Positions 1 through 39,677 are shown, counted from the first letter of the stretch. The stretch is 39,677 bases of DNA from an uncultured Methanosarcinales archaeon (GCA_964630685.1 CAZVVW010000009.1:1-39677), one strand, 5' to 3'. The notes: generated from the sequence alone by a model not told the origin. Translations and numbers: made by a program.

Positions 1-582
1 TAATTCTGGTAAAAGAAAAGAAGTTACTGCAGTGTGGGTAGATGGAGTTGGGCTTTCAAAAAAAGGCAACGCCTTTACAAATCGTGGAGCTCTGAATATA
101 GGTCGCAGAAATCTTGCAAATTTATTAGTTCTACTAACTTTGCCGAATTTACCTGCTTCTTTAGCTACCTTACTTCCTTCTTTTTCAACCCCTTCTAAAA
201 TTTTAGCACCTTCTTTTTCTATCTCAACCCCTTCATGAAGAATACTTTGCACAATTGAAAATCCTTCGCTAAATGTTTTAGAGAACAATCCAGCAATACT
301 TTCAACAGCCCTAAACACTAAAAAGAAAGGAAAAACAGCAATAATATCTAACCAGCACTTTTTCAAAAATAAAGGAATCTTTCGTATCCTTATCCATTTA
401 AATACCAAATCAGCTACAAATACTCCAATAACCAAATAATCTGCAATAAAGATATATGTATGATAATGTTCAGCTATTTCATGAAATCCCAAATCAATCA
501 CAATAATTGCTAATAATAGAACAAGCATATAAGGGATAATTTTATCCACTAACACCTCTATTTTATGCATCCACTTTTTCAT
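1..582 (-). CDS. Voltage-sensor-domain-like membrane protein (S1-S4 like); 3' end runs off the window
   Basis: Not in the ORF track. ATG at 582, open to position 1. Hand translation: MKKWMHKIEVLVDKIIPYMLVLLLAIIVIDLGF...IADYLVIGVFVADLVFKW...WLDIIAVFPFF...SRTNKFARFLRPIFRAPRFVK. Shows S2-like D..F..D..K, S3-like WLDIIAVFPF and S4-like periodic R/K. Confidence 0.7.
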   Translation of the reverse strand, partial: MKKWMHKIEVLVDKIIPYMLVLLLAIIVIDLGFHEIAEHYHTYIFIADYLVIGVFVADLVFKWIRIRKIPLFLKKCWLDIIAVFPFFLVFRAVESIAGLFSKTFSEGFSIVQSILHEGVEIEKEGAKILEGVEKEGSKVAKEAGKFGKVSRTNKFARFLRPIFRAPRFVKALPFFESPTPSTHTAVTSFLLPEL

Positions 583-662
583 AACACCAAGATAATCCTT
601 TTTATTTATTAAATTTTCTGTAAGATGGTAGGGCAATTATTTAGTTAGTTAGCCCTATTAAT

Positions 663-677
663 AAAAAGCTTTAAATA
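663..677 (+). promoter_or_regulatory. Archaeal BRE+TATA promoter of the K+ channel gene (likely leaderless)
   Basis: AAAAAGCTTTAAATA; the TATA box ends about 25 nt before ATG 702. Confidence 0.6.
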
Positions 678-701
678 ATTATTATTACTTAACAATATAT
701 T

Positions 702-1607
702 ATGGAAAAAAAGAGGTCTGATGTAGATTTATTAGTCTTATTGAAATATTATGCCCTATTCATCTTTCCAGTCTTAGTTTCTCTTTTCATTTCTTGGCAA
801 ATGGCTAAATACGTAGCACCAAAATTAGATATCTCAGTTAATGTCACAATGCAGGTATTGATGATTGTATTCACATTTATTATATTCTCGATTCTAGTTC
901 CATACATCAGAAAAAGAGAAAATGTGACTGGAGTTAGGTACGCATTAGTAGGATTTTTTTTGTTTGGAATGTTTATGACCCTACCTTCTCTAATAAAAGG
1001 ATATAGTGGAATGTTATTGATGCAATTTCTTTACATAGCTAATTATATTTTACTCACATTCATATATTGCCCAGAAGTTTTAGGAATTAACACAAGTTTA
1101 AAAATTTGGTTTTCAAAATCAAGACAACTTTTAGTTATTTTAATTTACCTTTCAATTGTTCTATTTTATTCAATGGGATTTGCTTGGCTTTATTTTGAGA
1201 TGGCAATAGATCCAGTACATCCAAATGCGTTTAATATGGAAGTTGGAGAATATATAGATTATGGTACTTTTCTCTATTTTAGTATAATAACATTTACAAC
1301 AATAGGGTATGGAGAGATAACTCCAAATTCACCAGGGGCAAGAATGGTTGTTGGTTTTGAAGCTATACTTGGAATGGTGATTAATGCAGTATTCATAGCT
1401 ATATTGTTCATGTATATATCAAATATTCAAGCAGTTCTAAAAGAAGAAGAAAAAATAATTAAAGAAGAGAAAAGAATAGAAGAAAAAGAAAAAAATATTG
1501 AAAAAAGGGAGGATCAAATCGAAGAAAAAGAAGAAAAAATAATAAAATTACAATCCAAAATACCTCAACACCCTTCTCCACCAGATATAGAGAAAAAGAT
1601 TAATTAA
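702..1607 (+). CDS. Potassium channel protein (4 extra N-terminal TMs, 2TM/pore module, C-terminal coiled coil)
   Basis: YFSIITFTTIGYGEITP pore helix/selectivity filter between two TM helices; E/K-rich coiled-coil tail. Confidence 0.88.
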   Translation: MEKKRSDVDLLVLLKYYALFIFPVLVSLFISWQMAKYVAPKLDISVNVTMQVLMIVFTFIIFSILVPYIRKRENVTGVRYALVGFFLFGMFMTLPSLIKGYSGMLLMQFLYIANYILLTFIYCPEVLGINTSLKIWFSKSRQLLVILIYLSIVLFYSMGFAWLYFEMAIDPVHPNAFNMEVGEYIDYGTFLYFSIITFTTIGYGEITPNSPGARMVVGFEAILGMVINAVFIAILFMYISNIQAVLKEEEKIIKEEKRIEEKEKNIEKREDQIEEKEEKIIKLQSKIPQHPSPPDIEKKIN

Positions 1608-1611
1608 TCCA

Positions 1612-1853
1612 ATTAACTATTTAACTATTTAACTANNNNNNNNNNNNNNNNNNNNNNNNNNNNNNNNNNNNNNNNNNNNNNNNNNNNNNNNNNNNNNNNN
1701 NNNNNNNNNNNNNNNNNNNNNNNNNNNNNNNNNNNTTAACTATTTAACTATTTAACTAATTAATCTAATTAATTAATTAATTAATTAATTAGATTAATTA
1801 ATTAATTAATTAATCAACTTAATCAACTTAATCAACTTAATCAACTCAATCAA
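1612..1853. repeat. Compound AT-rich microsatellite/palindrome block around the assembly gap
   Basis: (TTAACTAT)n on both sides of the N run; perfect 44-bp palindrome at 1757-1800 with an (AATT)6 core; (TAATCAACT)x4 at 1811-1846. Confidence 0.9.
1636..1735. other. Assembly gap (100 N)
   Basis: Run of 100 N, a typical placeholder; true length unknown. Confidence 0.99.
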
Positions 1854-1857
1854 GATC

Positions 1858-2304
1858 ATGAAAGTAATATTAGCTAAAACAGCACATATAACTCAATCTG
1901 CTGAAATTTTAAAAAAAGCATATTTTGAGTCATTAAAAGAAGCAAAAGAATTTTTAAAAGAAAAACTCAGAAAAAAAGAATTTTATGTAGCGGTTGAAAA
2001 TAATGAAGTTTTAGGGTTATTCACTTACAGGAGAGATTATTCTCATTATGCAAATTATCTTTCAGATATAATTGTAGCAGATGAGCACAGAAGGAAAGGA
2101 ATAGCAAAAGAATTATTAAAAAAATATATTGAAATAAGCAGAAAAAAACAACCTAAAAAACAAAAATATGCATTGAGTAGTACAGATGTAACCAACAAGA
2201 TTTCTATAAACATGCACCTTAATTTTGGTTTTAAAGAACTAGGAAAAATAAAAGAACTCCATTACGGAAAAGATGAAATTATGTTTGGATATGAATTATA
2301 TTAA
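1858..2304 (+). CDS. GNAT family N-acetyltransferase
   Basis: IIVADEHRRKGIAKELL acetyl-CoA motif A; N..S..MH..FGF motif B. Confidence 0.88.
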   Translation: MKVILAKTAHITQSAEILKKAYFESLKEAKEFLKEKLRKKEFYVAVENNEVLGLFTYRRDYSHYANYLSDIIVADEHRRKGIAKELLKKYIEISRKKQPKKQKYALSSTDVTNKISINMHLNFGFKELGKIKELHYGKDEIMFGYELY

Positions 2305-2348
2305 TTAATAAAATTATTAACGAATAATCAAGAAATCAAATCAATAAA

Positions 2349-3701
2349 TCATTTAAAATTGGGCATATTCCCCATACCCTTCATCATTTTTTCCATACCT
2401 TTCATCCCTTTTTTACCTTTAAACTTCTTCATAAGTTTTTTACTCATTCTGTATTGCTTAATCAATTCTCTTACAGCACTAACACTAGTCCCAGAACCTT
2501 TAGATATTCTTTCAACCCGTTTCCCATCAATCAATTCAGGATCTTCAAGTTCCTTTTGAGTCATAGAACCCATAATGTGTCGCCATTTTTCCAGTTTTCC
2601 TTCCTGTACTTGTAACATTTCTTTAGGCATCTTTAATTGACCAAAACCAGGAATCATTTCCATGACTTTGCTCATTGGCCCCATTTTTTTCATAGCACTC
2701 ATCTGCTCATATAAATCAATAAGATTAAAATCGCCTTTAAGCAGTTTTTTCCCCAAATCTTCCGCATCTTCTTTACTAATAGCATCTTTTGCTTTCTCAA
2801 GAAGTGCTTCAATATCGCCCATACCGAGCATTCTGCCAACAAAACGCGCAGGGTCAAACTCTTCTAAATCTTCTAATTTTTCTCCAACCCCTATGAATTT
2901 AATCGGTGCATCAGTGGCAGCGCAAGCAGTTAAAGCTCCACCACCCTTTGCAGTACCATCCATCTTTGTTGCAACAACACCTGTAACACCACAACTATCA
3001 TGGAATTGTTGTGCTTGTTTCTGTGCAGTTTGTCCAACATCAGCAGAAATAACCAAGAAATTTTCATTTGCTTTTATCTCTTTATTTAGTGCTTCAATTT
3101 CTTTAACTAAATCCTTAGATAAAGCATCCCTTCCTGCAGTATCCACAATAAGAATATCATATTTCTTTAAGTCTTTTTTAACTTTTTTCCATATCTTAAG
3201 TGCATTTCTTTCTTTTTTATCTAAAAACACATCAACTTTAGCTTGCTTTGCAATTTGTTCTATCTGCTCCATTGCAGCAGGTCTATGAACATCTAATCCA
3301 ACAAGCGCAACTTTATGCCCTCTTTTTGAGAAAAATTTAGCTAATTTACCTGCAGTGGTTGTTTTACCATTTCCAAATAAACCTATAAGCATTATTTTAA
3401 ATTGACCTTCGCCAACTTTAATTTTAGCTCCTTTTCCACCAAGAAATTCAACTAATTCTTCATGAACTATCTTCACTAATTGTTCTTTTTTAGTCAACCC
3501 ACTAGGCAGTTCTTCTTTAAGTGCCCTTTCTTTAATCTTATTAGTAAGTTCAAAAACAAGTTTCACATTAACATCTGATTGCAATAACGCTTTCTGTACT
3601 TCTTTGACTAATTCATTAATCAGTTTTTCATCTACAAAAACAGCCCTAGCAACTTTAGCTAATGTTTCTTTAATAGATGAACCGAGTTTTTCTAATACCA
3701 T
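2349..3701 (-). CDS. srp54: Signal recognition particle protein SRP54
   Basis: GLFGNGKTT, DVHRPAA, DTAGR, TKMDGTAKGGG; Met-rich M domain with RISKGSG. Confidence 0.97.
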   Translation of the reverse strand: MVLEKLGSSIKETLAKVARAVFVDEKLINELVKEVQKALLQSDVNVKLVFELTNKIKERALKEELPSGLTKKEQLVKIVHEELVEFLGGKGAKIKVGEGQFKIMLIGLFGNGKTTTAGKLAKFFSKRGHKVALVGLDVHRPAAMEQIEQIAKQAKVDVFLDKKERNALKIWKKVKKDLKKYDILIVDTAGRDALSKDLVKEIEALNKEIKANENFLVISADVGQTAQKQAQQFHDSCGVTGVVATKMDGTAKGGGALTACAATDAPIKFIGVGEKLEDLEEFDPARFVGRMLGMGDIEALLEKAKDAISKEDAEDLGKKLLKGDFNLIDLYEQMSAMKKMGPMSKVMEMIPGFGQLKMPKEMLQVQEGKLEKWRHIMGSMTQKELEDPELIDGKRVERISKGSGTSVSAVRELIKQYRMSKKLMKKFKGKKGMKGMEKMMKGMGNMPNFK

Positions 3702-3723
3702 TTAACAATCTTATAATATCAAT

Positions 3724-5613
3724 TTAATTTTTATCATCAATCTCTTTCAGAAGCCTCTTTAAAAATGTACCTACTTTAACGCCCATTTCAACATCATTAC
3801 CCTTTCTTATAGCCAATGTTTTATTCTTTTGTTCTTTTTCGCCAATCACAACAACATAATTAATTTTTTGGTGCTGAGCAGTTCTTACTTTTTTAGATAT
3901 ACTCTCACTTTTTTCGTCAAGCTCAACACGAACCCCTGCTCCAGCCAATTCCTTAACAACCTCTTTAGCATATTTGTTGAAACTATCTGAAACAGTAAGC
4001 ACCTTAACCTGTACAGGACTCAACCACAAAGGAAGACGACCACCATAATGTTCAATTAATATTCCTATGAATCTTTCAAAACTTCCAAGAATAGCTCTGT
4101 GAAGCATCACAGGTCTATGTTTTTTTCCATCTTTTCCTTCATAAGTTAATTCAAACCTTTCAGGCATTGAAAAATCAACTTGAATAGTTCCGCACTGCCA
4201 GCTTCTTTTCATACAGTCTTTTATGTGAAAATCAATTTTAGGACCATAAAACGCACCATCTCCAGGATTTAATTGATAATCCAACTTTAAATCACTAAGT
4301 GCTTCTGAAAGAGATTTTTCTGCGTTATTCCACATTTTATCACTACCCATAGAATCTTCTGGCCTTGTACTTAACTCTAATTGGTAATCTTTAAATCCAA
4401 AAGCAGAATAAACTTCAATAATCAACCCTATCAATTTTTTAATTTCGTCTTTTAATTGTTTTTCTGTACAAAATACATGTGCATCATCTTGAGTAAAACT
4501 TCTCACCCTAAATAACCCTGAAAGCACTCCAGATAATTCATGTCTATGTACTAATCCAAATTCCCCTGCTTTAAGGGGCAGTTCCCTATAAGAATGAACG
4601 CTATTTTTATACACTAACAATCCACCAGGACAATTCATTGGTTTAACAGCATGTTCTACTTTATCTATCATAGTAAAATACATACTTTCTTGATAATGGT
4701 CCCAGTGACCTGATTTTAACCACAAATCTTTATTAAGAATTATTGGTGTGCTTATCTCTTGATATCCTTTTGAACGCAACAAGTTCTTCATATAACCCAT
4801 AATTCCATCCCATATAATCATCCCCTTATCGTGCCAAAATGGAAATCCAGCACCCTCTTTATGAAATGAAAATAAATCCAATTCTTTTCCAATATTTCTA
4901 TGATCCCTTTTTTTTGCTTCTTCCTGCAAAATCAAAAATTCCTTTAATAATTTTCTGTCAGGAAAACTAACCCCATAGATTCTTTGAAGGGATTTATTTT
5001 TGGCATCTCCTCTCCAGTAAGCAGAGGAAACCTTTGTTAACTTAAACGCTTTAATCATTCGTGTATGGGGAACATGAGGTCCTCGACATAGATCTTTGAA
5101 TTCTCCTTGCTCATAATAAGAAATCTTTTCAGTTTTAGGTAGTTCTTTAATCATTTCTTTTTTGTAAGGATTATCTTTAAACATCCTTAACGCTTTTTCT
5201 TTGCTCACAACATGTTTTTTAATTTCAAGTTTTTCATCAACAATCTTTTTCATTTCTGCTTCTATTTTTTCCAAATCTTCTGGATTTAAAGGCCTAATAT
5301 CTATATCATAATAGAAACCACCTTCAACTGTTGGTCCAATTGTTAATTTTGCTTTAGGAAACAACCTAAGCACTGCTTGAGCCAATACATGAGCACTTGA
5401 ATGATGAAACACTTCTTTCCCTTCATGGCTATTAAAATCAATTAATTCAATATCAGAATCTTTATTCACTTTTACAGAAACATCTACTAATTTATCATTA
5501 AGTGTAGCCGCAACAATTCCTTGTTTATTTAAATCATTAACAATATCTTTTATAGAAACCCCTTTATCATAATTTTTAGTTTTCCCAGCTATCTTAACTT
5601 TTACCTTTACCAT
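3724..5613 (-). CDS. thrS: Threonine--tRNA ligase, bacterial-type (TGS + N2 editing domain)
   Basis: HSSAHVLAQA, DLCRGPHVP, KPMNCP, HRHELSG, FTQDDAH, GAFYGPKID, HRAILGSFERF. Confidence 0.97.
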   Translation of the reverse strand: MVKVKVKIAGKTKNYDKGVSIKDIVNDLNKQGIVAATLNDKLVDVSVKVNKDSDIELIDFNSHEGKEVFHHSSAHVLAQAVLRLFPKAKLTIGPTVEGGFYYDIDIRPLNPEDLEKIEAEMKKIVDEKLEIKKHVVSKEKALRMFKDNPYKKEMIKELPKTEKISYYEQGEFKDLCRGPHVPHTRMIKAFKLTKVSSAYWRGDAKNKSLQRIYGVSFPDRKLLKEFLILQEEAKKRDHRNIGKELDLFSFHKEGAGFPFWHDKGMIIWDGIMGYMKNLLRSKGYQEISTPIILNKDLWLKSGHWDHYQESMYFTMIDKVEHAVKPMNCPGGLLVYKNSVHSYRELPLKAGEFGLVHRHELSGVLSGLFRVRSFTQDDAHVFCTEKQLKDEIKKLIGLIIEVYSAFGFKDYQLELSTRPEDSMGSDKMWNNAEKSLSEALSDLKLDYQLNPGDGAFYGPKIDFHIKDCMKRSWQCGTIQVDFSMPERFELTYEGKDGKKHRPVMLHRAILGSFERFIGILIEHYGGRLPLWLSPVQVKVLTVSDSFNKYAKEVVKELAGAGVRVELDEKSESISKKVRTAQHQKINYVVVIGEKEQKNKTLAIRKGNDVEMGVKVGTFLKRLLKEIDDKN

Positions 5614-5679
5614 GTCTCTTTAAAATTGCTTTTTGCTTTAAATATCTTTTGTTTTAAATAGTCAATTACCACACTGATA

Positions 5680-5693
5680 GAAATGTTTATATA
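5680..5693 (+). promoter_or_regulatory. BRE+TATA promoter of tpiA (divergent thrS TATA at about 5637-5650)
   Basis: GAAATGTTTATATA about 25 nt before ATG 5718; the minus strand has AAAAGATATTTAAAG about 24 nt before ATG 5613. Confidence 0.6.
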
Positions 5694-5717
5694 TTCTCTC
5701 ACCAAATAAATTAAACT

Positions 5718-6395
5718 ATGGGGTTAAAAACACCTATAATAATTGTTAATTTCAAAACATACGAGTCAGCTACAGGCAAATCTGCAGAGAAACTAGCAAA
5801 AATATGTGAAAAAATAGCGAAAAAAACAAAAATAAACATTGCAGTTGCTGTTCAAGACGCTGATTTGTACAGAGTTTCTAAAGTTGTTAAAATTCCAGTT
5901 TTAAGTGAACATATGGATCCAATAGATTATGGCGCACATACAGGTCACACACTTCCAGAAGACCTAAAAGCAAACGGCGCCAAGGGTTGTTTATTGAATC
6001 ATTCTGAAGATAGATTTAAGATAGATGATTTAGAAAAAAGCATCATAAAAGCCAAAGCCTTAAAATTGACCACCGTAGTGTGTGCAAGCAGTGATAATAC
6101 TGCAGAATCTGTTGCAGCCTTTCATCCAGATTTTATTGCGGTTGAACCTCCAGAGTTAATTGGTGGAAATGTGTCTGTAAGTACTGCAAAACCACAAATA
6201 ATTACGAAAACTATAAAAAAGGTAAATAATATTAGTAATATACCTGTACTTTGCGGAGCAGGTATTAAGACTAAACAAGATGTGCAAAAAGCAGCAGAGC
6301 TTGGCGCACAAGGCATTTTAATTGCTTCAGCAATCACTAAATCATTACATCCTGAAAAAATATTAGAACAGCTCGCAATGGGTTTTAGTAATTAA
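5718..6395 (+). CDS. tpiA: Triosephosphate isomerase (archaeal type)
   Basis: VNFKTY, NHSE, AVEPPELIGG, LCGAGI; 225 aa. Confidence 0.96.
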   Translation: MGLKTPIIIVNFKTYESATGKSAEKLAKICEKIAKKTKINIAVAVQDADLYRVSKVVKIPVLSEHMDPIDYGAHTGHTLPEDLKANGAKGCLLNHSEDRFKIDDLEKSIIKAKALKLTTVVCASSDNTAESVAAFHPDFIAVEPPELIGGNVSVSTAKPQIITKTIKKVNNISNIPVLCGAGIKTKQDVQKAAELGAQGILIASAITKSLHPEKILEQLAMGFSN

Positions 6396-6442
6396 TTGAT
6401 AACTTAAACCATTTAATTAGATTAGTTAATTAAATCATTTTC

Positions 6443-7072
6443 ATGGATCCAATAAAGAAAACAACCGAAAGCTATAATAAGTTCGCAAAGAATTATGTAG
6501 AATATAGTTTTGATACTATTTTACAATATCAACTAACTCAATTTCTCTCTTTCTTAAAAGGTAAAAAGGTATTGGATGTAGGTGCAGGTTCAGGAAGAGA
6601 TGTTCAATATTTAAAAGAAGAAGGATTGACAGTTACAGGAATAGAATTATCTCCAGAAGTAATCAAAGAAACCAAAAAAAAGACAAAATTAACTATTAAA
6701 GAAATGGACATGAGAAAACTAGATTTCAAAGATATTAGCTTCGATGGAATCTGGTGTTGTGCTTCTTTCCTTCATTTACCAAAAAAAGATGCAGAAAAAA
6801 CATTAAAAGAGTTTCATAGAGTATTGAAAGAAACTGGAATAATTTATATAGGGTTAAAAGAGGGGGAAACAGAAGGATTTGAACCTTCCCATAAATTAAA
6901 CAACAGTGACGTTTATGTTAGCCATTATACTCAAGGAGAAATAGAAGAAAAATTAAGGGAGTGTAATTTTGAAATAATCACCACATACATAGAAAACGAT
7001 GCAGAAGGAATATCTTGGATTAATACATTTGCAAGAAAATTAACAATCAAAAAATTAGATTCTAAAAAATAA
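6443..7072 (+). CDS. Class I SAM-dependent methyltransferase
   Basis: VLDVGAGSGRD motif I; FDGIWCCASFLH. Confidence 0.9.
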   Translation: MDPIKKTTESYNKFAKNYVEYSFDTILQYQLTQFLSFLKGKKVLDVGAGSGRDVQYLKEEGLTVTGIELSPEVIKETKKKTKLTIKEMDMRKLDFKDISFDGIWCCASFLHLPKKDAEKTLKEFHRVLKETGIIYIGLKEGETEGFEPSHKLNNSDVYVSHYTQGEIEEKLRECNFEIITTYIENDAEGISWINTFARKLTIKKLDSKK

Positions 7073-7100
7073 TCAAAATAAAATCAAAAACAAGAAATAA

Positions 7101-7649
7101 TCAAACTACTTCTACATATACTTTCTGAATACTTCCATAAATACTGCCTGTGCTATCTTTAACAGTAACTTTGAAGATATATGTTCCTGGGGGCGTTTTT
7201 CCGCCAACATCACTATTTCTAGGTATTCTCACAGGTAATCCAACAACTTTATTTTCATTTTTATTAATTTCATAAGGTCCAAAATCAGTTTTTATCCAAT
7301 CTGCTTCAGAAACAGAGTTACTGATATCCTCCCTATCTTTGCTAAAAGCTTTTTCAAATTCCATTTTAACACTAAAATCTTGAGTGTTACCCATATTAAA
7401 TATACCTAACCCAAAATTTACACTTTTAGCAAGTTTACTTGTTTTATGATTAAGTGGAATAGAAACAATTTCGCCACTAGTCAGTGCTTCTTCTATCTCT
7501 CTTTGAGTAGATTCATCAACATCTGCCCTTATTTCTTCAGCTTTAGTCATAAGATCATAAGCCATCTTTATACCCATAGCAAACACAGCTATGGCTATAA
7601 TCATAATTACAAGAAAATTCGCAGATAACTGTACAGCTTTCTTATTCAT
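7101..7649 (-). CDS. Class III signal peptide (archaeal pilin-like) protein
   Basis: MNKKA|VQLS plus a hydrophobic helix, then a beta-rich domain (PPGTYIFKVTV). Confidence 0.7.
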   Translation of the reverse strand: MNKKAVQLSANFLVIMIIAIAVFAMGIKMAYDLMTKAEEIRADVDESTQREIEEALTSGEIVSIPLNHKTSKLAKSVNFGLGIFNMGNTQDFSVKMEFEKAFSKDREDISNSVSEADWIKTDFGPYEINKNENKVVGLPVRIPRNSDVGGKTPPGTYIFKVTVKDSTGSIYGSIQKVYVEVV

Positions 7650-7688
7650 TTTAAAAAATAAGGAAAAAAATAAAATAAAAAAAAGAGA

Positions 7689-7910
7689 TTATTTCACAAC
7701 CTCGTATTCTTTTAGTATCATTGCCATGAATAATACTAGTATGACTGCTCCAACAACTGCTACTGTAAGTCCTTGGGCAAATCCTACTATAAACATAGTG
7801 TAAAGTCCAAAAGCCATAACGCCAAATCCCAACCACAAGAATTTATCAAGCACTAATTTCATAATCTCAAATTCTTCATGCTGAGTCAATCTTTTTTTAA
7901 CTTTAGCCAT
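7689..7910 (-). CDS. Small 2-TM membrane protein of unknown function
   Basis: GAGGTG SD upstream; two hydrophobic helices; lies between the two pilin-like genes. Confidence 0.75.
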   Translation of the reverse strand: MAKVKKRLTQHEEFEIMKLVLDKFLWLGFGVMAFGLYTMFIVGFAQGLTVAVVGAVILVLFMAMILKEYEVVK

Positions 7911-7923
7911 TATAATTCACCTC

Positions 7924-8460
7924 TTAAACAACAACATCAATAGTTAATTCTGTTCTTTTACTTTCTCCACCCGAATCAACTGTAATAGTGCAAAAACATG
8001 TTCCTTCGCTTGCTTGTGTACTCACTTTAATATTTATTGGTAAAACTCTTGTTTCCCCACCTTGAATTTCTGTAGCAGATGATTTGTACGCAACTTCAAC
8101 ATCTCCCCCAGTTCCACAATTTAAATTGCTAGTTGATCCACAACCGAGAACTACACAATCAAGATTAGCGATAGTATAACTTAATGGGTCTTGTTGATCA
8201 TTTCTCAAACCTATAAATATTTGATCTTTTTCACCAATTTTAATATCTACCTTTGGCCTGCTTAAATCAATAGCTTTACCACTAGATTTCATCTGATCCA
8301 TCATTTGTTTTTCAACTGTTCCAGAAACTTTTGTAAATTCTTCTGTTGCCCCTCCAAAAATGTTTCTCATGAAACTTAGACCTAGCCCAAGCATAGTTAT
8401 TGCAAGAATAAGAACAACAATTGCATTAATGGATAGAGTTAAAGAACCCTTCTTTTTCAT
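7924..8460 (-). CDS. Class III signal peptide (archaeal pilin-like) protein, Cys-containing
   Basis: MKKKG|SLTLSINAIVVLILAITMLGLG; GAGGTG SD; 5 Cys in a beta-rich domain. Confidence 0.72.
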   Translation of the reverse strand: MKKKGSLTLSINAIVVLILAITMLGLGLSFMRNIFGGATEEFTKVSGTVEKQMMDQMKSSGKAIDLSRPKVDIKIGEKDQIFIGLRNDQQDPLSYTIANLDCVVLGCGSTSNLNCGTGGDVEVAYKSSATEIQGGETRVLPINIKVSTQASEGTCFCTITVDSGGESKRTELTIDVVV

Positions 8461-8679
8461 TTGATTTCACCTCTTTAATAAATATAGTAATATGTTAAGT
8501 TAACTTATATCAGGATTATTTATAAAGTTTTCTATAATTATAACTTTTATTTAGAGGAGACTAAAGAAAAGCTTTAAATATCCATCAAACAAATTAACAA
8601 GAAAGATTTAAAAAAATAAATTTTCAAGTAGTACAAAAAGAATTTTAACTCTTAAAATTTTTTTAGTACCATTAAAAAA

Positions 8680-9432
8680 ATGGTGAGCAACGACGCACAA
8701 GATAAAGTATTCAATCTTTTATTTGAAGAAGACGAGATAACTTGGCAATCTATATTATATAATTTAGTGACCAAAGAACATATGGATCCATGGGATGTTG
8801 ACATCTCAACATTATCAAAAAAATTCATGGATATGCTTAAGCAGTTAAAAGATATGGATTTTAATTTACCTGGAAAAGTAGTACTCGCAGCATCATTATT
8901 ATTAAGATTAAAATCATCAAAATTAGTTGACGAAGATATATTGGAGCTCGATAGATTAATTGCATCAACTGAAGAGATAGAAGATGTAGATGATTTGATT
9001 GATTTTGAAGAAGAGTTGCCTGGAAGTTTAGTGGCAGAAGAAAAACCAAGATTAATACCCAGAACTCCACAACCAAGAAAACGAAAAGTGTCTATTTATG
9101 ATCTTGTAGATGCTTTAGAAAAAGCATTAGAAGTAAGAAAAAGAAGAGTTACAAGGAGCATCCCTCCACAAAACATAATATTACCAGAAAAAACAGTAGA
9201 TATTGGATTTGTGATGAATAGTTTACTTAAAAAAATCAAAGATTTTTTTTCGATTGGTAATAAAAGATTAACATTTAAACAATTAATCCCTTCAGAATCA
9301 AAGGAAGATAAAGTATCAATTTTTGTTCCTTTACTTCATTTAACAAATCAAAGAAAAGTTGATGTCCACCAACAACAACATTTTGGAGAAATAGAGGTTG
9401 AATTATTAAGAAAACAAGCTAAAGCAAAATAA
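8680..9432 (+). CDS. scpA: Segregation and condensation protein A (kleisin)
   Basis: MDPWDVDI, LAASLLLRLKS, FVPLLHL...QQHFGEI. Confidence 0.92.
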   Translation: MVSNDAQDKVFNLLFEEDEITWQSILYNLVTKEHMDPWDVDISTLSKKFMDMLKQLKDMDFNLPGKVVLAASLLLRLKSSKLVDEDILELDRLIASTEEIEDVDDLIDFEEELPGSLVAEEKPRLIPRTPQPRKRKVSIYDLVDALEKALEVRKRRVTRSIPPQNIILPEKTVDIGFVMNSLLKKIKDFFSIGNKRLTFKQLIPSESKEDKVSIFVPLLHLTNQRKVDVHQQQHFGEIEVELLRKQAKAK

Positions 9433-9439
9433 ATGCAAA

Positions 9440-9835
9440 ATGGAAAAAGAACAACAAAACCAAAATCAAATGCAACTTCAAATGATTGCTCAACAAATAG
9501 GTCAGATGCAAAACCAGTTAAAAATGGTCGAAGAACAATTAAATGAGTTAATAATAATCAAACAAGGATTAAATGATTTAGAAAAATTAAAAAAAGGAGA
9601 TGAAATTCTTACTCCGTTAAGTAATGGAATATTTATAAAATCAAAATTAGAAGACAACAAAAATTTAATAGTTAATGTGGGTGGAAATACCACAGCAAAA
9701 AAAACAATACCTGAAGTAAGAAAAATGTCAGATAAACAAATGGACGAATTAAAAAAAGTGCAGACAAATTTATTGACAGAGCTCCAAGGATTAAATTTAC
9801 AAGCAAATTATTTTGAAAAAAAATTAAAGGGTTAG
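9440..9835 (+). CDS. pfdA: Prefoldin subunit alpha
   Basis: Coiled coil - EILTPLSNGIFI...IVNVGGN - coiled coil; directly upstream of ftsY as in many archaea. Confidence 0.92.
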   Translation: MEKEQQNQNQMQLQMIAQQIGQMQNQLKMVEEQLNELIIIKQGLNDLEKLKKGDEILTPLSNGIFIKSKLEDNKNLIVNVGGNTTAKKTIPEVRKMSDKQMDELKKVQTNLLTELQGLNLQANYFEKKLKG

Positions 9836-9842
9836 GTGTTTT

Positions 9843-11177
9843 ATGTTTAAATTTTTAAAAGAAAAATTAAGTAAAGCGGTTTCTGTATTTTCTAAAGGCG
9901 TAGAAGAATCTTCAGAGGAAGAAGTAGTAGAAGAAACACCCAAAGAAGAGCAAACTCTTCACAAAAAAAAAGAAACCAAGAAAAAAGAAGATAAAAAATC
10001 AGTTGAAAAGAAAAAAGAAAAAGAAATCAAAGAGAAAAAAACCAAAAAAAAAGAGGAAAAATCTAAAGAAGAACATAAAGAACCAGAACTTAAAGGAGAA
10101 CCAGAAAGTCAAACAAAAGAACCAGAAGAAAAACCTAAAGAAGAAAAACAAAGTTTTTTCAAAAAAATATTCAAGAAAAAAGAACAAGAAGAAGAAACCA
10201 AACCAAAAGAACAAGAAGAAGAATCGGAAAAACAAGAACAACAACCAGAACTTAAAGAAGAATCTAAAGAAGAATCTAAAGAAGAATCTAAAGGAGAATC
10301 TAAAGAAGAAAAACAAGGATTCTTCAAAAAGATACTCAAGATTTCTATTTCAGATGACAAATTTAATGAATTATTCTGGGAAATTGAATTAGCACTTTTA
10401 GAAAATAATGTGGCAGTTGAAGTTATTGAAAAATTCAAGCAAGATTTAAAAGGAGAATTGTTAAACAAGAAACTAAGCCCATTCAAATTATCACAAATAA
10501 TCAAAAAGAGCTTTGGGAATACCTTAGATGAATTATTTGATTTAGAAAAAATAGATCTAATCTCCAACATAAAAAAACAAAAACCATACACTATTCTTTT
10601 TGTTGGTGTAAATGGTAGTGGAAAAACAACTAATTTAGCAAAAGTCGCATATTTACTTAAAAATAAAGGGTTAAAATCAGTAATCGCAGCATGTGATACT
10701 TTTAGGGCAGCAGCACTACACCAATTAGAAGAACACTGCAATAATCTAGATATAAAATTAATTAAACATGATTATGGCTCAGATGCAGCAGCAGTTGCTT
10801 TTGACGCAATAAAACACGCAGAATCAAAAGGATTGGATGTCGTGCTTATTGATACTGCTGGACGTTCACACTCAAATGTAAATCTTATGGATGAGCTGAA
10901 AAAAGTAGAAAGGGTGTCAAAACCACACTTGACTGTTTTTGTTGGAGATTCTTTAACTGGAAATGATGTTGTTGAACAAGCAAGAGCATTCAACGAAGCA
11001 GTAGGAATAGACGCAATTATATTATCAAAAGTAGATGTAGATGAAAAGGGAGGTGCTGCAATTTCTGTAAGTCACATAACTGGAAAGCCCATCATTTATA
11101 TTGGCTCTGGCCAAGAATATAAAGACTTAAAAGAGTTTGATAAAGAATTAGTTATAAATTCCCTTGATCTCGATTAA
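9843..11177 (+). CDS. ftsY: SRP receptor FtsY with long E/K-rich N-terminal region
   Basis: GVNGSGKTT, DTFRAAA, DTAGR, SKVDVDEKGG. Confidence 0.96.
   Translation: MFKFLKEKLSKAVSVFSKGVEESSEEEVVEETPKEEQTLHKKKETKKKEDKKSVEKKKEKEIKEKKTKKKEEKSKEEHKEPELKGEPESQTKEPEEKPKEEKQSFFKKIFKKKEQEEETKPKEQEEESEKQEQQPELKEESKEESKEESKGESKEEKQGFFKKILKISISDDKFNELFWEIELALLENNVAVEVIEKFKQDLKGELLNKKLSPFKLSQIIKKSFGNTLDELFDLEKIDLISNIKKQKPYTILFVGVNGSGKTTNLAKVAYLLKNKGLKSVIAACDTFRAAALHQLEEHCNNLDIKLIKHDYGSDAAAVAFDAIKHAESKGLDVVLIDTAGRSHSNVNLMDELKKVERVSKPHLTVFVGDSLTGNDVVEQARAFNEAVGIDAIILSKVDVDEKGGAAISVSHITGKPIIYIGSGQEYKDLKEFDKELVINSLDLD
10253..10310 (+). repeat. 12-bp in-frame tandem repeat (TAAAGAAGAATC, about 4.8 copies) encoding KEES units
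   Basis: Visible directly; one unit carries an A>G change (KGES). Confidence 0.9.
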
Positions 11178-11195
11178 ATTATTGGAGGTATCAAC

Positions 11196-11540
11196 ATGTT
11201 TGGATTTGGAAAACCTTGGTTAAAAAGAAAGTTTAAGGACAATACTGTTTTTGAAATGAAAATAGATTACATAATAAAACATCTTGACAAACCAGATAAA
11301 AAGAAAGTAGAAGGAAAAGTTTCTTTTTTTCACCAAGAAGATTGGCAAAACAAAAAAGAGCAAAAAATCCATAAAGCATTAGATTCTGGAAAAAAACACT
11401 CAAAGTTTGACCCGATTAGATTAGCACTTCACACAAAAAAAGAACAATTTAGAGTGGGTGATGGAATCTCAAGATTAAGAGCATTCAAAAAAAAAGAGAT
11501 AGAGAAAATAAAAGTAGAACTATGTATAGGTGAATGGTGA
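11196..11540 (+). CDS. Small ParB/sulfiredoxin N-terminal-like domain protein
   Basis: GGAGGT SD; DPIRL...FRVGDGISRLRAF...KIKV fits the P-I-x(n)-DGxxR-x-A pattern. Confidence 0.55.
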   Translation: MFGFGKPWLKRKFKDNTVFEMKIDYIIKHLDKPDKKKVEGKVSFFHQEDWQNKKEQKIHKALDSGKKHSKFDPIRLALHTKKEQFRVGDGISRLRAFKKKEIEKIKVELCIGEW

Positions 11541-11545
11541 TATTG

Positions 11546-12220
11546 TTATTGCCCACCATCTTCAGAGTAACTAATTTTTTGGTTGTAATAAATCCCTTTT
11601 CTTAATTTAACAGGTCTCCAATTATCAATCACTAATTCAGCATCCATCCAATCAGCCAGCTCTTGGGGGTTTCCTATTGTAGCACTTAATCCAATAAACT
11701 GTGCATCCAACATCTGTTTAAGTATTGTAAGCAGAATCTCTAAAGTTGGACCTCTGCCAGGATCGTTAAGTAAGTGAATCTCATCAATTACCACAACGTT
11801 TATATCTTCTATCCAGTTAGATTTATGCCTTATCAAAGAGTCTAGTTTCTCAGAAGTTGTTATAATCAAATTATGTTTATATAACCCCTTATCTGAAGAA
11901 TCTAAATCCCCAATAGACAGTGCAACTTTAATTAGTCCATCATATTTTTTCTTAAAATCTTTATATTTTTCAGATGCAAGTGCTTTTAATGGAACAATAT
12001 AAACAGCTTTCCCTCCTTTCTCCATCAATTGTTTTAACATAGCCATTTCAGCAATAAGTGTTTTTCCAGAAGCAGTTGGAGTGCACACAAGCAGGTTTTC
12101 CCCTTTAAATAAACTTTTCTTAATCGCTTTTTCTTGAGAAGGACGCAATTTACCTATATCTTTACTCAAGATTTCATAAACTTCTTTAGGTAACTCTTTT
12201 TTTATGTCTTTTAGATTCAT
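11546..12220 (-). CDS. Hel308/Ski2-like SF2 helicase, N-terminal RecA domain only
   Basis: LRPSQ, PTASGKT, VPLKALA, DEIH, LSAT, WRPV, then stop at 224 aa; motifs IV-VI are absent. Confidence 0.88.
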   Translation of the reverse strand: MNLKDIKKELPKEVYEILSKDIGKLRPSQEKAIKKSLFKGENLLVCTPTASGKTLIAEMAMLKQLMEKGGKAVYIVPLKALASEKYKDFKKKYDGLIKVALSIGDLDSSDKGLYKHNLIITTSEKLDSLIRHKSNWIEDINVVVIDEIHLLNDPGRGPTLEILLTILKQMLDAQFIGLSATIGNPQELADWMDAELVIDNWRPVKLRKGIYYNQKISYSEDGGQ

Positions 12221-12292
12221 AAACTCCTAATAATTTCAAAACTTTAAAATCTTTCCTAAAAATTTATATATCTAAAAGATAATCAAACAACC

Positions 12293-12880
12293 ATGGCAAA
12301 AAAAGAGGTTTATCACATCTATCTATTTAGGCATGGCCAAACTTATTATAACAGAAACCATTATTTTACAGGTTGGAAGGATTCTAAAATAACATCTCAA
12401 GGAATTAAAGATGCTAAAAAAGTCGCCAAAAAATTAAAAAACAAAAAAATAGATATTGCGTATCATTCACATCTTTCTCGTTCAAAAGACACACTCAAAC
12501 AAGTTTTAAAATTTCATCCAGAATGTAAAAAGAAGATTTGTGATGACAGAATCATTGAGAGGTGTTATGGAAAATTGCAAGGATTTGGTCATAGTTCAAT
12601 AATAAAAAAATATGGCCAAAAACAATTTGATATCTGGCATCGTTCTTATGATATTTCTCCACCTAAGGGAGAGAGTGTTAAGATGGTTGAAAAAAGAGTT
12701 AACGCGTTCATAAAAGAACTGATAAAAAAAATAAAAAAAGAAAAAATAAATGTAGCTATTTCTGCACATGGAAATTCTATGCGCCCTTTTAGAAAATATT
12801 TTGAAAAACTCAACATTAAACAAATGATGAAATTAGAAAATCCCTGGGACGATTACTTTGAGTATAAGATAAAAATTTAA
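12293..12880 (+). CDS. gpmA: Cofactor-dependent phosphoglycerate mutase / histidine phosphatase
   Basis: RHGQT..N...FTGW.D, ERCYG.LQG, PPKGES, AHGNSMR. Confidence 0.85.
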   Translation: MAKKEVYHIYLFRHGQTYYNRNHYFTGWKDSKITSQGIKDAKKVAKKLKNKKIDIAYHSHLSRSKDTLKQVLKFHPECKKKICDDRIIERCYGKLQGFGHSSIIKKYGQKQFDIWHRSYDISPPKGESVKMVEKRVNAFIKELIKKIKKEKINVAISAHGNSMRPFRKYFEKLNIKQMMKLENPWDDYFEYKIKI

Positions 12881-13209
12881 TCATCAAATTGAGCTCTACT
12901 TAAATAAGCTTTTGACAGATATTCTTCTTTTTTTACAGGCTTGCCATAACTAGAATCATAAATTAATCCTTCATTTTCAACCACAAAATGATGACTCCAA
13001 CTATGGACATCAACTTTTGTTGGTAGCAACATTCCACCTTCAACAGGAATCACTTTTCTTAATTTTGCTTCAAGGCCCTCATCTTTCATAACCACAAAAA
13101 GAGAATTAGCCCGAGTATAACATCCATGACTATTATGAACTTCTGTATCATATTTTTTTGCTTCTTTAACCATTAGTTCAAAATAATTTTCAAATCCCAT
13201 AAGAACCAC
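12877..13209 (-). CDS. Putative papain/transglutaminase-fold Cys-His-Asp enzyme resembling protein-glutaminase (start may be ATG 13200)
   Basis: GCYTRAN...WSHHFVV...IYDSS motifs in catalytic-triad order. Confidence 0.6.
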   Translation of the reverse strand: MVLMGFENYFELMVKEAKKYDTEVHNSHGCYTRANSLFVVMKDEGLEAKLRKVIPVEGGMLLPTKVDVHSWSHHFVVENEGLIYDSSYGKPVKKEEYLSKAYLSRAQFDD

Positions 13210-13302
13210 TTTTTACTAGCAATATAAAAAAGTTTCTATAAAAAAATAGAAAAAGAAGGAGAACGAATCCCCTTAATTTTTCAAAAAAAAACAAAAAATG
13301 AC

Positions 13303-13656
13303 TTAAGCTTTTGCTAAGTCATATACATCTTTAAGAGCTACTACCACAACAGCAGGAATAACAAATACCATTACAGCATCGAAAATTCCTCCTAAATATG
13401 GACCAATAAATGCAACACTTGTTAAGGTTGATGATGCTCCTCCCATGTAACTTGCAATAACCAATACGATTGCCGCAAATATAAACTTCTCAGCTTGCTT
13501 TCCTGCAATATTCAAGAATCCTACAATTAATCCAAATAAGATTAAAAGAGAAACAAGCCAAGCTTGGAGGCCACCTAATGATGCGCCTATAAGTCCTAAA
13601 ATTACTGCTAGTATTACTCCCAAAATGAATGCCCACTTTCCTAATATGTCTTTCAT
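13303..13656 (-). CDS. Small multi-pass membrane protein of unknown function
   Basis: About 4 hydrophobic helices; GAGGTG SD; upstream TATA (GAAACCTTTATATAG on the minus strand). Confidence 0.8.
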   Translation of the reverse strand: MKDILGKWAFILGVILAVILGLIGASLGGLQAWLVSLLILFGLIVGFLNIAGKQAEKFIFAAIVLVIASYMGGASSTLTSVAFIGPYLGGIFDAVMVFVIPAVVVVALKDVYDLAKA

Positions 13657-13783
13657 CTTGTGTAATCACCTCTCACTATTATGTAAGACTTAAATTTTAT
13701 TAATGAGTGAATTCTATATAAAGGTTTCTAAAATTTATAATAATCTAAAAGTAGTAAAAACAATAAAGAAATAAAAAATAATT

Positions 13784-15223
13784 TTAAATATTTAATGTAG
13801 AACCATTGGAATGTGAAATAATTATTTTTCCTTTAGAACTCTTAAATTTAATCACAGCAGGACTTAATTTCAATGACCCCAAAATACTCAATTTAGATTT
13901 GATTTTGTAGGTTATCATCCTTTCTTCAAACCCTTCAAGGATATCAATATTCCATTTTAATAAAGTTCCTTTAATATCATGAGTCATTACTTTAGTAGGT
14001 TTTAAAGTTCCTAAATAATCTTCTTTAACTAAATTAGCAATATTAGGTATTTTTTCTATAACCCTTATATTTTCATTTTTGCTTTTGGTTCTGTTTTTGA
14101 TATTGAGGGTTACTTTGATTTTTGAAATTCCCCCTTCTTCAATTTCTAACACTTCAGCTTTTTTCTTTATAATCACAGGGCTTCTTGTCAAGAAATATAA
14201 AATCACAACAATAATCAAAATTATACTTAATGCAAATAGAGATCTAAAATTTTCAGTGTAATTAATTTCTATTTTTTGAGATGGCTCAAGTACTAATTCC
14301 CACACAAGATATTTTTTTCCATCTTCTGTAAGTAGTTTAGTTTTAGGTTCTGTACTGGTAAATAAACTCTTAAACCAGTCAGTAGGTATTTTGTATAATT
14401 TAGAACCTTGAGTATTTCCATCATTTAAGATAACAACTTTTGTTTTTGTTTTCAAAAACTCTTTTTGAGTTATTATAGTACTAACAAAAGCAGAATAACC
14501 AATAATTTCAATATTCTCCCTATCAGGTGTAAAAATAGTATCACCTGTTGAAACAGTTGCAATTAACACATCTTCCATGGGATCTGTTACAGGACTCAAA
14601 GTTATAACAAAAGTTTCAGTTCTTTCTTCCAAAGGACTTAAAGAAACTATTCTTTTTTTGTGAATTAATCCACTATTAGTAGTTAGGTCGATCGTAACTT
14701 CCTCTAAATCTAAAATATTAACATTTTTTAAATTTACTTTTACAGTAAATTTACCTCTAGGATCTATTTTGATTGGATCAACAAGCATAGTTGTAATTAC
14801 AAAAGGTAAATAATCCTGCATTTCTAGTCCAGTAGATCCGATATAAACAGTAACATCTTCACTATCTATATCACCAGTTGATTGTATAGTTGCAATCACA
14901 GGCAATTTTTTTGGACCTGCAGAAATTCGATTTGGTGGTGTAAGATAAAGTATAGTTGAATCAGAAGATTGAGCTGGAACCATCATTCCACTAAAATAAT
15001 CTGATAAAGGGCTAGACATCAAATCCCATAGCACATCAGTGCTAAATTTGAATACTTGTTCTGTATCCATATGGTTTTCTATAGTAACATTAAAACTAGC
15101 ACTTTCATTTTTAAAAATCCTATCATCAATAGGGTCAACAGAAACATGAAAATCTCCTGCCAAAACAATTGGAACTAAGAAAAGTATTATTGCAATGAGT
15201 AATGTTTTATGTTTCATCTCCAA
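13784..15223 (-). CDS. Secreted, membrane-anchored beta-sandwich (Ig-like) repeat protein
   Basis: Signal peptide ending in VLA; several V/T-rich beta domains; internal TM (LFALSIILIIVVILYFL); a further basic beta domain after the TM. Confidence 0.7.
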   Translation of the reverse strand: MEMKHKTLLIAIILFLVPIVLAGDFHVSVDPIDDRIFKNESASFNVTIENHMDTEQVFKFSTDVLWDLMSSPLSDYFSGMMVPAQSSDSTILYLTPPNRISAGPKKLPVIATIQSTGDIDSEDVTVYIGSTGLEMQDYLPFVITTMLVDPIKIDPRGKFTVKVNLKNVNILDLEEVTIDLTTNSGLIHKKRIVSLSPLEERTETFVITLSPVTDPMEDVLIATVSTGDTIFTPDRENIEIIGYSAFVSTIITQKEFLKTKTKVVILNDGNTQGSKLYKIPTDWFKSLFTSTEPKTKLLTEDGKKYLVWELVLEPSQKIEINYTENFRSLFALSIILIIVVILYFLTRSPVIIKKKAEVLEIEEGGISKIKVTLNIKNRTKSKNENIRVIEKIPNIANLVKEDYLGTLKPTKVMTHDIKGTLLKWNIDILEGFEERMITYKIKSKLSILGSLKLSPAVIKFKSSKGKIIISHSNGSTLNI

Positions 15224-15295
15224 CCACCTTTTATATTACTTTTTACTTATACTCAATAATATATAAACTTTCCTTTTTTATAGAGTGATATAAAG

Positions 15296-15416
15296 TGGGG
15301 CTGCCGTGATTTGAACACGGGTTACTAGCTGTCCATGTCATAGTAAGGAAATATAAGGTATCTCCCTCTCCATGAACCCCGAGCTAGTGTCATAGACCAG
15401 GCTAAACCACAGCCCC
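15296..15416 (-). tRNA. tRNA-Pro with a 46-nt intron (15331-15376); anticodon GGG in the best register, CGG in an alternative
   Basis: Acceptor stem GGGGCTG/CAGCCCC-A, D loop AGCCTGGTCTA, anticodon stem CTAGC/GCTAG, T arm CCGTG-TTCAAAT-CACGG; the intron forms a hairpin; CCA is not encoded. Confidence 0.88.
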
Positions 15417-17861
15417 TTAAACAATTGTACTTAGGTGTTCATTTTTACTCACTCTTAAAACTTTCTCAACAAAACTCTCTATTTTGCTTTCATGACTCAC
15501 GATTATGGTTTGTTTTATTTCTAATTGTTCAAGTACATCACGCATCTTATCCAATTGTTCTGTTGAAAACCCATCTGTTGGTTCATCTAAAATTATTATA
15601 TCTTTTGTTTTTATGGTTTCAACAACATCATTTATCACTTTATTCAATGCCAGCCGATAAGCCAAAGCTAAAGCAGTTTTCTCCCCACCAGATAGATTAT
15701 TAATATCAGTTTCATATCCGTTTTGTTCAATAACTGGTCTGAATTCGTCATCTAACTGAGCATTCAGCTCTTCATCTTCAAGAAGAATATCAAACCATTT
15801 TGTAAATAACCCATTGAATTCTGTATACACTTTAAGCATAACTTGTTTCTCCATTTTTACCATTAAATCCATAAAATTATCATCAAGCCAACTATTTAAC
15901 TCTTTTAATTTTTTAATGCCTTCTTTAGTTTTTAATTTCTCACCTATTTCTTTTTTTAAGTCATCTTTCAATCTCTCAATACCTTCAACCTCTTTGTCCA
16001 ATACAGCCGATTTAACCTCTAATTCTTTTTCTTCTTTCACTAATTCAGCAAGTATAAATCTTTCTTTATCATAAGTTTCTTTTACACTTTCAAGGCCATG
16101 AATTTTCTTTCTTAATTCAATCTTTTTAACATTGATTTTACCCACATCTTTCTTTATACTATCTTGTAATTTGATTAAGGTTTCAGCTCTTTTCTTTTTA
16201 TCTTCAAGAATTCTTTTTAGATTATTTTTCTCACGAACTCCACCCAACAATTGCTTCAATTCATTAACTTCTTTAACTCTTTCTTCAAGATTTATCTGGC
16301 TCAATTCATTAATTCTTCCTTCAAATTCAATTCTATCTTTCACAGCCAAAGCAACCCTTTTTTGTTTTTCAATCAAACTTTCACCAATTTCTTTGAGTGA
16401 TTTAATTTCTACACCAAGTTCAAAATATCTTTTTTCTTTTTCAAGCACATTTTCTAATTTTTTCTTTAACCTATCATATCTTTCAGAAAACTCATTTTTA
16501 TTAGCATTCAAAACCTTTATAGCATCCATGCCTGTAGAGATATTTTTATCTTCTAATTGTTTTATGTGTTCTTTGTGTTCAGAAGAAACAGATTGTTTAC
16601 AAAGGGGGCAATTACTTAAGCTAATCACTTTTTCTTTTAACTCTTTTGAATTTCCAATGTTGATTTCTGCTTTACTTAATCTTGTATTTATATTTTCAAT
16701 TTCTTTTTCAATCAACAATATTTTTTTATTTAATTCTCCTTTTACAGCTATTTCGCATTTAAGTTCTTTTAATTTTTCTTCTTTGGCAACCAAATCTTTT
16801 GTTAATTCAGATTTATTTTTTATTTCTAAATTTAATTCATCCGCCATTTTTATAACCACTTTTAATTTTTCGTTCAAAACAGCTTTTTCTTCTCTAATTC
16901 TATTTACTTCAGAAATTCTTTTTTCAATATCTTTAGAAATCGTATTTTCTTCAACATCTTTTATTTGTAATTTATTTATTTTTTCAATCAACTGTTCAAC
17001 TTCTTTTTCAACAACAATTAATTCCTTTTTATTTCCAGAATCTTGAGTTATTTTTTCAATCAATTTAGTGTTCTCAACTTCAAAAGAGCTACTCAATTCA
17101 TTAAACTTTTTGACATCTCCTTCAATCCTTTCAACCTTCTTTTTTCCTTCAACAACTCTCTTTTTACTTGTTTCCAGTAATGGTTTAACTTCTTTAATTT
17201 TGGATTTTAATTCCACCAGTTCATTAGTTCTTCTTCTTTCACGATTTATTTTTTCATCTAAATCAAATATTTGAGCATTCAACTCCCGTACCCTCTGTTT
17301 AATTTTTCTATTAAGGATAATTGTGTTCTCTCTAATCCGTTTATATTTGTCTATCTGGAAAACTTTTCTGAGCGTATCCAATCTTTGTTCAGCATCTTCT
17401 AATAAGATCCTTTTCATCTCATCCTGGGGAGTATAAACAGTATAACGATATATCAGAGACTTGCTTTTTGATAAAAGTTCCTTTGGATATTGTAGAATAT
17501 CAAGAATCCATGCTTTTAGTTCAACAGCAGTGCCGTGTTTTTTTTCGCCATCAATCACAATATACCCAGAATCTTGTTGAACACCTCCCTTTCCTCTTTT
17601 CAGCACTCTTTTTATTGTAACTCTTTTTTTACCTACTTTTATATCTAATTCAACAGAACCTTCTTTAGTTCCATGTCTCAATAGAGAAGAACCACTCACA
17701 GAACCTCTCATCAAACCAAATAAAGCAAATTCAATTGCCAGAAGGATTGTAGATTTTCCACTACCAACATCTCCCCAGAGCAGTACAGAACCACTAGGAA
17801 AAGAAATCTTCTGCTCTTTATAGCTACGAATATTCTTTAATTCCACCCACCTAATAATCAT
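15417..17861 (-). CDS. rad50: Rad50/SbcC-type SMC-family ATPase
   Basis: NIRSY, GDVGSGKST Walker A, long coiled coil with central CPLC zinc hook, LSGGE signature, ILDEPT, VSH. Confidence 0.9.
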   Translation of the reverse strand: MIIRWVELKNIRSYKEQKISFPSGSVLLWGDVGSGKSTILLAIEFALFGLMRGSVSGSSLLRHGTKEGSVELDIKVGKKRVTIKRVLKRGKGGVQQDSGYIVIDGEKKHGTAVELKAWILDILQYPKELLSKSKSLIYRYTVYTPQDEMKRILLEDAEQRLDTLRKVFQIDKYKRIRENTIILNRKIKQRVRELNAQIFDLDEKINRERRRTNELVELKSKIKEVKPLLETSKKRVVEGKKKVERIEGDVKKFNELSSSFEVENTKLIEKITQDSGNKKELIVVEKEVEQLIEKINKLQIKDVEENTISKDIEKRISEVNRIREEKAVLNEKLKVVIKMADELNLEIKNKSELTKDLVAKEEKLKELKCEIAVKGELNKKILLIEKEIENINTRLSKAEINIGNSKELKEKVISLSNCPLCKQSVSSEHKEHIKQLEDKNISTGMDAIKVLNANKNEFSERYDRLKKKLENVLEKEKRYFELGVEIKSLKEIGESLIEKQKRVALAVKDRIEFEGRINELSQINLEERVKEVNELKQLLGGVREKNNLKRILEDKKKRAETLIKLQDSIKKDVGKINVKKIELRKKIHGLESVKETYDKERFILAELVKEEKELEVKSAVLDKEVEGIERLKDDLKKEIGEKLKTKEGIKKLKELNSWLDDNFMDLMVKMEKQVMLKVYTEFNGLFTKWFDILLEDEELNAQLDDEFRPVIEQNGYETDINNLSGGEKTALALAYRLALNKVINDVVETIKTKDIIILDEPTDGFSTEQLDKMRDVLEQLEIKQTIIVSHESKIESFVEKVLRVSKNEHLSTIV

Positions 17862-17960
17862 ATTAAAATAAATAGTATTAAGATTTAAAAGGTTTTATGT
17901 GCTTTAAAATATAATCTAGAATTATTTAAATCCTTTTATTCTATTTGATTCTATTTTATT

Positions 17961-18842
17961 CTATTTAACTAAAGCAGCAGCACCAATTATTCCAGCATTC
18001 TTACCTAATCTGCCTTTTACAATATTTACCTTGTTTAGTGCACGTTTTTTTACTTCATCTTTTAATGAATGAGAGAAAAAGCCCCATGCCCCAGAAATTC
18101 CTCCGCCAAGAATAATTTTATCAGGATCAAAAGCATTCACAAGATTAGTAATAGATATTCCCAAATAAATTCCCATTTCCCTAAAAAGATGTATGGCACT
18201 CGGATTTTTCTTTAAAGCAAGATTATAGATATCGATTGGTTCTTCAACTCTCATCCCAAATGACTCTGCCAATCTCATCAACCCACGCCTGGAAACATAC
18301 TCTTCAATACATCCATCGTTTCCACAGCTGGCAATCATCCCATTTAATTTAATAGTCATATGCCCAAGTTCTCCTGCATTTCCTTTACCATGGTATAATT
18401 CTTTATTGATGATTATTCCACCACCAACACCTGAACCCAGAGTAATTCCAACAAGATTTTTACACTCTTTTCCAGCACCAAACAACGCTTCACCAAGAAT
18501 AAAACAGTTAGCATCATTATTCAACACAACTTGAGTTCTAAATCTTTTTTTAATTGTTTCTTTGATATTAACTCCTTTTAATGGAAGATTTAGAGTATCT
18601 CCAATCACCCCAGTACTATGATTCAAAGGACTCGGACAACCCACGCCAATAGGGGGTATTTTTTTGAATTTTTTAGATTTAACAATAAGAGATATAGCTT
18701 TTAGAATATTTTCAATAACAACGGCTTTGCCTTGTTCTGCTTCTGTTAACACAACAACTTTTTTCAGCACCTTTCCCTTACTATTTATCAAACCAGCTTT
18801 AATTTCAGTGCCACCTATATCCACCCCTATTTTTAGTAGCAT
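17961..18842 (-). CDS. ROK family sugar kinase (glucokinase-like)
   Basis: GVDIGGT, NNDANC, GSGVGGG, GELGH, CGNDGCIE; no HTH domain. Confidence 0.92.
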   Translation of the reverse strand: MLLKIGVDIGGTEIKAGLINSKGKVLKKVVVLTEAEQGKAVVIENILKAISLIVKSKKFKKIPPIGVGCPSPLNHSTGVIGDTLNLPLKGVNIKETIKKRFRTQVVLNNDANCFILGEALFGAGKECKNLVGITLGSGVGGGIIINKELYHGKGNAGELGHMTIKLNGMIASCGNDGCIEEYVSRRGLMRLAESFGMRVEEPIDIYNLALKKNPSAIHLFREMGIYLGISITNLVNAFDPDKIILGGGISGAWGFFSHSLKDEVKKRALNKVNIVKGRLGKNAGIIGAAALVK

Positions 18843-18850
18843 ATAATGTT

Positions 18851-20056
18851 CTAAAGAACTTCTCCCATAAAAATGTTGTGTTTTGTTCTTATGATTTTTA
18901 CTTTGACATTTCCTTTCTTATCACATTCAGGCAAGGTAATAACTCTATCTTTTGCAACAGCTATTTTTTCGCCAGGAATCCTTCCTTCACAAACTATTCT
19001 CACCCTAACAATCTCATCTTTTTTGAAAGGTTTTGGTAATTCATCAACTTTAGTTATCTTGAAATCATTTTCATCTAAGATTAATCTTGTGTTGTATTTT
19101 TTTTCTAATTCTCTTAATTTCTCATGGAATTCTGGCCATGGAATAGATTTGGCGGGATTTTTTCCAAACCTATATCTTAAAAAATTCTGGAAACCGACTT
19201 TTATTGGAGCATCTTTTCCAGCACCAATATCCAACGCAAAATCCATTATTGATTCCATTTCTTTATCATTTATTCCAAATATAATTACTGGAGTTATCAT
19301 AACTCCAATTTTTTTTGCGGCATATCTTGCCATGTTTTGCGCATGTTTAGCATTATAATTTTTGCCACCAATCTCTTTAGCTAATTCTGGATTAATTGCA
19401 TTAATCGAATAATTTAATCTCACTTTCTTGAGTTTTGCTAATTCATCTACTATATTTTTAGTTAATAAAGTACCATTAGTATCAATAGAAACAAGTTTTA
19501 TATTGTTTAGTTTAATTAAGTCCGAGATTAACTCAACAATTTCGCTGTAAAGAAAGGGTTCCCCTTGTCCACCAATATGGGCCTCAATTTCACAATTTTT
19601 AAACTCAACCAATTTCCTAAATTCTTCTATTAAATATTCTCTTTCAATAACAATATCTTTAGTTCTTTTATCCTGATTTACAGAACAATAGATGCAATCA
19701 AGATTACATCCACTTATTGGTTTTAGTTCAATAAGGTTTGTTCCCCTATCTACAATCCCAAAAGAATTACTCCCCATCAAAGGAATTCTAGAATTCTTAT
19801 GGATATAGATTGTATTTTTTTTAGTTAAGTCGTTTTTTAGATTATCTATATGGCTTGCAATTATAAAATCAAACTTCTTTATTACTCTACTTTCTTTTAC
19901 ATTTTTGAACTCAATTTCATGTTTTTTTACCTTAAATGGTCCAATATCTTGTAATATTTTTTTATCTACCTTAAACGAAAAAAGTTTATAGAGACTCACA
20001 ACTACGTGTTCTTTTTCTTCTCTAAAACTTAAACTTTCAAATTTTAATATTGCCAT
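18851..20056 (-). CDS. Archaeal radical SAM protein with C-terminal TRAM-like domain
   Basis: FGIVDRGTN, CNLDCIYC, GQGEP, DTNG; C-terminal beta domain ending RTKHNIFMG. Confidence 0.85.
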   Translation of the reverse strand: MAILKFESLSFREEKEHVVVSLYKLFSFKVDKKILQDIGPFKVKKHEIEFKNVKESRVIKKFDFIIASHIDNLKNDLTKKNTIYIHKNSRIPLMGSNSFGIVDRGTNLIELKPISGCNLDCIYCSVNQDKRTKDIVIEREYLIEEFRKLVEFKNCEIEAHIGGQGEPFLYSEIVELISDLIKLNNIKLVSIDTNGTLLTKNIVDELAKLKKVRLNYSINAINPELAKEIGGKNYNAKHAQNMARYAAKKIGVMITPVIIFGINDKEMESIMDFALDIGAGKDAPIKVGFQNFLRYRFGKNPAKSIPWPEFHEKLRELEKKYNTRLILDENDFKITKVDELPKPFKKDEIVRVRIVCEGRIPGEKIAVAKDRVITLPECDKKGNVKVKIIRTKHNIFMGEVL

Positions 20057-20145
20057 ATTGTTAAATTATTAAGGTACAGCTTAAATACTTTATGAAAATG
20101 TTTATATAGGACTCGGTTTTAATGCTTTAAGTTGGGGTAATTATT

Positions 20146-20934
20146 ATGTCAGATAAAGAAATTAATATCACTTATGAAACTCTTTTTGAATTCTCTCAAA
20201 GAGAAAAAAGTAGAGAAGAACTTCAAGATTTGGGAGACTCTTTTTATGAAGATGTGATTCATTATGTTGGGGAAAAAGTCAAGATTTTGCAAAAAGACCA
20301 AGGCACTCTAGATACCTTTTCAGAAGAAGAAAAAGAAAAAACTAGATCTCAATTAAGTAATATTAAAAGAATTCTTACTCAACTTTATGAAAGGAGAGAA
20401 AAAAAAATAATCAATATGGCGATCCATAAATCAAGAGAGCCAGCAACATTAGTTGATGAATCAGTTATGCTTAAACATGAAAGTGAAATGTATAATCATT
20501 TTACTAATTTATTAAATCAATACAGGGATGAAGTGTTATTGAATCTTTTGAGTGCAAAACCAAAAGAGCAAATTCAAGAAGCGCAAACACAACAAGAATC
20601 AGCACCTGCGCAAGAAGAAAAACCAAGAGAAGAGCAAGCTCTTCACGAAGTACAAGAAACAGAAGAACATCAAGAACCACAATCAACCCCTAAACAATCA
20701 TCTGAATCTGCAGAAAGTTTAGAATCTAAACAAGAAGAATCACAATCAGAACAGAAAGATTCTTCTGAAAAGAGCCAAAAAGAAACAAAAAGAATTAAAT
20801 TTACACATTACGTTCCTAAATTCCTTGGAAGGGAGATGGAAGTGTATGGCCCATTTGAGCCAGAAGATATAGCAACACTTCCAACAGAATTAGCTAAAAT
20901 TCTAATAATTAAAGGAAGAGCAGAAGGGATATAA
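20146..20934 (+). CDS. DNA replication complex GINS subunit Gins15 (Gins51)
   Basis: Helical A domain (ELQDL..SFYE...RREKKII..A) and C-terminal B domain (FLG...YGPF..EDIATLP..A.ILI..GRA); conserved position upstream of rpl44e. Confidence 0.85.
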   Translation: MSDKEINITYETLFEFSQREKSREELQDLGDSFYEDVIHYVGEKVKILQKDQGTLDTFSEEEKEKTRSQLSNIKRILTQLYERREKKIINMAIHKSREPATLVDESVMLKHESEMYNHFTNLLNQYRDEVLLNLLSAKPKEQIQEAQTQQESAPAQEEKPREEQALHEVQETEEHQEPQSTPKQSSESAESLESKQEESQSEQKDSSEKSQKETKRIKFTHYVPKFLGREMEVYGPFEPEDIATLPTELAKILIIKGRAEGI

Positions 20935-20988
20935 TAGTTTCTTTAAAACAAAACATATTTAAATAGGTGATTTCTCCCAAGTTTAACT

Positions 20989-21306
20989 ATGAAAAAACCA
21001 AAAACTCTAAAGAGGCACTGCCCTCATTGTAAAAAACACGTAGAACATAAAATTACCCAAGCTAAAAGGAGGACTCCTGGAAGCAAACATCCTTTAAGTG
21101 TAGGAAGCAAAAAAAGGATGAGGAAAAGGGGGTTAGCAAGAGGGGTAGGAAATAGGGGAAAAATAAGTAGGGGAGCTATTTCTAGTTTTAAGATGACTGG
21201 TAAAAAAGCAACCAAGAAATCTGATTTTAGATATCAATGTAAGGAATGTAAAAAAAGTCACGTTCAAAAAAAAGGAATAAGATCCAAAAGGATGGAGTTT
21301 GAATAA
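20989..21306 (+). CDS. rpl44e: 50S ribosomal protein L44e
   Basis: CPHCKKH...KATKK...CKEC; synteny. Confidence 0.93.
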
Positions 21307-21311
21307 ACAAG

Positions 21312-21485
21312 ATGGAACCAGAATCAAAATTTGTAAAAGTAAGATGCCCAAAGTGTAAAAACGAACAAATAATCTTTGGCAAAGTATCAACAGAAGTAAA
21401 ATGCCTTGTTTGTGATAAGGTGTTAGCAGAACCAACAGGTGGAAAATCCAAAATTAAATCTAGAATCTTGGAGGTTTTAGAATAG
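21312..21485 (+). CDS. rps27e: 30S ribosomal protein S27e (57 aa, not in the ORF track)
   Basis: [57 protein letters not shown]. Confidence 0.96.
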
Positions 21486-22259
21486 ATGCTTTTTCAAAGG
21501 AAAGGTTTTCCTGAAGAAAACGAGTTTGTTATTTGTACAGTAAACAAAGTTTTTCCTCATTCTGTTTTTTGTACCTTAGACGAATTCAAAAGAACAGGAG
21601 TAATCCATATTTCAGAAGTTTCTCCAGGAAGAATTAGAAATATAAGAAATTTCGTTAAAGAAGATAAAAAAATAATTTGTAAAGTTCTAAGAATAAATCA
21701 AGAAAAAGGGCACATAGACCTCTCTCTCAGAAGAGTTAATGATTCTCAAAAAAGAGAAAAAAATAACGAGATAAAACAAGAACAATTAGCAGAAAAAATA
21801 TTAGAATTTGTAACAAAAAAATTAGAATTAGACCTAAAAAAAACTTACTTCGATATAATGGACAAAATATCTAACATTTACCCTACTTTATATTCTTGTT
21901 TTGAAGATGTTATAGAATCAGATTTAGATTTAACTTCTTTAGGATTTGATAAAAAATTAACAACTGAATTAAATGTAGTAATAAAACAAAGAATAAAACC
22001 TGTAGAAGTAGAAATCAAAGGGATATTATATTTAACAAATTATGAGCCTAATGGGGTTGAGATAATCAAAAAAGTTTTAGAAAAAGCAGATTCAGACGAA
22101 AAAATTTCAATAACATATAAATCAGCAGGCCAATATAAAGTTTCAGTAAAATCTTCAAATTATCCAGACGCAGAAGAAATTCTAAAAAAAGCAACAGAAG
22201 AAGCAATCAACGAAATAGAAAACAAATGTGGAGAAGCTTCTTTTGAAAGAGACAAATGA
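21486..22259 (+). CDS. eif2a: Translation initiation factor 2 subunit alpha (aIF2 alpha)
   Basis: S1 domain with IHISEVS and KGHIDLSLRRV; synteny. Confidence 0.95.
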   Translation: MLFQRKGFPEENEFVICTVNKVFPHSVFCTLDEFKRTGVIHISEVSPGRIRNIRNFVKEDKKIICKVLRINQEKGHIDLSLRRVNDSQKREKNNEIKQEQLAEKILEFVTKKLELDLKKTYFDIMDKISNIYPTLYSCFEDVIESDLDLTSLGFDKKLTTELNVVIKQRIKPVEVEIKGILYLTNYEPNGVEIIKKVLEKADSDEKISITYKSAGQYKVSVKSSNYPDAEEILKKATEEAINEIENKCGEASFERDK

Positions 22260-22429
22260 AACACATTCTCAAATGTACTTCTTGCAACAAATACACACTA
22301 AATGAAAAATGTAGTTGCGGTGGCAAAGCAGTAAACCCTAAACCTGCAAAATATTCTCCAGAAGATAAATATTCAGATTACAGAAGAAAAGTCAAAGAAT
22401 CTTCATTAAAAGAGAAAAATCTGCTATAA
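22256..22429 (+). CDS. nop10: H/ACA RNP protein Nop10 (57 aa, not in the ORF track)
   Basis: MKHILKCTSCNKYTLNEKCSCGG...PAKYSPEDKYSDYRR; ATGA overlap with the aIF2 alpha stop. Confidence 0.95.
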   Translation: MKHILKCTSCNKYTLNEKCSCGGKAVNPKPAKYSPEDKYSDYRRKVKESSLKEKNLL

Positions 22430-22472
22430 TTTTAGAGATAAATTTATAAATCATTCAACCTTAAATTATAAA

Positions 22473-23237
22473 ATGGTCTGGGAGATAAAAAAACTCAAAC
22501 AAAATTTAAAACTCAAGAACCCTATACTAATTGAAGGTTTGCCAGGCATAGGTAATGTGGGTAAATTGGTTGCAGATTTCTTGGTCGATGAATTAAAAGC
22601 AGAGAAATACATGGAATTTTTTTCTGACGAACTGCCACACATGGTTTTTGTAAACGAAGATAACTTAGTGGAATTACCAAAGATAGAAATATACCATAAA
22701 AAACTAAAAGAACAAGATCTTTTATTTCTTGTAGGAGATATCCAACCAGTAGATAGCAAAAGCTCATATAATTTTTCAAATAACATAATCTCAACATCAA
22801 AATCCTTAAAAGTCAAAGAAATCATAACTCTTGGAGGTATAGGGCTTCCAAAAATTCCAAAAACACCAAAAGTTTATTGCACAAGCACTTCTAAAGAAAC
22901 AATTAAAAAATACAAGAACAAAAAATTACATTTAAAATTATATGGGATAGTGGGTCTAATAATGGGCGTTTCAGGACTGCTAGTGGGATTATCCAAAAAA
23001 AAGAACATAGATTCAATCGCACTTTTGGCAGAAACTTATAATCATCCAATGTATCTTGGCATAAACGGAGCAAAAGAGATTCTAAAATTAATAAACAAAA
23101 AATTTGAGCTTAAATTAGACTTAAAAAAATTAGATAAAGAATCTAAAAAAATAGATAAACAATTATTAGAAAGCATGGGGGAAATTTATTCCATGGCAAA
23201 AAAAGAAAAAGGAGTGGATACAACATATATTGGTTAA
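22473..23237 (+). CDS. PAC2-family proteasome assembly chaperone-like protein
   Basis: LIEGLPGIGNVGK, GDIQP, ITLGG; C-terminal YIG; synteny after nop10. Confidence 0.9.
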   Translation: MVWEIKKLKQNLKLKNPILIEGLPGIGNVGKLVADFLVDELKAEKYMEFFSDELPHMVFVNEDNLVELPKIEIYHKKLKEQDLLFLVGDIQPVDSKSSYNFSNNIISTSKSLKVKEIITLGGIGLPKIPKTPKVYCTSTSKETIKKYKNKKLHLKLYGIVGLIMGVSGLLVGLSKKKNIDSIALLAETYNHPMYLGINGAKEILKLINKKFELKLDLKKLDKESKKIDKQLLESMGEIYSMAKKEKGVDTTYIG

Positions 23238-23265
23238 ATAGAATAGTATTGGTTAAATAAAATAG
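23228..23265 (+). repeat. 19-bp tandem duplication spanning the PAC2 stop codon
   Basis: TATTGGTTAAATAGAATAG / TATTGGTTAAATAAAATAG (1 mismatch). Confidence 0.8.
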
Positions 23266-23281
23266 ATTGATTGAACAAAAA

Positions 23282-24562
23282 ATGAATTCAAAAATAAAGA
23301 AGGTGAAAGCAAGACAGATTCTAGACTCAAGGGGTAATCCAACAGTAGAAGTAGATATAACTACAGATTATGGATTATCTAGAGCAGCAGTACCGAGTGG
23401 AGCATCAACAGGAATATACGAAGCTAACGAATTAAGAGATAATAATAAAAAGAAATATTTTGGCAAAGGAGTGTTAAAAGCAGTTTCAAATGTGAACAAC
23501 ATTTTAGCAAAAAAACTCAAAGGAAAAGATTGTACAAAACAAAGAGAAATTGATAACTTGATGTTAAAATTGGATAACACATCTAATAAATCCAAATTAG
23601 GTGCAAACGCAATATTGGCTGTGAGTATGGCTGTGTGTAGGGCAGGTGCGTCAGCAAAAAAACAACCACTTTACAGATACATTTCACACCTGGCAAAAAA
23701 TAAAAAACCACTAATACCAATTCCCTCTTTTAATGTGATTAATGGAGGGGTGCATGCAGGAAATAAATTAGACTTTCAGGAATTCATGATCCTTCCTACA
23801 GGCGCAAAAGATTTTCATCACGCGTTACAGATTGGCGCAGAAGTTTACCATCACCTAAAACAAGCAATAAAAAAGAAGTATGGACGGGGTGCAGTAAATG
23901 TAGGGGATGAAGGAGGATTCGCGCCACCAGTACAAAAAGTAGAAGAAGCACTAAATATCCTCGTAAAAGCAGTCAAAGCAGCAGGACACACAAACAAAAT
24001 CAAATTTGGAATGGATGCTGCAGCTTCAGAATTCTATAATAAAAAGAACAAAACATATCTTTTAGAAGGCAAAAAAATAACAGCACAGCAATTAATGAAA
24101 AAATATCTAACTATGATAAAAAAATACCCCATTATAACCATAGAAGATCCATTTGACCAAGAAGACTTTGAAAGTTTTGCAGAATTCCATAAGAAAGCAA
24201 AAAAACTCCAAATAGTTGGAGACGATTTATTAGTAACAAATACAATTAGAATCAAACAAGCACTTCAACACCATTCATGTAATGCTCTCTTACTCAAAGT
24301 AAATCAAATAGGTTCAATAACAGAAGCATTAGATGCAGCAGATCTTTCCTTAAAAAACAACTGGAACATAATGGTTTCTCACCGTTCTGGAGAAACAGAA
24401 GACACTTTTATAGCAGACCTAGTGGTTGGACTAGGAAATGGACAAATCAAATCAGGGGCACCATGCCGTTCAGAAAGATTAGCAAAATATAATCAACTTC
24501 TAAGAATTGAAGAACATTTAGCAAAAAAAGCTAAATATGCTAAATTCAAAGTAAAATGTTAA
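23282..24562 (+). CDS. eno: Enolase (ATG 23282 preferred over TTG 23267)
   Basis: [48 protein letters not shown]. Confidence 0.97.
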
Positions 24563-25314
24563 GAACAGCAATAAAAGCAGCAAAATTAGCAGGAAAAATA
24601 ATAGAAACTAATTTTGGTAAAGTAATTGATATTTCCACAAAAGAAGGAAATGAATTTTTTACAAATATTGATGTTGAAGCAGAGAATATTATTATTAAGA
24701 CAATAAAAGAAAAATATCCCCAACATAATATCTGGTCAGAAGAATGTGGGGGCTTAAAGAAAACATCTTCAGATTATGAATGGATAATTGATCCTTTAGA
24801 CGGCACTAATAATTTCATAAATCAGATACCTATGGTTGGAACTTCAATTGGTTTAATGTATAAAGATAAACCAGTTTTAGGGGTTGTTTATTTCCCTCTT
24901 ATCAACCAATTATTTTACGCAGAAAAAGGAAAAGGAGCATTCCTTAATGGAAAATCTATAAAATGTCCAGACTTAAAAGATTTGAGTAAAGCAGTATTAT
25001 TTTTTGAAAGTCATCTAAAAACAGCATCACCAAAATATCTAAAATTTTTCTTAGCACTTGCCAAAAAAATATTTAGAACAAGAATTGCAGGATCTGCAAC
25101 TATGAATATTTGTTATGTAGCAAATGGAAGTGCAAATATCTGTGTAGAATCCGGCTTAAAACCAGGAGATATTGCAGCTTCATCAATCATAGCAGAAGAA
25201 GCAGGAGCAATCATAACAGACCATAAAGGAAAACCCTGGCATCCAAGATGTAAAAATATCATTGTAACAAATAAATCTTTACATAAGAAAATCTTAACAC
25301 TCATTCAAAAATAG
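24556..25314 (+). CDS. Inositol monophosphatase family protein (possibly bifunctional IMPase/FBPase)
   Basis: [27 protein letters not shown]. Confidence 0.9.
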
Positions 25315-25834
25315 AATCACCGATTTCTTTTCCTTTATTATACACTTCTTCTTTAGTTAATCCCATAAGTTCATGAGGAAAAACAATCCAGCCATCAACT
25401 TTTTTCAGATAAAAATCAGGTTTAATTTTAGTGATATTTTTGTTAGGTTTGTAATATAATGTAGCAATTTTCACATCATCACTTTTTCCATTTATCAATC
25501 CATTAACCCTTTCCATGGTTTTTCCACTATCAAAGATATCATCAATAACTAACACTTTATCACCTTTAGAAATATTATCAAGAACATGCTCAACCCCTTC
25601 AACTTTAACCTCAGTTCTTTCTTCTATTCCAGTATAAGATTCTGATTTGACAATTCCATGATAAGGATTCTCTCCTTTATATCTAAAGAACTCATTAATA
25701 ATCATGCCGACATTACTTCCACCACGCCAGAGCACAATCATTGCATCAGGCCTAAATCCAGAATTATAGATATTTTTTGCTAATTGAAAAGAATCTTCCA
25801 ATACTTTGTTTGCATCAATATATATCTTACCCAT
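25301..25834 (-). CDS. Type I phosphoribosyltransferase (purine salvage-like)
   Basis: RGG, VLVIDDIFDSGKT PRPP loop, WIVFPHE. Confidence 0.88.
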   Translation of the reverse strand: MGKIYIDANKVLEDSFQLAKNIYNSGFRPDAMIVLWRGGSNVGMIINEFFRYKGENPYHGIVKSESYTGIEERTEVKVEGVEHVLDNISKGDKVLVIDDIFDSGKTMERVNGLINGKSDDVKIATLYYKPNKNITKIKPDFYLKKVDGWIVFPHELMGLTKEEVYNKGKEIGDSIFE

Positions 25835-25874
25835 AGACAGAGCTACCTCTATTTAGAAAAAGAAATAATAATAT

Positions 25875-26009
25875 CTACTTTTTCTCTTTCAAAAAGTCAA
25901 CAGTTATCTGCCCACATTCTTTACAGATTAACTCATCCTTTTCTTCATCATGTACGACATCTAAGCTACCACAAGCAGGGCAACTCTTTAATTTACTTGT
26001 TTCTGCCAT
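25875..26009 (-). CDS. Stand-alone TFIIB-type zinc-ribbon microprotein (44 aa, not in the ORF track)
   Basis: MAETSKLKSCPACGSLDVVHDEEKDELICKECGQITVDFLKEKK; GGAG just upstream and TTTAAA about 25 nt upstream. Confidence 0.8.
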   Translation of the reverse strand: MAETSKLKSCPACGSLDVVHDEEKDELICKECGQITVDFLKEKK

Positions 26010-26072
26010 ATACTCCGAAAATCTACAGGACATTTAAATAAGTTTCGGAAAACCCAATATTTAATCAATCAA

Positions 26073-27938
26073 CTATTTCCCATTAACCTTAACAATCTTT
26101 TTTAGAATACTTTCTTTCCCTTTCCAGTCAAGCACTTCTTTCAGCACTTCAGAAATCACACTAACAGGGATTATCTTAATCTTGCCTTCTTTTTCCTTAT
26201 CGATTATAATATCTTTCAAATTAGCTTTTGGCACAATAACCTTCTTAATACCAGTTTCAATCGCTGCCTCAACTTTAGCACTCACACCACCAATAGGCAA
26301 TACTTCTCCACGAACAGAAAGAGAACCAGTTAAAGCATACTCTTGTTTTATTGGTAATTTCTTTAAAGCAGAGATTATAGCCGTAGCAACAGCAATTGAG
26401 GCAGAATCGCCTTCAACACCCTCATAAGTCTGTAAAAATTGAACATAAATATCATGTTTCTCTTTTATATCTTCACCAAAATATTTTTTAATTATGGCTG
26501 AAACATTCTTAATAGCTTCTTTAGCAATCTCGCCGAGTTTTCCAGTAGCTACAATATCCTTTTCTTTTCCACCAGGAGTTATTTCTGCTTCTATAGGAAG
26601 TAATATTCCTGAAAAAGCATCACTCGCACCCATAACAGCCAACCCATTAACTCGCCCAACTCTTTTTCCAGAAGTCAATATAACTTCATACTCTTTTTTC
26701 TTTTCGATATATTTATCTGCTATTTGTTGCTCTAATGTTCTTGCTATTTTTTTAGCTTCAAGAATATGTTTTTTCTCAACTAATTTAGCACCCTTTTCTT
26801 TAGCTAAATCACCTGCAGCACGAATCAATCCACCGAGCTCTCTCAATCTTAAAGTCAAATGACCTTTCCTATTAGCCATCCTTCTCGCTTGTTCAATCAT
26901 TTCATCAACAGCACTCTTTGAAAAATGAGGGATTTTTTTGTCTTTAACAACTTCTTGTGCAACAAATACTGAAATTCTTTCTCTATTTTGAGCAGTGTCT
27001 TCTATCGTATCTCGCATATAAATTTCATATCCATACCCTCTTATTCTAGATCTAAGAGCTGGATGCATTTTTTTCACAGTTTCCAGATTTCCTGCAGCAA
27101 CAAGAATAAAATTACAAGGAACTGCTTCTGTTCTTACCATTGCACCAGCACTTCTTTCACTTTGACCAGTTATAGCAAATTTACCTTCTTGCAAGGCAGT
27201 TAATAATTCCTGTTGAGTAGCAGGATGTAATGTTGCAATTTCATCAACAAACAAAACCCCTAAATTTGCTTTGTGAATCATTCCTGCAACCACTCTTTCA
27301 TGTGCAGGAGTTCCTAACCCACCAGATTGAAATGGATCGTGTAAAATGTCTCCGAGTAATGCGCCAGCATGAGCACCAGTAGCATCAAAAAATGGCGCTT
27401 TTTTCTTTTTAAAATTATCAACAATAACTCTCGGAGCCATCACTTTTCTTTTACCACCCATTTTTTGTCCCAAACTAATAAAAATTACAAAAGCAGCTAG
27501 AAAAATCATACCCCCTAAAAAGAAAGCAGTAAACATCAAATCAGAATTATATTCTTTTCTAACCCACCAAGGCGCAATCATAGAGATTATCGCTAAAATA
27601 AAAATAATTATATTTTGATTTTTGAACATACCCATTCCTTCCATTTTAGCTTTAATGGACATATCTCTTCCAGTACCTGCAGGGACTGTTCTTATTAGAG
27701 GTTGGTTATCATCATTAGGATTATAAAAAGAAACAATATCCACTAGTTTTTCTTTTGGCAACATCTCTGCCAAGCCAAGACCAAGCATACTTTTACCTGT
27801 TCCAGGTTCACCTATTAACAAAACATGTCTTCTTTGAGATGCTGCTTTTTTCATAATTTCTACAGCATCATCTTGACCTATGATTTGGTCAATTATCTTT
27901 TTTTCAACCTTGATTTCTTTTGTTGATTTAAATTTCAT
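26073..27938 (-). CDS. lonB: Archaeal ATP-dependent protease LonB
   Basis: GEPGTGKS, two-TM insertion, VDEI, EGDSAS catalytic Ser, GGVSAK catalytic Lys. Confidence 0.96.
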
Positions 27939-28098
27939 CTTAATCTCAAGAAACTACTATCGCCCCTTCTTATATTTTATACTTAAGTAGTATAAATAGT
28001 TTTTCCTTTGCTTTTTTGAAAATTATTCATAATTTTTAACATCATTTCCGAATATTCTCACTAAACACTTATTAATTTCAACTACCATAAATCAATTT

Positions 28099-28437
28099 AT
28101 GCAAGAAAACACTATCCTAAAAATAGCACTTCTATGTTCAATAATTGGATTGGTTGCACTTTTCCTACTCTCTAAAAACTTAACCTTAGATTCTCCAAAT
28201 CTCATCACAAAAGATGAATTAGACCAAACTTTAAAAATAAAAGGCACAATCAATAGAATAACCAATTATGAAAAAAACACAATAATAGAAATAACAAGAA
28301 CAGAAAAATTAGATATAGTTCTTTTCGAAAACAACATAGACTTAAAACAAGGAGAAAAAATAGAAGCAGTAGGACAACTAAAACAATACAAAAACAAATT
28401 CGAACTTTTGGCAGATGAAATAAAAATAATCAATTAA
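28099..28437 (+). CDS. Membrane-anchored OB-fold protein
   Basis: N-terminal TM helix, then KIKGTI...LKQGEKIEAVGQLKQYKNKFELLADEI OB-like pattern. Confidence 0.7.
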   Translation: MQENTILKIALLCSIIGLVALFLLSKNLTLDSPNLITKDELDQTLKIKGTINRITNYEKNTIIEITRTEKLDIVLFENNIDLKQGEKIEAVGQLKQYKNKFELLADEIKIIN

Positions 28438-28518
28438 AAACGCCTAAAAATTATAAGTATATGTTTTAAATACCATATCTTTTTATACCTTAAATCATTA
28501 TATGATTAAGGGGATATT

Positions 28519-29727
28519 ATGGAAACCAAACTCCAAGATAAACTAGATGGAAATGCTTTTTCTGATTATAAAATTCAGATAAACACAATAGTTGATGATT
28601 GTTTAAAGGATACTGGAGATTTAAAACAAAAATTTCCAAATAATACTTTTGATGAAGATTATATGCTTATATTAAGGGCATTTGTCCCATCATTGGATAT
28701 AATTATTAAAGACACTAAAAAGAAACACAATTCTAAAAAATTAGAGTTATTAGTTATAGAAGAATTCCCACTTGAATCACCTCAAGAAATAACTAAAGAC
28801 ATTTACAAAAAAGGAAAAAAAACAAACTACCAAAACGAAATTAAATTATTAAAAGAATTAAGGGAAAAAGGTTTAGTTAAAGATATTCAAGATAAATTAA
28901 TTAATATTTTAATATCTAAGGGTAAATTAACTTCAGAGGAAATAAAAGATCATACCACACTTAATAAAAAATTGAGTCACCAATTTTTAGAATGGTTATC
29001 TAATCCAAGAGACAATGTCCAATCATTCATTCAGGAAAAATATGATAAATATGAAAATATATTTTCACAATTTGAAGAAAAAGAATTAAATTATCAACTA
29101 AAAAATATTTTGATAAAAGTGTTTGAAAGAAGAATTCAGGCATCTAAAGTAAAAGAATATATTCAAAATAATTATAAAAAATACTTAAGCGAATTTAATA
29201 ATAATAAAATAAAGGCAAAATTATGTGCTATTGTTGAATTGGGAGAAACAAATAATAAAAACTGGTTAAAAGATAGCCTTTATTCTGAATACAACACATT
29301 CAAAAATAAATCCAATCTTTTTAAAGAATTAAATAGTGCAGAAAGGGTAATTTTAGCTGAAATAGTGCCAAAGAATCTTTCAACATACCATGGAGAAATT
29401 GGGGGTAAAACAATAAAATTGAGTTCATATCAAAATATTAATTTAGAATTTAATCTTACCCAAGCATTCGAATTAGCTAAAAAATATGACGACGATAAAA
29501 TATTTAAAACAGTAAGGGAAAGTCTTCTAAAAACAATTATTTCAAGAAGATATATTTTTAAAGAAGCTATTGATACAATTATTAATTACAGAGAAAAACA
29601 AACCAACATACCTCTTGATAAATTTAGAAATGATAATACTTTTAGAGAATTAATCTATAAAGAATTCTTTTATGATTCTAAAGAAATATTACAAAAAACT
29701 CATAATTTATTAAATCTAAAAAAATAG
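28519..29727 (+). CDS. Hypothetical protein (K/E/N-rich, probably helical)
   Basis: 402-codon ORF with a GGGGA SD-like site; no motif recognised. Confidence 0.7.
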   Translation: METKLQDKLDGNAFSDYKIQINTIVDDCLKDTGDLKQKFPNNTFDEDYMLILRAFVPSLDIIIKDTKKKHNSKKLELLVIEEFPLESPQEITKDIYKKGKKTNYQNEIKLLKELREKGLVKDIQDKLINILISKGKLTSEEIKDHTTLNKKLSHQFLEWLSNPRDNVQSFIQEKYDKYENIFSQFEEKELNYQLKNILIKVFERRIQASKVKEYIQNNYKKYLSEFNNNKIKAKLCAIVELGETNNKNWLKDSLYSEYNTFKNKSNLFKELNSAERVILAEIVPKNLSTYHGEIGGKTIKLSSYQNINLEFNLTQAFELAKKYDDDKIFKTVRESLLKTIISRRYIFKEAIDTIINYREKQTNIPLDKFRNDNTFRELIYKEFFYDSKEILQKTHNLLNLKK

Positions 29728-29746
29728 AAATTTAAATCTATTAAAT

Positions 29747-30328
29747 TCACCAATTTCTTTTAATTGGAGACCTTTCAAATTTAATCACACTTTTTTTATC
29801 TTTTAAACCCCTTAAACCCATCAAAGAAATAAATTTAGAAAACAATTCATGAGTTGCTTTTACATCACTCATTGCTCTGTGTGCAGTAATATTTACAATT
29901 CCAAAATGTTCGCATAGGTTAGAAAGTTTTTTACTTCCTAAATCAGGCAATAACCGATTAGCCAATTTTCGCGTACACAATCTTTCATTTTCAACCAACA
30001 AATCTAAGTGAGTCTCGGCATTATGACTAATAAATCCATAATCAAATGTTGCATTATGGGCAACAAGAACATTACTTCCTAAAAATTTTAAAAAAACAGG
30101 AAGCACTTTTTCAATTGGTTGAGCATCTTTCACCATATCATCTGTAATTCCAGTGAGACGAGTTATAAATTTAGGGATTGGCTTGAGTGGATTAACCAAC
30201 ATCTGAAACTCACCAACAATTCTATTATTCTTTACCCTTACAGCTGCAATTTCAGTTATGTTATGTTTATATTTAGAAAGTCCAGTTGTTTCAATATCCA
30301 CTATCACATATTCCTCGTTTTTCAACAA
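29747..30328 (-). CDS. DEDDh 3'-5' exonuclease (DnaQ/PolC exo-like); likely start TTG near 30328 rather than 30424
   Basis: VDIETTG, VAHNATFD, AHRAMSD; GGTGG SD-like site before the TTG. Confidence 0.9.
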   Translation of the reverse strand: MLKNEEYVIVDIETTGLSKYKHNITEIAAVRVKNNRIVGEFQMLVNPLKPIPKFITRLTGITDDMVKDAQPIEKVLPVFLKFLGSNVLVAHNATFDYGFISHNAETHLDLLVENERLCTRKLANRLLPDLGSKKLSNLCEHFGIVNITAHRAMSDVKATHELFSKFISLMGLRGLKDKKSVIKFERSPIKRNW

Positions 30329-30512
30329 TACCACCAGTTTTATAAAAAAATGCAAAAAATGTATTAACAACAAACTCAGAACTAATATATAAATTTTGGC
30401 TACAAAAATCAGCAAAATTTTCAACTAACTAACCAACTTTTTCAAAAAATACCTTAGTATTTACGATAACTTATCAATTATAAATATAAACATCAAATCA
30501 TTAATCTAACGC

Positions 30513-31712
30513 ATGTATCTAGAATTATTGCTCTTAACTTTTGCAGGAATCTTTTTTGGCATAATAACTGGTCTCACACCAGGAATCCACATAAATTTAA
30601 TCTCTTTATCATTACTCAGCCTCTCGCCATTTCTTTTATCATATGTTAATGTAATATCACTTGCAGTTTTCATAATCTCAATGTCAGTAACACACACTTT
30701 TCTTGATTCAATTCCTTCAATATTTCTTGGCGCACCAGAAGCAGCAACAGCTTTAGGTGTATTACCCGGTCACAGATACCTCCTAAAAGGAAATGGATTA
30801 ATGGCACTTAAATTAACAATAATTGGATCCTTTGGTGCATTAATTCTAAGCATAATATTATTCCCATTAATTCTGCCAATAATAAAATTTATTTATCCTC
30901 TAATAAAAGACTACATCGGCTGGCTTTTACTTTTAGTAGTCATATTTATGATATTAAGAGATAAATTCAAAATTTGGGCACTCTTTATATTTCTTCTTTC
31001 AGGGATATTTGGACTTTTAGTTTTTAATTTGAATCTAAAAAATCCTCTTTTTCCAATGCTTTCGGGATTGTTTGGTGTGAGCACATTATTAATATCTTTA
31101 TCTCAGAACCAAAAAATACCAAAACAAAAATACAGTAAAGACATAAAATTAGAACCATCAAAAACAATACAAGCTCTTGGTTCTGGACAATTTTCTGGAT
31201 TTCTCACTTCAATGTTTCCTGGATTAGGGGCAGCTCAAGCAGCAGTGCTATCAATGCAAATAACTCCCAATCTTGGTGATCATGGGTTTATGGTACTAAT
31301 TGGCTCAATAAACACAGCAAATTTCACAATGAGTTTAGCAACATTATATGTTCTTAACAAAGCAAGAAATGGTTCAGTAGTAGCAATCTCTAAACTCATG
31401 GAATCCATCAATATTACACATATTCTTCTTTTTCTATTTACAGCATTAATTGCAGGTTCAGTAGCAGTTTTTTTAGCATTAAAGATAGGAAAAATATTTG
31501 CAGAACTAATTAGTAAAGTGAATTACAGAATACTCATAATATCAATAATTCTTTTTATAACTACACTAACAATTATTTTAACAGGGCCACTAGGTTTCTT
31601 TGTATTAATTGTCTCAACATCAATAGGAATTATTCCAGCAATTGTAAAAACAACAAGAACTCACGGCATGGGTTGTTTGTTATTGCCTGTTATGATTTAT
31701 TTTTTGTTATAG
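30513..31712 (+). CDS. TctA-like (DUF112) archaeal integral membrane protein
   Basis: GIITGLTPGIHIN, FLDSIPSIFLGAP, LPGHRYL..G; about 11 TMs. Confidence 0.85.
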   Translation: MYLELLLLTFAGIFFGIITGLTPGIHINLISLSLLSLSPFLLSYVNVISLAVFIISMSVTHTFLDSIPSIFLGAPEAATALGVLPGHRYLLKGNGLMALKLTIIGSFGALILSIILFPLILPIIKFIYPLIKDYIGWLLLLVVIFMILRDKFKIWALFIFLLSGIFGLLVFNLNLKNPLFPMLSGLFGVSTLLISLSQNQKIPKQKYSKDIKLEPSKTIQALGSGQFSGFLTSMFPGLGAAQAAVLSMQITPNLGDHGFMVLIGSINTANFTMSLATLYVLNKARNGSVVAISKLMESINITHILLFLFTALIAGSVAVFLALKIGKIFAELISKVNYRILIISIILFITTLTIILTGPLGFFVLIVSTSIGIIPAIVKTTRTHGMGCLLLPVMIYFLL

Positions 31713-31773
31713 ATCTCGCATTAATTTCTTTATGGGAAAATTTATATAATTCTAGATTAATTAAAAAAGTAAA

Positions 31774-32595
31774 ATGAATTTTTTTAAATTTTTAAATCAG
31801 AAACTCAAAAAGGAATGCCTTATTTCTGTCATGATGCCTGCTTATAATAAGGGAGAGTATATCGAAGAAGCAATTAATTCAGTGTTGAATCAAACTTATT
31901 CAAATTGGGAATTAATTATAGTCGATGATGGGTCTACAGATAATACAAATAAAATTGCAGAAGAATTTTCTAAGAAAGATAACAGAATAAAATATCATAG
32001 AAATAATATTAATTTAGGAATTCCAAAAACAAGAAATATTGCACTTAATTTAGCAAAAGGAGAGTTTATGGGTTTCATAGATTCTGATGATAGATTAGTA
32101 AAAAATTCATTAAAAAGAGCATCTACTTACATAAAAAAATATCCAGATGTAAATCTATTCTATTCAAAAATATTTGTTATAGATAAAGAGGGAAATATAA
32201 ATTACGAACAAGGTAAATATCACGAAAAAGAATATTTAAAAAAATTAAAAGTGATTAACACTCACTTATCTATATTCAATAGAAACTTAGCAATAGAATG
32301 CGGAGGATTTAATGAAAATTTAATCACATGTTCAGACACAAACCTATGGATGAAATTATATTTAAAAACTAAAAAGATAAAATACATTGATGAACCGCTC
32401 TACGAATATAGAATACATGATGAAAACACATCACTTAAAAAAAATTCCTTAAGGTGTAGTCAATGCAGAAAATACAAATATTGTATAATACATGTAGCAT
32501 TAGAAGATTATAGATTTGCTGGTATAAATCCTGAAGATACTGAGATTGAATTTGTAAACCAGTATTTTCCAGAAGCAATAAGAGAGATAAAATAA
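31774..32595 (+). CDS. GT2 family glycosyltransferase with C-terminal Cys motif
   Basis: ISVMMPAYN, VDDGSTD, IDSDD, SDTNLW, YRIH; tail CSQCRKYKYC; BRE/TATA GAAAATTTATATA at 31736-31748. Confidence 0.9.
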   Translation: MNFFKFLNQKLKKECLISVMMPAYNKGEYIEEAINSVLNQTYSNWELIIVDDGSTDNTNKIAEEFSKKDNRIKYHRNNINLGIPKTRNIALNLAKGEFMGFIDSDDRLVKNSLKRASTYIKKYPDVNLFYSKIFVIDKEGNINYEQGKYHEKEYLKKLKVINTHLSIFNRNLAIECGGFNENLITCSDTNLWMKLYLKTKKIKYIDEPLYEYRIHDENTSLKKNSLRCSQCRKYKYCIIHVALEDYRFAGINPEDTEIEFVNQYFPEAIREIK

Positions 32596-32596
32596 T

Positions 32597-33550
32597 ATGT
32601 CAATACTAATAAGCTATCTAACAACAAAATGTAACTTTCGTTGTAAACATTGTATGAGAGATTTTTCTAAAGATAGAGATGTAGATATAAAAATATTAGA
32701 AAAAGCAATTATTGGAGCAAAAGAAAGAGGAATAAATACAATATCATTAACTGGTGGAGAACCAATACTACATGAAAGTTTTGAAAAAATATTAGAAATG
32801 ATAAATAAACATAATTTCCTATACTCTATCGTAACAAATGGGTCTAATACTAAGAAATATATAGAAATAATAAAAAAATATCCTGGATTTACTTCATTCT
32901 CATTTAGTTTAGATGGGTCAACACCTGAAATAAATGATATAATCAGAATGAAAGGATCTTATAATTTTGTTATGGAGTCAATTGAATTATGTAAAGAAAA
33001 TAATTTACCATTTGTTATAGCCAGTACAATTGGAACAAAAAATTTTGACGATCTTAAGAATATTATATCAGTTGCTAAAGAAAAAAATGCTTCTTGTTTA
33101 GTATTATCAACTGTCTTAGGAAATCCTAACGCCAAATCAAATAATATGGTTCTAGATTGGAAAAAGAGAGAGAAATTATTTAAGAAAGCAAAAAAATTAG
33201 TTAAAAAGAATAAAGACTTCCCAATATATCCTGGATCTCCAATTGGAACCGAAGATGGAATTAATCCAAGATTATGCGGTGTTATGAATCTGAATTTCAT
33301 AACACTAGATGTTGATGGGAACATAAATTTCTGTTGTAATCTTGCAGACTATAGTACCGAGAATGGAGCATCAAAAGAACCAATTATTGCTTCATTAAAT
33401 GAATTAACATTTTCAGAAGCGATTGAAGAATACAAAAAAAGGACTATATCTTTTTTAAAAGATAGACCTGATGACTATTCTGAATTCGAAGGAAATAAAA
33501 TAAATTATAATAGTTGTTTTTATTGCTTAAAAAAATTTAACCTAGATTAA
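32597..33550 (+). CDS. Radical SAM protein with twitch/SPASM-like C-terminal cysteines
   Basis: CNFRCKHC, TGGEP, TNG, SLDG; LCG...DGNINFCC...CFYC. Confidence 0.88.
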   Translation: MSILISYLTTKCNFRCKHCMRDFSKDRDVDIKILEKAIIGAKERGINTISLTGGEPILHESFEKILEMINKHNFLYSIVTNGSNTKKYIEIIKKYPGFTSFSFSLDGSTPEINDIIRMKGSYNFVMESIELCKENNLPFVIASTIGTKNFDDLKNIISVAKEKNASCLVLSTVLGNPNAKSNNMVLDWKKREKLFKKAKKLVKKNKDFPIYPGSPIGTEDGINPRLCGVMNLNFITLDVDGNINFCCNLADYSTENGASKEPIIASLNELTFSEAIEEYKKRTISFLKDRPDDYSEFEGNKINYNSCFYCLKKFNLD

Positions 33551-33551
33551 A

Positions 33552-34586
33552 ATGTATAAACCAACAGCACTTTCATTATATCTGACACAATATTGTCCAC
33601 TTAAATGCAAATATTGTATTTTCGGAACTCAAGAAAAACAACATATGCCAAAAGAATATGCAATTAAAAGAATAAGAGAAGCAAAAGAACTAAAAGTTTC
33701 ACATGTCGTTTTTACAGGTGGAGAACCAACACTTCATCCAGACTTTTTAGAAATATTCAAAGAAATAAAAAATCAGAATATGAGTGTGTTACTTGTAACA
33801 AATGGAATTCCAATCAAAGAAGAAATACTAAAAGAAGTTACAGATTACGAACAATCAACATTTTATTTCTCACTAGATTGTCATGATAAAAAAATAAATG
33901 ACAAGTATAGAGATGAGAAATCGTTTGATTACGTTGTAAAAACTATTGAAAAAATAAGAGACATAAATTCAAATAAATTTATTGGTGTAAACAGTATTCT
34001 GCTTAAGGAAACTTTAGAACAATTACCTAAAACTACAGAATTCATATTAAATGAATTAAAGGCCAACACATTAAGTGTTGAAAGAGTAATTAGAGTTGGA
34101 AATTCCGAAAAAATACCTGATGAATGGATAATAAAAGATATGAAAGACTATTTCAAAACAATAGAAGAACTTAAACAAAAATATCAAGATAGATTTAGGT
34201 GTTATACTTGTGATTTACATAGTTGCCTTCTTGATAATCTCCATTCATTTAATATACTTGCATTTCCCGATAAAAAGATATATCTCTGTTGCAATTTACC
34301 TGACAAAAGATTAAAAATAGGTGACGAAAATAATTCTTTAAAAGATATATTAAAAGAAGAAAATATAAAAAAAACAGCAAAACTTTTTAACAAATGTTTT
34401 TTCAAAAATCAAACCAATATAAGGACTAAAAAAGGGATATTTGGATGTGTAGAATGTGTAGAAGAATATAAAAAACTAAGAGATTCAGGAGAACTGGATA
34501 ATATAATTAAATTATCTAAACAACCAAGATTAAAAGAAAAATTAAAACAAAAAGCATACGGGTTTATTGATAGAATATTGGGATAG
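33552..34586 (+). CDS. Radical SAM protein with twitch/SPASM-like C-terminal cysteines
   Basis: CPLKCKYC, TGGEP, TNG, SLD; CYTCDLHSC...IYLCC...CVEC. Confidence 0.88.
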   Translation: MYKPTALSLYLTQYCPLKCKYCIFGTQEKQHMPKEYAIKRIREAKELKVSHVVFTGGEPTLHPDFLEIFKEIKNQNMSVLLVTNGIPIKEEILKEVTDYEQSTFYFSLDCHDKKINDKYRDEKSFDYVVKTIEKIRDINSNKFIGVNSILLKETLEQLPKTTEFILNELKANTLSVERVIRVGNSEKIPDEWIIKDMKDYFKTIEELKQKYQDRFRCYTCDLHSCLLDNLHSFNILAFPDKKIYLCCNLPDKRLKIGDENNSLKDILKEENIKKTAKLFNKCFFKNQTNIRTKKGIFGCVECVEEYKKLRDSGELDNIIKLSKQPRLKEKLKQKAYGFIDRILG

Positions 34587-34639
34587 TCCATATCATCTAT
34601 AGAAAGTTTTTTAAATCATTCATTTCTCCCATAATCAAT

Positions 34640-34903
34640 ATGGAAGCAATAATCAGTAATTTTAGAAGATCAAGGCACACAACTTATGATAATCATATGA
34701 TCATTTTAGTTGATGGTGTAGATAATAGGGAAAAAGCAGCTAAATTAATTGGTAAGTCAGTAACTTGGATTGCTCCAGGAAAAGAAAAAAAAGAGTTTAA
34801 AGGAAAAATAAGCGCAGCTCACGGTAACAAAGGCGCACTAAGAGTTCTTTTTGAAAAAGGTATGCCTGGTCAAAGCGTTGGCAATAAAGTAAATATTGCT
34901 TAA
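34640..34903 (+). CDS. rpl35ae: 50S ribosomal protein L35Ae
   Basis: FRRSRH, GKISAAHGNKGALRVLF..GMPGQ. Confidence 0.93.
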   Translation: MEAIISNFRRSRHTTYDNHMIILVDGVDNREKAAKLIGKSVTWIAPGKEKKEFKGKISAAHGNKGALRVLFEKGMPGQSVGNKVNIA

Positions 34904-35066
34904 ACTATCTTTAATAAGTAAGTTCTACAAAAATTATTTAAACTTCTATTATTAATTTACTTTTATACCAAAAGATTTTTTATCTTTTTGTATAACTTCA
35001 AGACACAGTCTCTAAGACTTTGCAAAAAACAAAGCCCTGAAGATTTAATTTATTAAATCTTCTTGA

Positions 35067-35668
35067 TAAAAACAGGTGTTTTATGTTGAGCATAAAGAAA
35101 CTACTATTTATTTTACCAATTTTATTTACCATTCCTTCAGCTTTAGCTGTAGAATTGCCAGATGTTTCTGGTTTAATTGGGAGTATTGGTTCCAATGTTT
35201 GGAACATGCTCCAAAATGACATGACTGTTTTCTTTTTCACATTCATATTCTTCTTTATCTTACTTTATGGAATATACGCAGCAGCATTAAGAAAAGTAAA
35301 GGTATTTTCAGAAGGAGATACTCTAAACAGACAAGGAAAATTAGTTGCAGTAGCATTTGCAATGCTTTCTTCTTTTGCAATCTTTTTTGTAACAAGAGAG
35401 CAAGGAATAAGAGCCTTTCTCAACAATATTTTAGAACCATTAGGATTATTTGCAGGAGTTCTTTTAGGAATTACAGTTTTTTCAATTATTTACTTTGGAT
35501 TTAGAAACCCTTCAGGAGAAAAGAACTGGAAAGCAGCAATGGCTGCAGCAGGTTTAGGTATGATTGTCGCTGGAATGATAACTGACAGCCCAGGAGCTGT
35601 ATCTTGGGGATGGTTATTAATAATAATTGCAGCAATCTTTGCTTTAATAGGATTGTTTGGCGGTGGAA
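35067..35668 (+). repeat. 602-bp direct repeat, copy 1
   Basis: No difference found by eye versus 38775-39376 (offset 3708); covers the SD and first 195 codons. Confidence 0.95.
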
Positions 35669-36123
35669 TACCTGGAAGAAGGAGTCCACCTCCACCACCT
35701 CCACCACCCCCACCACAAGAAAATCAAGATGATCAGATAACAGCACATCTAAACCAAATAGATTCTATATTAGTCAATTTACAAAATAATTACAATGATT
35801 TAATCATAGCATGCGACGAAATACTTCAAACAAACCACGATTACCATTCAGGATTTGTTGGTTCAGCTCCAGCTCCAGGAACTCATCCACCGACTGCAAC
35901 CCAATGGGGTAGAGCATTAGATGACTACAGAAATTTTATCCATTTATCAGATAGGATAAATCAATTATTTGATGAAATAGCAAATTTATCAAGCCCAGAA
36001 AGGGAAGATTTGCGTAATCGTTTACAACAGACTCTTTCAAATTTTAGAAGTTTAATCAATAATTTTTCAAATTATGATAATGATTTTAGGGTAAGATTGA
36101 ATTCAAATCAACCACCAGCATAA
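35083..36123 (+). CDS. Signal peptide + about 5-TM membrane module, poly-Pro linker, helical C-terminal domain
   Basis: PSALA|VE cleavage-like site, five hydrophobic segments, GGG hinge, P10 tract, N/Q/D-rich amphipathic helices. Confidence 0.85.
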   Translation: MLSIKKLLFILPILFTIPSALAVELPDVSGLIGSIGSNVWNMLQNDMTVFFFTFIFFFILLYGIYAAALRKVKVFSEGDTLNRQGKLVAVAFAMLSSFAIFFVTREQGIRAFLNNILEPLGLFAGVLLGITVFSIIYFGFRNPSGEKNWKAAMAAAGLGMIVAGMITDSPGAVSWGWLLIIIAAIFALIGLFGGGIPGRRSPPPPPPPPPPQENQDDQITAHLNQIDSILVNLQNNYNDLIIACDEILQTNHDYHSGFVGSAPAPGTHPPTATQWGRALDDYRNFIHLSDRINQLFDEIANLSSPEREDLRNRLQQTLSNFRSLINNFSNYDNDFRVRLNSNQPPA

Positions 36124-36125
36124 AA

Positions 36126-38309
36126 ATGGAAAAAAGTGAAATAGAATTAAGAAAAGAATTTTTAGATATGATTAATCAAAATCAGGGAAACAGAATCATA
36201 TCTAATTTTACAGAAATATTATTAAATATGATGCAGAGAGGAATAATGGCTGATTATGACTTAAATTCTTTAATTCAAGGATTAAACACCCAAGCGATAA
36301 GTTTATCCCATTCACATAAAAGAAGCTTATTAACTAATACTAAAAAAAGATTTGAAGAGTCTCGTGAACGAAAAAAATATCTAGAAAAAAAATTAAAAGA
36401 AATTAACAAGGGTAATACGATTTTAAATCTTAAAACAAATCTTATAAATATAAAACAATTTTTTGAAACCATAGATAATTTCTTTTGGGAAAAAAAAGAA
36501 CACCTAAATAAAAAACAACTAATTAAACTAAATGAAACTCTTTTAGATCTTTTAACATATTTAAGAGATGCAGTAGATTTACTTGAATACTTAAAATCAG
36601 ATAAACTCAATGAACAAGATTTAGCAAAATTAAAGAATTACCAAACACACATAAGTCAATGTATCAAAATAATAAATAAACTAATCGATCAATCAGAAAA
36701 TTTAATTTATTTATTAGATAAAAAACATAAAGAAACATTGAATAAACAAGAGGGAGATTATCTTTTAGATAAAAAAGTTATATTGTATTTATTAAATTTA
36801 ATGGATATCATCATAAAAACATTAGATTATTTTGATGAAACAAATCCTCAAGGAATATCTCAGTTCTTTCAATCTAATATACATATTTCAATTAATAGGG
36901 AAGGGGAATTAATGCAATTATTAAAGAATTTTGAAAAAGAACTAAGAGTATTCCAGTCTCATAAAAGTAATTATAATGTAACTAGAATCACACCTTTGAT
37001 ATATAGTTCAATACATAAACATAATGTTTCTTTGTTTTTTCAAGCAGGAGAAAAATCAGGTTTAAGAGTTACATATGGATTAATACTCAATGGACTTAAA
37101 AAAAGAAATCTTTCTGTTTACAGGATAGCAATAGCAGAAAATTCTAATATTTCACTAAGTGACGCTTTAATTATTCCAAAATCAGATATGGGTAGTGTGA
37201 TTAGGGAATTAAATAACAACATAACAGATAAAAACTATAAACAAATTGAACCAATAATATTAGATTATGTTAGATCCCAACATATATCTAAACAAATAAT
37301 CCTTTTACCCCCTTATTTTTGGAAATTCTTCGAATTTTCCTTAAGTAGCGAAACAAAGAGAATTAAAACATTTCTCTCTTTTGGTCCGGGCAGTATAAGT
37401 AAAGAAGAAGTATCTTGGGAATATTTAGATGGGTTAAAATCAAAAGTTAATTTTTTTGCTAGAAGTCAATTGGCTAAAAAAGGGTTACTGCAAAAAGGAA
37501 TACCAAGAAATAAAATAACTTTAACCACTAATATGTTTAATGAAAACCTGTTAAGAGGGATAACTTTATTGGATAAAGAAGTCCTTAAACAAAAATATTT
37601 TAAAGAAAAATATAAACAGGGAATGGTAGTATTCTCCACTATAGGAAGGATCTCTGGAGAAAAAAACCTTCAAAGCGTATTCTCTGCAATGAAAGATTTT
37701 ATCAAAGAAAAAGAAGATGTATATTTTTTGATTATAGGAGATGTGTTGGGAATAGAATCAGAAGGGATAAAACCTATTTTAGATGATATGTTAAAAGATC
37801 CAATTTGTGCTGAAAAAATAGTTCAAATAAAAGAAGTAGAGCATAAAGAAGCATTAGAATCAATTTATATGTCAGATGTTACATTTGCAGTTTCAGGAAG
37901 AGAAGCATGTAACACCCTTACAATAGAAGCATTGGCCTTAGGGACTTTACCCATAGTATTAAATGCATCAACCTTTCCAGGATTATTTATTGATATTCCT
38001 AAATATGTCAAAGTAGAAAACACAAGATCAGAAATAGCACACGAAGATTCTTATTATGATTCTAGAGGAACAAGTAAAATTCCAAACATAGACGAAACAG
38101 GATATTATAGAATCAATCCAGGTAGAAAATATTGGAGAATATACATTCCAGATTTGGATAGTTTGAAATATCAAATAAAAGAATCATACAACCTATCTAA
38201 GGATACTAAGAAATATCAACGTTGGACAAGGAGATCAATAGAATATGCTTGGCATAATTTTGCTTCCAACAAAGTGCTTAACAAAATCACAAAAGAATTA
38301 GACAAATAA
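36126..38309 (+). CDS. Long helical/coiled-coil N-terminus fused to a GT4 (GT-B) glycosyltransferase domain
   Basis: IGRISGEKNL, FLIIGD, EACNTLTIEALALG (EX7E); first about 280 aa are L/K/E/N-rich; starts 2 nt after the upstream stop. Confidence 0.8.
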   Translation: MEKSEIELRKEFLDMINQNQGNRIISNFTEILLNMMQRGIMADYDLNSLIQGLNTQAISLSHSHKRSLLTNTKKRFEESRERKKYLEKKLKEINKGNTILNLKTNLINIKQFFETIDNFFWEKKEHLNKKQLIKLNETLLDLLTYLRDAVDLLEYLKSDKLNEQDLAKLKNYQTHISQCIKIINKLIDQSENLIYLLDKKHKETLNKQEGDYLLDKKVILYLLNLMDIIIKTLDYFDETNPQGISQFFQSNIHISINREGELMQLLKNFEKELRVFQSHKSNYNVTRITPLIYSSIHKHNVSLFFQAGEKSGLRVTYGLILNGLKKRNLSVYRIAIAENSNISLSDALIIPKSDMGSVIRELNNNITDKNYKQIEPIILDYVRSQHISKQIILLPPYFWKFFEFSLSSETKRIKTFLSFGPGSISKEEVSWEYLDGLKSKVNFFARSQLAKKGLLQKGIPRNKITLTTNMFNENLLRGITLLDKEVLKQKYFKEKYKQGMVVFSTIGRISGEKNLQSVFSAMKDFIKEKEDVYFLIIGDVLGIESEGIKPILDDMLKDPICAEKIVQIKEVEHKEALESIYMSDVTFAVSGREACNTLTIEALALGTLPIVLNASTFPGLFIDIPKYVKVENTRSEIAHEDSYYDSRGTSKIPNIDETGYYRINPGRKYWRIYIPDLDSLKYQIKESYNLSKDTKKYQRWTRRSIEYAWHNFASNKVLNKITKELDK

Positions 38310-38319
38310 ATCAATTCCT

Positions 38320-38670
38320 TCAATAATTTTTAATAATTATTTGTTCTTCTTCAGTTCTATTTCCCCCACCTTCATCCCATATATCTGCATCAATAATATT
38401 GAGAATTTTTTCTAGATTAATAAAATTGTTACTCCCATAAATTTTTTCTTCAGATATGGAGTCTTTATTTTTATCATAAACAGATATAAATTGTTCTCCT
38501 TTATAATCACAATTTCCCATTTCACCAACTCGGTTAACACTTTCTTTTATTTCATAGAGTAATTTATTAGACTTAAATATCTCATAAGAACTAATGTACT
38601 TGCTATCATAATATTCAGAATACAATCTATACATAGATGCTTCCAGCCCTTCTAATTTATTATAATCCAT
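38320..38670 (-). CDS. Small hypothetical protein (ATG 38670 preferred)
   Basis: Fills the intergenic space; GAAAGTTTTATTAAA BRE/TATA about 25 nt upstream of ATG 38670; no motif recognised. Confidence 0.5.
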   Translation of the reverse strand: MDYNKLEGLEASMYRLYSEYYDSKYISSYEIFKSNKLLYEIKESVNRVGEMGNCDYKGEQFISVYDKNKDSISEEKIYGSNNFINLEKILNIIDADIWDEGGGNRTEEEQIIIKNY

Positions 38671-38774
38671 TTTATTAATACTCAAATTCTTCAAATTTAA
38701 TAAAACTTTCTACAAACTCTTTTAATTAGGAGGTATACAGAAAACTATTTAAACTTTGATTATTCTTTAACTCT

Positions 38775-39376
38775 TAAAAACAGGTGTTTTATGTTGAGCA
38801 TAAAGAAACTACTATTTATTTTACCAATTTTATTTACCATTCCTTCAGCTTTAGCTGTAGAATTGCCAGATGTTTCTGGTTTAATTGGGAGTATTGGTTC
38901 CAATGTTTGGAACATGCTCCAAAATGACATGACTGTTTTCTTTTTCACATTCATATTCTTCTTTATCTTACTTTATGGAATATACGCAGCAGCATTAAGA
39001 AAAGTAAAGGTATTTTCAGAAGGAGATACTCTAAACAGACAAGGAAAATTAGTTGCAGTAGCATTTGCAATGCTTTCTTCTTTTGCAATCTTTTTTGTAA
39101 CAAGAGAGCAAGGAATAAGAGCCTTTCTCAACAATATTTTAGAACCATTAGGATTATTTGCAGGAGTTCTTTTAGGAATTACAGTTTTTTCAATTATTTA
39201 CTTTGGATTTAGAAACCCTTCAGGAGAAAAGAACTGGAAAGCAGCAATGGCTGCAGCAGGTTTAGGTATGATTGTCGCTGGAATGATAACTGACAGCCCA
39301 GGAGCTGTATCTTGGGGATGGTTATTAATAATAATTGCAGCAATCTTTGCTTTAATAGGATTGTTTGGCGGTGGAA
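38775..39376 (+). repeat. 602-bp direct repeat, copy 2
   Basis: Matches 35067-35668; diverges right after GGCGGTGGAA. Confidence 0.95.
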
Positions 39377-39677
39377 GACGTCCAGGACCTACCCCAACAA
39401 CTCCTACAACTCCTACGACTCCACCCCTACCACCAGGAAGTACAAGAGTTCATGGAATCGCCAGAGGTCTAAGAAGGGGAAGGCTTCGTAGACGAATACG
39501 TTTAGCAAATGTAAATATTACAATAGATGGATCAAACACCATAACTAATAATAGGGGGAAATACGAAATAAATGTATCTCAAGGCAATCACATTTTAACA
39601 GCTAATTTGACTGGTCATACAACCTATAATAGTCCACCATTAAACATTACTGGAAGAAGGCACAGACATAATTTTGT
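38791..39677 (+). CDS. Second copy of the membrane module, PT-rich linker, carboxypeptidase-regulatory-like beta-sandwich; runs off the window (not in the ORF track)
   Basis: Same first 195 aa as 35083, then RRPGPTPTTPTTPTTPPLPPGSTRVHGIARGLRRGRLRRRIRLANVNITIDGSNTITNNRGKYEINVSQGNHILTANLTGH...; upstream GAAAACTATTTAAAC promoter-like site at 38740-38754. Confidence 0.85.
   Translation, partial: MLSIKKLLFILPILFTIPSALAVELPDVSGLIGSIGSNVWNMLQNDMTVFFFTFIFFFILLYGIYAAALRKVKVFSEGDTLNRQGKLVAVAFAMLSSFAIFFVTREQGIRAFLNNILEPLGLFAGVLLGITVFSIIYFGFRNPSGEKNWKAAMAAAGLGMIVAGMITDSPGAVSWGWLLIIIAAIFALIGLFGGGRRPGPTPTTPTTPTTPPLPPGSTRVHGIARGLRRGRLRRRIRLANVNITIDGSNTITNNRGKYEINVSQGNHILTANLTGHTTYNSPPLNITGRRHRHNF

Follow-up and report, generated by a model that had tools for sequence, protein, structure and literature searches.

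How do two neighbouring genes of a tiny, symbiotic-type archaeon come to share an N-terminal region that is identical in every base and carry unlike C-terminal domains? The question is raised by one end of the window (the whole 39,677-nt stretch of DNA that was analysed), where an earlier note had described a mismatch-free 602-bp repeat with edges just before the ribosome-binding site and at a triple-glycine hinge. Alignment bore this out, positions 35067–35668 and 38775–39376 being two direct copies of 602 nt with 0 mismatches, an identity that assembly collapse could overstate. The copies begin 3708 bp apart (Table 1). Similarity ends abruptly on both sides: leftward not one further base is shared, and rightward successive 30-nt blocks match at 14/30, 14/30, 6/30 and 5/30 positions. 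The repeat opens with TAAAAACAGGTGTTTTATG, 16 nt 5' of each ATG (35083 and 38791), and its last base lies 1 nt beyond codon 195 (..LFGGG). Each copy has its own ATG, RBS-like AGGTG and distinct upstream region. Whole-window self-BLAST and an HMM search for the shared region (the N-module; A1 profile) found two copies, both scoring 265–266 bits (E ~4–5e-81), and no further module or tail fragments or silent partial copies in the window. No inverted repeats occur at the module in the window. As the earlier note had claimed, mobile-element genes are absent, with no transposase, integrase, recombinase or RT domain among the 41 ORFs scanned.

Table 1. Coordinates of the repeat, the two genes and the intervening elements
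Feature	Position	Strand	Description or basis
up1 hairpin/palindrome, 14-nt arms, directly 3' of the L35Ae gene	34963..34995	+	93% complementary
up1 perfect 11-nt-arm palindrome, GAAGATTTAAT-TT-ATTAAATCTTC	35039..35062	+	adjoins repeat, overlaps TATA-like box
Repeat copy 1: RBS-like AGGTG, ATG, gene A codons 1–195	35067..35668	+	602-nt match
Gene A, 346 aa	35083..36123	+	signal peptide, five hydrophobic helices, GGG hinge, P10 linker, A-type tail
A-type tail, aa 215–340, predicted three-helix bundle	35725..36102	+	AF2 pLDDT 91–97
727-aa ORF, GT-B/GT4 glycosyltransferase after unassigned N-terminal ~360 aa	36126..38309	+	Glycos_transf_1 and PHROG matches
124-aa convergent ORF	38320..38694	-	ORF call
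up2, with TTTAAA box	38695..38774	+	homologous to N-module upstream region in L001 and P0002, not to up1
Repeat copy 2	38775..39376	+	602-nt match
Gene B, 3' end beyond window	38791..39675	+	identical N-module, PT-rich linker, CarboxypepD_reg-like beta-sandwich tail

Two unlike tails do follow the shared front, a modelled helical bundle after P10 versus a CarboxypepD_reg-like domain, sub-threshold in the window, after a PT-rich linker. The gene A protein, nearly identical to a protein from another assembly (P0001), has a signal peptide (aa 1–22), an amphipathic helix and hydrophobic helices at 46–69, 83–104, 109–139, 149–167 and 170–193; past the repeat, an IPGRRS-P10 linker leads into the helical tail. 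This A-type tail has a conserved end motif (..NDF..R....PPA), and its nearest fold is a generic syntaxin-Habc-like bundle (E 0.14, not significant). The gene B tail, partial at the window end, scored 22.1 and 20.9 bits against the Pfam cut-offs of 32.2 and 32.3 for CarboxypepD_reg-like domains. It is homologous (36% over 81 aa) to the tail of P0153 at the related locus L002, which passes the cut-offs at 37.2 and 40.8 bits. No gene B protein was found among the lengths searched in a set of 5.8 billion proteins, and the N–B junction is seen in the window alone.

A coupled GT4 gene and a small convergent gene lie between the copies, as had been noted. The 727-aa ORF begins 2 nt past the gene A stop, passes the Glycos_transf_1 cut-off (PF00534; residues 497–623, 33.1 bits against 26.4), matches a PHROG glycosyltransferase over residues 361–635 and contains no hydrophobic segment. 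A search for relatives of this GT4 fusion returned itself (P0154) as the sole match. The 124-aa ORF gave no family match and is missing from related loci L001–L003. Upstream of copy 1, the hairpin is kept in L002 (9920–9950) and missing upstream of copy 2. The perfect palindrome, also kept in L002 (9956–9977), is a candidate operator with a putative regulatory function.

The N-module (~195 aa in all), made up of a signal peptide and five hydrophobic helices, heads a family of at least 216 representative clusters at 50% identity (counted at E ≤ 1e-3). It had no Pfam, NCBIfam or PDB match, and its genome matches were to Woesearchaeota (DPANN) MAGs only. Both window copies fit the family signature (a KVxVF..NxxGK loop, YFGF and G176), in which only F75, G85 and G176 are near-invariant. 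With conserved polar catalytic residues absent, the module is most likely, by exclusion, a structural anchor or scaffold in the membrane. Relationship to the T4SS pilin family (PF18895, VirB2-like) was rejected: the window copies scored 14.8–15.1 bits against a cut-off of 26.6, and 1 of 31 members matched at E ≤ 1.

That a constant N-module carries interchangeable tails, as the earlier note proposed, holds across homologues, which have many tail types rather than one. The module heads proteins of 121–2355 aa, and its start lies over 60 residues into the protein in just 6 of 152; one of the family, P0072 (1660 aa), has an SLT domain upstream of it. Tails have a median length of 152 aa. Among 151 representatives, they include CarboxypepD_reg (20), fn3 (8), Peptidase_C1 (6) and Big_1 (4) domains, one Gamma_PGA_hydro and one SLT; by a separate tail HMM, 10 of 152 family proteins have the helical A-type tail. 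Where downstream sequence is visible, N-module genes number two in the window, two in L002 and three in L003.

Against this family background the identity of the window copies points to a recent event. Between the module and its L001 orthologue, 59 of 432 nt differ and 33 codons have changed synonymously; given this between-species value, zero differences imply divergence under about 0.5%. General homogenisation of tandem paralogues is not supported, such paralogues elsewhere (L002, L003) being only 33–63% identical. The suggestion of recent conversion or shuffling at a domain junction is upheld by the contrast between 0/602 and 59/432, and by three other gene pairs in which the hinge is the breakpoint. 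We consider it probable, with some reserve, that the whole pattern reflects very recent recombination between modular, Woesearchaeota-matching membrane-protein paralogues, within a family that undergoes shuffling and whose tails, we infer, probably lie in the cytoplasm. Genes A and B would be neighbouring paralogues in a large uncurated membrane-protein family, and the 602-bp identity the footprint of one very recent homologous-recombination event. Either one paralogue's module was converted by the other's, or a crossover inside the module inserted or duplicated the 3.7-kb unit (N-module, tail A, GT4 gene, small ORF and up2). The tract would end at the RBS and the hinge because homology ends there. 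Older rounds, since diverged, may have re-paired modules and tails repeatedly across the family, with the low-complexity hinge coupling module to variable tail.

Module and tail histories disagree in a manner consistent with such re-pairing. Counting only the changes forced by starred branches of the module tree, tail class changed at least six times for A-type tails, at least five for C1, and at least seven for pooled beta-sandwich-type tails (CarboxypepD_reg, fn3, Big_1 and homologues). A single clade for A-type-tailed modules was rejected by the AU test (delta lnL 534, p = 6e-8) on a 42-row subset picked after the big tree had been seen. Similarity ends at the hinge in the unlike-tail pairs P0087/P0071 (64% identity) and P0079/P0036 (66%), and between genes 1 and 3 of L003, whose modules are 63% identical. 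Window gene A and P0002 are 92% identical in the module and 31% in the tail. Sisterhood of their A-tails is not rejected (p-AU 0.124) in a poorly resolved A-tail tree, so that rapid divergence of the tail, instead of replacement, may explain this pair.

Upstream regions, too, are combined with different tails in different genomes. The window has up1-N-A and up2-N-B, L001/P0002 has up2-N-A', and L002 has up1-N-B'. Deletion between the window repeats would give L35Ae-up1-N-beta-tail, the L002 arrangement. This part of the predicted recombination outcome is matched in nature; direct repeats can delete or amplify, but give no reversible tail swap. Taken together, these comparisons suggest that re-pairing of modules and tails recurs through the family as evolutionary shuffling, not as a programmed switch.

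The side of the membrane on which the tails lie was judged by hydropathy and charge counts. Across 152 proteins, mean K+R was 1.24 for the outside segment, 2.80, 1.01, 1.42 and 0.11 for loops 1 to 4, and 2.50 after TM5. In members with N-terminal inserts, such as the SLT domain of P0072, the signal peptide is followed by a large hydrophilic domain and then by five hydrophobic segments. A co-directional ORF lies ≤3 nt downstream of five of the six complete N-module genes, and none of six downstream partners has a hydrophobic segment at its N-terminus. Among the partners, which show no detectable similarity to one another, are the GT4 enzyme, a 2753-aa giant and a papain-like protease that carries PKD domains. 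The substrates of GT4 enzymes are cytoplasmic nucleotide sugars. Helix parity, charge bias, signal-less partners and the GT4 enzyme indicate that the tails are probably on the cytoplasmic side, where they would tether or recruit translationally coupled, signal-less partners to the membrane; in the window the recruit would be the GT4 fusion. Dedicated partner genes, as the earlier note called them, are thus supported by position (5/6 within 3 nt) but not by kinship, the partners sharing no similarity and the GT4 fusion having no relatives.

In prokaryotes, CarboxypepD_reg, fn3, Big_1, PKD and papain-like C1 domains usually lie outside the cytoplasm, and linkers rich in PT are characteristic of exported stalks. 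Tail domain types and linkers of this kind count against a cytoplasmic location. They would also fit a display function of the kind that the earlier note suggested. In such a reading, one hydrophobic segment would not span the membrane and the tails (adhesin-like beta-sandwiches, proteases, helical domains) would be presented on the cell surface for contact with a host. We regard this reading as doubtful, if worth weighing. The tail domains tallied above, linkers rich in PT or G/S and four N-X-S/T sequons (counted by eye) in the short visible stretch of tail B agree with it, as do SLT plus module in P0072 and the large extracellular SLT proteins of Woese- and Pacearchaeota described in PMC8204110. 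However, the density of sequons in tails equals expectation (225 observed, 227.8 expected), the five hydrophobic segments are consistent even where SLT lies between signal peptide and TM1, and the positive-inside pattern agrees with tail-in. Moreover, signal peptides are absent from the coupled partners, some of which share these domain types, the GT4 enzyme among them is of a cytoplasmic type, and the P0153 tail has a weak, below-cut-off HTH-like match (Sigma70_r4_2, E 1e-3). Cytoplasmic tails remain the preferred reading.

The repeat itself could be an assembly loop (X -> R -> unit -> R -> B), either as an artefact or as a population mixture. The mixture might combine an L35Ae-up1-N-B chromosome with a separate strain variant or excised up2-N-A-GT4-small element. 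Alternatively, slightly different copies may have been collapsed to one consensus. Graph assemblers would merge copies that are ~99% alike. Copy 2 sits 301 nt from the window end, and the window is scaffolded (100 N at 1636–1735). L001, a related MAG contig, breaks off at nt 450, within the module. Another contig, of 3081 nt, also encodes the GT4 protein; its length is near that of the unique inter-repeat segment (3106 nt), as if that assembly had broken at the repeat, and the "deleted" arrangement exists naturally in L002. Even so, we think such an origin unlikely. The four junctions (up1-N, N-A, up2-N, N-B) are all in frame and biologically sensible, small ORF to up2 to N is unique contiguous sequence, the N-A junction was found independently in P0001, and N plus beta-tail is an ordinary family architecture. 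A 3.7-kb circle lacking any replication gene would probably not persist. Even a mixture would require the sample to contain two genes whose modules are nearly identical, so that recent recombination stands in that case as well.

Going beyond recent recombination, the N-module could be the membrane platform of an undescribed system specific to Woesearchaeota and allied DPANN archaea, in which identical or compatible modules co-assemble, tails dock the signal-less partners encoded downstream and hinge recombination diversifies the cargo. We offer this as speculation with a low chance of being right; docked partners would then be kept at the membrane or exported non-classically towards a host.

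A programmed cassette or phase-variation system, in which the cell regularly swaps the expressed tail by inter-copy recombination, is very improbable: it would account for the constant N and variable C parts, the exact direct-orientation repeat, the differing upstream regions with palindromes in one only and the mosaic pairings in relatives, but direct repeats give no reversible swap, the window holds no promoterless partial cassettes or extra copies, inverted repeats at the module, recombinase, integrase or RT, the 151 tails scanned hold no toxin-like Pfam domain, no immunity-like gene lies directly downstream, and L002/L003 tandem paralogues are too diverged (33–63% identity) for ongoing exchange. 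The likeness to antigenic variation drawn in the earlier note is accordingly not supported, each copy having a start codon, RBS and upstream region of its own. Specific candidates were rejected likewise: pilE/pilS-type silent cassettes (two copies only, both with ATG, AGGTG and own upstream regions), a shufflon or invertible segment (repeat direct, no inverted repeats, no recombinase domain in 41 ORFs) and a diversity-generating retroelement (no RT; the repeat spans the constant, not the variable, region).

Among known systems, concerted evolution by gene conversion in tandem paralogues is a general phenomenon and resembles this locus in an identity that includes synonymous sites and is limited to the homologous segment of nearby co-oriented genes. 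It differs in that the tract here is a whole protein module, in a family with recurrent module/tail re-pairing, and in that the other tandem pairs compared, in L002 and L003, show no homogenisation. Rickettsiales VirB6/TrbL paralogue arrays have a multi-pass membrane core with long variable C-terminal extensions. Together with VirB2-type pilins they recall the present tandem genes, with their membrane core and large variable hydrophilic extensions; with PF18895 below cut-off, no TrbL/VirB6 match and no secretion ATPase nearby, the locus is not a member. The large extracellular SLT proteins of Woese- and Pacearchaeota (fam00969 in Castelle et al. 2021, PMC8204110) come from the same lineages, and P0072 carries SLT upstream of the module, whereas the window genes lack an SLT domain. 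In polymorphic toxins and the VARTIG module of Thermococcales (Makarova et al. 2021, PMC8416519), a constant N-terminal part is joined to C-terminal regions replaced by intergenomic recombination. There the constant part is an Ig, RHS or trafficking domain; here it is a five-helix membrane module, with no orphan cassettes and probably cytoplasmic tails. No toxin domain was found by Pfam in the window tails or the 151 representatives, and in place of a cognate immunity gene directly downstream stands the 727-aa GT4 fusion, the small ORF being convergent; membership is not claimed. What is shared is a conserved N region with variable C domains exchanged by recombination, variable downstream genes and loci among ordinary genes, and the window pair is the freshest example of tail swapping in a large uncharacterised family.

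Comparison of the two repeat copies in the window bore out the 602-bp direct repeat claimed in the earlier note: the copies match without mismatch over 602 nt, lie in direct orientation 3708 nt apart, and end at the GGG hinge. The match could not be extended leftward by a single base, and to its right identity fell over successive 30-nt blocks (14/30, 14/30, 6/30 and 5/30). Each copy begins 16 nt 5' of an ATG, inside TAAAAACAGGTGTTTTATG, and ends one base after codon 195 (..LFGGG). The repeat thus spans the shared front half of genes A and B, here called the N-module. No third copy was found in the window by self-BLAST or by profile search of its six-frame translation. The window is archaeal by content, encoding Gins51, aIF2-alpha, L44e, L35Ae, prefoldin and LonB, and has a GC content of 30%. 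The repeat observation is real.

The genes carried with the repeats were examined individually. Tail A was modelled by AlphaFold2 as a three-helix bundle (pLDDT 91-97), which resembled a generic three-helix bundle only (E 0.14), and an ESM Atlas search with it returned no match. The 727-aa ORF contained no hydrophobic segments; its glycosyltransferase assignment rests on Glycos_transf_1 (33.1 bits against a cut-off of 26.4) and on a PHROG glycosyltransferase match over residues 361-635. A PDB sequence search with this GT4 fusion gave no match, and its only relative was P0154, a 100% identical copy on a contig from another source. At 3081 nt, that contig is about as long as the unique segment separating the repeats (3106 nt), as if assembly had broken at the repeat. 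The CarboxypepD_reg-like segment of gene B fell below cut-off in the fragment, which the window end truncates. This tail B segment is homologous to the tail of P0153, the 722-aa product of a related locus (L002), and P0153 clears the cut-offs. A full-length gene B protein was not found in protein searches that left out "shorter" lengths. Phage, defence-system and RNA explanations were rejected, as PHROGs matched the glycosyltransferase only, PADLOC gave no match and Rfam had no match in the window.

Positions of features in the window, in the related loci (L001-L003) and along the N-module
Feature	Position	Remarks
Window: scaffold gap	1636-1735	100 N
Window: palindromic stretch	1736-1841	~100 nt, directly after the gap; self-complementary matches of 84-91% identity
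Window: FtsY-like SRP receptor gene	9843-11177	
Window: internal tandem duplication	10008-10341	~165-nt period, 76% identity; in the N-terminal region of the FtsY-like gene
Window: adjacent radical-SAM paralogues	32597-33550 and 33552-34586	Radical_SAM + Fer4_12; beside the GT2 gene
Window: up1 palindromes	34963-34995 and 35039-35062	14-nt arms; perfect, 11-nt arms
Window: repeat copy 1	35067-35668	
Window: gene A	35083-36123	346 aa; hinge, P10 linker, A-type tail
Window: 727-aa ORF	starts two bases past gene A stop	C-terminal half a GT4-type glycosyltransferase
Window: 124-aa convergent ORF	38320-38694	no family match
Window: repeat copy 2	38775-39376	
Window: gene B	38791 to window end	PT-rich linker and CarboxypepD_reg-like segment
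L001: radical-SAM ORF	8549-9553	syntenic position; one such ORF only
L002: up1 palindromes	9920-9950 and 9956-9977	
L002: second N-module gene	13155-13577 and 13579-14517	different frames; halves cover profile positions 4-136 and 137-202
L003: co-directional array	2631-20226	three N-module genes; tightly coupled ORFs lacking signal peptides follow each
N-module: signal peptide	aa 1-22	cleavable-looking
N-module: amphipathic helix	aa 28-44	
N-module: five hydrophobic helices	aa 46-69, 83-104, 109-139, 149-167, 170-193	

The window is a scaffold, and its end lies 301 nt beyond repeat copy 2. Because this repeat closes a loop in any assembly graph, gene order, the number of 3.7-kb units and exact identity are not provable from the sequence alone. 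The junction of N-module and tail A is independently backed by P0001, a protein from another assembly with a single aa difference from the gene A product; no comparable independent protein was found for the junction with tail B. Even under an assembly artefact, the sample must still contain two genes whose modules are nearly identical and whose tails are unrelated.

For the N-module, the same layout emerged from hydropathy analysis and from an AlphaFold2 model built on 31 sequences (mean pLDDT 88.5, pTM 0.61), with the first loop carrying a small beta-hairpin. Exhaustive phmmer searching of 1.84 billion cluster representatives (50% identity clusters) matched 216 proteins at E ≤ 1e-3, of which 120 passed E ≤ 1e-10. 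The family is broad (no fewer than 216 clusters at the 50% identity level), and its proteins range from 121 to 2355 aa. In all but 6 of 152 proteins, the N-module started no more than 60 residues from the N-terminus; tails had a median length of 152 aa and reached at least 100 aa in 99/152. Many short-tailed members end in recurrent motifs such as WYPxIxxI....K(L/M)xGxV... and P.QVxNF(Q/R)GxMxP, and the C-terminal end of longer beta-tailed members reads ..MIPNSP.P.G.I....G....I.F.

No Pfam or NCBIfam model matched the N-module, and 31 members scanned singly at E ≤ 1 gave weak matches spread across 74 families. A T4SS-pilin/VirB2 identity was rejected, being below cut-off and matched by one of the 31 members; a weak DUF2070 match in 3/31 is a faint lead. 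Profile searching of PDB sequences gave 0 matches, and Foldseek found nothing significant in the PDB (best E 0.42) and nothing in BFVD at E ≤ 0.001. The only nearly invariant residues were F75, G85 and G176, which argues for a structural rather than a catalytic role. Profile searching of genomes with A2, an alternative alignment of the family, recovered three loci, all in 'Candidatus Woesearchaeota' MAGs; the window's own genome lay outside these loci, and the copy count applies to the window. ESM Atlas neighbours of the module were Nanobdellota clusters at 0.87-0.88, taken as a lead only. The family is uncurated and lineage-restricted, and the literature surveyed, supplementary tables aside, held no description of the N-module in the parts accessible to us.

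The earlier note had proposed a constant N-module with interchangeable tails, which proved right at the evolutionary level. A Pfam scan of the tails of 151 representatives identified CarboxypepD_reg (20), fn3 (8), Peptidase_C1 (6) and Big_1 (4), with one case each of Gamma_PGA_hydro, SLT and collagen repeats. The A-type tail was recurrent, occurring in 10 of 152 stored proteins (HMM from 9 sequences) with a conserved ending, ..NDFxxR(Y/F)xxGxPPAP. On a maximum likelihood tree of 153 modules (quick IQ-TREE, SH-aLRT only), the starred branches force at least six tail-type changes for the A-type, at least seven for pooled beta-sandwich-type tails (CarboxypepD_reg, fn3, Big_1 and homologues) and at least five for C1 tails. 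A single clade of A-type-bearing modules was rejected by the AU test (delta lnL 534, p = 6e-8) in a subset of 42 of 152 rows, whose non-A rows were chosen from the first tree. In pairs with different tails, similarity stopped at the hinge for P0087 (A-type) and P0071 (beta-type), with 64% module identity, and for P0079 (A-type) and P0036 (C1), with 66%. Genes 1 and 3 of L003 shared 63% aa and 71% nt identity, stopping at ..IGMFG.

Window gene A and its close relative P0002 were 92% identical in the module and 31% in the tail, and the P0002 tail was nearer to P0097 (41%) and P0066 (39%) than to the window tail. For that pair alone, very fast tail divergence remains an alternative to exchange, because the tail tree is poorly resolved and does not reject the two tails as sisters (p-AU 0.124). 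Re-pairing of tails at one hinge is a clear evolutionary rule of the family. Within the P0153 tail, residues 348-383 gave a weak HTH-like match between two CarboxypepD_reg domains (Sigma70_r4_2, E 1e-3; GerE, E 7e-3; both below cut-off). Woesearchaeota have sigma-70-like factors without known anti-sigma factors, according to the accessible part of Castelle et al. 2021 (PMC8204110).

Related loci help to trace how the repeat arose. Gene order in L001 (JADHVD010000008.1) follows that of the window, at 77-93% nt identity: Lon, exonuclease, TctA, GT2, radical SAM, L35Ae, N-module gene. The L001 contig stops within the module (nt 450), as would be expected of an unresolved repeat. In L002 (JAHWIG010000004.1) the order is TctA, L35Ae, an N-module gene encoding a 722-aa protein with a beta-tail, and a 333-aa partner, then a second, divergent N-module gene in two ORFs and EF-1alpha. 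That second gene is split exactly in loop 3, which could reflect a frameshift or pseudogene, an error in sequencing or a module that really comes in two pieces.

Two types of upstream region were distinguished. The first (up1), with two conserved palindromes, lies 5' of window gene A and the L002 gene; the second (up2) lies 5' of window gene B, the L001 gene and P0002. The up1 palindromes, absent upstream of gene B, are kept in the more distant L002, and a 41-nt insertion separates them further in the window. They may be a terminator and an operator, in which case the two paralogues would be regulated differently. Tail A is of the P0002 type and tail B of the L002 type. With A' and B' denoting the related tails, the window carries up1-N-A and up2-N-B, L001/P0002 carry up2-N-A' and L002 carries up1-N-B'. 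Each possible pairing of the two upstream regions with the two tail types thus occurs among close relatives, which requires recombination in or adjoining the module. Deletion by recombination between the copies had also been envisaged in the earlier note, and the predicted product of a crossover between the window's two copies, L35Ae-up1-N-B, matches the L002 arrangement. A window-type arrangement may have given rise to the L002 type in this way, or, in the reverse event, an up2-N-A-bearing segment may have entered an up1-N-B chromosome by a single crossover, yielding the window arrangement. The modules of the window and L001 differ at 59/432 positions (33 synonymous and 16 non-synonymous codon changes), against zero differences in 602 nt between the repeat copies. 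This places their divergence below about 0.5% and makes the event that formed the repeat very recent. Tandem paralogues elsewhere are not homogenised (33% aa identity in L002, 35% and 63% in L003), and continuous concerted evolution is not general in the family.

Dedicated downstream partners had likewise been proposed. A tightly coupled co-directional ORF followed 5/6 complete N-module genes with visible downstream sequence, the exception being the second L002 gene, which has EF-1alpha after it. An N-terminal hydrophobic segment was absent from the window GT4 fusion, the L002 partner (333 aa) and those of L003 (210, 854, 627 and 2753 aa). L003 shows the module-partner pattern three times in succession over ~17.6 kb. 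Its partners are, in order, a 210-aa protein with an 854-aa one (papain-like + PKD + helical), a 627-aa protein, and a giant of 2753 aa that contains beta-sandwich repeats and is helical at its C-terminus. The recurrent coupled position therefore stands, but no conserved partner family does: partners had no BLASTP match to one another at E ≤ 0.01 and the GT4 fusion has no relative beyond its identical copy, so that "partner" denotes a positional regularity.

The side of the membrane on which the tails lie was addressed by simple counts. Mean K+R per segment across 152 proteins was 1.24 after the signal peptide, then 2.80, 1.01, 1.42 and 0.11, and 2.50 after the last helix, a pattern compatible with an N-out, C-in topology with five spans. 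Members with a domain inserted between signal peptide and first helix (e.g. SLT in P0072) keep five hydrophobic segments, and an N-terminal hydrophobic segment occurred in 0/6 ORFs starting ≤3 nt after N-module genes. GT4 enzymes use cytoplasmic nucleotide sugars, and the weak sub-threshold HTH-like match in the P0153 tail was also counted towards cytoplasmic tails. Together, these counts favour cytoplasmic tails with modest confidence. The display envisaged in the earlier note would place the tails outside, where their domain families are usually found, and PT-rich linkers are typical of exported proteins; the charge pattern, the constancy of the five segments, the signal-less partners and the GT4 enzyme point to tail-in, and display is not supported. 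N-glycosylation sequons in the tails were uninformative (225 observed against 227.8 expected, ratio 0.99) and were dropped as a topology clue.

The cassette system put forward as a candidate in the earlier note is not supported as a switch. Each copy has a start codon, an RBS-like motif and its own upstream region, and no promoterless module fragments were present in the window. No inverted repeats were found at the module, and the 41 ORFs scanned contained no recombinase, transposase, integrase or RT domain; the earlier note had likewise seen no transposase, integrase or RT. Direct repeats delete or amplify, without reversible swapping. The direct orientation of the copies and the lack of recombinase, RT, inverted repeats and silent fragments speak against a programmed switch. 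Neither toxin-type domains nor immunity-like neighbours turned up in the window or among the 151 tails scanned.

The event behind the repeat is paralogue recombination of an ordinary kind; the family that it exposed is the more useful lead, worthwhile and moderately novel overall. DPANN archaea depend on other cells, and, to our knowledge, functions are still lacking for most of the proteins specific to their lineages. Newly marked out here is a broad family with a well-modelled membrane module that has no detectable match to solved structures; its tails are exchanged at the hinge and its coupled partners lack signal peptides. The family raises the questions of which side of the membrane the tails occupy, whether tails bind partners and whether paralogue recombination generates variation at the population level. 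The pairing of N-module and tail is like polymorphic toxin systems in logic only, and the same holds for the VARTIG module, as far as the accessible part of its description extends (PMC8416519).
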